DNA of 64,000 nucleotides, taken from Candidatus Moraniibacteriota bacterium. GTDB taxonomy: Bacteria; Patescibacteriota; Minisyncoccia; Moranbacterales; GCA-2747515. The notes under the pieces are model-generated. The model was not told where the DNA came from. It ran no database searches and worked only from the letters and a program-made list of their open reading frames with translations. A program made the position numbers and the translations under genes. The stretch covers positions 385,734 to 449,733 of the forward strand of contig CP175956.1 of the NCBI GenBank assembly GCA_046116545.1, in the 5' to 3' direction. Positions 1 to 64,000 of the stretch are shown piece after piece. Position 1 is the first letter of the stretch; the number at the start of each line of letters is the position of its first letter.

Positions 1-1416
1 GAATCGGCATCCATGCGGATGCAAGGTATTCTTTGCTAACAGAAAAGAATATTTCCTTTCCTGCCGCAATAATCTCATGTGTCTTTTTGAGACTTTCCTC
101 AGTTGACACAATTTGATCAAGAATAGCCTCATGCAGTTCTGGTAAATTAACAGCATTTGATGATGCAATTTCTGCTTCATCTTCTGCACTATCACAAAAA
201 GTAAAAACATCATTGTATCGATGGCCCTCTAGTGCTGCCTGTGCTTGATTGAAAATATCATTTGCATTTTCCATCCTAGCAAGCATTGGTAATACGAAAT
301 AACCACTCTCTTCAACATGAGTAATTTTAACGACAGCCTCTACAAGAATTTGTTTAACAGCAGAAATACGTTTTGGCGCCTCACTAACACGTTGCTTCAA
401 ATCAGCAACTTGCTTTGCGATCAGAATATTTTTTGCATTCACTTCAATAAGCGACGCAAGGATTTCTCCGTACGTTTTTGCAATAGTGACATATTCCGGC
501 ACAGAAAGATTCTCAGTATCTGGATCCATTTTTGATGGTAAGCCAGTATATGTCCTCGCTGCATGACCATATGTTTTTTCTGCAGATGCAAACAACTCTG
601 CAACTACTACTATATCATCTGCAACAACAACTTTTACCAGAGAATTCACAAGTGACTTTGAACGAGCAATTGGAAGTTTTAATTCATTAATCAACCTCGA
701 ACATTGCACTTTCATACTCTGTGCTTTACGCTGTGCTGCGCTTCTTTTTTCTTGCTCCCTCTTTTTGTTTCTAAAAAACCAAATGATTGTTGCAATAATA
801 CCACCCACTACAGAAAGGGTGAAAATCCACTTAAGTAATGACCACAAGCCAGACATGTCTGTTGCTTCCTTTTGTACAACAACTGTCGGTGGTGCTACGC
901 GCATTGTCTCACGTACAACATTTGACTGTGGCACATGCGCAGCTGGCACCGGTACATCCAAAACTTTTTCAATTTCATTCAAGGCTGTTATAAATGCTTG
1001 AGCTAAATCACCACTCCGTAGTAGTGGTTTAACTTTGTTTTCACGTATCTGCTTATGATACAAATCCAATTCAGCTTTCCAAAAATCTCCATAGTACAAA
1101 CCTAAATCTCGTTTACCAAATGATACTATAAGTGATATCAATTTCCCATTACTGGTTGATTGCCATTCACTGCATGTATCTTTAAGATGTTGAACGTATG
1201 TATCAAAAGATGAATGTCCTCCAAAATCCTGTATTGCTTGCATACGAACCGTAGCACCAAACTTTTCTTCAAATTTTTGTACTACATCTGCAATACGTGA
1301 TTTATCAGAACCAAAGACACCTGCCTGATCCCATACAACACTACTACATTCATCCGCATATAATACTTGCGGCATAAAACATAGCAATATGCCAATTAAA
1401 ACTAACCATTTTTTCA
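1..1416 (-). CDS. TPM-domain (TLP18.3/Psb32-like phosphatase-fold) membrane protein; 5'-partial in window (gene continues past position 1; start codon at 1414-1416)
   Basis: Own translation of minus strand from ATG at 1416: MKKWLVLIGILLCFMPQVLYADECSSVVWDQAGVFG... signal peptide, TPM-like core (GGHSSFDTY..DFWKAEL), one TM helix (IFTLSVVGGIIATIIWFF), long charged C-terminal region; not in ORF track because it runs off the window edge; plus-strand ORFs 317..535 and 765..1001 are its shadows. Confidence 0.5.
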
Positions 1417-1626
1417 TGAGCCTCTCCCACTTTTAAATTGATAGTATGGTCTTTATACTAAACCAAACTGTTAAAAAACTAATTTTTCTGAAAAATCATT
1501 TCCAGAGTTTTATTTATACAAAAAATATACATAAAACTCTAAAAATCATACATGATAATATATTTACAATAATAATCACTATCAAAAAACCGACTAGATA
1601 ATGTAACACAAAATCAGTAAAAAATC

Positions 1627-1656
1627 AAGCACTAGTTTTATTCAAAACTAGTGCTT
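1627..1656 (-). terminator. intrinsic terminator after PurA-like gene
   Basis: agcactagtttt-attc-aaaactagtgct hairpin abutting the stop codon, T-rich on minus strand downstream. Confidence 0.6.
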
Positions 1657-3091
1657 ATTTTAATGCTTTTTGGTACATCCTACAAATCTTATCTGTAGCA
1701 CATGGACCGACCGACACAATACCTATAAGTGTATTTAGCTCATGTTCTATAAATTGAACATATTGTTGTGCTGAGGGTGGCAATTCATCATAACTTCGTA
1801 TATGCGAAATTTTTTCATACCATCCTATGTGTTGTGTCATTATCGGAATACATTGATTTAACACATGCGTACGATAACGACTCATTTCTCTCGATACATT
1901 TTCATTCTTTTTGATATCATCGATAACTACTCGTTCACCAATATAATGATATTCAAAAAGTTGATTGAAAAATTCACCAACCTCACCCTGATATTCATAT
2001 GATGTACACACATCAATGACATCCATACCAGAAAGTCGATCGAGATTTGTTAAGGAAATATAGTCAAGATTACCTGTACATGCGATTGCATACTTCGTAG
2101 CTACAAGATCAAGCCATCCTACACGGAAATTACCTTGCCATTTTCCCGTACCGTTATGCATATCTGGAATCAATTGACCCAGCTCATAACTTTCTGTTAC
2201 AAATGGTCCAGCGCCATGTCGTGTCATATATGCACGCATAACTCCAACTCGTACAACATCCGCATCACACTCTTCCAGTAATAAATCTGCATTGTAACTA
2301 GTTGTCTGAGAATGCGTGATGTGTGGATAAAAACCATACCCTTCATCCAACAAGACTCCTTGCGAGCCTTCAAACACAAGTGGCCCGACACAATGATTAA
2401 AGAAATCATTCGCTGACATTATTTGCACAATGTCATTTGTTGCAAAATGATAAAATTGTTCACAGATGTCTTCTACATAACCACGCTGCGTTAATTGTGC
2501 AAATAATATTTGCACTTGTTCATTATTTGAATACTGCGCCATAACCTGTTCAGCAAAATCAATCTTGAAATCTCTGAGAAAACATAACTTTTTCAAAGAT
2601 ATTTGTTTATCTGCAAGGTCTCCGATGCGTAATACTTGCTCACCAAATATAACTCCATCAGAAAATGTTTCTCCAACTCCCATGCCACAACTTCCGAGTC
2701 GTTCATCACCACGTATACATTCACGCATACGATTTATAATTTTGTGAAATGGTGTAGTGACCAAACATTTTGAATCAATTGTTATATTTCGTAAACTATC
2801 ATATTGCAGTTTCCCCTGTAATATGCCCAATTCATTTATGAGTGCAACTGGATCAACTACCATATAACGAGACAAGAAAGTTTGAATCTGCTTACTAAGT
2901 GAAGCTGCTCCAATTTGTGCAAAGCAATGGTGTGTACCATCACTCAATAAAATATTATGCGCAGCCTGCGCACCTCCACTAAATCTACAAATTGCAGTTG
3001 CTCTTACATATTGAGCTAGATAATCAACCGTTGTTCCCTTGCCCTCATCGCCAAATCCAAGTCCAACTACAACATATACGTTTTGTGTCAT
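1655..3091 (-). CDS. adenylosuccinate synthetase (PurA) family ligase, divergent
   Basis: GDEGKGT P-loop-like motif near N-term, SGGAQAAHN (cf GGHNAGHT), FEGSQGVLLD..YPHITHSQTT (cf FEGAQGTLLD..YPYVTSSNTT), GAGPF, GWLDLV, LTNLD, VSVGPC blocks all collinear with PurA; but the PurA Arg-rich Asp/IMP loop (TGRRRRTGW) is replaced by GKWQGNFRVGW. Confidence 0.7.
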   Translation of the reverse strand: MTQNVYVVVGLGFGDEGKGTTVDYLAQYVRATAICRFSGGAQAAHNILLSDGTHHCFAQIGAASLSKQIQTFLSRYMVVDPVALINELGILQGKLQYDSLRNITIDSKCLVTTPFHKIINRMRECIRGDERLGSCGMGVGETFSDGVIFGEQVLRIGDLADKQISLKKLCFLRDFKIDFAEQVMAQYSNNEQVQILFAQLTQRGYVEDICEQFYHFATNDIVQIMSANDFFNHCVGPLVFEGSQGVLLDEGYGFYPHITHSQTTSYNADLLLEECDADVVRVGVMRAYMTRHGAGPFVTESYELGQLIPDMHNGTGKWQGNFRVGWLDLVATKYAIACTGNLDYISLTNLDRLSGMDVIDVCTSYEYQGEVGEFFNQLFEYHYIGERVVIDDIKKNENVSREMSRYRTHVLNQCIPIMTQHIGWYEKISHIRSYDELPPSAQQYVQFIEHELNTLIGIVSVGPCATDKICRMYQKALK

Positions 3092-4009
3092 TTATGCATT
3101 CACCTCCCTTGCGATAAAACGTAAAAATTGTTTGTATACATCAATTGCCTTATTAAATGCTGTTTCAGAAAAACACAAGCTATCACTCAGCATAATTGTC
3201 CTATATCCAAATGAATACATCAGATACAAGTCAGATAGGTCTCCAATAGAAACATCTCCACTAGATACAAATGATGTCAGTATACGAGACGCAACAATTG
3301 CATTTGAATCTTTTGCAATAATCATTTGCAACGCATCAAGTATATTCCATTTATTTGAACCAATATTGATGTATAAATCATCACGTGCAGCCATAAGACC
3401 AGTCTTTTGAACTGCGTCAATGTTTTGTACAAATTGCAATCCTGCACATGACTCAATTTTTGCAATTACTTGTGCATCTTTATCGCGAGCATGCAAAACA
3501 TCAATATCACATTGATTTTGAACAAATGACAACATGTAGTCATGTAATCCTAACTCCTTAGCTACTTCTATATACTCACAATCCTCATCAGTAAAAAATC
3601 CTTTTATACACAGATTATTTCCAATGATATTCACTGCTTGACCCGCACCAACAGCATGCTGTGGTGGTGGATCTACAAAAATTTTTATACCATTGATTTC
3701 ACGAATTTCAGATTTACTTCCATCACGAAATACAATAGTTGCAGGTAGGTCAACACTAACTTCATGATTGAGCTCAATGTCTCCGTAAGTTGGTTCTGCC
3801 CACTTTACAATACGTAATTGTCGACATTTCAAATCAACCCATAGCTTCTTTTCACCCAAACATTCGATTATACGCTCCAATGTATTTTTTGGAGTATATG
3901 GTGTACGTACACCAGTATTAAATCGCACAGCATTTACTTGCGTATTCATAACTATCTTGTACATTTGCGTAACATGTGGTGACGGAATTGTTGCTATTAA
4001 TTTCATCAT
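3092..4009 (-). CDS. pyruvate-kinase-like TIM-barrel protein (A-domain only, no B/C domains)
   Basis: N-term KLIATIPSP...VNAVRFNTG resembles PK (K)IVCTIGP...MNVARLNFSHG; AKIESCAGLQFVQNIDAVQKTGLMAARDDLYINIG matches PK (S)KIEN.EGV.N.DEI...DGIMVARGDLGVEIP; only 305 aa. Confidence 0.55.
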   Translation of the reverse strand: MMKLIATIPSPHVTQMYKIVMNTQVNAVRFNTGVRTPYTPKNTLERIIECLGEKKLWVDLKCRQLRIVKWAEPTYGDIELNHEVSVDLPATIVFRDGSKSEIREINGIKIFVDPPPQHAVGAGQAVNIIGNNLCIKGFFTDEDCEYIEVAKELGLHDYMLSFVQNQCDIDVLHARDKDAQVIAKIESCAGLQFVQNIDAVQKTGLMAARDDLYINIGSNKWNILDALQMIIAKDSNAIVASRILTSFVSSGDVSIGDLSDLYLMYSFGYRTIMLSDSLCFSETAFNKAIDVYKQFLRFIAREVNA

Positions 4010-4091
4010 CTATCTACCTCCTCGAACTTGAAATAAAGATGGAGGAGATGTGCATCTACACGGCTCCTCCATTTATTTTTATCTTACCTGA

Positions 4092-5627
4092 TTACAGACG
4101 ACTTGTTTTGTTCTTGCGTCTCTTACCAGAGTTTCTTGCAGGTAAATTACCTGTATCAACTTTCGCAATTGCTGTTGTACTTGCCAGACTATCCAGCGCA
4201 CCCCGAGCATCACTTTGACGAATCTGTGTCTGACCACGCCCTGCCATATCGACAATATAATCATCAATATCAGTTCCTTCAGAAATTGCTAACGCACCCA
4301 TCATTACATCCACAACTGCGCGAGGATCATCAATGATAAGAATGTTTTCCTCTGGAATAACTGACGCCCACTGCGCTTTGATGACTTGATCATCATAACC
4401 AGAATACATACCCACTTCCAACGGACGCTCGTTTGGATCAAAATCAAACGTACCTACAACCACGTCACTTCCTGTCGGAGGAGTACCACTTCCGCGTCCA
4501 ACTGTTCCTTGGCCAATCGTGTCAGTAAAAGTCTGAATTTTACCATGCATTTCTACTTCAACAGTAAAATCTATGGGAAACTGACGATAGCTATTATCAT
4601 CATGTACAGAAAAATTTCGCATAAAAACAGTATATTTACCTTTTGGTGCACTGCCTCGTTCCCACCTGACATTTTCTACTGGTTTACGTGTCTCACGTCC
4701 ACCAGCATTACGATCAACATCCAGTTCACCTCGTCCATTACGAGATACTTTATTATCATATGCGATGTGTTCTGCTACACCGCCTGCGCCAACATCTGGA
4801 TCAACAATGACATGTAAATCCAAATCATCATATGTATTCCACATCCCTGTTGCCCGAAAGTCAATATCTTCATATTGTCCACCAGCTTCATCAAGACGCT
4901 TTTTGATTTCTGCATCAATATCATCCTTTCTTTCTTCCCACGTTTTTTGTGGATAGACAAAGAAAACATGATATTTTTCTTGCAATTCGCGGAAAATCTG
5001 TTCTGTCGGAATGTCAGATGGAACATCATCACCAATATAGGTTTTGATTTGATCCTTGGAAATATTAGAATAAAATCCTTCATCGCCTAGAAAAAAAAGA
5101 TATCCTTTTTTACCACGCTTCCAACAATCAAGCTCCGTCTTTCTGGCGAGGTAATACGCCATGAGTTCATATGACTCTTGACCAGTTCCTCCACCACCTT
5201 CTTCCAACCAGATTTTGCCCAAGTGTTCATCCAAGACATTATCAGCATCAAACTGTGCTACCTGAATTGGTGCCTTATCACCACTTGTCGCATCACCAAC
5301 AGCCGCAAAGCAGATCTCAGGATCATCAACATAGCCCTTCATGATTAGCTGACCGATAAACATCGGTAACTTACCATAAATTACTTTTGCATCATCACCA
5401 CGTGACCTCGTCACATCCATCGCAACAATAATTGGCGTTGCTTGTGGATGTTCCTCGGTATCACGACATTCACGTATCATATCTTTGATATTCAAGTCAT
5501 CATGAACTGCACGACGTGCTGTCGCAGCATCTTCATCTGGACCCTCATATCCTGAATACGTAAAATTATCTCTGCAACTTGAGCGTTGTCGATCACCTAC
5601 ATCACCGTCGTAAAATCCTCCACCCAT
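4092..5627 (-). CDS. von Willebrand factor A (vWA) domain protein with ~300-aa uncharacterised C-terminal region
   Basis: IIVAMDVTRSRG (MIDAS-like DxTxS), ...EEGGGGTGQESYELMAYYLARK, ...YLFFLGDEGFY fits vWA fold signature; GC content visibly higher than flanking genes. Confidence 0.5.
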   Translation of the reverse strand: MGGGFYDGDVGDRQRSSCRDNFTYSGYEGPDEDAATARRAVHDDLNIKDMIRECRDTEEHPQATPIIVAMDVTRSRGDDAKVIYGKLPMFIGQLIMKGYVDDPEICFAAVGDATSGDKAPIQVAQFDADNVLDEHLGKIWLEEGGGGTGQESYELMAYYLARKTELDCWKRGKKGYLFFLGDEGFYSNISKDQIKTYIGDDVPSDIPTEQIFRELQEKYHVFFVYPQKTWEERKDDIDAEIKKRLDEAGGQYEDIDFRATGMWNTYDDLDLHVIVDPDVGAGGVAEHIAYDNKVSRNGRGELDVDRNAGGRETRKPVENVRWERGSAPKGKYTVFMRNFSVHDDNSYRQFPIDFTVEVEMHGKIQTFTDTIGQGTVGRGSGTPPTGSDVVVGTFDFDPNERPLEVGMYSGYDDQVIKAQWASVIPEENILIIDDPRAVVDVMMGALAISEGTDIDDYIVDMAGRGQTQIRQSDARGALDSLASTTAIAKVDTGNLPARNSGKRRKNKTSRL

Positions 5628-5667
5628 TTTTTAATCCTCCTGATTTTTTAACATTTTACCAATAGTG

Positions 5668-6762
5668 TTATACACGGAATTCCAAAAACTTTTTTGGACC
5701 CCATAATTCTATAACCAAATCATTTAACATTGCATACATTTCCCATGCATCTTGTGCACGTTGCCGCGGACTCTCAAGTGTAAAAAACTTGAGAAATCTC
5801 TGCAGCGCAGCGTTCACAGATGCAGGCATTGCATTTGTTTTTACATCACCACCAAGCGCAAAGATCATCGTTTTCCCTAGAGAATAGAGATCTGATGCTG
5901 GTAACGGTGACTTTTTCTGCACAACTTCTGGTGCACTAAATTCCTCATTAAATACCTTGAACCCATCATTTGTTCGTGCAGGATTCAGAGCACTATAACA
6001 CCAGTCAATAAGCCATGCGTTATGATCTTTTGGTCGAATCATAATATGTGATGGATCGATGTTTCCATGTACACAACCTTGACTATGTACATAACCAAGC
6101 GCACTAAGCGCACGGTTCATCATCCATACAACATGCTTCTGATCAATACCATATTTCCATCGCGAACTTTCACGAATAGAATATAAGTCATGACCATCAA
6201 TGTACTCCATTATCGTTCCAAGTTGTCCATCACTGGTCTTGAATCGATCCAAAAGTACTGGAAGATGTTTCAATTGACTTGCAGGATTATCTTTGAACAA
6301 TCGCAAAATTTTAATCTCATTTTGCATCAAATCATTATCTGCACTATCATCAACAACTTTTACAACAACTGGACCAGTAAATGCATCTCCAATCGCCTGA
6401 CCACCATACACAACACTTAAATCACCTTCTGCAAGCGTCTTTGTGACAGTATACGTATTTTTACGAGTTTGAATCGTAAATGATTCACTATCTGAAATAT
6501 CAGTTTGTTCTTCAGATAATGTGTCTCCGTATATGCCTTGCGTCAATTTTCGAGTTGCCTTTACATAATACTCAGTCAACTTTACAAAAGCATCATTTGC
6601 CTGCACATTACCATTATTTCTATCTGGATGTACAACTTTTGATAACTGCCTAAAAGTACTTTTAACAAAAGCTGCATTTGCTTCAATGCCAAAGATATCC
6701 TCAGGATATTGTGCACATTCTATTCGCTCACATACAACTGTAAGTTCTCCCATTGCTTTCAC
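5668..6762 (-). CDS. J-domain (DnaJ-like, HPD motif) fused to protein-kinase-like domain, probable pseudokinase
   Basis: N-term ...FRQLSKVVHPDRNNGNVQANDAFVKLTEYY (HPD J-domain); kinase-like VVVKVV / EIKILRLF / catalytic-loop position VHGNIDPSHIMI (HRDLKPEN with D->N and K->D) / LIDWCYS (DFG-like) / SAPEV (APE). Confidence 0.55.
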   Translation of the reverse strand: MKAMGELTVVCERIECAQYPEDIFGIEANAAFVKSTFRQLSKVVHPDRNNGNVQANDAFVKLTEYYVKATRKLTQGIYGDTLSEEQTDISDSESFTIQTRKNTYTVTKTLAEGDLSVVYGGQAIGDAFTGPVVVKVVDDSADNDLMQNEIKILRLFKDNPASQLKHLPVLLDRFKTSDGQLGTIMEYIDGHDLYSIRESSRWKYGIDQKHVVWMMNRALSALGYVHSQGCVHGNIDPSHIMIRPKDHNAWLIDWCYSALNPARTNDGFKVFNEEFSAPEVVQKKSPLPASDLYSLGKTMIFALGGDVKTNAMPASVNAALQRFLKFFTLESPRQRAQDAWEMYAMLNDLVIELWGPKKFLEFRV

Positions 6763-6771
6763 CTCCTCTTA

Positions 6772-7410
6772 TTAATTGTACTCATTGTGCACAATAATAC
6801 ATGCATCATCTTTTTGTAATTTGATTTTTTCTTCATACAATGACACAACATCTGACTCAAAACGATCTCGCACAACTTGTGCTGATACACCATACTTTTG
6901 TGTATCACGCATAATTCTCCGTTGTAAAAGTGTTTGTACACTAACATCTATAAAAATATCAATTATGTCACATGAGAGTGTTTGTAAAATAGTAGTGACA
7001 AACAATCCCTCAGCAATAATAATATTTGCTGGTTGACACACATTTTTATGATGTGTAATTCGTTTGTTCAAGTAAATATCATATTGCGGAATGCATACAG
7101 CATTTCCACATAACAATAAACCAATATCTGAAATAAATTCTCGTGTATGATACGAATCAATACTATCAAATATACACCGACCATTTTGGTCTCGTGGCAA
7201 TGTGTTATCATCAACATCCTTAAAATAAGAATCTAATGCTATAACAATTGACATTATATCGCCTTGCAGTAATGCCTGAGTTAATTGCTGTGAAAAATAA
7301 GTTTTTCCACTACAACTACCCCCGGAAACAGCTACTACGATTGGAGAATGTATATATTGCAAATATTCTACAAGTACATTTACGCACAAACATATATTCT
7401 TGTATTCCAT
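6772..7410 (-). CDS. uridine kinase / nicotinamide riboside kinase family P-loop nucleoside kinase
   Basis: VAVSGGSCSGKT Walker A; ALDSYFKD, IIIAEGLF, RRIMRDTQKYGVS..V..RFESDV.SLYEEKI collinear with Udk (IPEDCYYKD, VIILEGIL, RRIKRD..RGRS..V...Y). Confidence 0.7.
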   Translation of the reverse strand: MEYKNICLCVNVLVEYLQYIHSPIVVAVSGGSCSGKTYFSQQLTQALLQGDIMSIVIALDSYFKDVDDNTLPRDQNGRCIFDSIDSYHTREFISDIGLLLCGNAVCIPQYDIYLNKRITHHKNVCQPANIIIAEGLFVTTILQTLSCDIIDIFIDVSVQTLLQRRIMRDTQKYGVSAQVVRDRFESDVVSLYEEKIKLQKDDACIIVHNEYN

Positions 7411-7480
7411 TGACTATATCCTCTTGTATTTTATTTTTAAAAAACTTTTTTTCATTCTGATAAACATTTCTATCTATAAG

Positions 7481-7538
7481 AATGGAAATGGTATACCTAA
7501 ATAAATATTTTGATACACTAATTTCTGTAAAATTATAT
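7481..7538. repeat. duplicated intergenic element in NAD cluster (copy 1)
   Basis: aatggaaatggtatacctaaataaatattttgatacactaatttctgtaaaattatat vs copy at 8241-8298. Confidence 0.5.
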
Positions 7539-7539
7539 G

Positions 7540-7570
7540 TCTAAGAAGATAAATTTTTATCTTCTTAGAC
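7540..7570 (-). terminator. hairpin/terminator downstream of NMNAT-like gene
   Basis: tctaagaagataaa-ttt-ttatcttcttaga perfect palindrome. Confidence 0.5.
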
Positions 7571-7574
7571 TGAT

Positions 7575-8192
7575 TTATGTTTTATATAAATTATTAGAAA
7601 CGATATAGCATGATACATCATCATTTACAAGATGTCTAGTAGTTTCTCCTGCTGCAATGTACTCTCGTGCCATGGTACCCGAACCAAAAATATTAGAAAT
7701 CCCAACAAGTCGTGATTGTGGTGGCAGATCATTACGAGACACCTGATATCCAGGTCGCCGTAATACTAAAAAATTAAGGTCCTGCCAAATTTCACATCCC
7801 CTGCTCCATGTACGGTGAATTTCTGATGCACCATCTTGTCCACCTTCGATTATGTCACCGCCCACGATGTGCCAAATTTCCCCATCAGAAAATTCGTCTT
7901 CATACCTCTTTTGCAAAAGATACGTCGGAGTATACGTGCAACAATCAATGTCATGATAGTCGATTATGACATCATCCATATCTGATAATGCAATCGCTAA
8001 CATATTTTTGCGATGCACTGGTGTAATGACATTTGCCGATTGTTTATCTGGACGTATCCCACATGGCACAACGATCAATACGTCAAAAAACCGTTTCATA
8101 TATTCAATAATTTGAACATGATGTATACATGGCGGATTAAAACTACCCCCAAAAATACCAACTACTTTTTTCATAATTACACCTCTAATCAT
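7575..8192 (-). CDS. nicotinamide/nicotinate mononucleotide adenylyltransferase-like nucleotidyltransferase (eukaryote-type GSFNP motif)
   Basis: VGIFGGSFNPPCIHHVQII = (H/T)xGH-class nucleotidyltransferase motif in the GSFNP(P) form of NMNATs; size 205 aa. Confidence 0.6.
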   Translation of the reverse strand: MIRGVIMKKVVGIFGGSFNPPCIHHVQIIEYMKRFFDVLIVVPCGIRPDKQSANVITPVHRKNMLAIALSDMDDVIIDYHDIDCCTYTPTYLLQKRYEDEFSDGEIWHIVGGDIIEGGQDGASEIHRTWSRGCEIWQDLNFLVLRRPGYQVSRNDLPPQSRLVGISNIFGSGTMAREYIAAGETTRHLVNDDVSCYIVSNNLYKT

Positions 8193-8240
8193 AAAACTTT
8201 AAAAGAACTCATCATCATCCCAAAAATATATTAACCTTAG

Positions 8241-8298
8241 GATGGAAATAATATATCCAAACATAAATTTTGATACACAATTTCTATAATTCAATTTT
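8241..8298. repeat. duplicated intergenic element in NAD cluster (copy 2)
   Basis: gatggaaataatatatccaaacataaattttgatacacaatttctataattcaatttt. Confidence 0.5.
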
Positions 8299-8390
8299 GT
8301 GCTATACCAAGCACATACATGTTTGTTAAAAATATTTATTTATCCAGTGTGCAAAAATTTATTTTGCACACTGGATTTTTGACAACGATA

Positions 8391-9077
8391 TTATTGTGCG
8401 ATGATTTGTGCAGCAGACTGTACAATTATAGCTCCAGCGTCTTGCATTTCATCAATGGCTTTTTTTGTACCATCTGGATCTATACCACGACAAGCACCTA
8501 AATTTAGAATTACTTTAAATCCAGCACGTAATAATTGAAGCACTGTTAGCTTCACACAAAAGTCAGTAGCCAACCCGCCAACAATCACCGTATCCATACC
8601 CTGCACTTGCATCCACTCAATAACACCAGTAGATATTTTATCTCCAAGATCATGATAACATGCCCCATACGGATGCATGTCTCTTTCAACTCCCTTGTAA
8701 ATCAAGAAATCATACTCTTCCGGTTTTGGCAGGCCTGCAATCAACTCAAAACCAAATGTGCCAGGTACACCATGCATAAACCACTTTAAATCAATATTTG
8801 CTAAATCTGCAAAGCATCCTTCTACAGGCTGAGCCAATTCCTTCAATTCCTCTGTTTTCCAATAAGCATTGACCGGATGAGCATCCTTAGATACAACTCG
8901 TTTACTTGCTTTTTTTGCACCATCATTGAGTTCATCAACAATATCCTCACCACCTTTAACAGCTAATTCATCTGGACACCTTGGCGTAAAGCAGTACATC
9001 GCGTCCACATCAAATGCTACTGTTATTGCCTTTTTCACATATACATTATCCATAATCACTACCCCTCCTTTATACAT
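8391..9077 (-). CDS. pncA: nicotinamidase/pyrazinamidase (PncA), isochorismatase-family cysteine hydrolase
   Basis: TVIVGGLATDFCVKLTVLQLLRAGFKV with the GLATD(Y/F)CV catalytic Cys motif; N-term Asp and Lys-bearing blocks typical of the family. Confidence 0.65.
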   Translation of the reverse strand: MYKGGVVIMDNVYVKKAITVAFDVDAMYCFTPRCPDELAVKGGEDIVDELNDGAKKASKRVVSKDAHPVNAYWKTEELKELAQPVEGCFADLANIDLKWFMHGVPGTFGFELIAGLPKPEEYDFLIYKGVERDMHPYGACYHDLGDKISTGVIEWMQVQGMDTVIVGGLATDFCVKLTVLQLLRAGFKVILNLGACRGIDPDGTKKAIDEMQDAGAIIVQSAAQIIAQ

Positions 9078-9326
9078 TTTAGATTTATGATTTTATACAT
9101 AGGCTATTTACAGATCCACTTGTTATCGTTTATTTCAAAGAACAAAACCTTATCGTTACATTAAGTTTTAACTAATTTGCTGTCCAACTATCTTATATGA
9201 TTTTTATAATTGACAGACTTTAGTTATTACTTAGTGTATGTCTTACACTTCTAAATTCACTATAGCACCCCATCCAAATCGTGTCAAGTCTACACTAAGT
9301 ATTTATGGATAACTTTTACAATATAT

Positions 9327-9367
9327 AAAAACCACTTTAAGATAATTATCTTAAAGTGGTTTTTTCT
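9327..9367. terminator. bidirectional intrinsic terminator
   Basis: aaaaaccactttaagataattatcttaaagtggttttttc : 14-bp perfect stem flanked by A- and T-tracts. Confidence 0.7.
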
Positions 9368-9372
9368 ATTTG

Positions 9373-10125
9373 TTAATATGCTTTTAACTGTAAAATAGAT
9401 CTCTTGAGATTTAACCTTGCCTGATTTTCATATCTATCCTTGAAATAATCTGTAAGAAAGATACTCGATCTATTATTCAAAAAGTCGGCTAAAATTTTAG
9501 ACCTTCCCTCTCGAAATGCTAACTCCTCCACCCATGCATATTCTTTTCTAATATTACTTTCATATTCGTCAAAAATATCTACTGGCTGTCCGAGTATAAG
9601 CAAATCAATATCAAGACCAGTCATCGTATCAGTGCTATGCGGAGTATTTTTGTGATCATAATAAATAATTGCTTGAGCAACAGCATCAACTATTTCACTT
9701 ACTACACCATACTTTGTCAAAAACTCCCTAGCATATTCACCACTCATCACATCATTATACCCCAGGGCATACTCTCTTGCTTCGCAATTCACCTCATCAC
9801 TCCTACTAAAATCCATCACACTATCATGCAAAACCAATTGCCACAACACATTTATTGGATTTTTAACTTTGTCTACAACATGCTCAAAAAAACTATGTAT
9901 ACAAAATTCGATGTGACCATCAAATGTATGATAATATCGTTTTGACTTATTATATTTTACAACAAGTTCCTGAAATCCTTGTTGATAATCACCAGTGCAT
10001 GCGCTATATCGCCACAAAGTTTCAAATTTTCTTTCTAAACAGTTCATCCCTAATCCTCCGCTTTTTGTAGAGACACGATTAATAGTATCTCTACAATTTT
10101 CATTATAAATGACTGCAAAAAGCAA
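9373..10125 (-). CDS. HD-domain metal-dependent phosphohydrolase (predicted)
   Basis: H..H...HD...D spacing: YHTFDGHIEFCIHSF ... LVLHDSVMD; no closer family assignment possible by eye. Confidence 0.4.
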   Translation of the reverse strand: MLFAVIYNENCRDTINRVSTKSGGLGMNCLERKFETLWRYSACTGDYQQGFQELVVKYNKSKRYYHTFDGHIEFCIHSFFEHVVDKVKNPINVLWQLVLHDSVMDFSRSDEVNCEAREYALGYNDVMSGEYAREFLTKYGVVSEIVDAVAQAIIYYDHKNTPHSTDTMTGLDIDLLILGQPVDIFDEYESNIRKEYAWVEELAFREGRSKILADFLNNRSSIFLTDYFKDRYENQARLNLKRSILQLKAY

Positions 10126-11137
10126 CGGCCTGTTTACGCAATTCGCCTATGTGACAATCAGTGTTAACATACACAAAATTTAATATCTCGCACTTACAAA
10201 TATCCCGTGATTCTTGTAAGTTTGGTATCGCATTAGTCAAAACTTTGTGCTTAGGGGTTCCACGTTTATCCAAACGTTCATGACTTACATCATCACTACA
10301 TCCAACATAAATAATCTTCCCACCTAAATATTTATACACTTCCTTCCCTGCTCTAAGTCCATACGGAACTTCCAAAAAAATATTACTGCCAGCAGGAACT
10401 TGTCGCAAATATTCTCGCACTGCTCCAAACCATACATCTACTATAACCTTAGTTACTTCCGAATCATTCTTTGAAACAAGTGCAACCAAATCTGCGTCCT
10501 GACCAAACTTATCCAGAAGTAATGGTCGTACACGCTTTGAACATTCATCAGTATCAATCCAAATATTTTTGGTATCAACTTCAGAAACCATCTTCAAAAA
10601 AGTACTCTTACCTGATCCAGGGCAACCTACAACCATAAATATATTTCTGGCCTGTAGCTCTCTTTCTAAAAGAATTGAGACGATGCCCGGCGCTACATAT
10701 TTCGCCAACATTTGAAAATCAAGATCACCAATAGCACGCCTCGCACGTGTAGCAGAAACAGAGACGAACTCCTCCTTAGCCCACACATAAAATATTTTAT
10801 CAATGCCAAACATCTCTTTGTTAATCTTCATGACATGTCTCTCATGCTCCATATCATCCTCGCACCTAATACCACGAATCATGACAACATCAGGAAAATC
10901 AAATCTACCTTTACTTTCTTCAAATGTAATCACATCTACATTGCTCGGTAAATTATAATACTTCCACATTGCTACACATTCTTTTTCACTAAACCAGCGT
11001 GTCTTATCCTTCTTCTCATTAGTTGAACAGACAATTGTTACTTTTGGTAAAATTCTACTAGCCTCTTTCACAATTGCAAAGTGTCCATACGTCGGTGGTG
11101 AAAAAACTCCTGGAAAAATAAATTGTCCATTACTCAT
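10103..11137 (-). CDS. bifunctional cytidylyltransferase-like nucleotidyltransferase (CoaD/NMNAT class) + P-loop kinase (NadR- or CoA-synthase-like architecture)
   Basis: N-term FPGVFSPPTYGHFAIV...VTIVCSTNEKKD...ISATRARRAIGDLD collinear with PPAT/CoaD (GTFDPITNGH...NPSKKPLF...SS(T/S)L(I/V)RE..GGD); C-term FMVVGCPGSGKSTFLK Walker A kinase domain. Confidence 0.55.
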   Translation of the reverse strand: MSNGQFIFPGVFSPPTYGHFAIVKEASRILPKVTIVCSTNEKKDKTRWFSEKECVAMWKYYNLPSNVDVITFEESKGRFDFPDVVMIRGIRCEDDMEHERHVMKINKEMFGIDKIFYVWAKEEFVSVSATRARRAIGDLDFQMLAKYVAPGIVSILLERELQARNIFMVVGCPGSGKSTFLKMVSEVDTKNIWIDTDECSKRVRPLLLDKFGQDADLVALVSKNDSEVTKVIVDVWFGAVREYLRQVPAGSNIFLEVPYGLRAGKEVYKYLGGKIIYVGCSDDVSHERLDKRGTPKHKVLTNAIPNLQESRDICKCEILNFVYVNTDCHIGELRKQAVAFCSHL

Positions 11138-11180
11138 ACTTTACCCTCCTGCTATATTTACTATTATGATTATTTAAACT

Positions 11181-11217
11181 CCTTCGCATTGTCATCCTGA
11201 ATTTATTTCAGGATCTA
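11181..11217. repeat. TGTCAT-family palindromic unit upstream of frameshifted TrmB gene
   Basis: ccttcgcattgtcatcctgaatttatttcaggatc. Confidence 0.4.
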
Positions 11218-11449
11218 AGTCTTACTAGAGCTTTGTGATATTACAAGATTCTGTAATAAGTTCAGAATGAGATCTTCTATTGTTAAATTACTATAAATAG
11301 CTTATACTAATTAACAAGATAAATCGTCAGTGACAACTAAAAATATTATCAGTTCCTTGTTTTTAAGTTAAATAAAGAACTATCACATCAATAATTGTCG
11401 ATTTATTTCGACATCACTACTGATTTATATAAAAAATTTATCAATTATT

Positions 11450-12200
11450 ATGTCACAAAAAATTAAAAAGTATTTACGAGAATTAGGCTTTAGTAAAAAT
11501 GAACAAAAAATCTATATAGCACTTACTGAGCTTGGTGAAGCTAGTGCTTCCATAATTGCAAAAAAAAGCAGATACACCACGCACCACAGCAATAAGCATC
11601 CTAGAAAAACTTGAGAAAGAAAAATATATATCTATCCAACGTTACCGTGGTCGAAACACATTTTGGATTGAATCACCTCAAATGATCAAAAAATCGCTTG
11701 AACAAAAAGTAGTAATAGCTGATGAATTAGATATACTTTTAACAGATCTCTATCGATCAGAGTCTGATTTTCCATATGCAAAAATATATGATACTAAATC
11801 TAGCATCAAATCATTCATCGAAACCCTAATATCAAAAACTGAAAATGGGACTACTATCTATACTATTGATAATCCAAAGTCAGGAAATTACCGTAAGATC
11901 CTATCGAAGAAATTTTATTACGATATGATTGCTATGAAAAATAAAAATAATATTACAACACAAACACTTATCCCAGAAGGTACCTACAAAACAATAAATC
12001 CTCAAAAAATTATTGACAGAAATATTGAAATTCATGAATTACCTAAAAATGTAGAATTTAAAGCATCTCTCTGGATTATTGATAACACACTAGTTCTATT
12101 TTCAGGAAAATATCCTTTTATCGTTGCCGTTAATCATAAGATTATAACAAGTAGTATTAAATCATTTTTCGACTATTTTTGGATGATTGCCAAAAATTAA
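11450..12200 (+). CDS. TrmB-family transcriptional regulator, interrupted by +1 frameshift in A8 run at 11560-11567 (paralog of 52906..53649)
   Basis: ATG at 11450 gives MSQKIKKYLRELGFSKNEQKIYIALTELGEASASIIAKK then stop; ORF-track frame 11556..12200 continues ADTPRTTAISILEKLEKE...; removing one A fuses them to SIIAKKADTPRTTAISILEKL, which aligns with the intact paralog YRVAQKSGVKKPTTYVLLDEL. Confidence 0.55.
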
Positions 12201-12238
12201 ACAAGGAAACCACTCATATATCGAGTGGTTTTTTCAGA

Positions 12239-12982
12239 TTATTTTGTAAATATCAATTCTCTTTTTTTAAATTTATATAATTTTGCTGGCCTATGCTTCA
12301 TGCCCTCTTTTACTTTCTTTGTTTCTGCCAGAATATTAAGTGATAGAATCTTTTTTCGAAAATTTCTTTTATCAACTATTGTGCCTAAAATAATCTCATA
12401 AACTTGTTGCATTTCAGTTAAAGTAAATGTTTTTGGTAACAGCCCATATACAATATTTGAATATTCAATCTTTGCCCTCAATCGTTCCACGCCAAACACA
12501 ATCATTTCTTTATGGTCAAATGCCATCTGTGGTAATTCTTCTACATCCACCCAATCAATGTCAGAGTAATAATCCATTGTTTTAAGATCAAGTTTATCAC
12601 TATTAACCAATGCAAAATATGCAACAGATATCATTCGTCCACGAATATCTCGCTTAAGGCTACTAAAACTATAGAGTTGCTCCATGTAAACACCTTTAAT
12701 TCCTGCTTTTTTCTTAAGCACATTTTTTGCTGCTTGATCCAGTGTCTCATCAATCTGTACAATTCCACCTGGCAACGCCCATTTATTCTCATATTTACCA
12801 CTACCAATTTCAATAAGTAAAGTCATTAATTTACCCTCTCGAATCGTAAAAATTAAAGTATCTACAGCAACAGCTGGTCCAATAATTAATTCATCTTTTC
12901 GTTTTGTATTTTGAATTTTCATAAATAAGATATAAAGTGTTATTAATACACTAACAATAACATATTTTTCCAATAAAGTCAA
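12239..12982 (-). CDS. nrtR: NrtR-like regulator: Nudix hydrolase domain + C-terminal winged-helix (NAD-metabolism repressor family)
   Basis: Nudix box region WALPGGIVQIDETLDQAAKNVLKKKAGI; ~90-aa C-terminal extension typical of NrtR wHTH; location at edge of pncA/NMNAT cluster. Confidence 0.55.
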   Translation of the reverse strand: MTLLEKYVIVSVLITLYILFMKIQNTKRKDELIIGPAVAVDTLIFTIREGKLMTLLIEIGSGKYENKWALPGGIVQIDETLDQAAKNVLKKKAGIKGVYMEQLYSFSSLKRDIRGRMISVAYFALVNSDKLDLKTMDYYSDIDWVDVEELPQMAFDHKEMIVFGVERLRAKIEYSNIVYGLLPKTFTLTEMQQVYEIILGTIVDKRNFRKKILSLNILAETKKVKEGMKHRPAKLYKFKKRELIFTK

Positions 12983-13012
12983 TGTGGCATTGCAATATGC
13001 ACAAACACATCA

Positions 13013-13669
13013 CTAAAAATATTCTTTTATCAACTTTACTATATCACCAGATGAATTAGCAAAACCAAAAGGAGCCCCTTTTTCCAATGTGTCAACTCTC
13101 TGAAATCCCCAAGTCACTGCAATGGACGCAATCCCTAGTGAATTAGCCTCTTTCAAATCCCCTAATGTATCAGTTACAAATATAATATTTTCCACGTCTA
13201 ATTTAGTATTCTTTAAAATCTTCTCAAATTTCTTTTCTTTTGATGGATTTGTTTCTACTCCATAAATTGTACACAGGTTTTCACAAATATTTTTTTCCTT
13301 GAAAAAATCTTTTATATTTCCTTCACACCCTGATGACACTATAAAGGATTTTCCGATTTCTTGAGACCACCTTGCAACATCATCCATGCCTTCCACAATT
13401 GGTAATTTAATCAATTCAGATTTTATACTTTGACAGTATTTTTGTACATCAAAATTTCCCAATTCTAATCCTAAATCATCATCTTCATAAACATTACCAC
13501 TATGAATCTCATAAAAAGCTTTGTTATCCATTTTTATATCCAAAAAACTCTCAATATGTTTTTTGTGAAAATCAAAATCATCTACAAACACTCCATCAAA
13601 ATCAAAAACTATAGCTTTATCTTTTTTCATATTTTTATTTAATATATGCTTCACCGTCAAAAAACTCAT
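13013..13669 (-). CDS. HAD-superfamily hydrolase (beta-phosphoglucomutase-like phosphatase)
   Basis: AIVFDFDGVFVDD (DxDG motif I), ...SSG (motif II), ...VTDTLGD (motif IV). Confidence 0.6.
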   Translation of the reverse strand: MSFLTVKHILNKNMKKDKAIVFDFDGVFVDDFDFHKKHIESFLDIKMDNKAFYEIHSGNVYEDDDLGLELGNFDVQKYCQSIKSELIKLPIVEGMDDVARWSQEIGKSFIVSSGCEGNIKDFFKEKNICENLCTIYGVETNPSKEKKFEKILKNTKLDVENIIFVTDTLGDLKEANSLGIASIAVTWGFQRVDTLEKGAPFGFANSSGDIVKLIKEYF

Positions 13670-14417
13670 TATCTATCACGTCTTTTATTCTATCATACTC
13701 TTTTCTGTCTTCTATTTTCCAAACCAATACTGGCTTCTGTCGTTTTTTAGCTACTTTTACAGGCCAAGAACCTGGAACTGTATTAGCTCGACATCCAAAA
13801 AAATCAGGTTTATTATTACTTAAAATCCACGAAATATACAAAAACATTTTCTTACATACTGCAGTAATATAGCGCCTATTCTCAAAATTAGTAAAATTTT
13901 GACCTCGTATAATTTCATCTGCGTTATCAGCAAACCATTTGACCACAAAGGGATTAAAAGATGAAATTGCATATTTTCCATCATATTTTTTCACTAATGC
14001 AAAAACATCTTTACAGATTTTATAATCAAAATATGATTTACTTTTTATCTCTATGATAATTGGTACTTCTCCATTAACTAAAGTTAGTACTTCTTCAAGA
14101 AGCAATATTCTCTGTTTTGAATTGTTTAGTGTTAGCTTTTTTATATCATCATATTTTGTTTCAGAGACACTTTCTTTATATCCTGTCATCCTATTCAATG
14201 TCCAATCATGAAAAACTACTAACCTGTCATCGATAGTTAGTTGAACATCTAACTCTATTGGATACCCCGCATCAATAGCACGAGAAAAAGCCACTAAAGA
14301 ATTCTCTGCGACACTATCATTATGAAGTCCACGATGTGCAATTGGTTTTTTTGTTAAAAATTTTATATCTTTCATAATAGCCCACCATAAGCACTGCCCA
14401 TAACACTCAAAAACCAT
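13635..14417 (-). CDS. glycerophosphodiester phosphodiesterase (GDPD/UgpQ family)
   Basis: IAHRGLHNDSVAENSLVAFSRAIDAGYPIELDVQLTIDDRLVVFHDWTLNR = canonical GDPD HR(G)...E.D(V/I)....DG..VV.HD; real start probably the internal MKDIKF. Confidence 0.7.
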   Translation of the reverse strand: MVFECYGQCLWWAIMKDIKFLTKKPIAHRGLHNDSVAENSLVAFSRAIDAGYPIELDVQLTIDDRLVVFHDWTLNRMTGYKESVSETKYDDIKKLTLNNSKQRILLLEEVLTLVNGEVPIIIEIKSKSYFDYKICKDVFALVKKYDGKYAISSFNPFVVKWFADNADEIIRGQNFTNFENRRYITAVCKKMFLYISWILSNNKPDFFGCRANTVPGSWPVKVAKKRQKPVLVWKIEDRKEYDRIKDVIDNEFFDGEAYIK

Positions 14418-14578
14418 GGAATAATAAATACTAATCCAATAGCTGGTAAAACAAATGCAATGATGGAAATAATTAAAGTAGCTAAAAATATTTTGCGAGT
14501 TTGTTCTACACTTTTATAAATTGCATTTAATTTTGCATCTTGTTCTTCTAGTTGTTGTAATATTACATTTTCTTCCAT
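14372..14578 (-). CDS. small membrane protein (hypothetical)
   Basis: 68-aa ORF with one clear TM helix (LATLIISIIAFVLPAIGLVFIIPWFL); no homology recognised. Confidence 0.3.
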   Translation of the reverse strand: MEENVILQQLEEQDAKLNAIYKSVEQTRKIFLATLIISIIAFVLPAIGLVFIIPWFLSVMGSAYGGLL

Positions 14579-14681
14579 AATATTGTTTCTATTTAATTGT
14601 TTTATATACTTAATATTAACATACTAACAAAAAAGCATTGATTATGCATCAATGCTTTTATGCTGGAAATAATTTCATTCA

Positions 14682-16310
14682 CTATAATTGTCCTCCACAA
14701 TTTGCACAAAACTTTGCACCTGCTATATTATCAGTGCCACAATTTGCACATTTTACAGGAATTATTTCATCTGAATTAGAGCCTTTATTTGCACCAAAAG
14801 CATTTTGATCTGTTGACTCATTATTTTTTTGTATCGATTGTGAATTTTGCACAGCTTCTTGTTGTATTGGCATTTCAATAGGTTGTGTTTTATTTTTCCT
14901 TTTTAAAGTTTTAATTACTATAAGTATTATTACAATAAGTATAATAATACCGAGTACACCAACAACGCCCAGTACCATAAAGCTAAATCCACCAGCTGTT
15001 GTGTCTTTTGCTGAACTTGCAATATTTACGTCATTTATTTTTACAGATGCCTTTTCTCCAGTTATACTATCATCTTGCATATCAGACCTTGCCTCACCAA
15101 TACCAGCTTCCGTATTTGCTTTTATTGTTGATGCTTTCTCTATAGGAGCGCCTTCTCCCTCTAAAGCAATTATAATATCGTACTGAGTTTTATCTTTTTT
15201 CGTTTTTTCAGACTCATATGCTGGACACCAAGAATAATTTCCACACGATTCTCTCCAATCATTCCCGATTGAAATATAATATTCACCTGTTTCATCTGCA
15301 ATAAATGCGGCTTTATAAGAAACTGGCTCTGTTGATCCTGACCGTAACCCTAGTGTTACTGGGGAAAATGCTCCAGAACCACATGAATCAGCGACCAACT
15401 CACTAACAACTGATTGATATTTATCATAAATTTTTACAACAGGCAACATACACATACTAGTTGCGTTATCTTCACTCATTGCCTGTTCTCTTTTCATATT
15501 TAATGCCGCTATAATATTTTGCCCCTTATATGCCTTAATTTTATAAAATTTAGTCTCACCGGCACGAATATCACCACCATAAGCACCCTCTTTAATAGTT
15601 GGTGCATTTACAAAGCCAGTACCTGCTGCAACACCGCCTGCATTTGCAAATCCTTCAAAAGCTCTTTGTGAAAAAAATGTCATACTTGCCACTAATTCTC
15701 CAGCATTCTTTGCACTTCTGTACTCTCCGCCTGTAGCCTGAGCAACACATTTAAGTTGTTCTTCTGCAATTCCACTAACATCAAATCCAACAGTGTTTAC
15801 AACTATATCAAATCCTTCGTCACGCATTTTTTTAACTGTTGCACAAGGATCTCCACCACATGTTTCCTCACCATCAGAAACAAGTATTACCATTTTGCCA
15901 AATTCTGGATTTTTATTAAAATCAGATTTTGTTTGTTGTAAAGAATAATCAATCGGAGTCCAACCGCCTGGATTAAGAGAATTAATTTTTGAAATTAATT
16001 GACTTTTATTTATTTTACTAATTGGATAAATTAATTCTGAATCCTGACAATCTTTATTTGCACTCGTTGATCTATGTCCATATGCACGAAATCCCACAAA
16101 TGCATTTTCTGGCATTTCATTTATAACTGTTGTCAGAGCTTCTTTTGCTACATCCATTTTTGATTTTCCTCCATCTATGATTCCTGCCATACTGCCTGAT
16201 ACATCCAAGATAATTTCGACATCATTACCTTTTATATCTACTGCCTGGACTTGTTGTACAAAAACCATACTGAATATGGCTAGACTGAGCATTATATAAA
16301 TCTTGTTCAT
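14682..16310 (-). CDS. exported vWA-domain protein with C-terminal TM helix and cytoplasmic double zinc-ribbon
   Basis: signal peptide MNKIYIMLSLAIFSMVFVQQVQA; ILDVSGSMAG (MIDAS DxSxS), GGWTP, ILVSDGEE; TM FSFMVLGVVGVLGIIILIVIILIV; tail CANCGTDNIAGAKFCANCGGQL. Confidence 0.6.
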   Translation of the reverse strand: MNKIYIMLSLAIFSMVFVQQVQAVDIKGNDVEIILDVSGSMAGIIDGGKSKMDVAKEALTTVINEMPENAFVGFRAYGHRSTSANKDCQDSELIYPISKINKSQLISKINSLNPGGWTPIDYSLQQTKSDFNKNPEFGKMVILVSDGEETCGGDPCATVKKMRDEGFDIVVNTVGFDVSGIAEEQLKCVAQATGGEYRSAKNAGELVASMTFFSQRAFEGFANAGGVAAGTGFVNAPTIKEGAYGGDIRAGETKFYKIKAYKGQNIIAALNMKREQAMSEDNATSMCMLPVVKIYDKYQSVVSELVADSCGSGAFSPVTLGLRSGSTEPVSYKAAFIADETGEYYISIGNDWRESCGNYSWCPAYESEKTKKDKTQYDIIIALEGEGAPIEKASTIKANTEAGIGEARSDMQDDSITGEKASVKINDVNIASSAKDTTAGGFSFMVLGVVGVLGIIILIVIILIVIKTLKRKNKTQPIEMPIQQEAVQNSQSIQKNNESTDQNAFGANKGSNSDEIIPVKCANCGTDNIAGAKFCANCGGQL

Positions 16311-16393
16311 ACTTTTATTTTTATTTATTACTTAATTATATTATATATCAATTTCCCAAAAAAATAAATATCACTAAACTCTTCATTAAATAT

Positions 16394-17074
16394 TTATTTA
16401 TTTATATTTTTATCACAAATATTTTTTAATACACATTCATTACATTTTGGTTTTCTTCCACAAATTGCACGACCATGTGTTATTAAATATTCATTCCAGC
16501 TTAAGTATTCGGATGGATTAATCAAATCACTTAATTCTTTACTCATTTTAATTGGTGTATTTGCATCACTTAGACCAAACCGCTTTGATAACCTAAATAC
16601 ATGCGTGTCCACTGCCAATCCATCATTTTTATCATACAATTTTGCTAACACTAAATATGCTGTTTTGTGTGATACTCCACGTAATTTCAATAAATCTTCC
16701 AAATTATCTGGTACTTCCCCATTTAAATCTTCTGTAATAATTCTTCCAGTTTCTTTTAATGCTTTTGCCTTTGATTTATAAAATCCCGTTGAATAAATTT
16801 CTTTTTCTAAAGTTTTTATATCTGCATTTGCATAATCACTGGCTGTAATATACTTTTTAAAAAGCTCCTTTGTTACAATATTCACACGTACATCAGTACA
16901 TTGTGCTGAAAGAATAATTCCAATAAGTAATTCCAAAGGATTACTCCAAATTATAAAAGGTCCTGTTATTTTATATTCTTTTTTCAATAACTTTAATATC
17001 TCAACAACTTTATCTTTTTTATTCATATTTAAATTGTTACACAAAAAAACCACATTGACAAAAAAATATCTCAC
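16394..17074 (-). CDS. nth: endonuclease III (HhH-GPD DNA glycosylase/AP lyase)
   Basis: HhH-GPD core (LLKLRGVSHKTAYLVL...VDTHVFR) and C-terminal 4Fe-4S motif CGRKPKCNECVLKNIC. Confidence 0.75.
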   Translation of the reverse strand: MRYFFVNVVFLCNNLNMNKKDKVVEILKLLKKEYKITGPFIIWSNPLELLIGIILSAQCTDVRVNIVTKELFKKYITASDYANADIKTLEKEIYSTGFYKSKAKALKETGRIITEDLNGEVPDNLEDLLKLRGVSHKTAYLVLAKLYDKNDGLAVDTHVFRLSKRFGLSDANTPIKMSKELSDLINPSEYLSWNEYLITHGRAICGRKPKCNECVLKNICDKNINK

Positions 17075-17133
17075 TGTTAGACTAAACCATTACAAAAAAA
17101 TTGTTATTTTAAAAAACAACGGAGGAGTTACAC

Positions 17134-17616
17134 ATGTCAACTGAAAGAAGAGCTGCTATTATAAATGATATTCACAAATTACAAGAAGGTACTTCAACAG
17201 AGGCTGAAATAAAGATAGCTATATCAAAATTACTCATACTTCAAAGAGCCGAATCTTCAAAACATGAAGATGAGTCTCTTCAGTTATATGCACTTATTGA
17301 TGAACTTACTGACAAGCTTGTTGAACAAAAACGTGTATACTCTTCTTTAGAATTAGCAACAAATCAAAAAGCATCTGAAATATCGATACTTCAAAAAGAA
17401 GCACAACTTCTTAAACGCAAGCTTCTTGAGAAAGATGCTGATTTGAACTCGCTATCAAGATATAATTCCATGTTATTTAGTGCTATTAGCATATTAAATA
17501 GTCAATTTAAGAAACTAACTACAAAAAAAGGCCGACTCAAGGATTATAAAAAAATCACTACATCTGCAGTCGTACTTATAGCTGAAACAATAACAAACTG
17601 CACTCCAAAAGAGTGA
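17134..17616 (+). CDS. hypothetical coiled-coil protein
   Basis: 160-aa ORF, Lys/Glu/Leu-rich heptad-like sequence; followed immediately by intrinsic terminator. Confidence 0.4.
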   Translation: MSTERRAAIINDIHKLQEGTSTEAEIKIAISKLLILQRAESSKHEDESLQLYALIDELTDKLVEQKRVYSSLELATNQKASEISILQKEAQLLKRKLLEKDADLNSLSRYNSMLFSAISILNSQFKKLTTKKGRLKDYKKITTSAVVLIAETITNCTPKE

Positions 17617-17626
17617 TTGAATGCGC

Positions 17627-17660
17627 AAAAGCCCAACAATAAAATTGTTGGGCTTTTTTC
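17627..17660. terminator. bidirectional terminator between convergent genes
   Basis: aaaagcccaacaa-taaaa-ttgttgggcttttttc. Confidence 0.7.
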
Positions 17661-17683
17661 TTATGTTCTCATGACATTCTTAC

Positions 17684-18814
17684 TTATTCCTTATTTTGTT
17701 TCATCTTATACCAAACAAATACACCTAATGCTACACATACTAGTATTAGCATTATTGCAAACATTGGTCTATAAAAAATCCAAGCAATTGCGATTGTCAA
17801 TAAAGAAATTTGTACTGCTGCTATGAATGACATAATACCAATTCCAAAACCTATGATATTACCTATAAATGGCACAACATCTCCAATAACTTCCAAAGGT
17901 TTCAAAATAATTTTTGTACCAATCATTATCATAAAAAACCCAACAAATCGTAATATCCATGTCATTAGCTTATTGCTGCTTTTTGCTGAATCAAACATCT
18001 GCTGAGCTGTTTGATCTCGAGAAGTCAAAAATTCTAATGTCTGTCCTTTACTGGTCACAAAAGGTTTAAAGCTATCTCCCTTTTGTTGAGAAATCATACT
18101 AACTACTTCTGGACTTACAGTTTGATAACTGATTTTCAAATCACCTATTTTTGGATTATTCTGATCTTCTCCGATATATATTATTCCACCAATTAATTTA
18201 ATACTGTCATCTTCTGAAACCTCTTTTTTCATTTCTACAACTGGAAAGTTTTTATAGTTCCCAATTTTATTTATCAAAGACTCTGATAATTTAAACTTTC
18301 CCAACTGCACATTACCTGCACTTAAAGTATCACTTTCATACATCATGATTCCAGGATTATCATGACCTTGATCATGAAAGCCTCCACTATCAATTAAACT
18401 ACTATTCCAATCTTTATTGTAAGTATAAGTTGTTGTTGTCTCTGTGCTCCCTCCCATTTTTTTTGTACTAGAAGAATCAGTGTTTTCTTCCCATTGATAC
18501 ATCTCCACTAAACGTTTTAATTTTATTCCTTCAAATACAACACCAAACTGACTATCTTCTAATACATCCTTAGTTTCCAACTTTCCATTTAAATGCACAA
18601 GCTTTCCATCTTGCCCAGGATCAATTTGCTCTATTGAAGCATTTTCAACCATGCTTTGACCTTCATCTAATGCCTTTTTTGTATGAACTGCTCGTCCCTC
18701 ATTCCAAAACAAAAGCACTATAGCAGCAATTAATAAAAGAACACCAAAAAGAATCCCTTTAATAGAACCACCTAATCGACTACCCCAGGATTCTGACGTT
18801 GTAACTGTAGACAT
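17684..18814 (-). CDS. TMEM43/DUF1625-like membrane protein (N-terminal TM, large loop, C-terminal TM bundle)
   Basis: N-term TM ILFGVLLLIAAIVLLFW, conserved-looking EMYQWEE motif, C-terminal multi-TM region; assignment from memory of the family, moderate. Confidence 0.4.
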   Translation of the reverse strand: MSTVTTSESWGSRLGGSIKGILFGVLLLIAAIVLLFWNEGRAVHTKKALDEGQSMVENASIEQIDPGQDGKLVHLNGKLETKDVLEDSQFGVVFEGIKLKRLVEMYQWEENTDSSSTKKMGGSTETTTTYTYNKDWNSSLIDSGGFHDQGHDNPGIMMYESDTLSAGNVQLGKFKLSESLINKIGNYKNFPVVEMKKEVSEDDSIKLIGGIIYIGEDQNNPKIGDLKISYQTVSPEVVSMISQQKGDSFKPFVTSKGQTLEFLTSRDQTAQQMFDSAKSSNKLMTWILRFVGFFMIMIGTKIILKPLEVIGDVVPFIGNIIGFGIGIMSFIAAVQISLLTIAIAWIFYRPMFAIMLILVCVALGVFVWYKMKQNKE

Positions 18815-18889
18815 AATATCTATAACATTAAAAATAAAAAATATTTACTATAATAATACTACATATCGTAATTCTTCCCTAGTCCTTAG

Positions 18890-20560
18890 CTACCAACTCC
18901 CTCCACCACCGCCACCAAATCCACCACCCGAACCACCACCAGAGAACCCCGAACTGCCAGAAGATGCACTGGATGGTTGTGATCTCATTGTTGAACTAGT
19001 AGATTTATTAAATGATCTTAAGTCATTAGTTAACATGATAGGATTAAATGATTCTGTACCTTCATACCACTGTGGGCTACTTTTATAAATATCTTCAAAT
19101 TGTTTAGCCCATTTCTTTTCAACACCAAGTGCCATTGCATACGGCAATAACTCTTCAAAATGTTCTGGAGTTCTTTCTGGTGCATTATGAAAATTAATTC
19201 TATCTTTTTCGGCTACTTCTAGATATAACTTTAATCCAAGAATTTGCTCACGCATAATAGCACCTTTTTTTGTTCTTTTTGGCATAAAAAAACCAAATCC
19301 AAATACTGGAATAGATGACATTAAAAGTGCCACACCCGCTGCTTCACTAAAGATTGCTGATACAAAGAATGAACCAACAAACATAAACCAACCACCTGTC
19401 ATATATGCTCCTTTTACTATTTTTGGATTCTTCACATAATAGCCTTTTTCTACTATATTATTTAAAACTTCATTCACAGCTCTATCAAAATCAACATAAA
19501 ATTTATTTTTTAAAGACGAAGCTTTCACTTCTGTGCTTAGTCCATCAAAAATACCCTTATATAATATCTTTTCTTCTTCTTTTAATAGATAAGATGTATC
19601 TTCAGTTTTTATAAAAATATACTCACCCATTGTCTTACGAATATGCATTCTATTGTACACAGCTAGATTTATTATTGCTGCTGAGATGTCTCTAGAATGT
19701 ACTTTTTCATCTACAATCATTCCAATTTCAGCTGGAGATAGATTTTCTGGTGATTTGTAAAATGGAATAATTGTACCACGACCCTTTGGATCCTTGCCAT
19801 ATTTCCACCACCTACGCCACATCCAATAAAACACAATAAATGGCACAGCAATAATCCAATTGTCACCAATAAACCATATAATTTGTGCTAATACTGATGG
19901 TTTTTCTATCGTGCCCAACGGCATCCCAACTACAATAGTCATTCCTTCAGTAAGTGAAATATTATCATGTGTAAATTGTGTTGTATTTTTACCAATGTTT
20001 TCATATATTTCACCAACAGACTCACACGGATTATTTTCTCCATAATACCCAGCAAAACAACGAGTATCATTTATTATAGGAGCAACTACATTTACATTTA
20101 TATTATTCAGCCCAATCTCCCACCTATCTCCAGTTACATTCCAATATAATTCCTCATGATCTTTAAAATAATTTATAGCACCATCAACTGTATATTTAAT
20201 TTTATATACTTGTTGACCAGTTACATATTTATCAGCATCTCCAATTTTTAATTTTATATTTCCTCCTGTAGCACTTTTTGCAAATGTTCTTTCCTGTCCC
20301 TGTTCATCCACAACTGAAATTTTTGACAGTTTAATTGATCTGTTATTACCTTTATCCGTTTTATATTTCACTGGGATTGTTCTGTATATTCCATGTTTTT
20401 CCAAATCACCAAACTCATACACAATTGTTTCTGTAACATCAATCGTAGCATCTTCATTAATAGCTAAGTCAACGTCAAATTGTGAAATATTTTCTGCCGA
20501 AGCCACTAAAGCAACACAAAAAATAATACTACTAAAAAGTCCAAAGAATATTTTTTTCAT
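18890..20560 (-). CDS. DUF2207-family membrane protein with C-terminal Gly-rich tail
   Basis: signal peptide, large extracytoplasmic N-domain, TM segments (IIWFIGDNWIIAVPFIVFYWMW; GGWFMFVGSFFVSAIF), tail SGSSGFSGGGSGGGFGGGGGGSW characteristic of DUF2207 proteins. Confidence 0.5.
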   Translation of the reverse strand: MKKIFFGLFSSIIFCVALVASAENISQFDVDLAINEDATIDVTETIVYEFGDLEKHGIYRTIPVKYKTDKGNNRSIKLSKISVVDEQGQERTFAKSATGGNIKLKIGDADKYVTGQQVYKIKYTVDGAINYFKDHEELYWNVTGDRWEIGLNNINVNVVAPIINDTRCFAGYYGENNPCESVGEIYENIGKNTTQFTHDNISLTEGMTIVVGMPLGTIEKPSVLAQIIWFIGDNWIIAVPFIVFYWMWRRWWKYGKDPKGRGTIIPFYKSPENLSPAEIGMIVDEKVHSRDISAAIINLAVYNRMHIRKTMGEYIFIKTEDTSYLLKEEEKILYKGIFDGLSTEVKASSLKNKFYVDFDRAVNEVLNNIVEKGYYVKNPKIVKGAYMTGGWFMFVGSFFVSAIFSEAAGVALLMSSIPVFGFGFFMPKRTKKGAIMREQILGLKLYLEVAEKDRINFHNAPERTPEHFEELLPYAMALGVEKKWAKQFEDIYKSSPQWYEGTESFNPIMLTNDLRSFNKSTSSTMRSQPSSASSGSSGFSGGGSGGGFGGGGGGSW

Positions 20561-20596
20561 ATAAATACTGTTAATTAATATTTATATTATACACCA

Positions 20597-21790
20597 TCAC
20601 AGCAAATCTGTTTTTTCTCGTAATTGTTTGTGATAATTAATAGCAAATCTATGAGCCTCTTCTCTTAAGTTTTCTATTAATACTTTATCTTTAAGTAATT
20701 CATCAGAAACATCGACTAACTCACTTTTGTAAATATCAAGTTTCTTGCGAGTTGGTCCTTTTGCTACTGCTGCTACTGGAATTTTAATATTTAACTTTTG
20801 CCACAAATCATCTGCCATATTGATATGACCTTTTCCCCCATCCAATATTATTAAATCTGGAGCACCCCAATCATCCAAATGATTCAATCGTCTTGCCAGA
20901 ACCTCACGCATCGCTCCGACATCATTTATTCCCTCAATAGATTGCACTTTGAATTTTCTGTATTTAGCTGTATCAATAGATCCATCTATTGATACGACCA
21001 TTGATGCTACCATGTGCTCACCACTTATATGAGAAATATCATATGCTTCAATTCTTGTATTTGTTTTTTGAAGTAATTTATTTTCTTCTTTTTTAATAAG
21101 AGCAATATCCTGAATATGCTCCAATGCAAAAATTTGTCGTTTTACCTTGTCGGCTTTTTCAAATTCTTCTTCTTTAGCCCACTGCTTCATTTCCTTATTT
21201 AAATTTTTTAATAACTTCTTCTTTCTTCCAGATAAAAAGAAAGAAATATTTCTCATATTTTTTTTATATTCTTCAAGCGTAATTGCATCAGCATAAGGAC
21301 CTGGACAAAGTCCTATTTGATATGAAAGACAGCCTTTTTCACTCTTTTCAGCTCTATTATGAAATGGAAATATCTTACGAATAATTTTTAAAGCTATCCG
21401 CATCTGATCACGAGAAGTATATGGACCAAATATTTTCCCTCTTTTATAAATTGATGTCTGAAATTTTTCTTTATCAAAATCTGTTTTGTGCATTATCAAA
21501 ACACGCGCAAACTCTTCATACGTAATAACAAAATAAGAAAAACTCTTATCGTCCTTCCCTTCAATATTGTATTTTGGTTGATACTGTTTAATAAGTTCGG
21601 CCTCCAGTAACAATGCCTCAATCACACTGTCAGTTTCTACAATCTCAACATCAGAAGACTCTAAAACTAACCTCTCAATCCGCTCACCTCTAGTATCCTG
21701 ACCACTAAAATATTGCCTAACTCTATCACGGAGACTTGTAGCCTTCCCCACATACAAAACAGTTTTTTGCACATCCAAAAACTTGTACAC
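20597..21790 (-). CDS. uvrC: UvrC-like excinuclease (GIY-YIG + RNaseH-like endonuclease domains; lacks C-terminal HhH region), GTG start
   Basis: GIY-YIG: (P)GVYKFLD..VLYVGKATSLRDRVRQYF; endonuclease domain RIEAYDISHISGEHMVASMVV; only 397 aa vs ~600 for canonical UvrC; start codon at 21788-21790 is GTG and in-frame upstream ENFPKTPG suggests the N-terminus may extend. Confidence 0.6.
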   Translation of the reverse strand: MYKFLDVQKTVLYVGKATSLRDRVRQYFSGQDTRGERIERLVLESSDVEIVETDSVIEALLLEAELIKQYQPKYNIEGKDDKSFSYFVITYEEFARVLIMHKTDFDKEKFQTSIYKRGKIFGPYTSRDQMRIALKIIRKIFPFHNRAEKSEKGCLSYQIGLCPGPYADAITLEEYKKNMRNISFFLSGRKKKLLKNLNKEMKQWAKEEEFEKADKVKRQIFALEHIQDIALIKKEENKLLQKTNTRIEAYDISHISGEHMVASMVVSIDGSIDTAKYRKFKVQSIEGINDVGAMREVLARRLNHLDDWGAPDLIILDGGKGHINMADDLWQKLNIKIPVAAVAKGPTRKKLDIYKSELVDVSDELLKDKVLIENLREEAHRFAINYHKQLREKTDLL

Positions 21791-21940
21791 ACCTGGTGTT
21801 TTGGGAAAATTTTCAAGTTTTCTATATAATTTTGATATAATATATTTTTAAAAAATATTGACTTTCTATAAATTTGAGCATAACATACTTCAGAGCACTT
21901 TAACATATATGATTTTTATATATTCAACATAAGCTTTTTC

Positions 21941-22531
21941 TTGAAAGGAGATTTTGATATGACTTTACAAAGTTATTTTAACACACGCATTATTGAAGCC
22001 CTGATTTCAAAAGATGGTAAATTCTGTAAAGTTTTTTTCAACATTAATGGATTTATAATTATAAAATATTATTCAATTTCTTATAATGAATGTTACGAGA
22101 TTACACAATCAAAAAAAATACAAGATATTGAAATAATATTACTGCGCAACTGTATATCATTCTGTAACTCACTTTTCATTGAATGTGGTGATATTTTATA
22201 CATCGCCAGAAAAAGAATTTTACGAAGAAAATTATCTGCTATTTTATATACCATTTTGCGCACTGATACAACTAAGGATTGTTTACGTGGACCTGCATTC
22301 GCAATAGCGCATACTATTAATTTCTATCTTAAAGATATAGACTGTATTGATAGTGCTGATATAAAATATATTGTAAAAAGATTATTACAAAGAAAGCGTT
22401 CACCATCACCAGAAGAAACTCTTGTCAAATTGACTGTCCTAACTAAATTAGCTAATTCCATGAAATTTAGCGGGACTCAGTGTTTTATATTTCAAACACA
22501 TAAACATATTGAAAAATTAACATATTTTTAA
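21941..22531 (+). CDS. hypothetical protein
   Basis: 196-aa ORF followed by a clean terminator; no recognisable motifs. Confidence 0.35.
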   Translation: MKGDFDMTLQSYFNTRIIEALISKDGKFCKVFFNINGFIIIKYYSISYNECYEITQSKKIQDIEIILLRNCISFCNSLFIECGDILYIARKRILRRKLSAILYTILRTDTTKDCLRGPAFAIAHTINFYLKDIDCIDSADIKYIVKRLLQRKRSPSPEETLVKLTVLTKLANSMKFSGTQCFIFQTHKHIEKLTYF

Positions 22532-22535
22532 TCGA

Positions 22536-22575
22536 AAAACCGACTTTATTTATACAAATAAAGTCGGTTTTAAAT
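22536..22575 (+). terminator. intrinsic terminator
   Basis: aaaaccgactttattt-atacaa-ataaagtcggtttt. Confidence 0.65.
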
Positions 22576-22626
22576 TTCTATTTTTTTAACATTTGTCATG
22601 CCTACACCGACAGGAATTCTCTAAAT

Positions 22627-24078
22627 TTATTTACCCAAATCTAATTCTTCACTAATTCCAATTTGATCTAAGAATGATTGTACGTGACTTACTACTATCA
22701 TTGCACCTTCATATTCTTTCAATGCTTTAGCAATGACTGGTATATGACGAAAGTTAATATGATTTGTTGGCTCATCAAGTATGAGAAGTCCAGGCTCAAG
22801 TAGAACTAGTTGTGCAAATGCTACAAGTCCTTTTTGTCCTTCTGACAAACTTCCAATTTTTGCATCCATTACATCTCTACCAAGTAAAAACATACTTGCA
22901 ACTGAACGCATTTTTTCTTCACTTTCAATTTGCATTACATTTATAAGTGCATTAAATACTGTATCGTCAAAATTCAATGTTGAAAAATCTTGTCTATAAT
23001 ATCCCACTCGCACTTCATCCAAGATAGTAGCTCCTTCTGTATTATTTTCAGCCAATCTTTCTAACAATGTTGTCTTGCCTATTCCATTGGGACCTTTTAA
23101 TAATAAATGCTCTCTTTTTCTCAAAATTATATTTACTTGCTTTTCTGTTGGTTCATGATTTTTCATTACATTTACAGAAGTGATTGTGATGACATTTCCT
23201 ACAAAATCAGATTGTGCTGGAATTGTAAAATTACGAATAGTCTTATCCTCCTGACGAACATCAACTTTGTCCTCTTCCATTTGCTCAATCTCATCGCGCA
23301 TCTTTTTTGCAACTAATCGCATTTTACCTCCCTTATTTGCAAAATAGTTCATTTTTTCCTTATTATCCTTAATCTTTTTTGCAAATTGTGCATTTTTCAT
23401 ATTTTCTCTCTCAATCTGAGCTTTAATATCCTCTACTACAACATAATAATCACCTACGTACTGTTCAATTTTATGTGTAAATACATCTAAATACAAAACT
23501 CCATCTGTAAACATATTCAAAAAATCAGCATCATGAGAGATTACAACACAAGTCTTTTCATACATCATGAGAAATGTAAGTAAATGTCCCACACCGTCAT
23601 CATCTAAATTATTTGTAGGTTCATCTAAAAGTAAAATATCTGGATCTTGAATAAGAGCAGAAGCAAGAAGAAGTCGCGCTTGCTGTCCTCCTGAAAAGGC
23701 AGATAGCAATTTATCTTCTGGCAATGAAAGATTTACAGCCTTCATCACTTCCTCAATATTTCGATCTAAATCATAATCTTCTCCTGTGAAATAAATATCA
23801 AAAAACTCACGAAGATTTAATTTCATTTGTTCCCGAGGAATGACTTGCTGTGCACATGCAACTGTTTGTCCATCGTCAATATAAATATGTCCAGTTGTTG
23901 GTTTTGTCTTTCCCATTAAAAGATTGAAAAGTGAAGTTTTACCTGCACCATTTTGTCCCATTAGAGCAACTTTAAGCCCCTTTCGCAAAGCAAATGATGC
24001 CTCGTTAAGAATTACTTTTCCATTATCATATTCAAAATCAACATCACTAAAGCGAATTGCTACATCATTTTTTGCCAT
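22627..24078 (-). CDS. ABC-F family ATPase (two tandem ABC cassettes, no TMD)
   Basis: two Walker A motifs (GQNGAGKTS; GPNGIGKTT), two LSGGQ signatures (FSGGQQARLLLA; LSEGQKGLVAFA), two Walker B/D-loop (LLLDEPTNNLD; LILDEPTNHIN). Confidence 0.75.
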   Translation of the reverse strand: MAKNDVAIRFSDVDFEYDNGKVILNEASFALRKGLKVALMGQNGAGKTSLFNLLMGKTKPTTGHIYIDDGQTVACAQQVIPREQMKLNLREFFDIYFTGEDYDLDRNIEEVMKAVNLSLPEDKLLSAFSGGQQARLLLASALIQDPDILLLDEPTNNLDDDGVGHLLTFLMMYEKTCVVISHDADFLNMFTDGVLYLDVFTHKIEQYVGDYYVVVEDIKAQIERENMKNAQFAKKIKDNKEKMNYFANKGGKMRLVAKKMRDEIEQMEEDKVDVRQEDKTIRNFTIPAQSDFVGNVITITSVNVMKNHEPTEKQVNIILRKREHLLLKGPNGIGKTTLLERLAENNTEGATILDEVRVGYYRQDFSTLNFDDTVFNALINVMQIESEEKMRSVASMFLLGRDVMDAKIGSLSEGQKGLVAFAQLVLLEPGLLILDEPTNHINFRHIPVIAKALKEYEGAMIVVSHVQSFLDQIGISEELDLGK

Positions 24079-24111
24079 ATTTTTTTAGTTTAAAAGTTTG
24101 TAAAATTATTG

Positions 24112-24218
24112 CATCATTGCGAGTACTACCACATCTTTACCACACAGCGAAGCAATCTCGTTAAGAACATTTATTTACTTACTAAGCTTACTTCGTCGTA
24201 CCTCCTCGCAAAGACAAA
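24112..24218. repeat. MITE/REP-like intergenic element (TGTCATT-family; long-range inverted repeat gaggaggtacgacgaag/cttcgtcgtacctcctc)
   Basis: tcattgcgag...cgaagcaatctcg ... cttcgtcgtacctcctcgcaaagacaa; same arms found at 34263-34300 and 52652-52748. Confidence 0.6.
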
Positions 24219-24387
24219 ACACACTGAACATCTAGCATACATCAAAAATAATGTTTTTGCAATCATTATTTAAGGCTATGTTGCTACGTAACAAGTGCTT
24301 ATTTTTTCTTCAAAACTTCTTTCAAGTATTTTGGGCACATTTAATAATTTTCACTGTAGAGAATCCTAGTTTGTACCTAAATAAAAA

Positions 24388-24723
24388 CTAATTAGCCAGA
24401 AAATCAGAATGTATTTCAACGTAACCAGGCCATGTCTGCTCACAGATATAACCATACGGCTTTGATTTCAAATCAATTTCACACTTATAACCACATTCGT
24501 AAGGATGTCCCGAGAAAGCACCTTTATTGAAATGTGCTGCTTTTACACACTCTTCATAACTTGAATACTGATCAATTACCTTTAATGAAGAAAGATTAGT
24601 TGGAATATTTTTACCATCAACAAGAAGAGATGACCTTGAATCAATGAACAAAGACCATTTTTTTTTCCGAACTAGTACATCCAGTAAAAAATAAAATAAC
24701 AACTAACAAAAAAATATATTTAT
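24388..24723 (-). CDS. small lipoprotein, interrupted by +1 frameshift in A9 run (24646-24654)
   Basis: ATG at 24721-24723 gives MQYKYIFLLVVILFFTGCTSSEKK (lipobox LFFTGC) then stop; ORF-track frame continues WSLFIDSRSS...; an A8 run would read SEKKWSLFIDS in frame. Confidence 0.4.
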
Positions 24724-24849
24724 ATTGCATTTCTTTCTATTATAATTTATTTTTACAAAAATAACATTTTGTATTTTCATTGTATCATATGAAAAAAAAC
24801 TTTCCCAATAAATATCTTATGGGATTTAGTATTACTGAAAAAATTTGTA

Positions 24850-27708
24850 TTATTTTTTCTTCAAAACTTCTTTCAAATATTTTGCAGTATAAGATTCTTT
24901 GTGATACTTAATAACTTCTTCTGGTGCTCCAGCTACAATTACCTTCCCACCACCTACACCACCTTCTGGACCCATGTCTATTATCCAGTCTGCTGATTTT
25001 ATTACGTCCATGTTGTGTTCTATTACTACGACGCTATTTCCTTTATCTACAAGTCTTTTGAGTACATTTAATAGTTTTGCTACGTCTTCAAAATGTAGTC
25101 CTGTTGTTGGTTCATCTAGTACATACAAAGTTTTACCTGTTGCTTTTTTGGCAAGTTCCGTAGCAAGCTTTACCCTCTGAGCTTCTCCTCCTGACAGAGT
25201 TGTTGCACTTTGACCGAGGTGGATGTAGCCTAATCCTACATCTTGCAAAGTTTTTACTATATTATAAATTGCTGGATATGCTTCAAAAAATTCCACTGAT
25301 TCATTTACTGTCATATCTAAAACTTCAGCAATATTTTTATCTCGATATTTTATCTGCAATGTTTCGCTATTATATCTCTTGCTACGACAAACATCACATG
25401 GCAAAAATACGTCTGCCATAAATTGCATCTCAATCTTCAGATACCCATCACCACTACAATTATCACATCTTCCACCTTTAACATTAAAACTAAATCGTCC
25501 AGGTTTATATCCACGAGCTTTAGCTGCTTTTGTATTTGAAAATATTTCTCGTATTGGAGTAAATAATCCTGTGTAAGTTGCTGAATTTGAACGAGGTGTT
25601 CTACCTATTGGACTTTGATCTATCATTATCACTTTATCCAAATATTCAAGTCCTAGTATTTCTTTATGTTTACCTGGTCTCGTAACACTTCTCATCAACT
25701 TGTTTGCAGCGCCTTTATATAAAATATCCTCTACAAGTGTTGATTTACCACTACCTGACACACCTGTCACAACAGTCATCATGCCAAGCGGAAACTCAGC
25801 AGTTATCCCTCGTAAATTATTTTCTCTTGCTCCACGCACTGTTAATATTTTTTTACCTTTAATATTATGACGAACTTCTGGCACTTCTATAAATTTTTCT
25901 CCTCTTAGATATTGTGCTGTGAGTGATTTCTTATTTTCTATCACTTTTTCTGGCGTATCTGCAGCTACTATCTGACCACCACGACGCCCAGCACCTGGAC
26001 CAATATCCACCAAAAAATCAGATGCTCGCATGGTTTCTTCATCATGCTCGATTACTAGAACTGTATTGCCCAAATCTCTAAGATATAATAATGTTTCAAG
26101 TAATTTAGCATTATCACGAGCATGCAGTCCAATTGATGGCTCATCAAGAATATACAAAACACCAACTAACTGTGAACCAATTTGACTAGCAAGTCTTATC
26201 CTCTGTGCTTCTCCACCTGATAGTGTATGTGCACTCCGTGAAAGTGTCAGATATCCGAGTCCCACTTTATCTAAAAAGCTCAGTCTTGAAATTACTTCTT
26301 TGATAATTCTATCTCCTATAATTTTTTCTTGTGTATTTAGTTTTAATTTCTCAAAAAACTTTACAGTATCGGTAATTGTCATTTGAGAAACATCATTAAC
26401 ATTTTTTCCACCAACTCTAATCCAGCTTACTTCTTTTTTATATCTACTTCCTTTACACGCACTACAAGGTTTACGAGACATATATTGTTCTATGTCTTTA
26501 CGTACATTATCAGATTCTGATCTTTTATATCTATCCTCAAGAAATCCTACGATTCCTTCCCACTTAATATTAAACTTCCAAGTGCTTCCTCTCTTGCTAC
26601 GCAAGCTAATTGCAATTTCATCTGGATCTTCGTCTCCATAAATCAAAATATCAAACTCTCTATCAGTTAAATCTGAAAGTCGTTTATTATCAGGTATGTG
26701 ATAATGCTGCAAAACTGCATGAAAAATCGCACCATAATATGAATTTGATTTTTTATTGCTCCAAGGTAAAACACCTCCCTGAGCTATTGTTTTGTTCAAA
26801 TCTGGCACAGCTAAATTATAATCAATTTCCTTTTTTGTTCCCAATCCTTCACAGGCCGTACAAGCTCCATATGGAGAATTAAAACTAAAGAGTCTTGGTT
26901 CTAAATCTGGAAATTCAATCTCTGGGTGATCCGGGCATGCAAACTTTTGATTGAAAGTTTGTATATTTTTTCCAGTTTTCACTTGTACCAATCCATCTGC
27001 AATCTTAAGTGATATTTCCACAGCTTCAAAAATACGAGAAATATTTTCCTCAGTTGCTGTCATACTATCAACCACAATATCAATATCATGTTTTTTGTGT
27101 CTATCAAGTTTTAGTTTATCAGCCTCATCAAGATTTTGAAGTTCACCATCAATGTATGCTTCTAAAAATCCTCTATCCCAATAATCAGAAAATAATTTCA
27201 AATAGGTCCCCTTACGAGAACGCACTACGGGTGCACAAATTTCTATTTCTTTATTTTGTCCATCAATAATCTGTGAAACAATTTCATCAGTAGAAAGTAC
27301 GGCGATAGGTTCATCACATTTCGGACAATATGGTATACCAATTTTTGACCACATAAGTCTCAAATAATCATGCACTTCTGTAACTGTACCGACAGTTGAA
27401 CGAGGATTGTGTGAAGTAGTTTTTTGATCAATGCTAATAGCTGGAGAAAGTCCTTCTATCATATCTACATCAGGCTTATCCATCTGCCCAAGAAACTGCC
27501 GAGCATAGCTAGACAAACTTTCCAAGTAACGTCTCTGCCCCTCCGCAAAAATAGTGTCAAAAGCAAGCGTAGACTTCCCACTACCAGAAAGTCCCGTAAA
27601 AACCACAAAAGCATCCCGAGGAATAGTAAGATTAATATTCTTAAGGTTATGCTCTCTCGCACCTTTTATAACTATTTGATTTTTCTTATTATCTTTTTTC
27701 ATAGTCAT
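24850..27708 (-). CDS. uvrA: excinuclease ABC subunit A (UvrA)
   Basis: two ABC ATPase modules with [10 protein letters not shown] / [19 protein letters not shown](R/K)LA signatures twice, zinc-finger Cys clusters (CPKCDE..C; CDNCSGDG..C), 952 aa. Confidence 0.9.
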
Positions 27709-27757
27709 AATAGTATATACAAAAAATACTCATTTATCAATAGTTAACTTATTTCAA

Positions 27758-27788
27758 AATGACCCCTATATTACTATAAGGGTCATTA
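27758..27788 (-). terminator. hairpin between pepA stop and uvrA start (weak T-tract)
   Basis: aatgaccc-ctatattactata-agggtcatt. Confidence 0.4.
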
Positions 27789-27807
27789 ATTTCAAATTGT
27801 CTTTATG

Positions 27808-29202
27808 TTATTTTTGTTCTAATAAGCTCACAAGCAATCTAACTGGTGAACCTTTTGCACCTTTTGCTAGTTGTTCGTCAAAAACTGCTGTCATGGTCGG
27901 TGCTATATCTATATGCATCCAACTTTTGTGATCTTTGGCAAAATGTTTCAAGAATGCTGCAGCTGTTATTGATCCTCCATAACCTGGCTTTTGTTTTGTG
28001 TTGATGTTTGATATATCTCCATGTGTCCCTGATATTTCCACATCATACTCATCCCAAAGTGGCAACCTCCAAGCATAATCTCCTGTTTTTTCAGCTGTTT
28101 CTAATGTTTTCTGTGCTAATTCTTCATCTTGCGTAAATATAGCACTTGCCCGCTCTCCTAATGCTGCTAGAGCTGCTCCTGTAAGTGTTGCTACATCTAT
28201 AATTGTACTAGGTTTGTACATCTTTGCATAAGTAAGTGCATCTGCAAGGATAAGTCGCCCTTCGGCATCAGTGTGTCCTACTTCAACATGAGTCCCGTCC
28301 ATCATCGTTATGATATCTCCTGGACGGAAACTACTTCCGCCTGGCATATTCTCTACAACTGGTATCAATACAACAATATTTTTATTTATTTGCAATTTTG
28401 ATGCAGCCACTATAGCTGAAATTACTGCAGCAGCTCCACTCATATCCATCATCATCTCCAACCCATATGGATGTGGCTTAGTATCTATTCCACCTGTATC
28501 AAATGTTACACCCTTACCCACCAAAACAGTTGGTTTAGTAGTTGGGTTTGTCCCCGTGTATTCCAAAACTATAAATCTTGATTGAAATGAACTACCTTGT
28601 CCCACAGCCAATACTCCGTTCATCTTTTTTCTACGCATTTGTTTTTCATCTAAAACACGCATTTTAATCTTTGTTCCCTTCACTGCTTTTCTAGTTGATG
28701 CTACCAATGTTGTAGGTGTCATATCAGCTCCTGGTGTATTTGCCATGTCACGACAAAAATTAATTTGTGTTGCAATTGTCACACCCTTTCTTATATCTTG
28801 TCTCTTAAGAGTTTTGTCAGCTTTATTTGCAATTACCACAATTTCAGTTACATCTCCCCAACCTTCTTTTGGTTCTGTCTTGTATTTTGTAAACTCATAA
28901 TGTGCCATGTAAGCCGCCTCTGCAAAAGTTTGACCCAAATTTTCTCCTAAATTATCAAAATTAACTAAATCTCCCCACACAATCTCAATACGATTCATAT
29001 CATATTTCTTTGCTTCTCTTACAATTGTACGAACCAAAATAATCCACTTACGACGTGTCATATCTTCTCTCTTTGGAACTTTAACTTCCAAAGCCTCCGC
29101 TTTTCCATTTATCACAAATCTGTTCTCTCTAGCTTTTTCATTAAATATTACGCAAGTACATTTTTTGCGTGATAATTTTTTATCTACTACTGTTATTTTC
29201 AT
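27808..29202 (-). CDS. pepA: leucyl aminopeptidase (M17 family, PepA)
   Basis: NTDAEGRL signature (VGHTDAEGRLILADALTYA), VGKGVTFDTGG, 464 aa. Confidence 0.85.
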   Translation of the reverse strand: MKITVVDKKLSRKKCTCVIFNEKARENRFVINGKAEALEVKVPKREDMTRRKWIILVRTIVREAKKYDMNRIEIVWGDLVNFDNLGENLGQTFAEAAYMAHYEFTKYKTEPKEGWGDVTEIVVIANKADKTLKRQDIRKGVTIATQINFCRDMANTPGADMTPTTLVASTRKAVKGTKIKMRVLDEKQMRRKKMNGVLAVGQGSSFQSRFIVLEYTGTNPTTKPTVLVGKGVTFDTGGIDTKPHPYGLEMMMDMSGAAAVISAIVAASKLQINKNIVVLIPVVENMPGGSSFRPGDIITMMDGTHVEVGHTDAEGRLILADALTYAKMYKPSTIIDVATLTGAALAALGERASAIFTQDEELAQKTLETAEKTGDYAWRLPLWDEYDVEISGTHGDISNINTKQKPGYGGSITAAAFLKHFAKDHKSWMHIDIAPTMTAVFDEQLAKGAKGSPVRLLVSLLEQK

Positions 29203-29298
29203 AAACGTATGACTTTATGTGAATTATATGTATTTCTACTTCCATTAAAGAATCTTTTACTTGTTTAGTCAACTAAGATTTCCTCTTTTTATAAAAAA

Positions 29299-30117
29299 TT
29301 ATTTTGCAAACCAAACATCCTCAAATCCATCTTCAATAAAATATTTAATTGCTAGGGCTGATAATCCTGTTATGTGTGGATCGGACTCTTGCATTCCATT
29401 TTCAATCCAACCACCATTTACTCGTTGATGTGCGGCAATTTTTTCTATCCAGTTATATTTTATATTTTCTTTTTCTCCTGCCCAATATAACACAACCACT
29501 CTTTCTGCAAATAGATCACTAAATAAAGTATCACCTCGTTGAGCTATCTGTATATCTATAATGACAGCCTTCATTTGACCTAAAAGTATATCATCATCCA
29601 TACATTCCAAGGAATTTAGAAAAAGCAATCCTATTAAATAATGAGTATCTCCATACCCTCCCACAAAATCTCTTGCTTCTTTTAATTTTTCAAAATCAGA
29701 ATAATCATATTTTTGTATATCACAAAATAAAGCTTCTAATAGAACGTCATCTGTTGGATCAGTCATCACATTAGTATATTTTTTTTCTATACTTCCACTA
29801 TTTTTTGCATATTTAGTATCACTAATATCTAATAACCTCATAAAAGGATCTTCCTCAAAAGCATTTTTAGTACCAATAGCTGATTCTGGCCATAACCAAT
29901 TAAACATTATACGTTCATCTGTTTGAAAAGACTTTTCATAATTTACAAAATAATTTCTAGAATCTTCTAATGTATTCGCAAAATAATATTTCTTCACAGT
30001 CTTGATAAAAAAACTATTATGTTGATTGATACTAAATATTATAAAATCAACAACTAATAAAATACTAACAAATATTAGAATTATAAAAACTTTTTTATGT
30101 ATAATGTTATTTTTCAT
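29299..30117 (-). CDS. hypothetical membrane-anchored protein
   Basis: N-terminal TM (VFIILIFVSILLVVDFIIF) then 240-aa soluble domain; no family recognised. Confidence 0.4.
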   Translation of the reverse strand: MKNNIIHKKVFIILIFVSILLVVDFIIFSINQHNSFFIKTVKKYYFANTLEDSRNYFVNYEKSFQTDERIMFNWLWPESAIGTKNAFEEDPFMRLLDISDTKYAKNSGSIEKKYTNVMTDPTDDVLLEALFCDIQKYDYSDFEKLKEARDFVGGYGDTHYLIGLLFLNSLECMDDDILLGQMKAVIIDIQIAQRGDTLFSDLFAERVVVLYWAGEKENIKYNWIEKIAAHQRVNGGWIENGMQESDPHITGLSALAIKYFIEDGFEDVWFAK

Positions 30118-30225
30118 ATTTAAATAATACCAAATTTCATTAAAATTAAAAGGAGACCACTGTAATCTCCTTTACGTATTATATCTCCCATTAAATCTGT
30201 TCAATTTTGTTACATTACTAAAGTA

Positions 30226-31623
30226 TTATTTTAATTTATCAGCTAAATACTTTTGAAGATTTTCAAGGTTTACATTTTCTTGTTCCATAGTATCACGATT
30301 TCTTACTGTAACTATACCTGTTTCTAGTGTATTAAAATCAATTGTTACACAGTATGGAGTTCCAATTTCATCTTGACGACGATAACGTTTTCCTACATTT
30401 CCATTATCATCAAACTCACACATGTATTGCATTTTTAGTTCATCAAACACTTCTCGTGCTTTTGCTACAAGCTCTGGTTTATTTTTCATAAGTGGAAACA
30501 CTGCAACTTTTACTGGCGCTAGATTTACAGGTAATTTCAAAACTGTTCGTGACTTTCCTTCTCCCAAATCCTCCTCTACATAGGAATCTGTAAGCACTGC
30601 CAAAAATGTTCTATCAACTCCAACAGACGTTTCTACTACATGAGGTACAAAAACTTCATTTGTTTGTGGATTTCTATATTCCAATTTCTTTCCAGAATGT
30701 TTCGCATGTTGAGTTAAATCATAATCACCTCTTGCATGCACACCTTCAAGCTCTTTAAAACCAAATGGAAACTTGTACTCAATGTCCCATGCAGCTTTTG
30801 CATAAAAAACAAGATTTTCATGCTCGTGCCATTTCAAATTTTCTTCTTTGATTCCCAAGTCGAGATAATACTGCCATCTTTTCTCTCTCCACTGTTCATA
30901 CATTTCCATAGCATCATCAGGATGTACAAACATCTGCATCTCCATCTGTTCAAATTCTCGTTTACGGAAAATAAATTGCCGTGCAGTAATCTCATTTCTA
31001 AAAGCCTTACCAACCTGTGCAATTCCAAAAGGAACTTTCACACGAGTTGAATCCATTACATTTTTAAAATTAATATAAATACCCTGACAAGTTTCACCTC
31101 TTAAATATGTAGGCTCTTTATCCCAATCTCCTGTAAAATTTCCTAGATTTGATTGTACAAGTAAATTAAAGTTTTTTGATTCAGAAAAATCACTACTCCC
31201 ACACTTTGGACAACGTAATTTTTCTTTATTCTCCACCAATAGAATGTTAATCTCTTCTTCTGTCATTTTCTCATCAGCAAATACCCCAGCATCTTCCAAA
31301 AGATGGTCAACTCTCACACGAGAGTGGCACTGCTTACATTCAGAAAGTGGATCACTAAATCCACCCACATGCCCAGAAGCTTCCCATACCTTTGGATGCA
31401 TAAAAATACTACTATCAAGTCCTACAATATTATCATTCTCCTGTACCATAGCTTTCCACCAAGCTTCTCGAATATTTTTAGCAAGTTCAGTACCATAAGG
31501 ACCAAAGTCATAAACAGCAGCAAACCCACCATAAATTTCACTAGAACCAAATACAAAACCACGTCGCTTCGCAAAACTCACTATTTTTTCCATTAATTTA
31601 TCATCTTTTTTTTCCTCACTCAT
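30226..31623 (-). CDS. glyS: glycyl-tRNA synthetase, alpha2 (eukaryote/archaeal-like class II) type
   Basis: N-term VSFAKRRGFVFGSSEIYGG...YDFGPYG, class-II motifs (FRNEI; GIAQVGKAFRNE), anticodon-binding C-term; 465 aa; preceded by T-box leader. Confidence 0.85.
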   Translation of the reverse strand: MSEEKKDDKLMEKIVSFAKRRGFVFGSSEIYGGFAAVYDFGPYGTELAKNIREAWWKAMVQENDNIVGLDSSIFMHPKVWEASGHVGGFSDPLSECKQCHSRVRVDHLLEDAGVFADEKMTEEEINILLVENKEKLRCPKCGSSDFSESKNFNLLVQSNLGNFTGDWDKEPTYLRGETCQGIYINFKNVMDSTRVKVPFGIAQVGKAFRNEITARQFIFRKREFEQMEMQMFVHPDDAMEMYEQWREKRWQYYLDLGIKEENLKWHEHENLVFYAKAAWDIEYKFPFGFKELEGVHARGDYDLTQHAKHSGKKLEYRNPQTNEVFVPHVVETSVGVDRTFLAVLTDSYVEEDLGEGKSRTVLKLPVNLAPVKVAVFPLMKNKPELVAKAREVFDELKMQYMCEFDDNGNVGKRYRRQDEIGTPYCVTIDFNTLETGIVTVRNRDTMEQENVNLENLQKYLADKLK

Positions 31624-31630
31624 AATTTCA

Positions 31631-31828
31631 TTATTTAAGAATTATTTTATAATCATCAACTTCACTTATATCTTTAAGACCATCAACATGTACATGTTCT
31701 TCTGACCATTTATTTAATAATTTTTCTTTAGCCTTATCCACATCTTCTGCAACAACAAATTCTAGTTTATGCTCTTCCACAATATTTCCCGTAAGTGCTT
31801 TCCCTAAAAAACCTACAAAAAGTTTCAT
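31631..31828 (-). CDS. small hypothetical protein between T-box leader and glyS
   Basis: 65-aa ORF immediately downstream of the T-box terminator and 7 bp upstream of glyS start; acidic, no motifs; may be cotranscribed. Confidence 0.3.
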   Translation of the reverse strand: MKLFVGFLGKALTGNIVEEHKLEFVVAEDVDKAKEKLLNKWSEEHVHVDGLKDISEVDDYKIILK

Positions 31829-31839
31829 GATATTCTGCC

Positions 31840-32196
31840 TTTAAAATAAAAACTCGTCCTGATAATTCCAAAATTTACTTTGAAATAATCAGGACGAGTA
31901 TCAAGCCCGCGGTTCCACCTGTGTTTTTGAATAACTATTTATCCAAACTCTCTATAATTGTAATTTCCATCCATAGGCACGCCACTACCTATCAGTAATA
32001 TACTTAATATATCATCAATTTCTAAAAAGTCAATCTGTAATTCCCATTTTAAAACAAACAAAAATGGTAACATTGTACCATTTTTTGTTTCTGTCTTTGT
32101 TTTTATTTTTATTTTTGTAGGTGTTTTTTATGGGCGGTTGTTTTAAAAAACAAAAAGTGAGTCGAGGCTACCTAAACGCCTTTACTCACCCGTTAT
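31840..32196 (-). promoter_or_regulatory. T-box riboswitch leader (tRNA-Gly sensing) upstream of glyS operon
   Basis: On minus strand: sigma70-like promoter, ~340-nt ORF-free leader with multiple hairpins, conserved T-box sequence acacAGGUGGAACCGCGGG (cf consensus AGGGUGGNACCGCGG; UGGA bulge fits tRNA-Gly UCCA end) directly 5' of a 15-bp-stem terminator followed by UUUUUAUUUU; CAGG/CCUG and CGGG/CUCG can form the alternative antiterminator. Confidence 0.65.
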
Positions 32197-32202
32197 AAAT
32201 AC

Positions 32203-32231
32203 ATTATAGCATGATTTTTAGCCCTGGTCAA
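32203..32231 (-). promoter_or_regulatory. sigma70-like promoter of T-box leader (-35 TTGACC, 17-nt spacer, -10 TATAAT)
   Basis: minus strand reads TTGACCagggctaaaaatcatgcTATAAT (rc of 32203-32231). Confidence 0.6.
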
Positions 32232-32400
32232 TTATAATGACTCCCAAACCCTTTGTTTAAGCTAAAACTATGCCCTTTACATGTTTACTTTTTAATTCTT
32301 ATATAAAATTCTTATTTTATTAAGTAAATTACTTTCAAGAATACTTATAAACTAATGCTCATAATATCTACTTAAACTAATAATTTGTACTATTTATAGT

Positions 32401-33120
32401 TTATTTCATACCTATTACAGACATCATTACATTAAAATCAGCTCCATCACGCCTAGCTGAGTAGAAATTACTATTATCTGCAAATGTACACAAGCCACAA
32501 TCATGCATATTAGCTTCATTTATCCCAAAAATTTCAGATTGATCAAAAATTATTTGTCTCAAGTCAATTTTTACCTTTTCGATTGTACTTCCCTTTATTA
32601 CATATTTATCTTGATTATAAAAACCAAATTCTGAAATCAGTTCTTCAAATCCAAAATCAAAATATTCTTTTGATATACCAGGTCCAATAGTTACTTTTAT
32701 ATTTTCCAGCTGCGCCCCCTCTCCCAACATCACATTTAATGTTCTAGGAACTATGTCATTCACTATGCCTCGCCAACCAGCATGTGCAATCCCTATTACA
32801 TCATTATGATTGTCATACATAAATACAGGGTAACAATCTGCTGATGTAACAGATAAATATGTATTTTTTTTACTCGTAACTAATGCATCTGTTTTATCTA
32901 TATTTTTGTCAGAATTTTTATTTACAACAGCAACATTCGTTGTATGTTCTACACACGCACTTACCACATCTTCATATTTTATATTATTTTGTTCACAAAA
33001 TTCTTTACGATTTTTTAAAGCCTCCTTAGTTGAATAATCTCCTTTTAGCTTCATATTTCCGTCATTTTTTGTAGACATTCCAGCAATGATGTCCTCATGT
33101 TGAGAGAAAAATTTATACAT
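32401..33120 (-). CDS. pgeF: YfiH/PgeF (DUF152) purine-nucleoside phosphorylase / peptidoglycan editing factor family
   Basis: GIAHAGWRG and CTFADNSNFYSARRDG motifs typical of DUF152. Confidence 0.7.
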   Translation of the reverse strand: MYKFFSQHEDIIAGMSTKNDGNMKLKGDYSTKEALKNRKEFCEQNNIKYEDVVSACVEHTTNVAVVNKNSDKNIDKTDALVTSKKNTYLSVTSADCYPVFMYDNHNDVIGIAHAGWRGIVNDIVPRTLNVMLGEGAQLENIKVTIGPGISKEYFDFGFEELISEFGFYNQDKYVIKGSTIEKVKIDLRQIIFDQSEIFGINEANMHDCGLCTFADNSNFYSARRDGADFNVMMSVIGMK

Positions 33121-33134
33121 TATATTAATTTTAA

Positions 33135-34268
33135 TTATTTTTTATTTTGTAACATATCCATCAATTTTATAAAGAATTTCAAATTGTGTAAAGCTGCCAT
33201 TTGCGCTCCGAGGGGCTCACCCACTTTAAATAAATGATGGATATACCCCCTAGTATAATTTTGACATGCGTAACAATCACATTTTTCATCAATTGGCGTA
33301 AAGTCATCTTTAAATTTAGCATTTCCTATATTCATAGTACTATAAAAATCTCCGCTCTCATCAATTTTTATATCATTATGCACAAATAATCTACCATGTC
33401 TTCCTTCTCTAGTCGGTATAACACAATCAAACATATCCCATCCTAAGTTATGACATTTTACAATATCTAATGGCGTACCAATACCAAGAGCAAATCGTGG
33501 ACTTTCTTCTGGCATAAATGATGCTGTCTTAGCTACAATTTCTTCCATGAAATTACCCTCATCATCCACATGTCGTCCACCAAAACTATATCCATCAAAA
33601 CCAATTTTAACTAATTCCTTTGCACACTTCTCTCGCAAATAGACAAAGGGTCCACCCTGCACAACTGCAAAGAGTAATGGTCGTGTACTATCATCAAAAC
33701 CTCTTGCTTTAACTTGTTTATCAAATTCAACTCTGCAACGTCCAGCCCACCGAATAGTTCTATCGACCGCTGCAATAATTTCATCTTCTGGAGCATTGTT
33801 TGGACGAGGATCATCTAGCAATACCATCATATCAACTCCCAAATCAAACTGAATTTGAATTGCTTTTTCTGGTGTAAGTAAGTGTTTTGAACCATCTAAT
33901 ACACTTTTAAAAACGGCCCCTTCTTCTGTAATTTTACCAAGCTTTGCATTCTTGTGTATTAAAGAATAAACTTGATATCCTCCACTATCTGATAGAAGTG
34001 GTCCATCCCAATTCATAAATTCATGAACTCCCCCAGCATCCTTCATCAAATCCATTCCCGGCTGTAAAAGTAAATGATAAGTATTTACCACCATAGGATG
34101 TACACCAACACTTTTTAACTGCTCATTAGTAATTCCTCTAATACTTGCCCGAGTAGCATCCGGCATGAAAAACGGCGTTTGAATATCACCCTTACGAGTT
34201 TTCAAAATGCCAACCCTAGCTTTATTATTTTGTTCTTTAATTTCAAAATGCATAATATTAATTGTCAT
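33135..34268 (-). CDS. tgt: queuine tRNA-ribosyltransferase (Tgt)
   Basis: FFMPDATRASI, LLSDSGGYQV, zinc site CDCYACQNYTRGYIHHL; 377 aa. Confidence 0.85.
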   Translation of the reverse strand: MTINIMHFEIKEQNNKARVGILKTRKGDIQTPFFMPDATRASIRGITNEQLKSVGVHPMVVNTYHLLLQPGMDLMKDAGGVHEFMNWDGPLLSDSGGYQVYSLIHKNAKLGKITEEGAVFKSVLDGSKHLLTPEKAIQIQFDLGVDMMVLLDDPRPNNAPEDEIIAAVDRTIRWAGRCRVEFDKQVKARGFDDSTRPLLFAVVQGGPFVYLREKCAKELVKIGFDGYSFGGRHVDDEGNFMEEIVAKTASFMPEESPRFALGIGTPLDIVKCHNLGWDMFDCVIPTREGRHGRLFVHNDIKIDESGDFYSTMNIGNAKFKDDFTPIDEKCDCYACQNYTRGYIHHLFKVGEPLGAQMAALHNLKFFIKLMDMLQNKK

Positions 34269-34300
34269 TGCGAGGAGGTACGACGAAGCAATCTTGATAA
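34263..34300. repeat. partial copy of same element overlapping the tgt start codon
   Basis: ttgtcattgcgaggaggtacgacgaagcaatcttgataaa; the CAT of tgtCATt is the tgt ATG on the minus strand. Confidence 0.55.
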
Positions 34301-34492
34301 ATTTATCTAAATCTCGACAAGACCAATCTCCTTATTGAATCTAAACAATACCACCAAAATACTCAAAAATCAATGCTAACGTTTGTAATTATTCAGGTTT
34401 ATCTTATAAATAGTAGCCTGTCATTCCAGAAATAACATTGTCCGGAATCTTTCGAGTGTGTTTAAATGAATTCTTGTATTATAGTATTAGAT

Positions 34493-34519
34493 TCCTGCCT
34501 TCGCAGGAAAGACAATTGG
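34493..34519. repeat. small palindromic unit (tcctgccttcgcagga + aagacaa)
   Basis: same CTTC-loop palindrome type as 52826-52850. Confidence 0.45.
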
Positions 34520-34543
34520 AGAGCCTTGAATAGTTACTAAAGT

Positions 34544-35245
34544 TTAGCCTACAATAAATCTCAACAATGCCTCACTGCTATAAAAATTTCGATCTGCCTT
34601 TTTTATAAGTAAATTTCTTTGAACATTTCCCCAAAAGCCCCAAAATTCATCGGCTACACCACTTTTCTTGATAAGATAATCACTATTACCATCTCCCACA
34701 CAAATGACTTTTTTATATAAATGTTTAGATTTAATATCTCTCGCTACTTCAACTTTACCATTATTATTAATTAATTTATTATTGTTATCAAATCCGATAA
34801 CAATACCTCTATCTTTAATAAATTCATTAGCAAACGTTGCCTCCATCCCAACACCGAGTTCACGAGCAACAATAGAAACATTATCCATGAAACCACCTGA
34901 CACAATAAATACCGCTCCCCCCGCATTATAAATAAATTCTATAATTTTTTTAAAATTGAAATCTATGTGCTGCAACAAAATTTCATCGTTGTATAAATCG
35001 ATGTGTTTTTGTGAAATTTGCACACTCTCAAATCTTCTATTTAGTGACTCTTGGAAATTAATTTCTCCATTCATTCCCAAATCAGTAATTTCCTTAACTT
35101 TTTGAATTATTAATTCTTTACTCTCCTGACTATCACACTGATCTCCGTCATTAATTGCTATCCCAATAATGTCATCTAATGTCTCTGTTTTTACCAAAGT
35201 AGAATCAATATCAAATATAAAAATTGTATTTTTTAGATTCTTCAT
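34544..35245 (-). CDS. HAD-IB hydrolase, phosphoserine-phosphatase-like
   Basis: IFIFDIDSTL (DxDST motif I), VSGG (II), K..ICVGDGNSD (III/IV). Confidence 0.55.
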   Translation of the reverse strand: MKNLKNTIFIFDIDSTLVKTETLDDIIGIAINDGDQCDSQESKELIIQKVKEITDLGMNGEINFQESLNRRFESVQISQKHIDLYNDEILLQHIDFNFKKIIEFIYNAGGAVFIVSGGFMDNVSIVARELGVGMEATFANEFIKDRGIVIGFDNNNKLINNNGKVEVARDIKSKHLYKKVICVGDGNSDYLIKKSGVADEFWGFWGNVQRNLLIKKADRNFYSSEALLRFIVG

Positions 35246-35256
35246 TTATACATCAA

Positions 35257-36504
35257 TTACCCAAACATCAACCATTCTGGCTTCAATACTAACAATAGAC
35301 CTAATACTAACATAAGAATCCCCCCTATAAGTGTAGATAATTTTGAATATTTTGCGCCTACTGTATGGAATTTTTCAAATCCAAATATTGCTAGACCAAA
35401 TATCAAGAAATCATCTGCCATGTAAAAGAGTGTATATATAAATATATAAAATTGTCGTCCTAAAAATGTAAGATCGTTTAGTTCTAGTATTTTTGTAAAT
35501 GATTGTGCAATCCCTACTGAGCAAGCAAATTCTATAATATTTACTGAAAATGCAATTCCTAGTACTGCTAGGGTTGTGATAATTGTTATGGGTTTTGCTA
35601 CTACATCTTGAATTTTTTTGGTTGTTTTTTGTTGATGTTCAAAACTTGTAACATCACATGTCAAATCTCCTTTGCTTTTATACCATTTGCGCAAAAAGTA
35701 TATACCCGCAGCAACTGCCAACAATCCAACCATAGGAGTTACCCATCTATCAAGTGCTATAAAATCCCATGTTTGATACCATACATTTAATATGAAAAAA
35801 TACATGATAGCCTCAGCAAGTATGAATAAGCTTACTAAGTAAGCCATCTTCTTTTTATCTCCTATCTGAGAAAGGATTATTAAAAAGGTTAACAAAACCC
35901 ACATAGCACACGGATTAAATCCGTCTATAAATCCAAGTATTGCAGACATGGTAAGTAACGATGTTTCTTGAATATTGATTTCTCCAAAAAATGGTAATGT
36001 CATAACTGATTCATTTGAAGTACTATCTATAGAGCAAGTTGCAGCACTTTCTACACTACAAGAATAGTCTGCGTTGTCATTATTTGCACTTGCAGTTTCT
36101 GATATATAAAAATCCAATCCATAATCTTCATCATCCTCACTGTGTGCTAAGATTTTCTCACCTGTTGTCTTTTCATTGAATCCAACTAGTACTTCTGCTC
36201 CCACTAATGTAATAGGTGTAACTTTTGAAAGTTTATATTTTTCAACAACACTCTTCCAGATATCTTTATTTTTAGTCTCCCCAATATCAAGTAAAGTTAC
36301 TTCAAAATTATTTTTTATATTTTCATTATTTTCTAAAAACTTTTCTTCCTTTGCACAATTACTGCAACCTTCTCTGACAAATACAATCACTTCTGTTTTA
36401 TTTTCATTTTGAGCCATTACAAAAGAACCAGTATTTAAAAATACTGCTCCAAAAATAAACAATCCTATGATTATTTTCTTTATCATAAACTTTAAATTTA
36501 TCAA
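35257..36504 (-). CDS. thioredoxin-like (CxxC) domain fused to CcdA/DsbD-family transmembrane thiol-disulfide electron transporter
   Basis: N-term VIVFVREGCSNCAKEE; TM domain with GFNPCAMWVLLTFL and EFACSVG Cys motifs characteristic of DsbD/CcdA. Confidence 0.6.
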   Translation of the reverse strand: MINLKFMIKKIIIGLFIFGAVFLNTGSFVMAQNENKTEVIVFVREGCSNCAKEEKFLENNENIKNNFEVTLLDIGETKNKDIWKSVVEKYKLSKVTPITLVGAEVLVGFNEKTTGEKILAHSEDDEDYGLDFYISETASANNDNADYSCSVESAATCSIDSTSNESVMTLPFFGEINIQETSLLTMSAILGFIDGFNPCAMWVLLTFLIILSQIGDKKKMAYLVSLFILAEAIMYFFILNVWYQTWDFIALDRWVTPMVGLLAVAAGIYFLRKWYKSKGDLTCDVTSFEHQQKTTKKIQDVVAKPITIITTLAVLGIAFSVNIIEFACSVGIAQSFTKILELNDLTFLGRQFYIFIYTLFYMADDFLIFGLAIFGFEKFHTVGAKYSKLSTLIGGILMLVLGLLLVLKPEWLMFG

Positions 36505-36524
36505 AATAGCAAAAACTACTTATT

Positions 36525-37391
36525 TTATTCTAATCCTGCAAATAACTTTATTTTGTTATATACAACATCATAAACTTTTTGTCTTGGAATGTCCATATAC
36601 TTATACGGCGCAACTGAATCATTTCTTTCAAGTGACTCTTCTAAACCATCTCGAAAAGCTTTTCTTATTTCTGTATTTACATGCACAATTGAAATTCCAG
36701 CTTTAATTCCTGCTCGTAAATCATTATCTGTTATACCTGAGCCACCGTGTAACACCAAATGACAATTGCTTACATTTGCAATATTTCCAACAAGCTCTGC
36801 ATCAATATGTGGATTTCCATCTTTAACTACTCCATGAATGTTTCCTACTGAGGGTGCAAATATATCTACGCCTGTTTCATCTACAAACTTTTGTGCAATC
36901 TCTGGAGTTGTCTTATCTTCACCTGCTCCCTCCGGTATTTCATCAAGTAATGCACTCGATGAACCAATGTAACCAAGTTCAGCTTCAACTAGAATAGTTC
37001 TATTTTCTTCTTCTGCTATATAATTTGCATGATCAACAACCTCTTTTGTCATTGCAACATTTTCATCAAATGACAACTTTGAACCGTCTATCATAACACT
37101 ATCAAATCCTGCATCAATACACTCTTTTACACCTTCTACATCATGAGTATGATCTGCATTCATAAAGATTGGATAATCAAATTCATTACGAATACTTTGC
37201 ACCAATGATGCTGCCTGTCGTACTCCTATAAACTTTCTTTCACCTTCTGATACACCTATGATTACAGGTTGTTTCAAATCTCGTGCTGCTTCAAATATTG
37301 CCCATAAAGCTTCGACATTTGAAATGTTAAAATGTCCTATTGCAACACCATCCTTTTTTGCTTTTTCTAAATAGTTGTATAAATTATGCAT
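36525..37391 (-). CDS. fba: fructose-bisphosphate aldolase, class II
   Basis: GHFNISN..E, ADHTH (Zn ligands), LVLHGGSG, 288 aa. Confidence 0.85.
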   Translation of the reverse strand: MHNLYNYLEKAKKDGVAIGHFNISNVEALWAIFEAARDLKQPVIIGVSEGERKFIGVRQAASLVQSIRNEFDYPIFMNADHTHDVEGVKECIDAGFDSVMIDGSKLSFDENVAMTKEVVDHANYIAEEENRTILVEAELGYIGSSSALLDEIPEGAGEDKTTPEIAQKFVDETGVDIFAPSVGNIHGVVKDGNPHIDAELVGNIANVSNCHLVLHGGSGITDNDLRAGIKAGISIVHVNTEIRKAFRDGLEESLERNDSVAPYKYMDIPRQKVYDVVYNKIKLFAGLE

Positions 37392-37983
37392 TCTTTTTTT
37401 TATTATTTTTTAATTTATTTTTCTTTTCTTCTTTCTTTAAAAATTGTTTAAATTTCCATTGTCTAATGTATTTGAACCATGCATACAAAAGTCCTGTAGC
37501 AATTGCTATAAACCCTACAAAAAATAACCATAGATTTGTATCTATTGAAAATCTCAATCTACTATTAACAAGAATTAATACTAAATATTGCACAAGCAAC
37601 ATGAGCACTCCAATATACCAAGAATAAATCTTATAAATTCTTTGTGGTTGATAATGCGCAAATACTTGAAATATAAAGAAACAAAGAACTGTCACACCAG
37701 TGACAATAATCGCATAAGAATTCATTTGAGTAAAAGTTTCTGCATCAGAGTTAAACGCAACAATTGGAAACCATCCCCATATTTTTTCTATATGCCATTG
37801 TTGAACAAACATGAATGCAAAAAGAAATGTAAAAAATAATCTAAATACTAATAAGTATAGTGCTACAAAAAGTGTATGTTCAAAAAACATGTCCCATGAA
37901 AAAAACAAAGGACATGTTTTATCTGCACTATCAAGATTTACCTTTGATATTTCTGCTTGATTTTTTACAATTTTTTTGTTCAT
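37384..37983 (-). CDS. hypothetical multi-pass membrane protein with Lys-rich C-terminus
   Basis: four hydrophobic helices; tail KKEEKKNKLKNNKKKNA. Confidence 0.4.
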   Translation of the reverse strand: MNKKIVKNQAEISKVNLDSADKTCPLFFSWDMFFEHTLFVALYLLVFRLFFTFLFAFMFVQQWHIEKIWGWFPIVAFNSDAETFTQMNSYAIIVTGVTVLCFFIFQVFAHYQPQRIYKIYSWYIGVLMLLVQYLVLILVNSRLRFSIDTNLWLFFVGFIAIATGLLYAWFKYIRQWKFKQFLKKEEKKNKLKNNKKKNA

Positions 37984-38015
37984 ATGTCAATATTATAACA
38001 TACGTGTACTTTTTT

Positions 38016-41000
38016 TTACAATCCACTGATCTCTAATTGGAAGTCTCTTGAGATTTGTGGACCACCTACAGATCCTATATCTACATTAAATATAAAGTCC
38101 ATTGTTTCCAATGCTCCACTACTTCTTTCATGTGTGAAGTATGTTGCAACATCATTGCTACTGTCAAATACTGATTGTGTAACTGCATCTACTGGTGTAA
38201 CTCCTGGAAATGGTGGAAATGTAAACTGATTATTTATTGTCTGACTTGGCACTTCAAATAAATCTAAGTCTGCCTGGGTAAAGACACTTCCATCTGATAC
38301 ATTTTCAAAAGTTGTAAATACTTGTGAACCATTGAGTCCTGCATCACTTGTTAATGATTTCAATGTTCTATATCTTTCACTCGTTCCACTTGTAGCTCCC
38401 TCAATTAAAATTGTAGGACTGTTTAACTGGTCATCTAAAAGTGTTGGCACATAATAACCTGTCTTTACATAATTAATTTTTGGAGCATATGCTTGATTAT
38501 TTGTACGTAAATATATTCTCATTTTCACACAACTGTGATCACTGAAATTATCATCAAATAATATTTGCTGTGTATTTGTTGTACGAGTTACATATGGAAG
38601 TGACACATCAACAGATGTTGCTAATGTTGTTGGTGCTACATTGATATATGATCCATAACTAGCAGTTGCACACGTTGGACTTGGATCAGCACTTGCTACC
38701 TCAACCGTTACTTGTTCTACACCATTTGCACCTGAACGAGAGTTTGTAATTTCCTCCCAAGTTACATCTCTCCAATAAGTATGTTCTCCATATATCAAAG
38801 CACTTGTATCAAATGTATATTCAGCATAAGCTTCAAAATCAATTCCAGCAGTTGTGCTATCTTTTCCTGATTCGTAAAATAATCCCTGCTCATCTGCATC
38901 ATCTACATTCTCCACATTAGGTTCTATATAAGCTCTCTTCCTTACCTGTGGCCATGTTAACCATGACGTTTCATCAGTTACTGATGAATTTAAATGATGT
39001 TCATAATATGCATACACTGGCTCATCACAAGTCATATGATATCCTGCTTGAAAATATGCACCATCTGAAGTGTCATCTCCACCTATATGAATATTATTTG
39101 GGTAAGGATCAGTTTGAGCACCTCCAGTTTGTGGTGGAATATTATCCATAGTACCTGTTGCATCAATTGTGATTTCAGTACCTGTATCATCATAAACGCG
39201 ACACGTTACATTTGCATCACGAGCTACTATCGCCATATACTGAGTAGGATTTGAAACTACATATTCACGAGAAAACTCTTTTTGTGATAAAAATGTCACA
39301 ACTTCATTTCCATCTGAATCAGCATAACTAGTTGCCCCAATTGGTGCATCAGATACAATGTGATATCCAAGAGCTGTACCTTGTGAGCCTCCACCTGATT
39401 CTGTGTATGCAAAATTATTTGCAGCATTAAGCACAACACTTGTTGATGTACCATCACTCCTATAAAGTGTCACATTTGCATCACTACTCGCTCCTAGTAA
39501 TACTGAACCTGTGCCAACACCATAAATTTCATACTCACCAGAATCTTCTTCTAATCCAAGGTGTGTCGGATATAAAATATTTGAGTCATTGCTACTTGCT
39601 TGATGAAAGCCTAGAATTGGTTCATCAGAAATAATTTTAAAGACTCGAGTATTTACAATATCTTGTACTACTGTTTGTACTGTTCCTGTTGATACAGTAA
39701 CTGTTTGAAGTGTTGTCCATCCTGCTCCAGAACTTTCTTGTATCTGCACAGTTGCATCTGCAAATGGCGCGTAAAAACTAAACACATCATTTCCCCTATC
39801 AACTCTATATGTAAATTCTGTACCAGCATACGCAATAGGTAACGCAGAATCTGTACCATCTCCATCAAATCCAATGTGAAGTGGGCCTGTTACAGAGTAT
39901 GAATCTGTCTGTAAAATACCTGATCCAAAAGGTGCTGTGATAATCTCTCCTTCATCCACAATTTGTGTAGTAAAGCTATCGTTTATACTATTATTATCTG
40001 TAAAAGATATGATTGATAATGTTTCACCAACAGCACGCTCATCTACAACATAATAATTTGCCTTTTGTGTTGCTGTGTGAAAAATTCCATTATAATCACC
40101 AGTTGTTAGAAGGGATGATGTTGGCCCTGTCTCCCATTTTTCTACTAAATAATTTTCAATTTCAGCCACTTCTATAGTTGTTAAATTACCGTCAAAAACT
40201 AACATTTCTCCCAAACTCATACTCTGAGGTCGTCCACCACCAGCTTGTGAACCTACATTAAATGTTCTTCCTCTCCCTCTAAATGAATCTCCATTTGTAT
40301 CACTAACAATTGTTGTGCCATCACGTGCAATAATACGATCTCCTCCATCATGAGCTTCAAATCGTAGTACATGATATGTTGTGGTGTCCCCACCATACGC
40401 ACCAGATAGTGCACCTCCACCATTAGTATTTGCTTGGAACTCTACATTAGTTACATTTGGCGCACGACCTTCATATTGACCTGCTTGAATTGTCTCATTA
40501 AACAATGTGCCATCTTCTGGCAAAACAAGGTTTTTAAATGCTACAAAAGTATAAGTATCTGTATACGTTGTGCCACTTACCCAAAGCCCACTTCCATCTT
40601 CCATGTAGCTACCATTAAACTCGATTACTTGATTACCTCCATCAGTTGTAAGAGTTGGCTGACTACCCGCATTACTCTGATCTACATGGTTTGCATTTCC
40701 AGATTTGTCATCCCAATTTGTAACACTTGTACCAGTTGTTGTAATTGTTGAAGTATCCGCTGCATCAAGCCATAAAATAGGATTGTATGCCCCCAAATTA
40801 ATTCCTGGATTATAATAAATATAAAATGTTGCTGTACTTGTAGCTGCAATCGTAGGAACCTTAACCCATGTATACCCAGTTGCTGCAGTATCATTAAAAT
40901 CTTCAAGTGCATATACAATATTATCAGTCCCGTCACCAATACTACCCGCAACACGTATATCTCCACCATCTGTCTGCGTGTGTCCAAACATATGAGAAAC

Positions 41001-44000
41001 ATCCCCACCTAAATCAACTAACACTTGATATTCTGTTAAACCAGTTGCTGTTGTGTTTGACACAGTAACTGGAGTACGACGCATCCATGTATTTACTCCA
41101 TCTACATTCCACATTCCCATTTCTTCAGCACCTACACTGTATGTAGGCTCTTCTGAAATAAATTGTCTATTTTGTCTTTCATTCCACGCATTGTGTTCAT
41201 CATCCTCCCCAGCATATTCATAATATGCATATATTCTATTATCAGACACGACACATGCTCCTGCAGGAATATTTGTACCATCTGTTGTTGAACCAAAATA
41301 CACTTTACCTGGATAAGTAGCTGCAGATGTAACTGTTACTGTATCATCTGGCACTCCCACACCACACACAGTACCATCATGATATAAATTTACAGTTGTT
41401 GTTGTATTCTCTTGTGTTGCAATTGCAATATATTGTATATCTTCTGGAATATAATATTTATAACCCATTTCACCAACAGGTAAAAATGTAACAGCTTCTC
41501 CACCATCACTATCAGCAAGAGCTGATACACCTATAAGATTATCTGCAACAACTCGATGAGCTGGTTCGGATCCCTCAGAACCTGCATCATTTATATCTAT
41601 ATTTTCACCTCTATTAAGAGTATAACTAACACTTGTATTATCACTTCTATAAACTGTAATATTTGTATTATCATAAAGAGCAGCAAATCCAAAGTGTCCA
41701 GAACCAACACCGTACCATTCTTGTGCTGCTGGTGCCATTACAAAACTATCCCCTCCAACATTACTGTGATGCTGTGCAAGAATTGGACAACCATTTGTCA
41801 CCTCTATCATCACAGCATCATCATTTGTGAGTCCGCTACCTGAGGTATCACTAGTGGTTAAATTGTGATGAGTCCCTTGCGTAATTGTAAATGATCCGTT
41901 TGTTACAATGGTATCTGTTTCGTTACGCACTTCTACATCAGCATCACACCATGGAGAAATAAATGAAAAATAATTTGTATATCTATCCATTCGATAAACA
42001 AAATTTTCACTAGCAAAAGACACTGGTACAAGATTATCTGTACCATCTACATTATATCCACCATTAATTGGATCTGTTGTACTAATTGCTGTTGTTTGCT
42101 CAAGTGTTACTGTAGCTGTTGGGTGATGCACACTATCATATTGATTTAATGTCCCACTATATGTTGATACGCTTACATCATTATTATCAGTATAACTAAC
42201 AAAATCTGTAATCGTACCCTCTGCCGTGTCAGCTACTACGTGATAAATCTCTTCTTGTGAACTGTACGTGAATACATCTTCCCTAGAAGATATACCTCCT
42301 GTACTATCATTTCCATAATACATACAAATTTCTTCTGTTACTCCAGCATCTATATTATCCATTTGCAACCATATCCGAGTTGATGTCGTATTCATATCAT
42401 CTGCAATAAAATATGGGAGAATATTGTCATCAGTATCTATAAATCTAATATCATCTCCATCTAACTGCATTTTATTTGTACTAACCAGTGATGAAGTATC
42501 TGTATCTATATATACCTGATACTCTGTTGCATCTATTGCATCAGCATCTGTGTTATCTATATCAAAACATTTTCTATAATTCCAAATTTCTTCTGCAGTC
42601 CTATTAAAAGACACACACTCTAATTCTGGACTAAGTGTATTGTCATCAGTTTCAAAATTAGTGCGATATTGAAAATATTGATTATCAATCACATTTGTCA
42701 AAGTCACATTTGGTAGATTAATTGTACTATTCATCAGTTCTGAATAGTAAGTTGCTCCAGTTCCATCTGGACCTATAAAAGATTCTCCACTACAAGCAAC
42801 ATCATCACAACTTCTTACTTGAAACTTCAGCCTATTTGCTCCACGACGATACAAATTACTAATCTCAGTTGTGCTAAGCGCCCTATTCCATACAGCTGCT
42901 TCATCCATTCGTCCATCTATTTGTTCTCCTCCACCACCTGAACCACCTATTATCATAGGATTTGTATTTACTGTTCCTGTGAATTGACTTGGCTCATCCG
43001 CAACAACTTGACCATCTACATATAATCGTTCACGAGTAGCATCTGCAGTGTAAACCAAGTGTTGCCACCTGCCCGTTGCCAAAACAACACTTCCTGTATT
43101 GATTGTGTTGTAGTTATATAAAACCCCTCCATTTTGCTCAAAATAAATATCATTATTTGAAGCAGTTGTTGTATTTTTGTGGAAAAAACTTCTCCAACCA
43201 CTCCAGTCATCAGCATAAACCCAAATAGATGCAGTTATTTCTGTTGGAAATGAGAGACTTGCATCATCTGCAATTGTAATTTCATCATCACTTCCATCAA
43301 AATCAAGTCCTGTATTAAATTGTCCAGCTAAACCATATCCTGTACCATTATATGAACCGTCATTATTACTTCCAGAACTATCAACTATCGTTCCACTTGA
43401 TTCATTCATATGCATCAATAATACATTCCCAGTCATATCAGTGTTACCAGCACTATAATTACTTTCAATACCAGTATTATTTGGCAACTCTTTATATGTA
43501 GGTGTATTTGATGTCCATATGAAATCTGTCCAAGTTGTAACTTCTTTAGCGTCCAAAATTTCTGATGTATATATACCAGTTCCATTTGTGAGTCCTGTAC
43601 CATTTAGTTCAACCCAATTATTTCCAGCATCCCACCACGTATCACTATAAGTTCCATTATTAAATTCTGCTACACTACATGTTTGCAAATCTTGGAATTG
43701 ACTCCACCAATCATTACTTGATGTGTCAGCAACAGTATCTCCATAACTATTTATTGTTAAAAAGTCATCAGTGTCAGCAACTGCAACTAAATCATCTTCT
43801 CCCGCTTCAAAATTTCCATTAGTATAGGTGCCTGCATCAAATTCAACCTTATCATCTATGTCATTTACTGAACGAGTTTCATACTTTAATAATTCTATAC
43901 CTTCATTTACTATATTTTCATTTTCTGTAAAGTTTTGCACCAATATTTCAGCTTCAATGTATTGAGGCCCATAATATTGTGAAGTAATTATAGTAAGCAT

Positions 44001-44306
44001 CAGAAATGATACTGAAAAGACAGCAGCTACACCTCTCCACGCCTTTGAAATTCCCATTGTTGGAAATTGTGATGATACAGCTATTATTTGTATTTGTTTT
44101 TTGCTCTTTTTTTGTTTTTTAATTGCCTTAGGTGCCTCACTAATAAAATTATTCTTAAGCATTTTTTGAACTCTCTGTTGTGCTCTTTTTTTTGCTATAA
44201 ATCTATATATTTTTTTATATATTCGTTTAACAAAAATAAAAAATCCCCGAATCATTGATTCTAGTTTATCTAGTTTATATTCATTTATTTGAATATTATG
44301 GGACAT
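38016..44306 (-). CDS. giant (2096 aa) membrane-anchored surface protein with concanavalin-A/LamG-like lectin domains and an internal ~330-aa duplicated module
   Basis: N-terminal basic stretch + TM (AWRGVAAVFSVSFLMLTIITSQYY) then ILVQNFT; LamG-like block GLDFDGSDDEITIADDASLSF..ASIWVYADDW..RWQHLVYTADATRERLYVDGQ; second ConA-like block around NANHVDQSN..VIEFNGSY; duplicated module (..FVYRMDRYTNYFSFISPW..VTFLPVGE.. and ..FTYRVDRGNDVFSFYAPF..VTFLSQKE..). Confidence 0.7.
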   Translation of the reverse strand: MSHNIQINEYKLDKLESMIRGFFIFVKRIYKKIYRFIAKKRAQQRVQKMLKNNFISEAPKAIKKQKKSKKQIQIIAVSSQFPTMGISKAWRGVAAVFSVSFLMLTIITSQYYGPQYIEAEILVQNFTENENIVNEGIELLKYETRSVNDIDDKVEFDAGTYTNGNFEAGEDDLVAVADTDDFLTINSYGDTVADTSSNDWWSQFQDLQTCSVAEFNNGTYSDTWWDAGNNWVELNGTGLTNGTGIYTSEILDAKEVTTWTDFIWTSNTPTYKELPNNTGIESNYSAGNTDMTGNVLLMHMNESSGTIVDSSGSNNDGSYNGTGYGLAGQFNTGLDFDGSDDEITIADDASLSFPTEITASIWVYADDWSGWRSFFHKNTTTASNNDIYFEQNGGVLYNYNTINTGSVVLATGRWQHLVYTADATRERLYVDGQVVADEPSQFTGTVNTNPMIIGGSGGGGEQIDGRMDEAAVWNRALSTTEISNLYRRGANRLKFQVRSCDDVACSGESFIGPDGTGATYYSELMNSTINLPNVTLTNVIDNQYFQYRTNFETDDNTLSPELECVSFNRTAEEIWNYRKCFDIDNTDADAIDATEYQVYIDTDTSSLVSTNKMQLDGDDIRFIDTDDNILPYFIADDMNTTSTRIWLQMDNIDAGVTEEICMYYGNDSTGGISSREDVFTYSSQEEIYHVVADTAEGTITDFVSYTDNNDVSVSTYSGTLNQYDSVHHPTATVTLEQTTAISTTDPINGGYNVDGTDNLVPVSFASENFVYRMDRYTNYFSFISPWCDADVEVRNETDTIVTNGSFTITQGTHHNLTTSDTSGSGLTNDDAVMIEVTNGCPILAQHHSNVGGDSFVMAPAAQEWYGVGSGHFGFAALYDNTNITVYRSDNTSVSYTLNRGENIDINDAGSEGSEPAHRVVADNLIGVSALADSDGGEAVTFLPVGEMGYKYYIPEDIQYIAIATQENTTTTVNLYHDGTVCGVGVPDDTVTVTSAATYPGKVYFGSTTDGTNIPAGACVVSDNRIYAYYEYAGEDDEHNAWNERQNRQFISEEPTYSVGAEEMGMWNVDGVNTWMRRTPVTVSNTTATGLTEYQVLVDLGGDVSHMFGHTQTDGGDIRVAGSIGDGTDNIVYALEDFNDTAATGYTWVKVPTIAATSTATFYIYYNPGINLGAYNPILWLDAADTSTITTTGTSVTNWDDKSGNANHVDQSNAGSQPTLTTDGGNQVIEFNGSYMEDGSGLWVSGTTYTDTYTFVAFKNLVLPEDGTLFNETIQAGQYEGRAPNVTNVEFQANTNGGGALSGAYGGDTTTYHVLRFEAHDGGDRIIARDGTTIVSDTNGDSFRGRGRTFNVGSQAGGGRPQSMSLGEMLVFDGNLTTIEVAEIENYLVEKWETGPTSSLLTTGDYNGIFHTATQKANYYVVDERAVGETLSIISFTDNNSINDSFTTQIVDEGEIITAPFGSGILQTDSYSVTGPLHIGFDGDGTDSALPIAYAGTEFTYRVDRGNDVFSFYAPFADATVQIQESSGAGWTTLQTVTVSTGTVQTVVQDIVNTRVFKIISDEPILGFHQASSNDSNILYPTHLGLEEDSGEYEIYGVGTGSVLLGASSDANVTLYRSDGTSTSVVLNAANNFAYTESGGGSQGTALGYHIVSDAPIGATSYADSDGNEVVTFLSQKEFSREYVVSNPTQYMAIVARDANVTCRVYDDTGTEITIDATGTMDNIPPQTGGAQTDPYPNNIHIGGDDTSDGAYFQAGYHMTCDEPVYAYYEHHLNSSVTDETSWLTWPQVRKRAYIEPNVENVDDADEQGLFYESGKDSTTAGIDFEAYAEYTFDTSALIYGEHTYWRDVTWEEITNSRSGANGVEQVTVEVASADPSPTCATASYGSYINVAPTTLATSVDVSLPYVTRTTNTQQILFDDNFSDHSCVKMRIYLRTNNQAYAPKINYVKTGYYVPTLLDDQLNSPTILIEGATSGTSERYRTLKSLTSDAGLNGSQVFTTFENVSDGSVFTQADLDLFEVPSQTINNQFTFPPFPGVTPVDAVTQSVFDSSNDVATYFTHERSSGALETMDFIFNVDIGSVGGPQISRDFQLEISGL

Positions 44307-44362
44307 TACTTTTGTTTTTATTTTAGGGACTTTATATTTCGTTTTTTAAATAAAAAAACAGA

Positions 44363-44398
44363 TGAAAAAATTCGTGTCTGCAGACACTTTTTCACCCG
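44363..44398 (-). terminator. terminator of the 193-aa gene / leader hairpin of giant gene
   Basis: gatgaaaaaa-ttc-gtgtctgcagacac-tttttcacc nested hairpin; T-run follows on minus strand. Confidence 0.5.
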
Positions 44399-44483
44399 TA
44401 TTCGATTTTATAAAAAATATTTTTTTGTTTCTTCAATATCTATCTTTTAATTTCTAATTATCCATTAGAAATTTAAATATTGA

Positions 44484-44615
44484 AGAAACAAAAAAATGGA
44501 TAGCCATTTCTCTATAAAAAATCTATAAATTCAATGTTTATTTTGATAGATTTTATTCAGAGAAAAGGCCACCCATTCCTTATCTTCTTAATGTCTATTA
44601 TACAGCAGAAAGTCC
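44484..44615 (-). repeat. conserved ~130-bp 5' leader repeat upstream of the giant surface-protein gene
   Basis: gaaacaaaaaaatggatagcc ... aaaaggccacccattccttatcttcttaatgtctattatacagcagaaag ; second copy at 46289-46425. Confidence 0.55.
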
Positions 44616-44794
44616 CTAAAGTCAATGTTTTACTATAAAAGTTAGTACTTTTTACATTTCTTATATCTTCAAACCCTCTTATATTAAAGCTTTTTATGAA
44701 TATCTAAAATTCATAAAAATTTTCTTATTTTATTGTAATGAAAATAAAACAAATTTTACTCAAAAATAAAGTAATTTACTTTATTTATTTTGAC

Positions 44795-45376
44795 CTATTT
44801 ACTAGCTCCTCTATGTATATATGTAGTTGATTCAAAATCATCACCATCAGTTAACGTAACCTCATCGCCTTCTGCTCTTTCCACTATAACTTCTATACAC
44901 TCATCGTCATCGATACTTCCCTCATCACTAATAACAGCTCTTGTATTTATATCAATTACTACTGTATATGTATTATCAAAATGTTTTCCTGTTAATAATT
45001 CTATAAACAGTTTATTTTCATAACCTTCATTTTGAATTAAAATTTTATTTATCTTATATTCTTCTAAACAACCCAGTGGATCATCATCACAATCATCACA
45101 AACATTTGGGATAACCTTATTTAAAATTTTCTCAATTTCTTTATCATTTGGAACTTTTGATAAATCAGCTCCAATTTTTATATTATTAGAATCATCTTTT
45201 TTTGTTATTTTTTCCTTTACTATTCCAAGTGAAATGTTTATGACTTCTGTATCGTTTCCATGCGTTATAAATGCAGAAACAATCATAACAATAATAGAAA
45301 CTACAATCAAAACCAAATAAAGTCGTGTGGTTTGAATTGCCTCTTTTCTTTTACTGTTCTTTTTTTGTTTTTGCAT
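44795..45376 (-). CDS. small membrane-anchored protein (MQKQKK N-terminus), paralogous N-term to 45505..46236
   Basis: MQKQKKNSKRKEAIQTTRLYLVLIVVSIIVMIVSAFI signal anchor, acidic Cys-containing ectodomain. Confidence 0.45.
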   Translation of the reverse strand: MQKQKKNSKRKEAIQTTRLYLVLIVVSIIVMIVSAFITHGNDTEVINISLGIVKEKITKKDDSNNIKIGADLSKVPNDKEIEKILNKVIPNVCDDCDDDPLGCLEEYKINKILIQNEGYENKLFIELLTGKHFDNTYTVVIDINTRAVISDEGSIDDDECIEVIVERAEGDEVTLTDGDDFESTTYIHRGASK

Positions 45377-45398
45377 GATGTATAATTATTATGTTTGT

Positions 45399-45452
45399 AC
45401 AAAAAAATAGGTGAAAAGATTTTCTGCACATTGCATATATATCTTTTCACCC
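45399..45452 (-). terminator. terminator of the 243-aa gene
   Basis: ggtgaaaagat...atcttttcacc 11-bp stem, followed on minus strand by TATTTTTTTG. Confidence 0.6.
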
Positions 45453-45504
45453 ATAATTTAACTTCTAATTCTTTTCCAATAATTAATTTCTAATGAAATT
45501 TATA

Positions 45505-46236
45505 CTATTGTGGTGTTGAAGAAACTGTTAAACGAAATGTTCCTGTTTCTCCATCAACCATATTTGCTCCACAATCAACTACAAGACCTAATTGACGATC
45601 TTCACCAGTTGGTACTGCAAATGATCCTGAAGAAGCGTTTGCTACTGATAATACACCAGCAGTAACTTCTAATTGAATTGCGTCATTTGGTGCAGTATTG
45701 TACCACTCTGTTAGTGATCCATAACTACCAGGACTTGGATTTGGTAATTCTGTAATAGCACCACCTGTACTATCTTGATCAGATGTAAACAACCAAATGT
45801 CAGCATCTCCTGCATTGAAATTGTCTACTGTAGCAGCTTGACCATTTAAATCAGCTTCTACTGTAAGAGTTACATCCCAGTTTGCAGCATCTGTATTATT
45901 CAACTGCAATACATCAGTATAATATGTTCGATCTCCTGCAAAACATGTAAATGATATCTCCTCATGAGATAGATTTGTTACAGCAGTACCACCGTCTCCA
46001 TTGGTATCATCTCCATTAGAGATAGTGCTACCAAGATTTACTGTTAAATAAGTTGAAGCGGCTGCGTCTGCACCAGCTACCTTTTCGATTGGAGGTGTAT
46101 CGACCACTACATCCCATTGTGTAAAGTTTTGTACCAAAATGGCACCAAGAACAGGAGCTCCCACAAATAGAGCTAATGCTAGGGCAATATATAGCCCTCT
46201 TTTTTTCGCTACGCTTTTTTGTTTTTGTTTTTGCAT
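45505..46236 (-). CDS. small membrane-anchored protein (MQKQKQK N-terminus; shares post-TM ILVQNFT motif with the giant protein)
   Basis: MQKQKQKSVAKKRGLYIALALALFVGAPVLGAILVQNFTQ; Thr/Asp/Gly-rich ectodomain. Confidence 0.45.
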   Translation of the reverse strand: MQKQKQKSVAKKRGLYIALALALFVGAPVLGAILVQNFTQWDVVVDTPPIEKVAGADAAASTYLTVNLGSTISNGDDTNGDGGTAVTNLSHEEISFTCFAGDRTYYTDVLQLNNTDAANWDVTLTVEADLNGQAATVDNFNAGDADIWLFTSDQDSTGGAITELPNPSPGSYGSLTEWYNTAPNDAIQLEVTAGVLSVANASSGSFAVPTGEDRQLGLVVDCGANMVDGETGTFRLTVSSTPQ

Positions 46237-46288
46237 ATGCTTAGCATATTAATTAATTATATGAGCTTATTTTGAGCTCATTATTTTA

Positions 46289-46425
46289 GAAATAAAAAAA
46301 ATGGATGTGCTTTATCCTTCATCAAAAATCCACCCATACACCCTCCTGGAAGTATGATTTGATTTCATCTGAAGAAAAAGCCACCCATTCCTTAACTTCT
46401 TAACTACATTATACAGCACAGAAAC
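46289..46425 (-). repeat. second copy of leader repeat, upstream of the 243-aa MQKQK gene
   Basis: gaaataaaaaaaatggatgtgc ... aaaaagccacccattccttaacttcttaactacattatacagcacagaaa. Confidence 0.55.
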
Positions 46426-46646
46426 ACAATCGTCAATATTGACAAGTACAAATTTTTACTTGTAGTCCATAGGTTATCAACTTTATAATCTGAGTATACT
46501 ATAATTGCTGTCAAAATTTCACCGCATTATTCCCTATTTTTCCTCAAAAAAGCTAGACGAAAAAACACTCACATGTTACTATAATACAAGTAAACTACTG
46601 TTTCTGAACTCACAGAAGCTCTTATAAATTTATTAGAAAAAACCGT

Positions 46647-47309
46647 ATGCATATCACATATCATGGATTGTCTTGTTTTAAAATTGTAGCAAAAACTGAA
46701 GGACGCGGAAGTAAAGATGTAACAATAGTATTCTCTCCTTATGACAAAAAGTTGGGACTTCGACCTCCTCAAGGTAATGCTAATGCTGTATTTATTCCAC
46801 ATCCAAATGAAATGTTCAATAATCCTGATATATTAAGAGGTGAGCCAGTTGTAGTAAATAAGCCTGGTGAATACTCAATAGAAGGTCTTAATATAATAGG
46901 ACTAGATGCTCCGGCTGATCCTCGTGATGGTATAGACCGTGGTAATACTGTAGTTTTCACTTTAAATATTGAGGATATGAAAATTGCTTATTTAGGAGCT
47001 CTGGGCATGGAACCTTCAACTGAGATATTTGATAAAATAAGTGGTGCTGATATATTATTTGTACCAGTTGGAGACACAGAAGGACTTGATGCAAAAACAG
47101 CTGAGGTAATAGCTCGTAAAGTAGAAGCTAAAATTATTATACCAATGCAATACAAGGTTAAAGGCTTAAAAGTTAAAACTCTCCGTGATGAAAAAGACTT
47201 TTGTAGTGAAATCGGCAATTGTCCCAAATCAAAAGAAGAAAAGTTAACCTTAAAAAAGAAGGATCTCGAAAATAAAGTAATGGAGGTCGTGCTGATGAAA
47301 GTTAGCTAA
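46647..47309 (+). CDS. metallo-beta-lactamase-fold protein (COG2220/UlaG-like) with degenerate metal-binding motif
   Basis: MHITYHGLSCFKI (cf MKITWLGHSAFLIE), C-term ILFVPVGDTEGL...IIIPMQY (cf HVGDTG...VIPMHY); HxHxDH position reads IPHPNEMFNNPD. Confidence 0.45.
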   Translation: MHITYHGLSCFKIVAKTEGRGSKDVTIVFSPYDKKLGLRPPQGNANAVFIPHPNEMFNNPDILRGEPVVVNKPGEYSIEGLNIIGLDAPADPRDGIDRGNTVVFTLNIEDMKIAYLGALGMEPSTEIFDKISGADILFVPVGDTEGLDAKTAEVIARKVEAKIIIPMQYKVKGLKVKTLRDEKDFCSEIGNCPKSKEEKLTLKKKDLENKVMEVVLMKVS

Positions 47310-47338
47310 ATATAAAAACTAACATAATATAAGTAGCC

Positions 47339-47620
47339 ATGTTTGATAAAATAGAAAAAAAAGTGGAAGAGGTGCGACAACAACCTGAGGAAATACGAAT
47401 TCGTTACGTATGGGGTTCAGTTGCTATTACAATGTTTTTTGTAATTTTTATATGGCTACTATCAATGAAAATAAACTTCTTACAAGTATCTAATACTAAT
47501 GAATCTACTGAAGCTGTTGAAGACTTACAAAGGCGTATAGATACACTAAATAATGGTGGTATCTCACCTGATCAAGCTATCTCTATCGATGAATTATTGC
47601 AACAAAATTCCGCTGAATAA
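47339..47620 (+). CDS. small single-TM hypothetical protein
   Basis: 93-aa ORF, TM WGSVAITMFFVIFIWLLSM. Confidence 0.35.
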   Translation: MFDKIEKKVEEVRQQPEEIRIRYVWGSVAITMFFVIFIWLLSMKINFLQVSNTNESTEAVEDLQRRIDTLNNGGISPDQAISIDELLQQNSAE

Positions 47621-47755
47621 AACAAAAAATCTATAGTTAACCTCTCTTTTTATAAAAATGAGAAAAGAGATTAACTATAGAATATAGATAAAAAACAAAC
47701 AAAAAACATATAGGAGGATGTTTTTTGTCGTTTTTGTGTGTAAATCGATGTATAT

Positions 47756-47777
47756 CGTTCCCGTGTAGACGGGAATC
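47756..47777. repeat. palindromic unit upstream of gyrA (cgttcccgtgtagacgggaatc)
   Basis: stem TTCCCGT/ACGGGAA resembling the gtcattcccgcgaaggcgggaat unit. Confidence 0.4.
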
Positions 47778-47804
47778 CAGTAAATAATAAATAAATTTAA
47801 TAGT

Positions 47805-50267
47805 ATGGCAAAGAACAAAAAAACAGATGAACCAGTTGTACATAAAGCTGTTACACCTCAACCAATAGTTGAGGAAATGCAAAAATCATATCTTGAATAT
47901 GCTATGAGTGTTATTGTTGCTCGTGCACTTCCTGATGTACGTGATGGGATGAAGCCTGTGCATCGTAGAATTCTTTACTCTATGTGGAAAACAGGTCTTA
48001 AACCAACTGCAAAGTTCCGTAAAAGTGCTACCGTTGTTGGTGAAGTACTTGGTAAATATCATCCACATGGTGATACAGCTGTTTACGATACAATGGTTCG
48101 TATGGCTCAAGACTTCTCACTCAGATACCCTCTTGTATGGGGACAAGGAAACTTTGGCTCAATGGATGGGGATAGCGCTGCTGCTTATCGTTATACTGAG
48201 GCAAAACTACAATATATAGCAGAAGAAATGCTATTTGATATTGAGAAAGACACTGTTAACTTTCGACCAAACTTTGATGGAGTTCACCAAGAACCATCTG
48301 TACTTCCTGCAAAGCTACCTCAATTACTACTAAATGGAACAATGGGCATTGCTGTTGGTATGGCAACAAATATTCCACCTCACAATCTAGGCGAGCTGAC
48401 AGGTGCTATAATGCATCTTGTAGATAAACCAAAAGCAGATGTTGATGACTTGCTAAACTATGTGAAAGGCCCTGACTTCCCTACTGGTGGCATGATTTAT
48501 AATCAAACAGAAATCCGCGAGGCTTATGCGACTGGACGAGGACGAATTACTATGCGAGCAAAAGCTGAAATTGTAGAAGGTCGTGCTGGTCAATTTTCAA
48601 TCATCGTTACTGAGATGACTTACCTTACAAATAAAGCAACTCTTATTGAAAAAATTGCAAATTTGGTAAAAGATAAAAAAATAGTAGGTATAAAGGCATT
48701 ACGTGATGAATCAAGTAAGGATGGCGTACGAGTTGTTATGGATCTTAAGAAGGATGCGTACCCTCAAAAAGTTTTAAATAGACTTTATACTCTTACAGAC
48801 CTACAAAAAAACTTCAATGCCAACATGCTTGCTCTTGTTGATGGTATTGAGCCACGAATTCTAAACTTAAAAGAAATTTTAGAATATTATATTGCTCATC
48901 GTAGAGAAGTTATAACAAGGCGAACACAGTTTGATTTAAACAAAGCAAAAGAACGCGCACATATCCTAGAAGGATTACAGATAGCGTTAGACAATATCGA
49001 TGCTGTTATAGCAATTATCAAAAAATCCAGAACTCGTGAAACAGCTCATGAAAACTTACGTAAAAAGTTTAAACTTTCAGATTTACAAACAGTTGCTATT
49101 TTGGAAATGCGACTTCAGACGCTTGCTGGATTGGAAAGAAAAAAGATTGAGGATGAATTGAAAGAAAAAATGCGTATTATCAAAAAGCTTGAAGCAATCT
49201 TAAAAAGTGAGAAGAGACAAAAAGAAATTCTCAAAAATGAACTTATTGAACTTACAGAAAAATTTGGTGATGCTCGTAAAACCAAAGTATTCAAAAGTGC
49301 TGTAGGAGAATTCAAACAAGAAGATCTTGTACCAAATGAAGAAGCTCTTATCACAATGACAACTGATGGATACATCAAAAGAATGAATCCAATAAACTAC
49401 AAGGTGCAAAAACGTGGTGGTAAAGGAGTAATCGGAGGTAATACAAAAGAAGATGCTAGTGTACGGAGTATGCTTAGTATCATGACTCATGATAATCTTT
49501 TCTTCTTTACGAATACTGGTAAAGTTTTCCAAATAAAAGCATACGAAATTCCAGAATCAACTCGTACAGCTAAGGGAAATGCTGTTGTAAACTTCTTACA
49601 ACTTGCACCCAATGAAGAAATTACAGAAGTAATTCCATTCAACAAAGAAGATAGATATAAATTCTTATTTATGGCAACAAAGGCAGGTGTCGTGAAAAAA
49701 GTAAAAATCAAAGACTTCGATAATGTAAGACGAGGTGGACTTATTGCAATAAAATTAAAGGGTGATGATAAATTAAAGTGGGTTAAACCTACAACAGGAA
49801 CAGATGAAGTATCACTTATAACTGCAGGAGGTCAAGCAATACGATTCAAAGAGGCTAACGTACGCGCAATGGGTAGAAGTGCCGCTGGTGTACGAGGAAT
49901 CAGATTGAAAAAAGATGACTATGTAGTAGGAATGGACGTAATATTTGCTAAACAAAGGGGTGCTGAACTATTTGTCTTAACAGAAAATGGTTATGGAAAG
50001 AAAAGTAAGATGACACAATACAAAGCACAAAGGCGTGGAGGATCAGGAATCAAAACTGCAAAAATAACTCCAAAGACTGGTCAAATAGTAAGTGCTTACA
50101 TAGTGAGTGCCGATGATACAGATAGTGACGTGATAATAACAAGTGCAAACGGACAAATAATCCGTACACCACTAGGAAACATCTCAACACTCTCAAGAGC
50201 AACTCAAGGAGTAAGAATAATGAAACCAAAAGCAGGCGACAAACTAAGCGCCGCAACAATTTTGTAA
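47805..50267 (+). CDS. gyrA: DNA gyrase subunit A
   Basis: N-term [27 protein letters not shown], active-site region, C-terminal beta-pinwheel with QRRGGKG / RGG repeats; 820 aa. Confidence 0.9.
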
Positions 50268-50282
50268 ACTACTTTTACAAAA

Positions 50283-50328
50283 TAAAAAAACACTTAGGGA
50301 CAGGTTTCAAACCTGTCCCTATTTTGTT
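50283..50328 (+). terminator. gyrA intrinsic terminator
   Basis: agggacaggtt-tcaa-acctgtccct-attttgtt. Confidence 0.75.
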
Positions 50329-50349
50329 ACCACATCTTGGCATCCTGAA

Positions 50350-50400
50350 CTTTTTTAAAAAATACAAACCCGTAGGATACTTATATCCACACGGGTTTTA
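50350..50400 (-). terminator. terminator for minus-strand small-gene array
   Basis: aaacccgt-aggatacttatatccac-acgggttt with T-run on minus strand. Confidence 0.6.
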
Positions 50401-50406
50401 TTGATT

Positions 50407-50838
50407 CTATTCTAGCAATACAAATACTTCACCAGCCTTTTGTGCAATTCTGATCATTTCTTCTCTTTCTTTGTTTTGCATCTTTGTTCCATTGCCCCAT
50501 ATAAGATCTCTGACGTGAGGTGTTCTAAAAATACTTTTTGGCAAATCTATATTCATATAACAGACCTTCGTTGCCAACAATAGTGGGAATTTAGGAATAA
50601 GCACTCTCTTTTCCCAAGAAAACTGGTCAATTACCCCTAAATACAAATAATCCTCTTTTGCTGGACTAATAATTAGTACATTGCCCTCTTCAACAAATGT
50701 AAGGTTCATCCCCAATTGCAAAAATTCTTTAGTATATTGTGCTGCATTTTCACTAATAAACTCAAGTCTCAACTCAAGAACCTCACAAATTATACATTGC
50801 TCTTCCTTAATAAAAAAATCTTTGATTTGTTCTTTCAT
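50407..50838 (-). CDS. hypothetical protein (member of small-gene tandem array)
   Basis: 143-aa ORF with good SD (GGGAGGAG) 8 nt upstream; conserved ~40-nt motif 39-79 nt upstream. Confidence 0.4.
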   Translation of the reverse strand: MKEQIKDFFIKEEQCIICEVLELRLEFISENAAQYTKEFLQLGMNLTFVEEGNVLIISPAKEDYLYLGVIDQFSWEKRVLIPKFPLLLATKVCYMNIDLPKSIFRTPHVRDLIWGNGTKMQNKEREEMIRIAQKAGEVFVLLE

Positions 50839-50876
50839 AACTAAACTCCTCCCAATATTTACTTTAAAGAACTAGT

Positions 50877-50917
50877 CCTCTTATAAAACTACGACTATTC
50901 GTAATCTTGATGAGAGG
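50877..50917 (-). promoter_or_regulatory. conserved ~40-nt upstream motif of small-gene array (copy 1)
   Basis: cctcttataaaactacgactattcgtaatcttgatgagagg. Confidence 0.45.
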
Positions 50918-50953
50918 AGCAAGAAGATTAAATTCAAACTCCTTGCCCACAAA

Positions 50954-51490
50954 CTACAGAGGAATTTTTTCCACTTTAGGAATCTCCAATTCATACTCCT
51001 TTTTGTAATACCCCATATCACCAGGCTGAAATCCTGCCCAAAGACCTGACATATCTGGAGCTTCATACTCTCCAGAAATGATAGCAACATCTTCTTTGAA
51101 GGTGATCTCATTAACTGTCCATTTTCGCATCCCTCCTATTGAGCTAAAGAACAGCTCTTCTCCTTTAAGTATTACAATGTAACTCCCCGCTGACACCCAG
51201 CTTGTGCCAGAGCTTTTATCGTGTAAACATTGACGGAGACTATCTTCAGTTTCCTCCATCCAAACACTTGTGTCCATACGACTTTCTTGTCGCACAAATA
51301 CAATCTCAATATCTGAGCTTGGACTTGGTAATATATAGATATGACCTCTAAGAAGTTTTTTATATTCATTATTACACCGTCTACCATACACATAACCATA
51401 GTAATGACTACTAATTGTACTAGTGGTATTTTTAACCTTAACCAACATTTTTTCCAGTTTACTCATGACAATCTCCTTGTATATTTTCAT
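50954..51490 (-). CDS. hypothetical protein (member of small-gene tandem array)
   Basis: 178-aa ORF, SD GTAGGAG upstream; conserved upstream motif. Confidence 0.4.
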   Translation of the reverse strand: MKIYKEIVMSKLEKMLVKVKNTTSTISSHYYGYVYGRRCNNEYKKLLRGHIYILPSPSSDIEIVFVRQESRMDTSVWMEETEDSLRQCLHDKSSGTSWVSAGSYIVILKGEELFFSSIGGMRKWTVNEITFKEDVAIISGEYEAPDMSGLWAGFQPGDMGYYKKEYELEIPKVEKIPL

Positions 51491-51502
51491 AAAGAACTTT
51501 CA

Positions 51503-51533
51503 CTCCTACAAAACTATGAGAAATTCATAATCT
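51503..51533 (-). promoter_or_regulatory. conserved upstream motif (copy 2)
   Basis: ctcctacaaaactatgagaaattcataatct. Confidence 0.45.
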
Positions 51534-51549
51534 ATTATTTTTATAAAAC

Positions 51550-51954
51550 TCATTCAGGACGAACTATATATTCTTTGAAGATTTCAACTAATTTTCCATC
51601 CTCAGTATATCCTGTAATACGTCTATAACGCCGAGCAGTTTCTCCTTTGATTTCTTTTTCAAGAAAATTTAAAATTAATTTTGGAAAATCTTCAACCATC
51701 CTATCTATATCAGCACAATCTATAATATGCATCTCATCAAAAACCGATGAGAGATGATCCGTCTTATGATATTCTTTTTTACAAGTGCCGTCGCATCTGC
51801 CAAATACATCTAAATAAATGCTCAAAAAATACTTCCCACTCGAATATAATCTTAAGTGAACGCCTTTATGACATATCATAACAAAATCTTTAGTATCATT
51901 TGACTCATGGGTACTTGATATTGGACCAAAAAAAGTCATTGGCATGTCTTTCAT
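51550..51954 (-). CDS. hypothetical protein (member of small-gene tandem array)
   Basis: 134-aa ORF, SD AAGAGGA 7 nt upstream; conserved upstream motif. Confidence 0.4.
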   Translation of the reverse strand: MKDMPMTFFGPISSTHESNDTKDFVMICHKGVHLRLYSSGKYFLSIYLDVFGRCDGTCKKEYHKTDHLSSVFDEMHIIDCADIDRMVEDFPKLILNFLEKEIKGETARRYRRITGYTEDGKLVEIFKEYIVRPE

Positions 51955-51986
51955 ATTACATCCTCTTTTTTTAAAGAAAAACTACT

Positions 51987-52027
51987 CTCCTACAAAATCA
52001 TGAACTATTCATAATTTTGATTAGAGG
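51987..52027 (-). promoter_or_regulatory. conserved upstream motif (copy 3)
   Basis: ctcctacaaaatcatgaactattcataattttgattagagg. Confidence 0.45.
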
Positions 52028-52073
52028 GGTAAGCAGTTTAGATTTAAACTTCTTACCCTTATGCTGGAATGGA

Positions 52074-52409
52074 CTACCTATAGTCCGCACCTGTTACCAC
52101 ACTTCTAAAGAAATACTCAAATCTCCAACTAGTATCATAATGTTCATAAAATCTTATTTCCTTTATTAATTCTCTTACTCTCTCTATTGTTTCTTTCGGC
52201 ATAAAAATATCAACTGCCCTATTCAATTTATTATTCTTAACATTCTCAAATATGCCCTGTAACAACTCATATAACTCCCTCTGTCTTTTAGAACTATCCA
52301 CAGCAATACCAGATACTACTATTTTCATATCATTGATATAAAAAGTGTATTGTATTGAACATGATACGCTCATTCCCATTCCTTCCTGCAAAGTAACTTT
52401 CATTATCAT
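52074..52409 (-). CDS. hypothetical protein (fourth member of small-gene tandem array; lacks the upstream motif)
   Basis: 111-aa ORF. Confidence 0.35.
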   Translation of the reverse strand: MIMKVTLQEGMGMSVSCSIQYTFYINDMKIVVSGIAVDSSKRQRELYELLQGIFENVKNNKLNRAVDIFMPKETIERVRELIKEIRFYEHYDTSWRFEYFFRSVVTGADYR

Positions 52410-52651
52410 CTCCCTATTTTTGAGTTATTTTCTTTAAAAAAACTGTTTATTACGATTTCTTTAGTGTTTCATCGTAACAGTGTATAATACCCCATTTTTA
52501 CAAGGAAGTCAATATTTGTGTCTAGTTTTATGTTGTAAAATGCTTATTTTTTGTGTTAAATGCTAGGTTTGTGGGTTATTTTATATTTAGTAGTCAGTAT
52601 TATTGACTATTTGGGTTATTTGTGATATACTTGTGTTATCCTAAGGCTTTC

Positions 52652-52748
52652 GTCATTACGGGGAGGTACGACGAGGCAATCTCGATAAATTTTACGATAA
52701 TCTTACTGAGTTTGCTTCCTCGTCGTACCTCCTCCTCGCAAAGACAAT
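52652..52748. repeat. complete MITE-like element with terminal inverted repeats
   Basis: gtcattacggggaggtacgacgagg ... cctcgtcgtacctcctcctcgcaaagacaa. Confidence 0.6.
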
Positions 52749-52758
52749 AGTCCTCTAT

Positions 52759-52850
52759 TTGTCATTCCCGCGAAGGCGGGAATTTTTCGAAAAGTACAGA
52801 TACATTCATTTTACATGCAGAAAGATACCTGCCTTCGCAGGTATGACACA
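52759..52850. repeat. two further palindromic units (tttgtcattcccgcgaaggcgggaat; acctgccttcgcaggtatgacaca)
   Basis: stems with GAAG/CTTC loops flanked by gtcatt / atgaca motifs. Confidence 0.5.
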
Positions 52851-52905
52851 ATTAATTTCACGGGACTAGTCTACTACTAACTTAATCCTTATAAATCAAA
52901 ATATT

Positions 52906-53649
52906 ATGGAAAAAGTAAAAGCACTTGAGGATTTGGGACTTAGTGAGAAGGAAGCAAAAGTTTATCTTGCTCTTTTGGAGTTGGGTCAGGCTTCTGCTTA
53001 TCGCGTGGCTCAGAAATCCGGTGTCAAAAAACCAACAACTTATGTGTTGTTGGATGAACTTCGGAAGAAGGAACTAGTTATCAAGATGCCCGGAGATGCT
53101 ACTCAGATGTTTATTGCCAAATCTCCTGAGGAGTTTTTTGCATCTGCGAGGTATCGAGTTAATAATGCTATTGAGAGTTTGCCTGAGATTCTCTCTGTCA
53201 TGAAAAAACAAAACAAAGTACGTACTATGTACTTTGAAGGCATCAATGGCTTAAAACAAGCACTGTGGCATGAAATGAAGTCGAATGCTGGTGGTGAACT
53301 CATTGGGTTTTATGCTAAGGCTGAAAATATGAGTAAAGAGCTCTATGACCTGACATGGAAGTGGGCTGAAGATACAAAAAAATACGATATATCATTAAGG
53401 GGTTTTGTACCTACACATGATACTGTCACGGACTATCGTAAAGCTGACAAAAAATATAATCGTGAGATGAGACCACTGCCCTACGAAGATTATTCATCAG
53501 AAACATCTCTTGATGTAATGAATGACTTTGTTCGCATAATTGATCTAACTGCAGATAATCCTCAAGCAATAATTATAGAAAATGAGCGAATGGCAAAAAT
53601 GGTAAGACAAATTTTTGAAATGATGTGGAAATTAACCACTCCTAGTTAA
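52906..53649 (+). CDS. TrmB-family transcriptional regulator (intact paralog)
   Basis: N-terminal wHTH LGLSEKEAKVYLALLELGQASAYRVAQKSGVKKPTTYVLLDELRKKELV typical of TrmB; 247 aa. Confidence 0.65.
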   Translation: MEKVKALEDLGLSEKEAKVYLALLELGQASAYRVAQKSGVKKPTTYVLLDELRKKELVIKMPGDATQMFIAKSPEEFFASARYRVNNAIESLPEILSVMKKQNKVRTMYFEGINGLKQALWHEMKSNAGGELIGFYAKAENMSKELYDLTWKWAEDTKKYDISLRGFVPTHDTVTDYRKADKKYNREMRPLPYEDYSSETSLDVMNDFVRIIDLTADNPQAIIIENERMAKMVRQIFEMMWKLTTPS

Positions 53650-53695
53650 ATAGGTTTATTTTTATGAATTGAACTATATATAATGCTATCGAAAG

Positions 53696-53746
53696 ATTCC
53701 CGCCAGAGTTTATACTCGAGCTTGCTCAAGTGCTGGAATGACAAAG
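53696..53746. repeat. degenerate TGTCATT-family unit (minus-strand orientation)
   Basis: attcccgccagag...ctggaatgacaaag. Confidence 0.35.
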
Positions 53747-53945
53747 TGATATCATTAGACTTTTTGCAGAACTATTCAATTGTACTTGCCGTATTCAGAA
53801 CATGAGCTAGGTGAAATATGTCCTCGGATAGAAATATCTAAACTAATAATTCTATGACATATTTATAGCTTTGAGATCTCTCGACTCCGCTATCACTATA
53901 CTCAAGATGGCAAATTCATGAGGATTTTGTAAGAAGTCTATTATA

Positions 53946-53986
53946 AAAAGCCTCTGGAATATAAATATTCCAGAGGCTTTTTTTCT
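53946..53986. terminator. bidirectional intrinsic terminator
   Basis: aaaagcctctggaatat-aaat-attccagaggcttttttt. Confidence 0.75.
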
Positions 53987-54443
53987 ACAACCTTACCCAA
54001 TTTATTTCATTATAACAACTTTTTGTTTGTATAAAAAAATATCTTTTATTACAATGTCTTACGTCTATAATTTCTGCGTGACGACAAGCTCCTGTAAAAT
54101 GGCTAGTATCTCCATTATGACTGATTTTAATGTTATGACTCATTTGCTGTGAAAAGTCTTTTCTTGGTAATCCAAAATTTTCTATCTTATCTCTATCATA
54201 AATTTCTGACTCATAATAATCAAACAATCTTATATCACCAAATCTGGATATTTGCTTAATTACCCTGATCTGCAATGAGCCGCTTACAAGTATCCTCTCT
54301 TCCTGAGTACTTACTACATGTCCTGTAAGTTTAATAAATTCCATTGGGACAACTATTGCTCCGCCATTTATTGGCACATCAAACCTCTCCTGTGCTGGTT
54401 GAAATAAACATTTTCTTACTTGTACTCTTTCCTCTCGATCCAT
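53985..54443 (-). CDS. hypothetical protein
   Basis: 152-aa ORF; His-rich patches (HNIKISHNGDTSHFTGACRH) but no secure family. Confidence 0.3.
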   Translation of the reverse strand: MDREERVQVRKCLFQPAQERFDVPINGGAIVVPMEFIKLTGHVVSTQEERILVSGSLQIRVIKQISRFGDIRLFDYYESEIYDRDKIENFGLPRKDFSQQMSHNIKISHNGDTSHFTGACRHAEIIDVRHCNKRYFFIQTKSCYNEINWVRL

Positions 54444-54601
54444 AAGTATCCTCCCTGTTTATAAACATAGGCCTACTGCAAATGAACATATTTTAAGTAA
54501 CTATTTCTATCCCTAAATTAACATTTTTGCAATAAAAAAACAACCCAGAACTTTCAAAACTAGATTGTTTTTTATTTTAATAATTCTATATAACTACTTG
54601 C

Positions 54602-54835
54602 CTATAGAAGTCCCATTAAATTGAATAGAGTCATCGTCATTGCTGGCACTAATGCTAACAATACAGCGAACTCTGTGTCGTTTGAGTGTTTGTGCAATCG
54701 AAAACTTTTCATTTGTGTTTGCCCTGTTTCTGTTGATGTTGATTCCTCTGTTGTTGGTTCTTCTGGTGTTACTACAGCATCTTCATCACCACCACATTGG
54801 CAGCCACATGTTGCACATTTTTTTAATTCAGCCAT
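54602..54835 (-). CDS. small Cys-rich, C-terminally membrane-anchored peptide (hypothetical); coding strand ambiguous
   Basis: MAELKKCATCGCQCGGDED... then acidic linker and C-terminal TM (FAVLLALVPAMTMTLFNLMGLL); antisense ORF 54640..54858 (His-rich tail) is an alternative. Confidence 0.25.
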   Translation of the reverse strand: MAELKKCATCGCQCGGDEDAVVTPEEPTTEESTSTETGQTQMKSFRLHKHSNDTEFAVLLALVPAMTMTLFNLMGLL

Positions 54836-55093
54836 ATGTTTATATTTATTTTAATTAATTTTATTTTTGTTTTTTCTTGCTTTACTTTTTTATATTCTAT
54901 TGTCTTTTACTTTTTCTATGATGCAATATATTGCATGTCACTTTTGTATCTTATTAAGCCGAGGACCAGTTTTTCATAATCGACCAAAAAAAGAAAAACC
55001 GGGTGACATTGGTCTCGATGACCCACCCGGCTTTAATTCATCAATATAACTATTATAGCACGCAAAAACGCTTTTGTCAAACTAGCAAAAAGA

Positions 55094-56269
55094 ATGTATT
55101 ATTCAACTATGAATATACATTTTCTCAAATCAAAAAAGTTTTATATCTCTTGTTGTGTTTTAATAATGATTGGCACGATTGGTTTTCTTGCTCCAAAACT
55201 TATAGCAAAAAATGAACCTGTTCCCACATTTGCTATTCCTCCCTTTATAGAAAAGAAAGTTGTAATAACTGAACCTGTAAAAGTATGGCCAGTTCCTGAT
55301 ATGGCAAAAATGAAAACTAACGGCTGTGTTGCTGATGGACTTTTGAGTGGTTACAATCGTACAAGTAAAGATGTGAAAGTTGCTCATGATAGTGATTGTT
55401 ACTATTTTTCACGTGCTATTGAAACATGGTTAGACTCCCCTGACTTTCGTGAGGCGGGGAAAATTATGAAGAAGGTAAATAGAGACGATGTCTTGTATGG
55501 AATGTTTATAGCTGAAGCTATAAATAAAAAAGAGAATTATGTTTACTACGAAGAAGATAGAAAGTTTGACTTTGGTGAGATGTGTAAAAAAAATAGCAAA
55601 AATTTTTGGGGTGAGCACACTTGTAAACCATCCCTAGCCGAAGAAGAATACCGTAAATATTTAAAACAAATTACTCATGAAGCTATGGATATGGGCCTAC
55701 AAGTTTTTCTATTTGGTCAAATATACCATCAAGAAGAAGATTTGGATGAACCGTGGGCACCAATCGTACTCGAAGATATGCGTGAATATGCGAAAAGTAA
55801 AAATATGCATATTATAATTGGTGCTCAAACAAATGATATTAATGATTCTGAATATTTAAATTTATTTGACTTTATAGAAGGTGGTGTGGGACTTCATGTT
55901 GATGGTACTGTTGAGGATGGTCCTTGCTTCTCTCGGTGGCATGATGGTGAAAGTGGTTGGTGTTGGGCACTGCTATGGAATGATAAGTTCAAAAATGATG
56001 CAAAAAATGTATTTGTGCATTTTGATTGGAGTGGTGTCAAAGGTGATGATATGAGTACATTTGCTCGTATGAGCACAGAGTTACGTCATGAAACTCTATA
56101 CAATTTATACCATAAATTTAATTCTCAAGATGTTGGCTTTCTCATGCCTATTATATCACCTCTTCCAAAAGACAATGGTGGTTGTTATGGTCCTCGCAAA
56201 AGCTTTTATTCACCTAGCATGAAATATGACTGTAAAGATTTAGATGCTATAAATGAAATACTACCTTAA
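55094..56269 (+). CDS. exported/membrane-anchored hypothetical protein
   Basis: signal anchor FYISCCVLIMIGTIGFLAP; 391 aa, Trp/Asp-rich, many Cys; no family recognised. Confidence 0.45.
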   Translation: MYYSTMNIHFLKSKKFYISCCVLIMIGTIGFLAPKLIAKNEPVPTFAIPPFIEKKVVITEPVKVWPVPDMAKMKTNGCVADGLLSGYNRTSKDVKVAHDSDCYYFSRAIETWLDSPDFREAGKIMKKVNRDDVLYGMFIAEAINKKENYVYYEEDRKFDFGEMCKKNSKNFWGEHTCKPSLAEEEYRKYLKQITHEAMDMGLQVFLFGQIYHQEEDLDEPWAPIVLEDMREYAKSKNMHIIIGAQTNDINDSEYLNLFDFIEGGVGLHVDGTVEDGPCFSRWHDGESGWCWALLWNDKFKNDAKNVFVHFDWSGVKGDDMSTFARMSTELRHETLYNLYHKFNSQDVGFLMPIISPLPKDNGGCYGPRKSFYSPSMKYDCKDLDAINEILP

Positions 56270-56299
56270 CTAAGTTTAAGGATGTATTTTTACAAAAAC

Positions 56300-56333
56300 A
56301 AAAACCACTCTATAAAAAGTAGAGTGGTTTTTT
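56300..56333. terminator. bidirectional terminator between convergent genes
   Basis: aaaaccactcta-taaaaag-tagagtggtttttt. Confidence 0.75.
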
Positions 56334-56352
56334 ATGCATGCGTTACTAAAAT

Positions 56353-59300
56353 CTAGTCTTGAACAACTGGTGTCCAATTATCAGATCCTGTACATACGAA
56401 TAGGTATACTTCTGAAGAATTACCTCCAACAGTAACCGTACTTCCATTAGTGTCCACAAATATTTCACCTGTAGAACATCCCGCTGGTGCAGAAGTTCCA
56501 TGATCAATTATTGTATGTGCACTACTGAAGTCTGCATCACCATCAACTGACAAATCATTTGCAATAGTAACATCATTACTTACAGTAATATTATCAGCAT
56601 CAAGGTCATCTACATCGTCAATATCAGTATCACCCATATCGATACCTCCATTAGCTGTAAGAAGTCCAGATAATGTAGCAGTTCCAATATTTGTAATATT
56701 GCCACCATTCATATCTAGTCCACCTGTGATGTTTAATCCACCTGATGAAACTGTAAGAGTGTCACCAAACGTAGATGTTGTTGTAACACTTAATGAATCT
56801 ACATCAGCATTACTTGCAATAGTTATGCCTTCAAACATTGCATCACCAGTTGCTCGTATTTCCCAATCAGCGTCAAAGATTGCTGTATCAGCACCATTAT
56901 GACCAATTCTGATTTGAGCTGCATCAGCTCCAGCTGTTCCAAGATTTATAACTGAATCAGGTCCTCCTGTATTATCAGCATTTGTAAGACCTGTTAAGAA
57001 ATTCAATGAATCAGCATAGATTGTAGACCATCTAGATCCACTCGTACCAAGAGCATCACCAGTAATTACACCGTCAACATCAAGATTAGTTTTACCTACT
57101 CCTGCATTACGGATATTTAATGTATTACTTGTTGATACTAACTCACCACCAACCATAGACAATGTACCATCAGTTATTTCTGTTGCAGTAACTGTTCCAG
57201 TAGTTGTCAAAGCTATATCATCAGCTAAGTCATCATTTGTTATAGTCCCATCTAAAATTTTATCAGTTGTAACTGCATCGCTAGCAAGTTTTACATTTGT
57301 TACAGCAGTATCTGCTAATTTTGCAGAAGAAACTGCTAGATCAGCAATTTTAGCTGTTGTTACTGCATTGTCTCTAATCGCTAGAGTTGCATATTGACCA
57401 AACACATCACCATCAAAATTTGTAGTTGTATATAGACCATTTGTTACAGTGTCTGCATTTCCTGTTAGGTCTCCTATGAAATTAGGAGAAGTAATAGTAC
57501 TAGTTGTAGCAATTGTAATATCATTTGCTAAATCATCACCTGTAATTGTATTATCTACAACCTTATCAGTTGTAACAGCATCACTAGCAAGTTTTACATT
57601 TGTTATAGCAGCATCTGCAATTTTAGCTGTTGTTACTGCACTGTCAACTATTTTAGCTGTTGTTACTGAATTATCTGCAAGTTTAGCAGGTGTAATTGCA
57701 CTGTCTGCAATTTTACCTTCTACTATTGAAGCATCAGCAATTTTACTTGTTATTACTGAACCGTCTGCAAGCTTAGAAGTAGTTACAGCAGTATCAACAA
57801 TTTTAGCTGTTGTTACTGAACCGTCTGCTAGTTTTATTTCTGTTATTGCGTTATTTAGCACCTTTGCAGTAGTAACTGCATCATCTGCTAAATCAATTGT
57901 AACTATTGTACCATCTTCTATTTTTCCACTTGTTACAGCACCGTCAACTATTTTAATAGTAGTCACACTACCATCAGCAAGTTTTACAGTCGTTATAATT
58001 CCATCTGCAAGATCTCCTACCAAAATTGTACCATCAACTATTTTACCAGTTGTAACACTATTATCAGCAAGTTTTATAGTTGTTATAGCTCCATCTACAA
58101 GTTTTCCGCCTGTGATCGTAGCATCAAGAATTTTTGCAGCAGTTACAGAACCATCAGCAAGTTTTACAGTTGTTATAGCTAAATCTTCAACCTTTGAAGT
58201 TACTACAGCACCATCTGCTAATTTTATTTCTGTTATTGCATTATCTTGAATCTTTGCAGTAGATACTGAACCATCTGCAAGATTTGTTTCAACTATAGTA
58301 CCATTTGCTAATTTACCAGCAGTTACAGCACCATCAGCAATTTTACTTGTTATTACTGAACCATCTGCAAGTTTAGAAACAATAACTGCACTATCAGCTA
58401 ATTGAATACTACCAACTCCCCCATCGGCAATACCTATATCATCAGTTCCAACAGTTATTCCTGTTCCTGCTCCAATATTTAGAGTTACTGTAGCAGTAGT
58501 TCCACCACCAGTAAGTCCATCACCAGCAACAACATCACTTATAGTACCTGTTCCAACATTTGCTTCTATTGTCCAAGAACCATCAACATTATTTGTAACA
58601 GTTGTGTTTGGACCAGCAACAATTGACTTCACCATGCTTCCATCAGAAGCAAGTTTATCTCCTGTCAAAGTTCCATCAGCTACTTGAGCTCCTGTGATTT
58701 GACCCACAATTTTTGAAGCTGCAACACCTGTTAACCAAGATGGATCATTGTATGAACCAGTTGTATAAACACCATCAGTTACAGTTTCTGCATTTCCTGT
58801 AATGTTTGCAACTACATCAGATGTGAATGTTTTTACACCATCTATGATTTGATCACCAATAGTATAAACACCATTAGTTACAGTATCTGCATTACCTGTT
58901 AAATTTCCATTTATATTTCCTGCTGTAATATCACCAGTTGTAGTAATGTTTCCACCAGTTAGCACTGTAGTTCCATCAGTAAATGATAGCGCTGTTACAG
59001 TACCTGTTGAATTAATAGTAATATCAGCAGCTAATTTTACCCCACTAATTTCACCATCTCCTATTTTTACATTTGTTACAGCACCATCGGCAATTTTCAC
59101 TGTAGTCACAGATCCATCTGCTAATTTTACTGTTGTTACAGCACCATCTGCTAATTTACCATTAGTTACTGCTCCATTTTCTATTTTTGCAGTCATCACT
59201 GCATCATCTGCAAGTTTCACACCAGTAATAGCACCATCAGTGATTTTACCAGTTGTTATACTTCCATCTGCAAGTTTTATATTTGTTATTGCTCCATTCT

Positions 59301-59760
59301 CTACTTTTGCAGTAGAAACAGCACCATCGGCAATTTTGACAGAAACAACTGCTCCATCCATTATCTTGCCAGATACTATAGCACCGTCTTCGATCTTTAC
59401 ACTTGTAATAGATCCATCTTCAAGTTTGGTTGCAGTCAAAACTCCGTCTTTAAGATCATCCGCTTGGATTTGACCATCAAGATCAAGTTTTTTGTATGCA
59501 ATTTTTGCATTACTTGAGATATCTTCGTTCTTAATTCGTTTTGCAAATGTAATCATTTGCGCAACAGTACCATCCTTAAGTACTACCGGCACCATACTCC
59601 TAACTATAGCTTCTCTAGTTTTTGCATTTGTTTGCAAAAAACTAATACCCACCACTAAAACAGTAACCATCGCAATGATTGTTACTTTTTGTAGAGATGA
59701 TACTCCACGCTTCACATTTATGAAACGAGCTTCTCCTCTTTTATCGTTTTTTAAATTCAT
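56353..59760 (-). CDS. 1135-aa membrane-anchored surface protein built from ~14-residue phage-tail-fibre-type tandem repeats
   Basis: N-terminal TM (VTIIAMVTVLVVGISFL); dozens of repeats of the form (K/T)(I/L)ADG(A/S)VT(T/S)xKIxDGAIT; tail-fibre-like blocks LTGNADTVTNGVYT(I/T); plus-strand ORFs 57449..58249 and 58946..59473 are antisense shadows. Confidence 0.7.
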   Translation of the reverse strand: MNLKNDKRGEARFINVKRGVSSLQKVTIIAMVTVLVVGISFLQTNAKTREAIVRSMVPVVLKDGTVAQMITFAKRIKNEDISSNAKIAYKKLDLDGQIQADDLKDGVLTATKLEDGSITSVKIEDGAIVSGKIMDGAVVSVKIADGAVSTAKVENGAITNIKLADGSITTGKITDGAITGVKLADDAVMTAKIENGAVTNGKLADGAVTTVKLADGSVTTVKIADGAVTNVKIGDGEISGVKLAADITINSTGTVTALSFTDGTTVLTGGNITTTGDITAGNINGNLTGNADTVTNGVYTIGDQIIDGVKTFTSDVVANITGNAETVTDGVYTTGSYNDPSWLTGVAASKIVGQITGAQVADGTLTGDKLASDGSMVKSIVAGPNTTVTNNVDGSWTIEANVGTGTISDVVAGDGLTGGGTTATVTLNIGAGTGITVGTDDIGIADGGVGSIQLADSAVIVSKLADGSVITSKIADGAVTAGKLANGTIVETNLADGSVSTAKIQDNAITEIKLADGAVVTSKVEDLAITTVKLADGSVTAAKILDATITGGKLVDGAITTIKLADNSVTTGKIVDGTILVGDLADGIITTVKLADGSVTTIKIVDGAVTSGKIEDGTIVTIDLADDAVTTAKVLNNAITEIKLADGSVTTAKIVDTAVTTSKLADGSVITSKIADASIVEGKIADSAITPAKLADNSVTTAKIVDSAVTTAKIADAAITNVKLASDAVTTDKVVDNTITGDDLANDITIATTSTITSPNFIGDLTGNADTVTNGLYTTTNFDGDVFGQYATLAIRDNAVTTAKIADLAVSSAKLADTAVTNVKLASDAVTTDKILDGTITNDDLADDIALTTTGTVTATEITDGTLSMVGGELVSTSNTLNIRNAGVGKTNLDVDGVITGDALGTSGSRWSTIYADSLNFLTGLTNADNTGGPDSVINLGTAGADAAQIRIGHNGADTAIFDADWEIRATGDAMFEGITIASNADVDSLSVTTTSTFGDTLTVSSGGLNITGGLDMNGGNITNIGTATLSGLLTANGGIDMGDTDIDDVDDLDADNITVSNDVTIANDLSVDGDADFSSAHTIIDHGTSAPAGCSTGEIFVDTNGSTVTVGGNSSEVYLFVCTGSDNWTPVVQD
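57560..59480 (-). repeat. in-frame tandem 42-nt (14-aa) coding repeats within the tail-fibre-repeat protein gene (two blocks, approx.)
   Basis: protein-level periodicity KIxDGAVTxxKLADGSVTT...; nucleotide copies divergent. Confidence 0.55.
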
Positions 59761-59857
59761 AATGTTTTAAATTAACAAATTAATAACATTTTAAAATAAC
59801 CATATACTTTAGCATGTTTTATAAATTTTGTCAATACTCTATCTACACTAAAACAAA

Positions 59858-59892
59858 AAAACGCATCAATGCTGTGCATTGATACGTTTTTT
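59858..59892 (-). terminator. terminator
   Basis: aaaaaaacgcatcaatgc-tgt-gcattgatacgtttttt (one mismatch in stem). Confidence 0.6.
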
Positions 59893-59915
59893 ATGTTTTC
59901 TTTAAATTTTGAAAA

Positions 59916-60527
59916 TTATTTTATAAAATCAGATTCATTCACATTAAAATCTATTGAATTGAAAAATGCTTCAAAATCCTTTCTGAAAAAATCATATTGT
60001 TGTTCACCTGTTCCACATATCATAAAATAATTAAGATTATTGTTTGATACAAATACTTGCTCAAGCTGAACTCGTGCACCTATTGGATCAAGAAATGAAA
60101 ACGAAACTTTAAAAGCATCTTTTCCATCAATTAACACTTTTTCTTTTGAAATTATTTTAAAATCCTTTGCATTTTTACTCATCTCACCTGTTATCTCTTG
60201 GGCTAACTCATCTATCTTTTTTGAATAATCAAGTTTTGGTCCATCTATACGCACATCACAGCCTGTTCTATTGTCAGTTTTCAACTTTATCCCAACAACA
60301 TAACCTTCACCATATTTATTTTGTATATCTCCATCAATTTCAAAAATTGTAGAATACTCAAATTTTATATTTGGCGCAAGTCCCTTATATTCTTTTATTT
60401 CCACTTGTTGTAATTGAAAATTAAATCTCCACCCAAACATATCGTTTTGAGAAAAATAATACAAAAATCCAGAAATAATGAACAATGTAATTAAAATTCC
60501 TATTAACACTTTTATTGAACTTTTCAT
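59916..60527 (-). CDS. membrane-anchored hypothetical protein
   Basis: N-terminal TM VLIGILITLFIISGFLYYF; 203 aa. Confidence 0.4.
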   Translation of the reverse strand: MKSSIKVLIGILITLFIISGFLYYFSQNDMFGWRFNFQLQQVEIKEYKGLAPNIKFEYSTIFEIDGDIQNKYGEGYVVGIKLKTDNRTGCDVRIDGPKLDYSKKIDELAQEITGEMSKNAKDFKIISKEKVLIDGKDAFKVSFSFLDPIGARVQLEQVFVSNNNLNYFMICGTGEQQYDFFRKDFEAFFNSIDFNVNESDFIK

Positions 60528-60607
60528 AATCCTACTTATTTAAAAACTATAATAATATAAAACTATAGCATATTTTTGAAGGATTGTCAATGATACAAAA
60601 TTTAATT

Positions 60608-60644
60608 AAAACAAGGTTGGTTTTTAAAAACCAACCTTGTTTTA
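60608..60644. terminator. bidirectional terminator
   Basis: aaaacaaggttggttttt-aaaaaccaaccttgtttt perfect 14-bp palindrome. Confidence 0.7.
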
Positions 60645-60690
60645 CTACTTTAGCGTTCCCACTCCCCCTAAATATCCTTATTTAGTCGTA

Positions 60691-61665
60691 CTAGTAAATA
60701 TAACCCCTTATTACCCTAGCATTTTTACTAAGAGTTCTATTATTTACAACACCCCAACCTTTATAGTTCATCTCTGATACAGTAATTGTGTCTTTTCCTA
60801 CTTTCTCTACAATAGCAACGTGCCCATACCTAGCATCTTCTGTTGTTACAACAATTGCACCCACCTTTGGTTTCGTACCAGTTTTACGACCAGCTGCACG
60901 AGCATTATACAGCCATGCACCTGCATTACCTCTCCATGTTACGCTTTTCTTATTTGCTACATAATATGTACAATATCCATATGGGAAACTATTTCCTGCT
61001 GTTCTTGTCTTTGTACTATTTTTAATAATGCTACTTCCCAAGTTTGTACTACCACTACCTGTTGCAACGTATTCTCTAGGAGTTAATAATGGATCTGGCT
61101 CGGGCTCAGGAATATCTTTTTGAGCTCCTGGTATTATAATTTCTTCACCTTCTTTTAATTCTCCATTAGCTGGCAAACTGTTGTATGAGATTATTTCTTT
61201 CTTGTTTGTCTCATATTCTTTTGCAATTTTTTCAATAGTTTCACCTGGTTTAACTTTATGCTTTAATCCTGAAACTGGCAAAATAAAGATGGTATCTCCT
61301 GGACTTATATCATTAACATCCTCAATTTCATTTGCCCAAAAGAGAGTTGCTGTTGTGACACTATGTTTTTGTGCAATTGTACTTAAAGTATCACCTCTTT
61401 TTACTGTATACAAAATAACATCACCTTCATTTTCAGGATCACTTGCGCCATCTTTTCTTGGTGGGATAATTGCTGAGTCCACAAGTAATTCTTCATTGCT
61501 TTCTGATGACATTGCTAGTTCTGTATTTGTACTCGCTTCCTCTTTTTCTTCCACAGTAGTAACATGTGTATCTGTGTCTCCAACAATACCTCCATCCAGT
61601 ATCAAACTATCTGCCTCTTCAATTATTTCTTCTTTTATTCCCTTTTCACTCCAATGCCCTACCAA
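60691..61665 (-). CDS. peptidoglycan hydrolase: 2x LysM + C-terminal CHAP domain (start uncertain, TTG at 61665 or further upstream)
   Basis: LysM: YTVKRGDTLSTIAQKHSVTTATLFWANEI and HKVKPGETIEKIAKEYETNKKEIISYNSL; CHAP: YGYCTYYVA...GHVAIVEKV (Cys/His pair). Confidence 0.65.
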   Translation of the reverse strand: MVGHWSEKGIKEEIIEEADSLILDGGIVGDTDTHVTTVEEKEEASTNTELAMSSESNEELLVDSAIIPPRKDGASDPENEGDVILYTVKRGDTLSTIAQKHSVTTATLFWANEIEDVNDISPGDTIFILPVSGLKHKVKPGETIEKIAKEYETNKKEIISYNSLPANGELKEGEEIIIPGAQKDIPEPEPDPLLTPREYVATGSGSTNLGSSIIKNSTKTRTAGNSFPYGYCTYYVANKKSVTWRGNAGAWLYNARAAGRKTGTKPKVGAIVVTTEDARYGHVAIVEKVGKDTITVSEMNYKGWGVVNNRTLSKNARVIRGYIY

Positions 61666-62105
61666 AAAGGTTTCATCATTATTATTTTGAGCTGAAATAT
61701 TACCAAAAATAATTAAGGTTGCTATACCAACTATAACAGTTAGGCTACCGTTTTTTCTTATGAATCTACCTATACCAAAAAAAGAACGTCGACGAAAAGA
61801 CGTGACGATAAAATTTTCGACTATATAAAAATATTTTTGAATTGTTTTTAGAACGTTATTTAAAAAATAACGTATTCTATTAAAGCGTTTAATACGCAGT
61901 TTTTCCTTATATACAACTTCTCACGTAAGGTAATTCACTAATTTATAGCTATTACCATCTGTGAAAGTCTTATTTTTTAACTTCATTCATTATAGACATA
62001 TTCATTCATTTGTCAATGCAAACATAAACATGCTTATGGATATTATAGCACTTTTTTGATGCTATGTTACAATATAATTGTGGGACATAAATATAAAATA
62101 AAAAT

Positions 62106-63041
62106 ATGCAACAAAATCTAAAAAAACTTGTGTCTGACTATTTAGAATATTTAGAAGTTGAATTAAATAGAAGTCCTAAAACAATTGAAAATTATGATCA
62201 TTATTTAACTAGATTTATTAATTTTATACAAAAAAAGTATGTAATTACTTCTCCTGAAAATATTTCTCTTGATATCGTACATAAATATAGAGTTTATTTA
62301 CACAGATATGAAATGAATGATGGATCTACATTTAAAATCTCAACTCAAAATTATCATGTTATTGCCTTGCGAAACTTTCTTAAATATTTATCAAAACAAG
62401 ATATTAAAACACTCTCTGCTGAAAAAATAGAGATAGGAAAAGCACCTCAACGAGAGGTGGAATTTCTAGAACCTGAAGAAGTTGAGCGGTTATTGTTAGC
62501 TGCTGATGGTCCAAATCGTAGCGCAAAAAGAGATCGCGCATTATTGGAATTGTTATTTTCAGCTGGACTCCGTGTTTCTGAATTAGTCTCAATTGATATT
62601 GAAGATATTAACTTAGATAGACAAGAATTTAGCGTAAAAGGTAAGGGTGCTAAAATAAGACTTGTTTTTATATCTAATACAGCAAAAAATGCTATTACTA
62701 AATATTTAAATGCTCGCAACGATATTGATCCTGCACTATTTATACGAGATAAGGTTGGCACAAATAAAGAAGCTGATGCCAAGGGATTGCGACTGACACC
62801 AAGAAGTGTACAAAGAATTGTAAAAAAATATGCAACAAAAGCTGGTATAGTAAAAAACGTTCACCCACATACGTTGAGACATTCTTTTGCTACTGACTTA
62901 CTACAAAATGGTGCTGATATAAGAAGTGTGCAAGAAATGCTTGGTCATGCAAACATAACAACAACTCAAATTTATACACATATAACAAATAAAAACCTTA
63001 AAAATATACATGATAAATTTCATGGTAAAAATTCTTCCTAA
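62106..63041 (+). CDS. tyrosine site-specific recombinase, XerC/XerD family
   Basis: R..(SELVSI), HTLRHSFATDLLQNGADIRSVQEMLGH, catalytic Tyr in TTQIYTH; 311 aa. Confidence 0.8.
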   Translation: MQQNLKKLVSDYLEYLEVELNRSPKTIENYDHYLTRFINFIQKKYVITSPENISLDIVHKYRVYLHRYEMNDGSTFKISTQNYHVIALRNFLKYLSKQDIKTLSAEKIEIGKAPQREVEFLEPEEVERLLLAADGPNRSAKRDRALLELLFSAGLRVSELVSIDIEDINLDRQEFSVKGKGAKIRLVFISNTAKNAITKYLNARNDIDPALFIRDKVGTNKEADAKGLRLTPRSVQRIVKKYATKAGIVKNVHPHTLRHSFATDLLQNGADIRSVQEMLGHANITTTQIYTHITNKNLKNIHDKFHGKNSS

Positions 63042-63046
63042 CTTTT

Positions 63047-63463
63047 TTATTTATTCATGTTTTTTATATACTTTGCATATTTTTGATCTTCTATAAGAAT
63101 ATGGTTTGTGAGCCAAGAACCCATAAAGTTTTCAATTTCGAAAACAAGTTTGTGTTTGTCAGCATCAGCCTCAGAACAAACTACTTTTAATTCCTTGTAT
63201 TTATCAACAAATACTTGATGTTGTTTATGATGTTCTTGTGTTTGAGGATACCCTATATCTTTTAAATATTGCTCTTCATACACCAAATGACCATTCATGT
63301 ATTTCTCAAAAAAATCAATAAGATCTATAACAACATTATCTGCTGTTTTATCAACAATTGCGTCTAACAGAGAATTAATTTTTTCAAATAATTGCTTATG
63401 CTGTTTATCTAAAATATTATGATTGACTGACATATCCTCAGTCCATTGAAATTTAATATCCAT
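63047..63463 (-). CDS. hemerythrin-like (bacteriohemerythrin) metal-binding protein
   Basis: W..D...H.ILD.QHK.LF, HF..EE, H..H, WL.NHI..ED residues spaced as in hemerythrin four-helix bundle; 138 aa. Confidence 0.7.
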   Translation of the reverse strand: MDIKFQWTEDMSVNHNILDKQHKQLFEKINSLLDAIVDKTADNVVIDLIDFFEKYMNGHLVYEEQYLKDIGYPQTQEHHKQHQVFVDKYKELKVVCSEADADKHKLVFEIENFMGSWLTNHILIEDQKYAKYIKNMNK

Positions 63464-63517
63464 ACTTTTTAATTAATATATTAATATATTAATTATACTA
63501 TATCTATAAGTAAATAT

Positions 63518-63557
63518 AAAAAGGTAAGAAGTCGATTTCGACTTCTTACCTTATTTT
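63518..63557 (-). terminator. terminator after hemerythrin gene
   Basis: aaaaaggtaagaagtcga-ttt-cgacttcttaccttatttt. Confidence 0.7.
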
Positions 63558-63797
63558 ATACATGAATATATAACTAATACACTGACAGCACTAGCTAATA
63601 TACAACCAAAAAAAATTCCAACACTAAATCCCAAAAATAATAATACACTTATGGGACAAACAATAAAAAATATTGTTATTATTTTATTCATTGTAGCCCT
63701 CTCACCAAAGATTCTAATTGATTATAAAAAGTAATTTTAAAGTACATGCATATCAGCATTATAACCATTAAATTTAACTACAGTCAATTACCTATGT

Positions 63798-64000
63798 TTA
63801 AATTTTTTCTATAGGTGCTATGCTTTTTGCTAACTTTTTAAGACCAAATCCCTTAAATACAATATGAATAATAATATCATCCTGCCCCACAACGATTCCT
63901 TCCCCAAAATCCCTGTGTTTCACTTTATCACCATCTATAAATGTATCTCTATCATCATCTATTATCAAAACACTTTCTGGCTTTTTTTCAAAGAAATCAT
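63798..64000 (-). CDS. UvrD/PcrA-like helicase, C-terminal end only (3'-partial in window)
   Basis: own translation of minus strand: ...DGDKVKHRDFGEGIVVGQDDIIIHIVFKGFGLKKLAKSIAPIEKI* matches the conserved G..V.H..FG.G.V C-terminal tail of UvrD/Rep/PcrA; stop rc at 63798-63800. Confidence 0.45.
   Translation of the reverse strand, partial: DFFEKKPESVLIIDDDRDTFIDGDKVKHRDFGEGIVVGQDDIIIHIVFKGFGLKKLAKSIAPIEKI

Follow-up and report, generated by a model that had tools for sequence, protein, structure and literature searches.

Two described systems serve as points of comparison for the locus examined here: the Ter-type "nucleoside-like metabolite" stress clusters, in which TerY-P-like vWA/kinase signalling accompanies a biosynthetic module, and the genes controlled by NrtR, whose published operator core is GT-N7-AC (PMC2330246). 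The window, a 64,000-nt stretch of a Candidatus Moraniibacteriota (CPR) chromosome, carries a cassette that is previously undescribed: a first-pass annotation of this DNA had recognised no described pathway in the upstream half of the region, and we likewise found no account of the cassette in the literature. On balance, we favour its interpretation as a conserved NAD-linked cassette, largely controlled by NrtR, with an enzymatic core formed by a mini pyruvate kinase (PKL) and a PurA paralog (PurAL) and with a chaperone-type control pair. The features of the region are as follows.

12936–12952, minus: candidate NrtR operator immediately preceding the nrtR start
12239–12982, minus: NrtR, degenerate Nudix plus winged helix (NrtR_WHD 89 bits, NUDIX 35 bits)
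11556–12200, plus: weakly TrmB-like ORF between nrtR and the other genes
10103–11137, minus: CoaD(PPAT)-like nucleotidyltransferase fused to a P-loop kinase (PDB matches all PPAT)
9373–10125, minus: 250-aa ORF, no family match
9280–9296 and 9233–9249 (the latter AGTGTA-N5-TACACT), minus: two candidate NrtR operators on the pncA side, within 9233–9296
9287–9282 (TTGACA) and 9264–9259 (TATAGT), 17-nt spacer, minus: sigma-70-like promoter
8391–9077, minus: PncA nicotinamidase, 228 aa (Isochorismatase 48.6 bits)
8241–8286, minus: second copy of the promoter-region element, preceding the NMNAT gene
7575–8192, minus: NadD-type NaMN/NMN adenylyltransferase (NMNAT), 205 aa, monocistronic here
7539–7570, minus: hairpin terminator after the NMNAT gene, 15-nt perfect arms
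7481–7527, minus: promoter-region element preceding the cassette operon, with the NrtR-box half-site TTAGTGTA only
6772–7410, minus: Udk/PRK-family nucleoside kinase (PRK), 212 aa, first gene of the operon
5668–6762, minus: J-domain plus kinase-fold fusion (JKIN), 364 aa (Pkinase 64.6 bits, DnaJ 27.2 bits)
4092–5627, minus: vWA protein (MID), 511 aa, complete MIDAS motif
3092–4009, minus: PKL, 305 aa (PF00224, 39.8 bits)
1655–3091, minus: PurAL, 478 aa (PF00709)

The genes noted in the first-pass annotation are real, and most of its domain calls held; the boundaries of all ten minus-strand ORFs matched exactly. It had counted eleven consecutive minus-strand genes, but there are ten, and the plus-strand ORF interrupts them. 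Nor is 1655–12982 a single transcription unit, since hairpin terminators split it; a terminator scan placed these 3′ of the PurA-like, NMNAT and pncA genes and of the 9373–10125 ORF. The cassette operon itself runs, tightly packed, from 7410 to 1655 on the minus strand in the order Udk-family kinase, J-domain pseudokinase, vWA protein, mini pyruvate kinase and PurA paralog. A GC3 of 0.21–0.29, vs. 0.16–0.24 for neighbouring genes, marks the base composition as no more than mildly atypical. Downstream, the same genome carries TPM-domain and PspA genes.

PK-like relatives were found in 362 species-level genomes from many bacterial and archaeal phyla, and 82 independent, non-duplicate loci were compared. 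The full quartet (the PK-like, PurA-like and vWA proteins together with either a J-domain pseudokinase or a Cdc48-like AAA+ protein) was present in 64 of the 82; individually, PurAL was found in 75, the vWA protein in 78, the J-kinase in 60 and the AAA+ protein in 13. These genes are therefore not unrelated neighbours. The quartet co-travels over many phyla, and we regard the window as holding one copy of a horizontally spread cassette. In the window, the stop codon of PKL is followed directly by the start codon of PurAL, and the two adjoin or overlap in no fewer than 61 of 75 loci.

The earlier assignment of PurAL to the PurA family was borne out (277 bits), as was its divergence from an ordinary, housekeeping PurA: it scored below every NCBIfam purA equivalog cut-off (239 and 217 bits, cut-offs 402 and 395), and the Asp-binding residues and part of the IMP-phosphate residues are replaced. 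Its best PDB PurA match reached 160 bits, whereas each of the 120 top-scoring database homologs reached 334 bits or more. We compared 69 cassette orthologs column by column with E. coli PurA as the reference, whose residue roles we take to be those of the structural literature. PurAL retains the GTP P-loop and the glycine-rich IMP loop, along with D13, H41, Q224, T239 and D333. The Asp site, by contrast, has become a W-Q-G-x-F-R loop, an invariant His stands in place of V273, and N38, T129 and R143, which are ligands of the IMP phosphate, are altered, with replacements that are conserved in the family. The former Asp pocket is occupied by aromatic residues (W, F, Y, H) and is not simply closed. 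Judged by these alignments, PurAL keeps the residues for GTP binding and oxygen-phosphoryl transfer and has lost the aspartate site; any one specific reaction assigned to it would be doubtful.

The stand-alone, pyruvate-kinase-like TIM barrel proposed earlier was also recovered. The AF2 model of PKL (pLDDT 94.3) has pyruvate kinases throughout its best 50 Foldseek PDB matches (TM about 0.75), and the architecture is that of an A barrel with a small lid, lacking the C-terminal allosteric domain. R29, N31, D59, K61, R66, K184, E186, D210 and S241 are invariant; at the level of sequence, PKL retains the pyruvate kinase catalytic residues. PRK is a uridine-kinase-family protein, as had been called (PF00485, 54 bits; best PDB matches Udk and UCK2), and scores 102 bits against the NCBIfam uridine kinase model (cut-off 180). 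It retains D62, K33, D84, R166 and R169 of human UCK2, in the roles that these residues presumably have according to the structural literature, and its base pocket is remodelled: H117 to N (31/34), R176 to V/I, R174 to Y/F, Y65 to F and F114 to V/I/L.

MID matched no Pfam model, vWA models included, although its fold and the motif D71-x-T73-x-S75 confirm the vWA call. D71, S75 and D182 are invariant, T73 and T148 at least 90% conserved, and the AF2 model (pLDDT 76.7) best matched the integrin beta I-like, SpaC and Ku80 vWA domains in a Foldseek search of the PDB. A beta-sandwich is inserted into the vWA fold at about residues 228–410; it is possibly YfaP/DUF2135-like, as a single database homolog bears the name "YfaP family". 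Other loci have short forms (about 320 aa) that do without this insert. The N-terminal tail (MGGGxYDGDV) is conserved and predicted to be disordered. JKIN combines a J-domain with a kinase fold and an HGN catalytic loop, in agreement with its earlier description as a J-domain pseudokinase. Among 54 orthologs, HPD, K135, E149 and HGN are retained, and the DFG Asp is present in fewer than 80%; with HGN replacing HRD, the protein is likely a pseudokinase. In some loci its place is taken by the Cdc48-like AAA+ protein (best PDB matches VAT/VCP/Cdc48, E=1e-58), and the two are mutually exclusive: across the 82 loci, 59 have only the J-kinase, 12 only the AAA+ protein and one has both. The partner of the vWA protein is one that remodels proteins: a pseudokinase whose J-domain recruits Hsp70, or else a Cdc48-like AAA+.

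A link to NAD salvage and NrtR had been suggested from the window, and it is real across genomes, where it appears as recurrent neighbours and upstream boxes. In 23 loci, NMNAT is the C-terminal domain of a fusion with NadE (CN_hydrolase + NAD_synthase), and it stands alone near the cassette in four. Other neighbours are NrtR (14 loci), PncA (11), ADP-ribosylglycohydrolase (ARH; 7), PncB (6) and Nudix (4). Within 10 kb, 49 of the 82 loci have no recognised NAD/ADPR gene, among them Leptospiraceae and most Myxococcota-type (AAA+-type) loci; 28 have neither such a gene nor a Udk-like kinase.

In the window, the NMNAT scored 78 bits against the NCBIfam nadD models (cut-off 150); it is a nucleotidyltransferase, as called, but not of the eukaryote type, for the nearest PDB structures are bacterial NadD. 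PncA, upheld by its isochorismatase-family match, scored 82 bits against NF008623 (cut-off 174). The fusion of a nucleotidyltransferase to a P-loop kinase was confirmed, the former part being CoaD-like, while the supposed HD phosphohydrolase at 9373–10125 has no Pfam or PDB sequence match. The fusion and this ORF were seen in Moraniibacteriota loci only and are lineage-specific neighbours outside the conserved cassette. PncB and NadE are indeed absent among the window ORFs scanned (a subset of all ORFs); a second nadD, pncB, nadK and nadE lie 3–8 kb past the window's left edge on the same contig. A canonical PncA-PncB-NadD-NadE route is thus already encoded in this genome, and there is no evident gap for the cassette to fill. 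Quartet synteny, the non-PurA status of PurAL and the NAD/NrtR link all survive from the earlier interpretation; its fusion of two separate halves does not, as the Udk-like kinase (33 of 82 loci) shares the quartet's operon here and NMNAT is a recurrent cassette partner, often as NadE-NMNAT.

The NrtR call agrees with both domain matches (166 bits against NF050029, cut-off 400), and by eye Lys replaces glutamates in the Nudix box. The JGI gene call gives 227 aa; the true start is probably the ATG at 12922, and the candidate box just upstream of it implies autoregulation. The two pncA-side boxes bracket the region's best sigma-70-like promoter, and this double-box module is conserved in five copies over three Moraniibacteriota genomes. 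AGTGTA-N5-TACACT occurs seven times in 21 kb of this genome (0.9 expected), and perfect GTGTA-N5-TACAC 21 times over the 1.4 Mb of loci, where shuffled sequence gave 1.16 (maximum 4). As this motif agrees with the published core, we take it to be the NrtR operator. Predicted control of the salvage set by NrtR holds in part: candidate boxes are found at pncA, nrtR and, outside the window, the nadD2-pncB-nadE cluster, but not at the cassette and NMNAT promoters. A search for a full box at the cassette promoter in the window found none; alignment revealed instead the element common to the regions upstream of the cassette operon and the NMNAT gene. In many other genomes, boxes directly precede cassette genes: they lie 35–38 nt upstream of PKL in Bacilli/Tenericutes loci, ahead of the J-kinase in Acidobacteria loci and in one locus whose record bears the label Clostridia, and ahead of the Udk-like kinase in Saccharibacteria and Parcubacteria loci; in a sister Moraniibacteriota genome (L008), a double-box pncA-type promoter precedes the J-kinase. 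Since the palindrome of the nrtR, pncA and nadD-pncB promoters repeatedly precedes the cassette, the cassette is predicted to be a member of an ADP-ribose-responsive NrtR regulon in those genomes.

We infer that the cassette functions as an NrtR-linked NAD/adenylate-rebuilding module with chaperone-type control, and it probably helps to rebuild NAD or NAD building blocks. Upon NAD consumption, the module would aid the rebuilding of NAD or of its adenylate part. The Udk-like kinase would phosphorylate a riboside other than uridine or cytidine, with nicotinamide or nicotinate riboside and inosine as candidates, and a NadD-type NMNAT, plus NadE where fused, would complete NAD. In the PurA paralog, GTP would activate a ribonucleotide oxygen, which a non-aspartate nitrogen nucleophile would replace. 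The mini pyruvate kinase, translationally coupled to PurAL, may regenerate GTP or ATP from PEP, an energy source with no NAD requirement. The vWA/J-pseudokinase pair could be a chaperone-coupled adaptor or activase controlling PKL and PurAL. Substrate assignments for PurAL, PKL and the Udk-like kinase are conjectural.

Architectures of vWA, kinase and AAA/J-domain proteins with patchy horizontal spread are typical of conflict systems too, which counts against the NAD reading. An alternative, though an unlikely one, is a role in anti-phage defence, in counter-defence or as a tool of parasites. The vWA/J-pseudokinase (or AAA+) pair would sense an invader or the host state, and PurAL and PKL would be effectors, either producing a nucleotide that is modified and toxic or replenishing NAD once NADases have acted, as in NARP pathways; phage NAD reconstitution is an established strategy. 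The distribution is patchy, clearly horizontal and spans many phyla of both prokaryotic domains; carriers, as an impression only, are often episymbionts, predators or reduced-genome organisms (CPR, DPANN, Bdellovibrionales, Myxococcota). The cassette sits next to a Gp23 capsid gene on one bona fide T4-like phage contig (L089), yet only two of 2.9 million viral contigs have it at all. The kinase domain resembles PADLOC defence kinases at the family level (mad6, PD-T4-6), but beyond this generic fold no component matches PADLOC, and the kinase lacks the catalytic Asp. The cassette lies among NAD housekeeping genes, not in defence islands, and the predicted control is by a metabolic repressor, NrtR.

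A purine/adenylate salvage module only loosely tied to NAD is improbable. The Udk-like kinase would be an inosine (purine nucleoside) kinase, and PurAL would turn IMP directly into AMP or N6-substituted AMP, with ammonia or another small amine as nucleophile and no need of PurB, while PKL recharged GDP/ADP. This is the smallest departure from PurA chemistry, given the retained D13, H41, Q224, T239 and IMP loop; smaller residues enlarge the kinase base pocket (F114 to V/I/L, R176 to V/I, H117 to N), and organisms without de novo purine synthesis would profit. However, the cassette also occurs in large-genome Myxococcota and Planctomycetota, the IMP 5′-phosphate ligands are altered, aromatics fill the Asp pocket rather than closing it, and the NrtR boxes and the NadE-NadD, PncA, PncB and ARH neighbours are left unexplained.

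That these are housekeeping purA and pyk genes beside unrelated vWA and kinase genes by chance, as public annotation ("adenylosuccinate synthetase", "pyruvate kinase") would have it, deserves almost no credence and is refuted by synteny and residue analysis: PurAL and PKL fall far under NCBIfam equivalog cut-offs, the Asp-binding residues are lost, the PK has no C-domain and belongs to a family that, in a search of 1.84 billion representatives at E≤1e-30, comprises only 165 clusters (50% identity), and four-gene synteny is kept across phyla.

There remains the likeness to Ter-type clusters drawn earlier, and the chance that the cassette is one of them is slim. The pairing of a vWA protein with a kinase is common to both; a weak TelA-like ORF (23.5 bits, under the cut-off) beside the phage copy and the downstream TPM-domain and PspA genes point the same way. 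Against this, TerD/TerB/TerC, PP2C, ATP-grasp, PRTase and HpcH/citrate-lyase-like genes are neither in the cassette nor recurrent across the 82 loci, no Pfam vWA model, TerY-type or other, matches MID, and regulation by NrtR is predicted. The cassette resembles the Ter clusters only loosely, through its vWA and kinase pairing.

The genes of interest lie on the minus strand of a low-GC (33.5%) chromosomal stretch of Candidatus Moraniibacteriota (CPR/Patescibacteria), among ordinary cellular genes: UvrA, UvrC, GyrA, an aminoacyl-tRNA synthetase, TGT and an M17 peptidase. With such chromosomal neighbors we reject a phage island or prophage; GC3 is just slightly raised. All ORF coordinates named in the first-pass annotation proved exact. 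Profile searches agreed with most of its domain calls (PurA, pyruvate kinase barrel, kinase plus J domain, PRK/Udk, NMNAT, PncA, nucleotidyltransferase plus kinase, and NrtR). It had counted eleven consecutive genes; they do share the minus strand, but they number ten and are interrupted by a plus-strand ORF (11556–12200). The ten genes are as follows.

1655–3091, minus strand: PurA paralog (PurAL)
3092–4009, minus strand: pyruvate kinase-like "mini" protein (PKL)
4092–5627, minus strand: vWA protein, 511 aa
5668–6762, minus strand: J-domain pseudokinase (J-kinase)
6772–7410, minus strand: Udk-like kinase
7575–8192, minus strand: NMNAT
8391–9077, minus strand: PncA
9373–10125, minus strand: 250-aa ORF
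10103–11137, minus strand: CoaD-like nucleotidyltransferase/P-loop kinase fusion
12239–12982, minus strand: NrtR

Other initial assignments changed on closer inspection. The 250-aa ORF (9373–10125), called an HD phosphohydrolase, had no Pfam match (even at E ≤ 10), no NCBIfam match and no significant PDB sequence match. The structures nearest to the NMNAT, called eukaryote-type, are those of bacterial NadD. The nucleotidyltransferase/P-loop kinase protein is indeed a fusion, with a nucleotidyltransferase that is PPAT(CoaD)-like; this gene (10103–11137, minus strand) was seen only in Moraniibacteriota loci, and its product may belong not to NAD metabolism but to CoA synthesis, as a bifunctional CoA-synthase-like protein. 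The reported lack of PncB and NadE is true of the scanned ORFs of the window only: a second nadD, pncB, nadK and nadE are found 3–8 kb past its left edge on the same contig, and the organism therefore has a canonical Preiss–Handler route. In our extract of that contig (L001), the cluster occupies 16275–20706 and comprises a 75-aa ORF, the second nadD, pncB, a nadK-like gene and nadE.

Hairpin terminators after the 9373–10125 ORF, pncA, the NMNAT gene and PurAL split the region. We thus recognize four units: the CoaD-like gene with the 250-aa ORF; pncA; the NMNAT gene; and a five-gene operon (Udk-like kinase–J-kinase–vWA–PKL–PurAL), hereafter the cassette, with intergenic gaps of 9, 40, 82 and 0 nt. 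Several features of the surroundings were recorded in passing. Between nrtR and the CoaD-like gene lies a plus-strand gene (11450–12200) that JGI annotates in two pieces, a 54-aa TrmB-HTH fragment and a 214-aa ORF; its counterpart in a sister genome is a single 268-aa ORF, so either a frameshift in a regulator gene or a faulty assembly may explain the two pieces. Directly 3′ of the cassette are genes for a 762-aa TPM-domain protein and PspA/IM30 (window 1–1417, minus strand; L001 12593–15655), which are membrane-stress genes. A second, unrelated vWA protein of 542 aa with a C-terminal zinc ribbon is encoded within 14682–20560 (minus strand) and is followed there by an HhH-GPD glycosylase and TMEM43-family and DUF2207 membrane proteins. 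A giant 2096-aa ORF with LamG-like and DUF2341 domains fills 38016–44306 (minus strand); an ORF of the same length adjoins the cassette in another genome (L028).

PurAL aligned to PF00709 over the full profile (276.9 bits; positions 1–413 of 416). Its scores lay below the PurA equivalog cut-offs (NF002223, 239 vs. 402 bits; TIGR00184, 217 vs. 395), and with the PurZ model NF038379 its 37.7 bits fell short of the 300-bit cut-off. Among its best 120 database homologs, all scored at least 334 bits, vs. at most 160 for solved PurAs; the homologs are all annotated as plain "adenylosuccinate synthetase." We aligned 69 cassette orthologs to E. coli PurA, the numbering of which is used here. The GDEGKG P-loop is retained; G12, D13, K16, G17, H41 (69/69) and D333 are fully conserved, and Q224 (68/69) and T239 nearly so. 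We take D13, H41 and Q224 to be catalytic and the D333 equivalent to be the guanine-reading Asp. In E. coli PurA, the aspartate site presumably consists of T300, T301, R303, R305 and R131; it is not preserved here: T300 is replaced by W (59/69), T301 by Q (56/69) and R305 by F (42/69), one residue is deleted at R303, and R131 varies. Nor are the presumed ligands of the IMP 5′-phosphate (N38, T129, T239 and R143′): N38 has become Q (64/69) and T129 C or V, R143 is lost, and T239 alone persists. Further family-specific changes are Q34 to N, K331 to N, C or S, and, in 69/69 orthologs each, V273 to H and R317 to Y. Because the GTP-related and catalytic residues are kept while the aspartate and IMP-phosphate sites are altered, PurAL should retain GTP-dependent phosphoryl activation and use a nucleophile other than aspartate. 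Judging from the same alignment, its nucleotide substrate is perhaps also different from that of PurA.

The sequence likeness of PKL to pyruvate kinases is marginal (PF00224, 39.8 bits; TIGR01064, 49.8 bits vs. a cut-off of 306; best PDB chain, E = 5e-5). Its AlphaFold model (pLDDT 94.3) was compared to the PDB with Foldseek—the best 50 matches were all pyruvate kinases (E ~1e-18, TM(query) ~0.75). These matches span the whole length of PKL: the A barrel and the lid are present, and the C-domain is absent, the barrel being the last part of the 305-aa chain. Mapped by eye, the invariant residues R29, N31, D59, K61, R66, K184, E186, D210 and S241 presumably correspond to R73, N75, D113, K115, R120, K270, E272, D296 and T328 of pyruvate kinase, placing them on what we take to be the RxN, DxKGxxxR, KIE and (A)RxDL motifs and the Thr328 position. 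On this mapping, the catalytic, metal and PEP residues accompany the fold. PKL has 296 homologs at E ≤ 0.001 in a 90%-clustered database, the best 120 being mostly ~300 aa long; at E ≤ 1e-30, 165 clusters at 50% identity were found among 1.84 billion representatives. Residues, scores and synteny together rule out the reading of these genes as housekeeping purA and pyk.

The Udk-like kinase conserves the UCK2 P-loop, Asp62, Asp84, Arg166 and Arg169 in 31–34 of 34 orthologs. In UCK2 numbering, we assume that Asp62 is catalytic, that Asp84, Arg166 and Arg169 bind ribose, and that His117 and Arg176 read the pyrimidine. The kinase thus has the P-loop, catalytic and ribose-binding residues and lacks the pyrimidine-reading ones: H117 is N in 31/34 orthologs, and R176 is V, I or M. 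It scored 102 bits vs. 180 for the NCBIfam udk model. The regulator combines a PF21906 winged helix (89.2 bits) with a Nudix domain (PF00293, 35.4 bits); against NF050029 it scored 166 bits, below the cut-off of 400.

How widespread is this arrangement? We scanned a single genome from each GTDB species and found PKL relatives in 362 of them. The bacterial carriers include Patescibacteria, Leptospiraceae, Gammaproteobacteria, Acidobacteriota, Clostridia, Bacilli, Myxococcota, Planctomycetota and Bdellovibrionales; the archaeal ones include Woesearchaeota and Methanosarcinales. According to gene calls, the order kinase–unknown–PKL–PurAL is the same in distant Leptospiraceae, a Woesearchaeote and a Parcubacterium. 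We searched the window proteins against the ORFs of 82 non-duplicate loci. PurAL was found in 75, the vWA protein in 78, the J-kinase in 60 and the Udk-like kinase in 33. Genes of NAD and ADP-ribose metabolism recur as well: a NadE–NMNAT fusion (23 loci), stand-alone NMNAT (4), NrtR (14), PncA (11), PncB (6) and ADP-ribosylglycohydrolase (7). The synteny anticipated for the quartet of PurAL, PKL, vWA protein and J-kinase was borne out: 64 of the 82 loci have all four, and truncated contigs make up most of the remainder. The quartet is a conserved and mobile cassette, and its core is the translationally coupled pair of mini pyruvate kinase and PurA paralog. Resemblance to Ter-associated clusters, which had been proposed, did not survive this census: PP2C, TerD, ATP-grasp, PRTase and HpcH-like proteins were not found among the recurrent neighbors in the 82 loci. 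A known defense system was likewise rejected, as PADLOC matches were to the generic kinase fold only.

Three loci from Woesearchaeota and Methanosarcinales MAGs (L080, L084 and L087) keep NMNAT–kinase–vWA–PKL without PurAL. Their kinase is short (255–259 aa), and two of them have a 293–299-aa unknown ORF between vWA and PKL. NAD kinase and NrtR are also nearby, as is an ADP-ribosylglycohydrolase in 3/3; in 2/3, an IU-nucleoside hydrolase adjoins PKL. We considered the hydrolase as a general substitute for PurAL and rejected it, as it was seen in these two archaeal loci only.

The 511-aa vWA protein is matched by none of the Pfam vWA models. Its AlphaFold model (pLDDT 76.7) matched the integrin beta I-like, SpaC and Ku80 vWA domains in Foldseek, and a beta-sandwich that shorter homologs lack is inserted at about residues 228–410. 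D71, S75 and D182 never vary, and conservation of T73 and T148 is at least 90%; these residues fit the DxSxS…T…D pattern and are predicted to form a MIDAS site. The N-terminus (residues 1–38; window 5513–5627) is predicted to be disordered yet is almost invariant, with the consensus MGGGxYDGDV (M1, G2 and Y6 invariant; D9 and V10 at least 90% conserved). The acidic "GDV" is like integrin-type MIDAS ligands, so by this analogy the tail may act as a ligand, either within the protein itself or in binding a partner.

The vWA protein is obligately paired with either an Hsp70-recruiting J-protein or a Cdc48-like unfoldase. The HPD of the J-kinase is kept in 54 orthologs, and its Pfam DnaJ score (27.2 bits) is just below the cut-off of 27.8. 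In the same orthologs, the VAIK Lys and αC Glu of the kinase fold are retained; HGN, with a conserved Asn, replaces HRD, and the DFG Asp is less than 80% conserved, so the residues of an active Ser/Thr kinase are not in place. An AAA+ protein of 600–660 aa stands in for the J-kinase in 12 loci; its best PDB matches are VAT, VCP and Cdc48 (E = 1e-58). A 247-aa ORF precedes this AAA+ gene, and AAA+-type loci often have two vWA paralogs. The J-kinase occurs alone in 59 loci, the AAA+ protein alone in 12, and both in one locus only. Between these alternatives, hhalign of the AAA+ protein or the 247-aa ORF vs. the J-kinase revealed no homology.

On a 139-kb IMG/VR contig (L089), 6.5 kb separates AAA+–J-kinase–vWA–PKL–PurAL from the gene for a Gp23-type major capsid protein, which means that the cassette is present in at least one phage.

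3883–12230, contig L089: phage cassette region
18726–20183, contig L089: capsid region

On this contig, a weak TelA-like ORF (23.5 bits, below the cut-off) and two paralogous unknown ORFs precede the cassette. Viral contigs matching the cassette number two in all. A phage-borne copy would suit a conflict system, with the cassette acting in defense, or in counter-defense after the manner of the phage NAD-reconstitution pathways NARP1–3; we regard such a role as doubtful.

Candidate NrtR-type operators link the cassette to NAD metabolism. According to the NrtR regulon paper, NrtR operators are palindromes of 21 bp built around the core GT-N7-AC (Rodionov et al. 2008, PMC2330246). The palindrome AGTGTA-N5-TACACT has 7 copies in 21 kb of this genome, vs. 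0.9 expected; 0/100 shuffles reached 7.

12936–12952: candidate NrtR box before the probable nrtR start (1 copy)
9233–9249 and 9280–9296: candidate NrtR boxes upstream of pncA (2 copies)
Outside the window: candidate NrtR boxes upstream of the nadD2-pncB-nadK-nadE cluster (3 copies)

The pncA boxes lie on either side of the region's strongest σ70-like promoter (TTGACA-17-TATAGT at 9287–9259). Given the triple box at the NAD cluster (L001 16275–20706), the cassette lies between two NAD loci under putative NrtR control. The search for operators suggested by the first-pass annotation thus succeeded at pncA and nrtR but not at the promoters of the cassette operon and NMNAT in the window, where no full box was found. 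Those two promoters share a 46-nt element (7481–7527 and 8241–8286) that contains only the half-site TTAGTGTA and is not conserved in sister genomes.

Other genomes have operators at the cassette itself. A perfect GTGTA-N5-TACAC occurs 35–38 nt before PKL in Bacilli/Tenericutes loci, where nrtR precedes PKL and has its own promoter with an identical box. The same palindrome precedes the J-kinase in Acidobacteria loci and in one locus whose record is labeled Clostridia; in loci from Saccharibacteria and Parcubacteria, it stands ahead of the Udk-like kinase. A sister genome (L008) has a complete double-box, pncA-type promoter upstream of the J-kinase. Perfect boxes number 21 in 1.4 Mb of loci, vs. 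1.16 (maximum 4) in shuffles. From the positions of these candidate operators, we infer that many lineages have the cassette in their NrtR regulon. A module of the ~85-nt promoter with its two boxes has been duplicated within and between Moraniibacteriota genomes, giving five copies.

9078–9305, window: double-box module
16275–16500, L001 (same contig as the window): double-box module
2760–2990 and 4568–4800, L008 (sister genome): double-box modules
4748–4980, L009 (Moraniibacteriota genome): double-box module

A conserved leader of ~60 nt follows the module in 4/5 copies, the L001 copy being without it; in Rfam, the conserved leaders matched nothing at gathering thresholds, and a search at E ≤ 1 gave noise only.

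We propose that ADP-ribose, as a signal of NAD consumption, would switch the module on, and that NAD or its adenylate part would then be rebuilt. The Udk-like kinase would convert a riboside to the mononucleotide; PurAL would perform a GTP-driven O-to-N substitution with a nucleophile that is not aspartate; PKL would make GTP/ATP from PEP, an NAD-independent supply; and NadD (with NadE where fused) would finish NAD. By analogy with AAA+/vWA enzyme activases, the vWA protein and its partner would serve as an adaptor or activase. For PurAL, a reaction that joins a pyridine base and an activated ribosyl compound fits these features and would fill the one step (a PncB equivalent) missing from the cassette. 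Direct IMP amination fits as well, and computation does not separate the two. The most specific version of the proposal, which we consider improbable though worth stating, is a PRPP-independent rebuilding of NAD. Here, the oxygen that PurAL activates with GTP would belong either to a ribosyl compound (ribose-5-P, ribose or ADP-ribose) or to a 6-oxopurine nucleotide, and PurAL would couple it to a non-aspartate nitrogen nucleophile (a pyridine base or other). Its partners, with the same small likelihood, would be a Udk-type riboside kinase, NadD/NadE and the PEP-driven mini pyruvate kinase, under ADP-ribose/NrtR control, and a vWA adaptor with Hsp70 (via the J-pseudokinase) or a Cdc48-like unfoldase would restrain the route. 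If true, this would be a fourth kind of NAD reconstitution pathway, both cellular and phage-borne.

No description of the cassette was found in a full-text literature search, with most subscription journals outside its coverage; targeted term searches did not turn up the gene combination in the NAD-ADPr comparative-genomics, NrtR regulon and NARP3 papers. The enzymes fall within superfamilies already known, as does the regulon within a familiar type; new chemistry is, in our view, unlikely but a real prospect. NAD salvage and its control by NrtR are deemed well charted, yet hundreds of species appear to carry, within that regulon, a module of four to six genes under public labels of "adenylosuccinate synthetase," "pyruvate kinase" and hypotheticals only. 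Metabolic models of CPR and DPANN organisms would change where "purA" and "pyk" calls were taken at face value. A new substrate pair for PurAL would, as with PurZ, widen what a textbook enzyme family is known to catalyze. NAD rebuilding by the module, if true, would be relevant to the phage–host arms race over NAD depletion. The swappable vWA partners suggest that a pair of metabolic enzymes is under chaperone-dependent control.

Compared with known systems, PurAL shares with PurA and PurZ the full PF00709 fold, the P-loop, the catalytic residues and the guanine-reading Asp333, features that imply GTP-dependent O-phosphorylation followed by substitution by a nitrogen nucleophile. Unlike them, it is always coupled to a mini pyruvate kinase, a vWA protein and a chaperone-type partner. 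PKL differs from pyruvate kinases in its size (~300 aa), its shortened lid and its lack of the C-terminal allosteric/tetramerization domain; it is found in the cassette, never alone. As in the TerY-P triad (vWA, PP2C and Ser/Thr kinase), vWA and kinase-fold genes are adjacent, but the cassette has no phosphatase, its kinase lacks the catalytic Asp and has a J domain, and the Ter gene context is missing. Known AAA+/vWA enzyme–activase pairs include CbbQ–CbbO, NorQ–NorD, CoxD–CoxE, BchI–BchD and RavA–ViaA. By analogy with these, the cassette obligately pairs a MIDAS vWA protein with an ATP-driven remodeling partner, beside enzymes that would be its putative clients. Here the partner is a J-pseudokinase (59 loci) or a Cdc48/VAT-like classic AAA+ protein (12 loci), not a MoxR-type one.

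As in the NrtR regulons described in PMC2330246, a Nudix-wHTH repressor gene adjoins NAD genes in the window, and palindromes with the GT-N7-AC core precede nrtR, pncA and nadD-pncB-nadE. What differs is the presence of cassette genes behind NrtR-type boxes in many genomes; the terms PurA, pyruvate kinase and uridine kinase have 0 occurrences in that paper. The NARPs are described as Adps plus Namat (NARP1), Nampt plus NMNAT (NARP2) and PnuC plus a NadR-like protein (NARP3). In profile searches, none of the ten window genes encoded a PRPS-like (Adps), NAPRTase/Namat/Nampt-like, PnuC or NadR domain. By analogy, the cassette may resemble the NARPs as a compact, mobile NAD-rebuilding gene set with one phage-borne copy, and it has the riboside kinase plus NMNAT logic of NARP3. 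Unlike the NARPs, it relies on a Udk-family kinase and a NadD-family NMNAT, and it adds four extra genes.

What the first reader, a model, noticed from the sequence alone, without database searches (positions are those of the whole stretch)
1655..3091. PurA-family ligase with altered substrate-binding loop
Most PurA blocks are conserved (GDEGKG, FEGSQG, GAGPF, LTNLD) but the loop that in adenylosuccinate synthetase carries the Arg cluster contacting aspartate/IMP (TTGRRRRTGW) reads TGKWQGNFRVGW, and GGHNAGHT reads SGGAQAAHN. This suggests a changed acceptor or amino-acid substrate. It is adjacent and translationally coupled (stop/start 3091/3092) to the PK-like barrel.
Basis: partly seen in the sequence, partly recalled or inferred. 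Interest (0 to 1): 0.6.

Follow-up and report, generated by a model that had tools for sequence, protein, structure and literature searches.

The report
PurA-like ligase with vWA partner
This gene looks like the purine enzyme adenylosuccinate synthetase, but it belongs to a large unstudied sister clade that has rebuilt its substrate pockets and almost always sits next to the same partner gene in bacteria and big phages, so it very probably does a different, still unknown job.

Summary
A 478-aa ORF on the minus strand (1655-3091) has the PurA fold and keeps the P-loop, Asp13, His41, Gln224 and the guanine-binding Asp333. Every residue that canonical PurA uses for the IMP 5'-phosphate (N38, T129, R143') and for aspartate (T300, T301, R303, R305) is replaced. 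These replacements are not decay: 172 relatives share one alternative signature (GGxQAAH, GSCGxG, TRHGxGP, WQGxFRxGW). Canonical PurAs recovered by the same scan never carry it.

The clade is tightly linked to partner genes. A vWA-domain gene lies upstream on the same strand in 110 of 112 assessable loci. A J-domain pseudokinase usually lies before that. In actinomycetes an NrtR-like ADP-ribose-type regulator comes first. The module occurs in CPR bacteria, actinomycetes, other phyla, about 200 cluster C mycobacteriophages and many uncultivated phage contigs up to about 440 kb.

It is neither PurZ (Asp13 is kept) nor an equivalog-level PurA. The searchable literature does not describe it. In this window it ends a five-gene operon beside NAD-salvage-like genes.

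The function is unknown. I infer a GTP-dependent ligase that uses a non-aspartate nucleophile.

The parts
1655..3091 (-). PurA-like ligase, 478 aa, a member of the vWA-associated PurA-like clade
   Evidence: PF00709 276.9 bits. Below all NCBIfam PurA equivalog cut-offs (239 vs 402; 217 vs 395.6) and PurZ 37.7 vs 300. AF2 pLDDT 90.7, and Foldseek TM 0.73-0.85 to AdSS structures. It carries every clade-invariant residue.
3035..3058 (-). P-loop GFGDEGKG, with D15 equivalent to catalytic Asp13 and K18 to Lys16
   Evidence: Invariant in 171/172 clade members and 34/34 canonical PurAs. Asp is retained, unlike the Ser of PurZ.
2954..2977 (-). GGAQAAHN: N38->Q42, G40->A44, H41 kept as H45, T42->N46
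   Evidence: Q in 169/172 clade members against N in 34/34 canonical PurAs. His is invariant in both groups.
2669..2695 (-). GSCGMGVGE replacing GTTGRGIGP (T128->S134, T129->C135, R131->M137, P135->E141)
   Evidence: S 167/172 and C 163/172 in the clade, against T/T/R/P invariant in canonical PurA. The equivalent of T129 binds the IMP phosphate in H. pylori AdSS.
2645..2647 (-). F149 at the position of Arg143', the IMP 5'-phosphate ligand contributed by the other subunit
   Evidence: Never Arg in 172 clade members (L/Y/H/F), against R in 34/34 canonical PurAs. The role of Arg135' in H. pylori AdSS is given in PMC11276676.
2204..2224 (-). TRHGAGP, with clade-invariant H292 replacing Val273
   Evidence: H in 172/172 clade members against V in 34/34 canonical PurAs.
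2114..2158 (-). Rebuilt 'aspartate loop' HNGTGKWQGNFRVGW (W318, Q319, F322, R323)
   Evidence: MAFFT cannot align it with the canonical GATTGRxRRxGW. W318 and Q319 are invariant in alignment A2. The motif N-x4-[WYF]QG-x2-R-xG is present in most genomic and viral clade members. This region has low pLDDT (63-77) in the AF2 model.
2039..2050 (-). TNLD, equivalent to TKLD, with the guanine-specificity Asp333 kept as D351
   Evidence: D in 169/172 clade members. S460 and G462 (equivalent to S414 and G416) are also kept.
1626..1657 (-). Terminator-like hairpin overlapping the stop codon, marking the end of the operon
   Evidence: 14-bp stem followed by a T-run.
3092..4009 (-). PK-like mini TIM barrel (305 aa), a lineage-specific insert between the partner and the ligase; its stop abuts the ligase start
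   Evidence: PF00224 39.8 bits. The PK motifs VIAKIE and ARDDL are kept. It accompanies the module only in L001, L004, L024, L031, L153 and L157.
4092..5627 (-). vWA-like partner (511 aa): an N-terminal MGGGFYDGDV tail, a vWA domain with MIDAS DVTRS...GGGGTGQES...GDE, a YfaP-like beta domain (about 237-400), and a C-terminal helical part ending -RL
   Evidence: No Pfam or NCBIfam family. phrog_2971 and phrog_1735. AF2 plus Foldseek give an integrin beta-I/vWA fold. 42% identical to the mycobacteriophage neighbour. Upstream on the same strand in 110/112 loci. Conserved termini.
5668..6762 (-). J-domain (HPD at residue 45) fused to a kinase-like domain with HGN in place of HRD and DWC in place of DFG: a probable pseudokinase
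   Evidence: Pkinase 64.6 bits and DnaJ 27.2 bits. 30% identical to the Tonenili 'Ser/Thr kinase'. Family-wide: K72 76/78, E91 78/78, DFG Asp 73/78, but HRD Asp->Ala in 70/78; HPD in 63/78.
6772..7410 (-). Uridine-kinase/PRK-family P-loop kinase, the first gene of the operon
   Evidence: PF00485 54.4 bits. Uridine kinase models 102 and 90 bits, below cut-off. The same gene lies in the L001 cluster.
7539..7570 (-). Terminator-like hairpin marking the upstream boundary of the five-gene unit
7575..12982 (-). Flanking NAD-type genes (context only): NadD-like adenylyltransferase 7575-8192, nicotinamidase-like 8391-9077, unknown 9373-10125, adenylyltransferase plus P-loop kinase 10103-11137, NrtR-like Nudix-wHTH regulator 12239-12982
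   Evidence: Pfam. NCBIfam best matches are NadD, PncA and the ADPR-responsive repressor, all below equivalog cut-offs.

Best explanation
The gene is not the housekeeping adenylosuccinate synthetase. It is the enzymatic component of a conserved, mobile gene module whose core is a vWA-domain protein followed by this PurA-like enzyme. A J-domain pseudokinase usually precedes the pair, and an NrtR-like ADP-ribose-type regulator is often placed before that.

Shown: the enzyme has the PurA fold. It keeps the GTP site, the catalytic Asp, His and Lys, and the base-contacting Gln224. The pockets that hold the IMP 5'-phosphate and L-aspartate in PurA are replaced by a different conserved set (Q42, C135, F149, H292, W318, Q319, F322).

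Inferred mechanism: the enzyme still transfers the gamma-phosphate of GTP to the lactam oxygen of a hypoxanthine-type nucleotide. That nucleotide's 5' end is probably not a free monophosphate. The activated carbon is then attacked by an amine that is not aspartate. My rough split for the nucleophile is as follows:
- the invariant N-terminal glycine tail of the vWA partner: about 0.25
- ammonia, giving direct amination without PurB: about 0.2
- another small amine: about 0.2
- aspartate after all: about 0.15
- no second step, so the protein acts as a kinase or GTPase only: about 0.15

Inferred physiology: nucleotide homeostasis tied to NAD+/ADP-ribose status. Large phages have recruited the module, and in this CPR genome it sits beside NAD-salvage-like genes.
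For: Fold and chemistry core:
- PF00709 276.9 bits.
- AF2 pLDDT 90.7, and best structural matches are ligated AdSS at TM 0.73-0.85.
- G12, D13, K16, G17, H41, Q224, T239, D333, S414 and G416 are retained in at least 161/172 clade members.

Rebuilt pockets:
- N38->Q 169/172, T129->C 163/172, R143' never Arg, V273->H 172/172, and the Asp loop is unalignable and replaced by WQGxF.
- Ligand roles come from the H. pylori AdSS structures in PMC11276676.

Separate clade:
- Below all PurA equivalog cut-offs.
- Identity to canonical PurA is at most 36.6%.
- Motif classes separate perfectly in 80 genomic loci.
- PMC12884076 leaves about 365 'other PurA homologs' outside both its PurA and PurZ groups.

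Module:
- The vWA-like gene lies upstream on the same strand in 110/112 loci, with a median gap of about 45 nt.
- By locus set: 47/52 genomic and annotated-phage loci, and 75/80 viral loci, where the five exceptions lack upstream sequence.
- 0/34 canonical loci have a partner.
- The J-kinase is present in 33/52 and 57/80 loci. The NrtR-like gene is present in 29/52 loci, all actinomycetes, plus 7 viral loci.
- All three proteins are homologous between this CPR window and mycobacteriophage Tonenili.

NAD theme:
- NrtR, NadA/B/E and NAD kinase around L001.
- A NadE-NMNAT fusion in L004.
- PRTase plus NMNAT/Nudix in a Rhizobium phage.
- Nampt and NADAR in some viral loci.
- NadD-, PncA- and NrtR-like genes in the window.

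Partner importance:
- 50-88% identity across phyla.
- Conserved disordered N- and C-terminal tails.
- An intein homed next to its MIDAS strand in some phages.
Against: There is no biochemical or genetic evidence of any kind.

Several features argue for an IMP-like substrate and possibly a carboxylate ligand. T239, G127 and Q224 are kept, so a normal IMP-like substrate remains possible. One Arg of the loop (R323) survives. The Asn-to-Gln change at N38 is conservative.

I could not check whether this CPR genome has a second, canonical purA or a purB. If it has purB and no other purA, the housekeeping reading gains weight.

Three clade members lack the vWA neighbour despite having upstream sequence: L003, L017 and L050.

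The NAD link is contextual only. It appears in a minority of phage loci, and all the NAD-type neighbours in the window score below equivalog cut-offs.

The candidate nucleophiles are guesses from pocket composition and partner anatomy. The relevant loop is low-confidence in the model.
Confidence: 0.6

Rival explanations
1. It is a divergent but genuine adenylosuccinate synthetase (IMP + L-aspartate + GTP) and serves as the AMP-branch enzyme of this reduced CPR genome. The neighbours are regulators or unrelated.
For: It has a strong PF00709 match and the PurA fold. All catalytic residues, Q224, T239 and the guanine site are retained. Public annotation calls it adenylosuccinate synthetase. One loop arginine (R323) is kept. 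No other purA is visible in the 64-kb window.
Against: R303, R305, T300, T301, R143', T129 and N38 are all replaced, clade-wide. It scores far below the equivalog cut-offs. The clade is present in about 200 mycobacteriophages and in many large phages. It is also present in actinomycetes with 9-Mb genomes, which by general knowledge have a normal purA. It is linked to a vWA gene, and this link is never seen next to canonical purA (0/34).
Confidence: 0.15
2. It is a PurZ/PurZ0-type enzyme that makes N6-succino-2-amino-deoxyadenylate for 2-aminoadenine (Z) DNA, as the RefSeq/PHROG label '2-aminooxy adenylosuccinate synthetase' on the phage relatives suggests.
For: phrog_1211 carries that label. 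RefSeq uses it for cluster C mycobacteriophage homologues.
Against: PurZ/PurZ0 replace Asp13 with Ser in 100% of phage sequences (PMC12884076), whereas this protein and its clade keep Asp. The NCBIfam PurZ model scores 37.7 against a cut-off of 300. Structural similarity to PurZ/DgsS is much weaker than to PurA (TM 0.45-0.55). PurZ still uses aspartate, and here the aspartate loop is gone. The gene sits in a bacterial chromosome among housekeeping genes.
Confidence: 0.02
3. It is an ammonia-dependent aminase that converts an inosine-type nucleotide (IMP, ITP or a hypoxanthine dinucleotide) directly to the adenine form without PurB. This would be useful to phages and to reduced genomes, for example to repair adenine-nucleotide pools.
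For: The Arg-rich aspartate pocket is replaced by aromatic and neutral residues plus an invariant His. By general knowledge, related enzymes of the same P-loop superfamily, such as CTP synthase, use ammonia after O-phosphorylation. The lost 5'-phosphate ligands fit a substrate other than a simple monophosphate.
Against: It does not explain the near-obligate vWA partner and the J-pseudokinase. No glutaminase or ammonia-channel partner is present. Nothing was tested.
Confidence: 0.15
4. It is a regulatory GTPase or pseudo-ligase. The PurA scaffold is kept as a nucleotide-driven switch working with the vWA adaptor, the J-domain protein and Hsp70, analogous to vWA-MoxR pairs, and no ligation product is made.
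For: The vWA protein is a typical adaptor fold with MIDAS. The kinase-like partner lacks the catalytic Asp and carries a J-domain. Both substrate pockets of PurA are altered.
Against: The catalytic base Asp13, the acid His41 and the base-binding Gln224 are invariant across 172 sequences. That would be unnecessary for a mere GTPase switch. New invariant residues (H292, W318, Q319, C135) line the former substrate sites, which suggests a new ligand rather than none.
Confidence: 0.08

Closest known systems
Adenylosuccinate synthetase PurA (EC 6.3.4.4; PF00709; e.g. E. coli 1ADE/1CG0, H. pylori 6ZXQ)
   Same: It has the same fold (TM about 0.8). It shares the P-loop, catalytic Asp13, His41 and Lys16, Gln224, Thr239 and the guanine-specificity Asp333/Ser414. 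It has the long (about 430-480 aa) bacterial architecture rather than the short archaeal or PurZ one.
   Different: The IMP 5'-phosphate ligands N38, T129 and R143' and the aspartate loop (T300, T301, R303, R305) are replaced. There are new invariant residues: C135, H292, W318 and Q319. It falls below the equivalog cut-offs. It is always paired with a vWA gene, which canonical purA never is.
PurZ / PurZ0 (phage N6-succino-2-amino-2'-deoxyadenylate synthase)
   Same: It is a PurA paralogue recruited by phages with changed substrate specificity. The phage relatives carry a PurZ-type product name in RefSeq and PHROGs.
   Different: PurZ replaces Asp13 with Ser, still uses aspartate, is about 340 aa long and travels with DatZ/MazZ/DpoZ or DutZ/DmtZ. 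Here Asp13 is kept, the aspartate loop is lost, the protein is 478 aa and the partners are a vWA protein and a J-pseudokinase.
Phage NAD+ reconstitution pathways NARP1 (Adps + Namat), NARP2 (Nampt + Nmnat) and NARP3 (PnuC + NadR-like)
   Same: These are small mobile gene sets in large phages that lie beside NAD-salvage genes and NrtR-type regulators. Some loci of this module sit next to Nampt, NMNAT/Nudix, NADAR or NrtR.
   Different: None of the NARP components is homologous to the PurA-like, vWA-like or J-kinase proteins. The NARP papers and the Aravind NAD-ADPr survey do not mention this module. A role in NAD+ metabolism is only a contextual inference here.
vWA-NTPase pairs (e.g. MoxR-vWA systems such as CbbQ/CbbO, NorQ/NorD, RavA/ViaA); a resemblance from general knowledge
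   Same: A MIDAS-containing vWA adaptor is encoded immediately next to a P-loop NTPase and presumably acts with it.
   Different: The NTPase here is a PurA-type ligase with intact ligase catalytic residues, not an AAA+ remodeller. The vWA partner has conserved MG(G/S)(G/S)x(W/Y) and -RL termini that I do not know from those systems.

Membership tests
Canonical adenylosuccinate synthetase (PurA) | Match to the family HMM and fold | tested here: met
   PF00709 276.9 bits against a cut-off of 27. Foldseek TM 0.73-0.85 to AdSS structures.
Canonical adenylosuccinate synthetase (PurA) | Reaches the curated equivalog cut-offs that NCBI uses to name purA | tested here: not met
   NF002223 239 vs 402; TIGR00184 217.3 vs 395.55; NF010355 175 vs 445.
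Canonical adenylosuccinate synthetase (PurA) | P-loop GDEGKG with catalytic Asp13 and Lys16, and His41 | tested here: met
   D15, K18 and H45 are present. They are invariant in the clade and in canonical PurA.
Canonical adenylosuccinate synthetase (PurA) | IMP 5'-phosphate ligands Asn38, Thr129, Thr239 and Arg143 of the neighbouring subunit | tested here: not met
   The residues are Q42, C135, T259 and F149, so only Thr239 is kept. Arg is never found at the 143 position in 172 clade members. Roles are taken from PMC11276676.
Canonical adenylosuccinate synthetase (PurA) | Aspartate-binding loop (E. coli 298-305, G-A/T-T-T-G-R-x-R) | tested here: not met
   It is replaced by GKWQGNF with a one-residue deletion. 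It cannot be aligned with the 34 canonical sequences.
Canonical adenylosuccinate synthetase (PurA) | Second PurA signature G-I-[GR]-P-x-Y-x2-K-x2-R (pattern recalled from PROSITE, not looked up) | tested here: not met
   The sequence reads GVGETFSDGVIF. P135->E, K140->G and R143->F; all three residues are invariant in the canonical set.
Canonical adenylosuccinate synthetase (PurA) | Guanine-nucleotide specificity residues (Asp333, Ser414-Gly416) | tested here: met
   D351, S460 and G462 are present.
Canonical adenylosuccinate synthetase (PurA) | Catalyses IMP + Asp + GTP -> adenylosuccinate, and works with PurB in the same genome | not testable with these tools
   Activity cannot be assayed. 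No purB or second purA lies in the 64-kb window.
PurZ / PurZ0 | Catalytic Asp13 replaced by Ser (100% of phage PurZ/PurZ0; PMC12884076) | tested here: not met
   Asp is retained (D15), and D is present in 171/172 clade members.
PurZ / PurZ0 | Reaches the NCBIfam NF038379 cut-off | tested here: not met
   37.7 bits against 300.
PurZ / PurZ0 | Accompanied by Z-genome genes (DatZ/MazZ/DpoZ or DutZ/DmtZ) | tested here: not met
   None was found among the neighbours scanned with Pfam. The recurrent neighbours are a vWA protein, a J-kinase and NrtR.
vWA-associated PurA-like clade (defined here) | Signature GGxQA[AG]H, GS[CT]GxG, TRHGxGP and N-x4-[WYF]QG-x2-R-xG | tested here: met
   All four motifs are present in the window protein. 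They are shared by genomic and viral members.
vWA-associated PurA-like clade (defined here) | A phrog_2971-type vWA gene upstream on the same strand | tested here: met
   It lies at 4092-5627(-) in the same operon, here separated from the ligase by the PK-like gene. The family-wide figure is 110/112.
vWA-associated PurA-like clade (defined here) | A J-domain kinase-like gene upstream of the vWA gene | tested here: met
   It lies at 5668-6762(-), with HPD, HGN and DWC motifs. It is present in 33/52 and 57/80 loci.

The most novel reading that the evidence does not exclude
The PurA-like enzyme may not make a free metabolite at all. It would use GTP to activate a hypoxanthine-type nucleotide and join it to the alpha-amine of the invariant N-terminal glycine tail of its vWA partner (MG(G/S)(G/S)x(W/Y)..., with Gly exposed after Met removal). 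This would create a protein-nucleotide conjugate, adding about 330 Da for an IMP-derived adduct. The conjugate would act as a switch in an ADP-ribose/NAD+-responsive module shared by phages and bacteria. It would be a previously unknown kind of protein modification made by a purine-biosynthesis fold.
Probability: 0.13. Interest if true: 0.92.

Novelty: new variant of a known kind. Interest (0 to 1): 0.72.

Why it matters
PF00709 proteins are routinely annotated as adenylosuccinate synthetase, or in phages sometimes as PurZ-like. This work shows a third large clade with its own active-site signature and a near-obligate vWA partner. The clade is found in about 200 sequenced mycobacteriophages, many uncultivated phage contigs up to about 440 kb, actinomycetes and CPR bacteria, and no function is known for it.

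Three things follow if the inference holds:
- Metabolic reconstructions of CPR and other reduced genomes that count this gene as the IMP-to-AMP step may be wrong.
- The phage copies are mislabelled.
- A new GTP-dependent ligation chemistry awaits discovery. It may be tied to the NAD+/ADP-ribose axis of phage-host conflict, or it may be a new protein modification.

The module is small and exists in tractable phage and host systems such as M. smegmatis cluster C phages. The question is therefore directly testable.

Tried and rejected
- Phage origin of the window: rejected. There is no nucleotide match to phage records. The exact protein lies on a 1.29-Mb Moraniibacteriota contig, and the window carries housekeeping genes.
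- PurZ reading: rejected.
- Known defence system: PADLOC has nothing for the ligase, the vWA-like protein or the PK-like protein, and gives only generic kinase hits for the J-kinase.
- NrtR operators in the window cluster: the inverted-repeat search found only terminator-like hairpins after stop codons. No operator could be claimed.
- Rodionov 2008 'nrtX-nrtY' genes: these unexplained NrtR-regulated genes might be module members, but no supplement is held, so the lead is unresolved.
- Literature searches for the clade, the odd product name, links to NrtR or CPR, and PurA paralogues: none described the module.
- tRNA scan: none found.
- Not possible: I could not read model coordinates, so no superposition on ligand complexes was done. 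I could not scan the rest of the source genome for canonical purA or purB.
Full report
**1. The observation**

The finding's coordinates hold a single long ORF on the minus strand: 1655..3091, 478 aa, ATG start, TAA stop.
- GFGDEGKG (3035-3058)
- GGAQAAHN (2954-2977)
- FEGSQG (2357-2374)
- TRHGAGP (2204-2224)
- HNGTGKWQGNFRVGW (2114-2158)
- TNLD (2039-2050)

The stop codon of the upstream 305-aa gene (3092-4009) directly abuts the ATG. A GGAGG lies 10-14 nt upstream, inside the end of that gene. GGHNAGHT aligns with GGAQAAHN, and GATTGRRRRTGW aligns with GKWQGNF-RVGW.

**2. What the protein is at family level**

It is unambiguously a PF00709 protein (276.9 bits). The AlphaFold2 model is confident (pLDDT 90.7, pTM 0.91). 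Its best structural matches are ligated bacterial, plant and mammalian AdSS (TM 0.73-0.85). PurZ/DgsS and PurZ0 match much less well.

It nevertheless fails every curated NCBIfam equivalog cut-off for purA (239 vs 402; 217 vs 395.6). It scores 37.7 against 300 for PurZ.

**3. The altered residues are a clade signature, not decay**

The large protein database returned thousands of relatives. The best 120 are 37-74% identical, and all 60 that I inspected share the non-canonical motifs.

A scan of one genome per species, using a clade alignment, returned 80 loci that fall into two groups with no overlap:

| Feature | Clade | Canonical PurA |
|---|---|---|
| Loci | 46 | 34 |
| Motif 1 | GS[CT]GxG | GTTGRG |
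| Motif 2 | TRHGxGP | TRVGxGP |
| Motif 3 | N-x4-[WY]QG-xFR-xG | TTGRxRRxGW |
| Motif 4 | GGxQA[AG]H | GG[HA]NAGH |

I tabulated ligand-contact positions over 172 clade sequences and the 34 canonical ones. Residue roles come from the H. pylori AdSS structures described in PMC11276676.
- Kept in both groups: G12, D13, K16, G17, H41, G127, Q224, T239, R306, D333, S414 and G416. These form the GTP site, the catalytic base and acid, and the base-contacting Gln.
- Changed from a canonical invariant to a clade consensus: N38->Q (169/172), T128->S, T129->C (163/172), R131->M/K/L/V, P135->E/Q, K140->A/S/G, R143' (from the other subunit)->L/Y/H/F and never Arg, and V273->His (172/172).
- The aspartate loop is so different that MAFFT does not align it. 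It becomes x3-W-Q-G-x-F.

Identity is 42% (median) within the clade and 52% within canonical PurA. Between the two groups it is 30%, with a maximum of 36.6%. The window protein carries every clade-invariant residue, so it looks functional.

**4. Conserved partners**

The first hint came from cluster C mycobacteriophages. About 200 of these phages encode a 'PurA-like' protein that is 39-40% identical to the window protein. In phage Tonenili the two genes just upstream are homologous to the window's neighbours:
- a 'serine/threonine kinase', 30% identical to window 5668-6762
- a 340-aa hypothetical protein, 42% identical to window 4092-5627

The same adjacency of the hypothetical protein and the PurA-like gene occurs in Rhizobium T4-like phages, Vibrio phage Va1 and a human-gut phage.

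Systematic counts across loci:
- Among 52 genomic or annotated-phage clade loci, the only gene families that recur, all on the same strand and in fixed order, are NrtR-like (29), J-domain kinase-like (33), vWA-like (47) and then the ligase. Other apparent families were antisense artefacts of high-GC DNA.
- None of the 34 canonical purA loci has any of these partners.
- Among 80 IMG/VR viral contigs (many 100-440 kb, GC 27-70%), 75 have the vWA-like gene beside the ligase. The five without it have under 1 kb of upstream sequence. 57-59 also have the kinase-like gene.
- Overall, the vWA-like gene is upstream on the same strand in 110 of 112 assessable loci, with a median gap of about 45 nt.
- Three clade members with upstream sequence lack the partner: L003, L017 and L050.

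**5. What the partners are**

The 511-aa partner has no Pfam or NCBIfam family. It matches phrog_2971 and phrog_1735, both of unknown function.
- Its AF2 model matches integrin beta-I/vWA domains, and it has a MIDAS-type D-x-T-x-S ... T ... D-E.
- It is more conserved than the enzyme, at 50-88% identity across CPR, Planctomycetota, Riflebacteria and Schekmanbacteria.
- Exhaustive HMMER finds 1,016 clusters (at 50% identity) with E <= 1e-30. Most are 300-350-aa short forms that lack the YfaP-like middle domain of the CPR version.
- Its termini are disordered in the model but conserved. M-G-[GSY]-[GS]-x-[WYF]-[SD]-x-D-x-Y occurs at the N-terminus in 107/121 sequences, and -R-L at the C-terminus in at least 72/121.
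- In some mycobacteriophages the gene is interrupted by a genuine intein: Cys1, a TxxH block, a LAGLIDADG-like motif, and ...SSN followed by Cys+1. It is inserted immediately before the invariant MIDAS strand IFIGDE. Inteins usually home to conserved functional sites.

The kinase-like protein carries a J-domain HPD motif (63/78). It keeps the beta3 Lys (76/78), the alphaC Glu (78/78) and the DFG Asp (73/78). It has H-G-A in place of HRD, with the catalytic Asp replaced by Ala in 70/78. It is therefore a probable nucleotide-binding pseudokinase or a non-canonical enzyme.

**6. The window's operon and the NAD theme**

Terminator-like hairpins at 7570-7539 and 1657-1626 bracket a five-gene unit on the minus strand:
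1. uridine-kinase/PRK-family kinase (6772-7410)
2. J-pseudokinase
3. vWA-like partner
4. PK-like mini-barrel
5. the ligase

Immediately upstream lie a NadD-like adenylyltransferase, a nicotinamidase-like protein, an unknown protein, an adenylyltransferase plus P-loop kinase, and an NrtR-like Nudix-wHTH regulator. These identities rest on best family matches that are all below equivalog cut-offs.

NAD-type genes recur around the module elsewhere:
- NrtR, NadB, NadA, NadE and NAD kinase in a Parcubacteria genome
- a NadE-NMNAT fusion in another genome
- PRTase plus NMNAT/Nudix in Rhizobium phages
- NrtR-like (7), Nampt (6) and NADAR (4) in viral loci, confirmed by Pfam
- an NrtR-like gene heading the operon in 29 actinomycete loci

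NrtR-family regulators sense ADP-ribose (PMC2330246 and PMC9503650).

The PK-like gene keeps the pyruvate-kinase K-x-E and ARxDL motifs. It accompanies the module only in CPR, one myxobacterial MAG and two low-GC viral contigs. It is an accessory, not the defining partner.

**7. Mechanism**

*Shown.* The protein has a PurA fold with an intact GTP site and phosphotransfer and lactam-activation residues. The former IMP-phosphate and aspartate pockets are lined by new invariant residues: Q42, C135, an aromatic or aliphatic residue at position 149, H292, W318, Q319 and F322.

*Inferred.* The enzyme still phosphorylates a 6-oxopurine-type lactam with GTP. It then accepts a nucleophile other than aspartate, on a substrate whose 5' end is not held as a free monophosphate. 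My rough weights for the nucleophile are:
- the partner's N-terminal glycine tail: about 0.25
- ammonia: about 0.2
- another small amine: about 0.2
- aspartate after all: about 0.15
- no second step: about 0.15

The physiological setting is also inferred, from NrtR and the NAD-gene context. I take it to be NAD+/ADP-ribose-linked nucleotide homeostasis that large phages have co-opted.

*Against.* There is no experiment. T239, Q224 and one loop Arg survive. The key loop is low-confidence in the model. I could not check the rest of the source genome for purA or purB. The statement that actinomycetes carrying the clade also have a housekeeping purA rests on general knowledge, not on a test here.

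**8. Comparison with what is known**

The protein is not PurZ or PurZ0. Those replace Asp13 by Ser in all phage sequences and still use aspartate (PMC12884076). Here Asp is kept and the aspartate loop is lost. The RefSeq/PHROG product name '2-aminooxy adenylosuccinate synthetase' on the phage homologues is therefore misleading.

The same paper's tree of 767 PF00709 proteins placed 251 in the E. coli PurA group and 151 in the PurZ group. The remainder were used only as 'other PurA homologs'. They plausibly include this clade, but I did not verify that.

The NARP1/2 and NARP3 papers and the Aravind survey of viral NAD-ADPr systems do not mention a PurA-like, vWA or J-kinase module. Ten literature searches found no description of it. 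The library is incomplete, so absence from it is not proof of novelty.

**9. Verdict**

The feature is a new variant of a known enzyme kind. It defines a widespread, uncharacterised PurA-like clade embedded in a vWA/J-pseudokinase module with an NAD/ADP-ribose flavour.

My confidence that it is not a canonical AdSS and acts with the vWA partner is about 0.6 for the explanation as a whole. For 'not canonical' alone it is higher, about 0.8. The specific substrates remain unknown.

Noticed in passing
L170:2321-4102 (Mycobacterium phage Yassified gp258); also hits H48-H53: The vWA-like partner gene is interrupted by a 254-aa intein. The intein has Cys1, a TxxH block, a LAGLIDADG-like WLAGVYDGEG motif, and ends ...SSN followed by Cys+1. 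It sits right before the invariant MIDAS strand IFIGDE. The whole ORF is annotated only as 'HNH endonuclease'.
   Followed up: yes
window 3092-4009 (-): This is a 305-aa pyruvate-kinase-like TIM barrel without the B and C domains. It keeps the PK K-x-E (VIAKIE) and ARxDL motifs. It travels with the module only in CPR, one Myxococcales MAG and two low-GC viral contigs. It might regenerate GTP from PEP for the ligase, but that is pure speculation.
   Followed up: partly
window 4092-5627 (-) and 121 homologues: The vWA-like partner has conserved but disordered termini: N-terminal MG(G/S)(G/S)x(W/Y/F)(S/D)xDxY and C-terminal ...RL. The CPR version carries an extra YfaP-like beta domain (about residues 237-400) that is absent from the 300-350-aa phage and actinomycete forms.
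   Followed up: partly
window 5668-6762 (-) and 78 homologues: The protein is a J-domain (HPD) fused to a kinase fold. The fold keeps the Lys, Glu and DFG-Asp but has H-G-A/N in place of HRD. It is a probable pseudokinase that could recruit Hsp70. In locus L004 an Hsp70-GrpE pair lies nearby on the other strand, which may be coincidence.
   Followed up: partly
RefSeq records of cluster C mycobacteriophages (e.g. NC_031080.1 157315-158643) and phrog_1211: The product name '2-aminooxy adenylosuccinate synthetase' looks like a garbled PurZ label. These proteins keep Asp13 and lack the aspartate loop, so the name is misleading.
   Followed up: yes
Rodionov et al. 2008 (PMC2330246), Table 1: The paper lists unexplained NrtR-regulated genes, 'nrtX-nrtY', in Streptomyces, Frankia, Kineococcus, Proteus and Hahella. 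They could be members of this module, but the gene identifiers are in a supplement that is not held.
   Followed up: partly
window 1626-1657, 7539-7570, 8342-8376, 9327-9364, 12204-12234: There is a series of long perfect hairpins placed right after stop codons, several with T-runs on both strands. They look like bidirectional terminators and cut the NAD-type gene cluster into short transcription units.
   Followed up: partly
window 14682-16310 (-), 17684-18814 (-), 18890-20560 (-): A second, unrelated vWA protein (VWA_2 with a C-terminal zinc ribbon) lies here. It is followed by a TMEM43-family protein and a DUF2207 membrane protein.
   Followed up: no
window 38016-44306 (-) and 56353-59760 (-): There are two very large ORFs of 2096 and 1135 aa. 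I did not examine them.
   Followed up: no
window 1-64000: The window shows strong strand bias: nearly all genes up to about 46 kb are on the minus strand, and GC skew is about -0.2 to -0.3. The skew weakens to about 0 between 44 and 56 kb, where gene orientation becomes mixed.
   Followed up: no
L007, L008, L009 and many viral loci (e.g. L151-L169): Short phage versions of the ligase (about 365-416 aa) lack the TNLD guanine-specificity motif and the C-terminal SxGP region. They may use a different phosphoryl donor than the long CPR and actinomycete forms.
   Followed up: no

Follow-up and report, generated by a model that had tools for sequence, protein, structure and literature searches.

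Two adjacent minus-strand open reading frames, at 4092..5627 (511 residues) and 5668..6762 (364 residues) of the 64,000-nucleotide stretch of Candidatus Moraniibacteriota DNA analysed here (the window), encode a vWA protein and a J-domain pseudokinase. In the explanation that best accounts for our observations, they belong to a cassette that has as its core a vWA protein with a MIDAS, a PurA-like adenylosuccinate synthetase and a pseudokinase, in most cases with a fused J-domain, and that is expanded in this CPR chromosome by a YfaP/DUF2135-like insert, a pyruvate-kinase-barrel gene and a leading uridine-kinase-family gene. The three-gene cassette is widespread in giant phages and assorted bacteria and is apparently undescribed; a full-text literature search returned no description of the pseudokinase/vWA/PurA-like trio. 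We propose, as a plausible reading that falls somewhat short of probable, that the kinase and vWA genes are the non-enzymatic half of this conserved cassette and form an adaptor pair for the PurA-like enzyme.

The two genes are part of a five-gene minus-strand operon with intergenic gaps of 9, 40, 82 and 0 bp. Its first gene (6772..7410), 9 bp upstream of the kinase gene, encodes a uridine-kinase/PRK-family protein (Pfam PRK, 1.8e-14; NCBIfam udk, 102 bits, which is under the cut-off of that model). Beyond the vWA gene lie a pyruvate-kinase-barrel-like gene (3092..4009; 305 residues; Pfam PK barrel, 3.8e-10), the product of which matches pyruvate kinases in the PDB at 5e-5, and the gene for the third cassette partner, the PurA-like adenylosuccinate synthetase (1655..3091; 478 residues; Pfam, 3.3e-82). 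A terminator-like hairpin with a 14-bp stem followed by a T run (1626..1657, minus strand) marks the end of the operon. The operon leader (7411..7570, minus strand), upstream of the uridine-kinase-family gene, includes the terminator-like hairpin of the upstream NMNAT gene (7539–7570, same strand), and after this hairpin comes an element of about 55 nt that is found also in the NMNAT upstream region, these being its only two occurrences. A search of positions 1–13200 of the window against Rfam gave no credible family. The surroundings form an NAD/nucleotide-salvage cluster with NMNAT, nicotinamidase and NrtR genes, and we conclude that the cassette genes belong to an NAD/nucleotide-salvage operon of a CPR bacterium and not to an island. 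Matches to mycobacteriophages had at first prompted the idea that the window is phage DNA; this is ruled out by the presence of UvrA, UvrC, GyrA, a class II aminoacyl-tRNA synthetase, TGT and FBA and, further, by an identical database protein named Candidatus Moraniibacteriota.

The GC content is 42.2% for the vWA gene, 38.2% for the kinase gene and 40.3% for both together, in a window of 33.5%. Among windows of the same length (sd 2.4%), the two-gene region is in the top 1% and holds the GC maximum. To this extent the original prediction of a GC-rich gene pair stands, but the values do not reach the mid-40s that it gave, and the flanking genes, at 32–40%, are not restricted to 30–35%. Taken gene by gene, the vWA gene has z values of 2.3 for GC and 2.2 for GC1 (0.59), with a GC3 of 0.277, for which the mean is 0.216 (z 1.3); in the kinase gene, composition is ordinary (GC z 1.2; GC3 z 0.9), and GC3 is equal or higher in several other genes of the window. 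Most of the excess falls on codon position 1, a consequence of the high Asp (11.5%) and Gly (10.4%) content of the vWA protein. Related CPR genomes hold the same block with the same flanks at 74–89% identity (loci L002 and L003), and between CPR lineages (L004) the kinase and vWA proteins are the best conserved of the block, with 60–66% identity versus 44–49% for their neighbours. In view of this synteny, composition is no evidence of an insert. The per-gene GC1, GC2 and GC3 values and the synteny together rule out a recent compositional island, and the horizontal acquisition that had been suggested gives way to a modest excess, mostly of amino acid composition, in two genes of a five-gene operon with syntenic flanks in CPR relatives.

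The kinase gene begins with GTG (an ATG at 6753 would be an alternative start), and its product matches PHROG 3043, annotated 'kinase', at 2.5e-39, Pfam Pkinase at 1.2e-17 and Pfam DnaJ at 4.2e-6. The kinase-like domain comprises residues from about 100 to 364 (5668..6465). The AlphaFold model of the protein has a pLDDT of 92.9, and Foldseek searches with it return PknB, ULK1, PAK and CK2 at E values of about 1e-13. According to this model, the domain is a bilobal Hanks-type kinase fold in which the VAIK Lys (K135, 6358–6360), the alphaC Glu (E149) and the DFG Asp (D253) are present. In the catalytic loop, HGNIDPSH (residues 232–239; 6046–6069), Asn takes the place of Asp, Asp that of Lys and His that of Asn. 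Asp does not occur at position 234 in any of 130 aligned homologues: the 62 bacterial sequences have Asn (60) or His (2), and in the viral alignment (n = 68, comprising 66 viral sequences, the window protein and phage Alice) Ala is found in 54 and Asp in none. Across the family, position 239 is mainly His rather than Asn. The residues of the ATP site are better preserved, Lys135 being found in 62/62, Glu149 in 61/62 and Asp253 in 59/62 of the bacterial homologues, and in 63, 64 and 50, respectively, of the 68 in the viral alignment, where the DFG Asp is missing in 17. A kinase fold without the catalytic Asp and without the catalytic-loop Lys and Asn is the basis for calling the protein a pseudokinase, as had been predicted, and, read from these alignments, it is an old and conserved one. 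The sequence DWC (residues 253–255; 5998–6006) had also been taken as a degenerate DFG; it retains the Mg-binding Asp, and the best sequence matches (CK2alpha) carry DWG, so that it is not a sign of decay.

Pseudokinases of the JAK JH2/HER3 type are nucleotide-binding regulatory scaffolds, and JAK2 JH2 has HGN and HER3 has HRN in the catalytic loop. The window protein resembles them in having Asn for the catalytic-loop Asp while keeping the ATP-site Lys, Glu and Asp; however, the families are unrelated, the likeness is convergent, and the phage members have Ala, some of them without the DFG Asp. Sub-threshold matches to TCAD9 (ternary-complex domain; E 0.007–0.06) were not used.

The amino-terminal residues 1–78 (6529..6762) form the predicted J-domain. 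Its HPD motif (residues 45–47; 6622–6630) sits in the loop between model helices 30–44 and 53–75, and H45, P46 and D47 are each at least 90% conserved in the family alignment (A3). The Pfam DnaJ model PF00226 gives the window protein 27.2 bits against a gathering cut-off of 27.8; nevertheless, it is matched at E ≤ 1e-3 by 31 of 41 family members (best 1e-8), and the PDB matches to residues 1–80 are J-domain proteins in 23 of 23 cases. These findings bear out the predicted J-domain. The architecture had been thought unusual; it is uncharacterised yet common, PHROG 3043 having hundreds of homologues. Not all of them carry a J-domain, an exact HPD being found in 46/66 viral and about 28/62 bacterial homologues, with a zinc ribbon in its place in those from Myxococcota. 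DnaJ-domain co-chaperones are known to occur sporadically in jumbo phages (PMC7824862). The present family shares with phage J-domain proteins such as RB43 Rki an HPD J-domain from large phages and a presumed hijacking of host DnaK; it differs in that the J-domain is fused to a pseudokinase, lies in a cassette with vWA and PurA-like genes, and is found in bacterial chromosomes also. The window itself contains no DnaK gene.

The 511-residue vWA protein (4092..5627) has more than 1000 homologues, and its model has a pLDDT of 76. Four regions can be distinguished: a vWA domain (residues about 50–250; 4878..5480), a beta-sandwich insert resembling YfaP/DUF2135 (residues about 252–400; 4428..4874), a C-terminal helical domain (model helices 413–485; 4170–4397) and a disordered basic tail ending in GKRRKNKTSRL (4092–4169, stop codon included; pLDDT below 50). 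PHROG 2971 corresponds to residues 46–250 and PHROG 1735 to residues 237–369. Pfam and NCBIfam yield no vWA match at E ≤ 1, and searching PDB sequences with a profile of the vWA family gave no meaningful match. When the model was submitted to Foldseek, however, integrin beta I-like domains and the SpaC vWA domain came out on top at E values of 2e-8 to 1e-6 and probability 1.0, with TM-scores that are low as the matches span multi-domain chains. The MIDAS residues are D71-x-T73-x-S75 (in DVTRS, 5403–5417), T148 and D182, of which D71, S75 and D182 are invariant and T73 nearly so, while position 148 is Thr or Ser; in the short phage family of vWA proteins, DxTGS and GDE are invariant. Predicted structure and MIDAS residues together confirm a vWA fold with an intact MIDAS, as proposed originally. 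For the insert, Pfam gives no match at E ≤ 1; tblastn with residues 236–368 finds stand-alone phage proteins, one of them annotated DUF2135, and NCBI names the Uabimicrobium orthologue (P0200) 'YfaP family'. The insert is missing from the phage form of about 330 residues.

R510 and L511, at the extreme C-terminus, are near invariant in the vWA protein family. A -[RK][LIVM]-COOH tail is present in 52 of 65 viral loci that have the pseudokinase and in none of 17 that do not (Fisher 7e-10, kinship ignored), and among 20 loci with a kinase devoid of HPD, 14 retain it. In most long-form tails there is Thr or Ser at −4, and this residue enters into a different account of the kinase-like protein, in which it is an atypical active kinase or nucleotidyl transferase with Glu/Asp236 and His239 replacing the canonical Asp and Asn, acting on the tail Thr/Ser (...K-[TS]-x-R-L) or on a small molecule. 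Such activity would be consistent with the −4 residue, with the conservation of Lys135, Glu149, Asp253 and the APE Glu, with the Glu/Asp at 236 (58/62) and His at 239 (57/62) of the bacterial subfamily and with weak APH and Kdo-kinase Pfam matches in 5 of 41 family members. We nevertheless consider it improbable, as the substitute base is not family-wide, phage members having Ala at 234 and Leu, Val or Ile at 236 in 50/68, the DFG Asp is gone in a quarter of viral members, and the short viral form does not conserve the Thr/Ser of the tail.

TerY-P systems, that is, kinase–PP2C–vWA triads, were reportedly treated by Anantharaman et al. in 2012, and the original prediction saw in the gene pair a recent GC-rich two-gene island carrying a TerY-P-like vWA/kinase dyad with its PP2C phosphatase elsewhere. 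Kinase–PP2C–vWA triads linked to GAP1-N2 have been described (Kaur et al. 2020, PMC7159879), so that a precedent exists, and the window's GC maximum lies in this region. The cassette's patchy distribution over phyla and phages also speaks for such an origin; from it we conclude that the cassette is mobile over long time scales. There is a likeness too in the encoding of a vWA protein beside a Hanks-type kinase-fold protein and in the N-terminal zinc ribbon of some relatives of the window kinase. Against this, the GC excess is mostly GC1, with GC3 z values of at most 1.3, and the flanks are syntenic in relatives; Pfam detects no PP2C in the window's 47 ORFs of 120 residues or more, and none is found among the recurrent neighbours of 160 related loci (80 genome and 80 viral). 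Moreover, the kinase, to judge from its residues, is inactive in every homologue, with HGN for HRD in the window protein, and the vWA protein, which matches no Pfam or NCBIfam vWA model, is not of the TerY type but of a family of its own (PHROG 2971). The place of a conserved third partner is taken by the PurA-like enzyme. A TerY-P triad is thereby ruled out, and the combined island and dyad model is scarcely tenable.

The PurA-like enzyme matches PurA structures in the PDB and scores 239 bits with NCBIfam purA, for which the equivalog cut-off is 402, and 37.7 bits with NCBIfam PurZ, for which the cut-off is 300. PHROG 1211 gives it a PurZ-type name, and it has in common with the phage PurA/PurZ genes of the Z-genome pathway that these are phage-encoded enzymes of adenylosuccinate synthetase fold. 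In PurZ, Ser stands in place of the P-loop Asp (bioRxiv 10.1101/2025.10.22.683976). The window enzyme, in contrast, keeps the Asp in GDEGKG, a motif found among the trio-linked enzymes in 33/33 of the bacterial and 42/51 of the viral ones, with the Asp always present; the retained Asp and the 37.7-bit score rule out PurZ. The clade has its own signature, GGxQAAH in the window enzyme (GGxQA[AG]H in general), in place of GG[HN]NAGH. Of 80 bacterial loci, about 25 have the pyruvate-kinase-barrel gene placed between those for the vWA protein and the PurA-like enzyme; none of 80 viral loci does.

Analysis of 80 IMG/VR contigs, mostly of 100–500 kb, showed that the vWA gene is adjoined by the PurA-like gene in 76 and by the pseudokinase gene in 66, with no further family in more than six loci. 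These 66 viral pseudokinases came from a vWA-seeded scan; a scan with kinase patterns was empty, which was an artefact of the patterns, and the products of one based on the long-form vWA alignment were, with few exceptions, DUF2135-like proteins standing alone. In nearly all of 80 bacterial genome loci, the kinase gene is followed after about 10–100 bp by the vWA gene, and about 55 of the loci also have a PurA-like gene. In Uabimicrobium and a Leptospiraceae MAG, the three genes of the trio stand alone as an operon. vWA and PurA-like genes are paired in four phage lineages, being neighbours in Mycobacterium, Rhizobium, Vibrio and faecal phages. The pair occurs without a pseudokinase in 14 of the 80 viral contigs and in Rhizobium and Vibrio phages; in Rhizobium phage RHph_TM39, hhalign detected no kinase-like gene upstream of the vWA gene.

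In the adaptor model that we favour, the pseudokinase would serve as a nucleotide-binding scaffold that does not phosphorylate and that docks the vWA protein by its conserved C-terminal -R-L tail. The J-domain of the pseudokinase would recruit the cellular Hsp70 (DnaK), and the vWA MIDAS would grip a client, most likely the co-encoded PurA-like enzyme. By analogy with MoxR–vWA activases, the pair may then assemble, activate or regulate this enzyme with Hsp70 as the motor, and the pyruvate-kinase-barrel protein may regenerate the NTP used by the synthetase. As the J-domain is not universal, Hsp70 coupling cannot be the invariant core of the mechanism, and the loss of the DFG Asp in 17/68 of the viral alignment means that nucleotide binding is likewise not universal. 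The proposed functional analogy is with MoxR AAA+/vWA pairs (CbbQ/CbbO, NorQ/NorD and RavA/ViaA), in which a MIDAS vWA protein is similarly combined with an ATPase-coupling factor and a candidate client enzyme nearby. A MoxR–vWA pair has been noted in a jumbo phage (PMC7824862). Here, in contrast, the ATPase link would run through the J-domain to Hsp70 and the client is putative; Pfam gives no MoxR-family match in the 47 window ORFs, and no AAA+ family recurs in the related loci. The adjacency of the cassette genes could also reflect co-regulation of unrelated functions in nucleotide-metabolism regions.

If the adaptor reading holds, PHROG 3043 ('kinase'), PHROG 2971 ('unknown function') and PHROG 1211 (PurZ-type synthetase) make up one functional unit, found in large phages by the hundred, some 200 of them sequenced and genetically tractable cluster C mycobacteriophages, and in bacteria of at least eight phyla. 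It would give a prokaryotic/viral pseudokinase and a phage J-domain a concrete, testable role, and phage PurA-like auxiliary genes would be regulated machines and not simple metabolic boosters. A bolder form of the proposal, which we regard as rather unlikely, is that the trio is a widespread giant-phage module, unrecognised until now and borrowed by diverse bacteria, CPR included, in which the Hsp70 of the host, enlisted by the MIDAS adaptor and the inactive kinase, would turn on, shield or relocalise a dedicated PurA-like enzyme. Were it true, vWA 'activases' would gain a new class that does without AAA+ proteins and is linked to the control of adenine-nucleotide and NAD pools during infection, and the trio might counter nucleotide-depleting immunity.

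A related reading, in our estimation doubtful, makes the trio a conflict module with which phages would counter host defences or take over the host and which bacteria may have domesticated. Its effector would be the PurA-like enzyme, rebuilding or rewiring the adenine-nucleotide (and NAD-linked) pool during infection, and the pseudokinase and vWA protein would be the sensor or switch of this enzyme instead of a chaperone adaptor. This reading and the adaptor model do not exclude each other. PADLOC offers it only generic kinase matches (mad6, PD-T4-6 and MkoA) and none for the other genes, the literature search yielded no paper on the trio, and in the window and its CPR relatives the genes are placed in seemingly housekeeping salvage metabolism. 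However, the coupling of inactive kinases to vWA domains is a described theme in prokaryotic conflict systems (PMC7159879), and the trio reaches its greatest abundance in lytic Bixzunavirus phages and on viral contigs of large size. NAD-salvage genes, moreover, recur nearby, not only in the window: a NadE–NMNAT fusion lies near the cassette in 13 loci, Nampt-, NrtR- and NMNAT-like genes are seen in 4–6 viral contigs (read by eye, without a family search), and RHph_TM39 has an annotated NMNAT/Nudix gene and a PRTase-like gene near its cassette genes.

The protein encoded by the kinase gene (5668..6762, minus strand, 364 aa) is matched by the Pfam Pkinase model (1.2e-17), and its C-terminal 265 residues form a normal Hanks fold in the predicted model (pLDDT 92.9), with structural matches to PknB, ULK1 and PAK. 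The Pfam DnaJ model scores 27.2 bits against a cut-off of 27.8. PF00226 (DnaJ) nevertheless matches 31 of 41 relatives, residues 1-80 find only J-domains in the PDB, and the HPD motif, residues 45-47, lies between two long helices in the model, which bears out the N-terminal J-domain of the original prediction. The J-domain is frequent rather than universal: an exact HPD is present in 46/66 viral and about 28/62 bacterial homologues, and the Myxococcota proteins carry an N-terminal zinc ribbon instead.

The catalytic loop reads HGNIDPSH in place of HRDxKxxN. Position 234, that of the catalytic Asp, is Asn in 60 and His in 2 of the 62 bacterial sequences; in the viral alignment of 68 sequences (66 viral, together with the window protein and that of Mycobacterium phage Alice), it is Ala in 54, Gly in 5 and Asn in 4. 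Asp occurs in neither set. Lys135 is kept in 62/62 bacterial and 63/68 viral-alignment sequences, Glu149 in 61/62 and 64/68, and Asp253 in 59/62 and 50/68. The absence of the catalytic Asp throughout upholds the suggestion of a probable pseudokinase, and the alignments show that the protein is maintained as a pseudokinase rather than being a kinase in decay. The DWC at the DFG position had also been counted as a loss; this does not hold, since the Asp is retained and CK2alpha, the best sequence match, itself carries DWG. Less likely is an active kinase of atypical kind, since the residues that might act as substitutes are not conserved among the phage members.

The vWA gene (4092..5627, minus strand) encodes a protein of 511 aa that finds no match among Pfam or NCBIfam models. 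Its predicted structure (pLDDT 76) has integrin beta I-like domains and the vWA domain of SpaC as matches, with E values of 2e-8 to 1e-6, and the MIDAS residues D71xT73xS75, T148 and D182 are conserved in the family, confirming the partner as a vWA protein. Residues from about 252 to 400 form a beta-sandwich akin to stand-alone phage YfaP/DUF2135-like proteins, after which come a helical domain and a basic, disordered tail with R-L-COOH at its end. An exhaustive profile search gathered 1034 clusters at E<=1e-30, most of them of about 330 aa with the same MGGG... N-terminus, vWA domain, C-terminal domain and tail, and with no beta-sandwich; this short form is PHROG 2971, annotated as of unknown function. 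The mycobacteriophage homologue, Alice gp247 (L001:7032-8816), has 594 aa. Weak Hint/intein-like matches in its mid-region (E 0.0016 and 0.008, which do not reach the Pfam cut-offs), together with an HNH endonuclease annotation beneath the split vWA match in phage Sauce, suggest an intein at a conserved site.

The vWA tail co-occurs with the pseudokinase. A C-terminus of the form [RK][LIVM]-COOH is found at 52/65 viral loci with a pseudokinase versus 0/17 without (Fisher 7e-10, a statistic that ignores phylogeny), and the MGGG motif and MIDAS are present with or without it. Because the tail is kept at 14 of the 20 loci with an HPD-less kinase, it goes with the kinase-like domain and not with the J-domain. 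This co-occurrence hints at an interaction between pseudokinase and vWA protein.

In the window, the kinase and vWA genes are separated by 40 bp. The kinase gene is preceded, at a distance of 9 bp, by a uridine-kinase/PRK-family gene (6772..7410). After the vWA gene come, at a distance of 82 bp, a pyruvate-kinase-barrel-like (PK-barrel) gene (3092..4009) and, with no gap, an adenylosuccinate-synthetase-like (PurA-like) gene (1655..3091), all on the minus strand. Strong hairpin and T-run sites at 7539-7570 and 1626-1657 bracket the five genes, which therefore look like one operon. Upstream lie genes for NMNAT, nicotinamidase, a CoaD/NMNAT-like adenylyltransferase fused to a P-loop kinase-like domain (10103-11137, minus strand) and an NrtR-type NAD regulator with Nudix and winged-helix domains (12239-12982, minus strand); a 250-aa ORF beside the fusion gene (9373-10125) has no family match. 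An element of about 55 nt, which has no Rfam match, is common to the upstream regions of the NMNAT gene (about 8235-8300) and the operon (about 7470-7530), and may be an operator. The PurA-like gene is followed, after 238 bp, by the gene for a signal-peptide protein with a TPM_phosphatase domain (1-1417, minus strand), which runs past the window edge; the full length of the protein in the source contig is 762 aa.

The PurA-like enzyme can be aligned with PurA structures and has GDEGKG with Asp, as in PurA and unlike PurZ. It scores 239 with the NCBIfam purA model against an equivalog cut-off of 402; its PurZ score is far under the cut-off. Enzymes linked to the pseudokinase and vWA genes, here and at related loci, share two features: the clade-specific motif GGxQA[AG]H, at the site of GG[HN]NAGH in canonical PurA, and an insert around residues 375-408. 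The enzyme is probably active, and these two features may reflect a different substrate or regulation.

The three genes recur together. Among 80 loci surveyed in species-representative bacterial genomes, the kinase gene is followed by the vWA gene at about 10-100 bp in nearly all those with both ORFs complete; the PurA-like gene comes next in about 55, with a PK-barrel gene in between in about 25. These loci span Patescibacteria, Myxococcota, Spirochaetota, Acidobacteriota, Planctomycetota and others, and in Uabimicrobium and a Leptospiraceae MAG the trio is an isolated operon with oppositely oriented neighbours on both sides. About 200 cluster C mycobacteriophages have the order kinase (32% identical), vWA protein (42%), small ORF, adenylosuccinate synthetase; in a Bixzunavirus such as Alice or Bxz1 the pseudokinase is gp246, the vWA protein gp247 and the PurA-like enzyme gp249. 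In 80 IMG/VR contigs, mostly of 100-500 kb and seeded with the short vWA family, the vWA gene has a PurA-like gene as its neighbour in 76 and the pseudokinase in 66; every other gene family is limited to at most six of these loci. The vWA-PurA pair occurs without pseudokinase in Rhizobium, Vibrio and faecal phages. Ten viral contigs (L107, L108, L110, L112, L122, L124, L125, L127, L157 and L179) have the alternative order vWA, PurA-like, pseudokinase; in nine of them it is a short pseudokinase of 293-347 aa with no HPD, L179, with 411 aa and an HPD, being the exception.

PHROG labels one of the three families 'kinase' and another 'unknown function', and gives the third a PurZ-type name; PADLOC holds no system matching the trio. 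A full-text literature search found no description of it, an absence that is no proof of its being undescribed; a jumbo-phage survey goes no further than DnaJ domains of sporadic occurrence and a MoxR-vWA pair, which is a different one (PMC7824862). The known kinds to which the trio is related are vWA/pseudokinase modules and vWA adaptor systems. The original prediction of a TerY-P-like vWA/kinase dyad was abandoned, none of the three features that define such dyads being found.

Starting from the established domain identities, family-wide dead catalytic loop, intact MIDAS, operon linkage and recurrence of the trio, we propose that the pseudokinase would serve as a scaffold docking the vWA tail, that the J-domain, where present, would bring in Hsp70, and that the vWA MIDAS would bind a client, for which the PurA-like enzyme is the most plausible candidate. 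The pair would therefore assemble, activate or regulate that enzyme, by analogy with MoxR-vWA activases. In the bacterial variant, NTP for the synthetase might be regenerated by the PK-barrel protein. The main rival emphasis is a role in conflict or host takeover, in which the trio would restore an adenine-nucleotide or NAD pool; it is compatible with the adaptor reading. NAD-salvage genes lie near the trio at a minority of loci only. At 13 genome loci (L006-L010, L013, L016-L018, L023, L028, L034 and L035; position about 2.5 kb upstream of the kinase) a protein of about 820 aa is encoded directly before the pseudokinase; read by eye, it looks like NadE, the glutamine-dependent NAD synthetase, in fusion with NMNAT, the latter part being matched by tblastn. 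In Rhizobium phage RHph_TM39 one nearby gene is annotated as NMNAT/Nudix and another is PRTase-like, and Nampt-, NrtR- and NMNAT-like genes were recognised, by eye rather than by family search, in 4-6 viral contigs.

The kinase and vWA genes had been described as a GC-rich insert. Together they are the GC maximum of the window and rank within the top 1% of stretches of that length, so the higher GC stands, but the vWA gene has 42.2% GC and the kinase gene 38.2% (40.3% for the pair; window 33.5%), short of the mid-40s proposed. The excess in the vWA gene is mainly at codon position 1 (GC1 0.59, z 2.2) because the protein is rich in Asp (11.5%), Gly (10.4%), Val, Ala, Glu and Arg. GC3 is 0.277 (z 1.3) for the vWA gene and 0.258 (z 0.9) for the kinase gene, the mean being 0.216, and is equalled or surpassed by several other window genes. 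Moreover, a block of nine genes is kept in identical order, at 61-89% identity, in two related CPR contigs, and in a contig from a CPR lineage further removed these two genes are the best conserved of the block (60-66% versus 44-49%). We conclude that a recent insertion of the two genes is not indicated by composition. The window is bacterial chromosome; a phage origin was ruled out by genes for UvrA, UvrC, GyrA, a class II aminoacyl-tRNA synthetase, TGT and FBA. A 100% identical vWA protein in the database is labelled Candidatus Moraniibacteriota.

Two very large minus-strand ORFs occupy 38016-44306 and 56353-59760, one encoding a 2096-aa LamG/DUF2341 protein and the other, of very low GC3 (0.114), a protein of 1135 aa with no Pfam match. 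A second vWA protein, unrelated to that of the trio, is encoded at 14682-16310 (minus strand) and combines Pfam VWA_2 with a C-terminal zinc ribbon; nearby, at 17684-18814 and 18890-20560, are genes for a TMEM43-like protein and a DUF2207 membrane protein.
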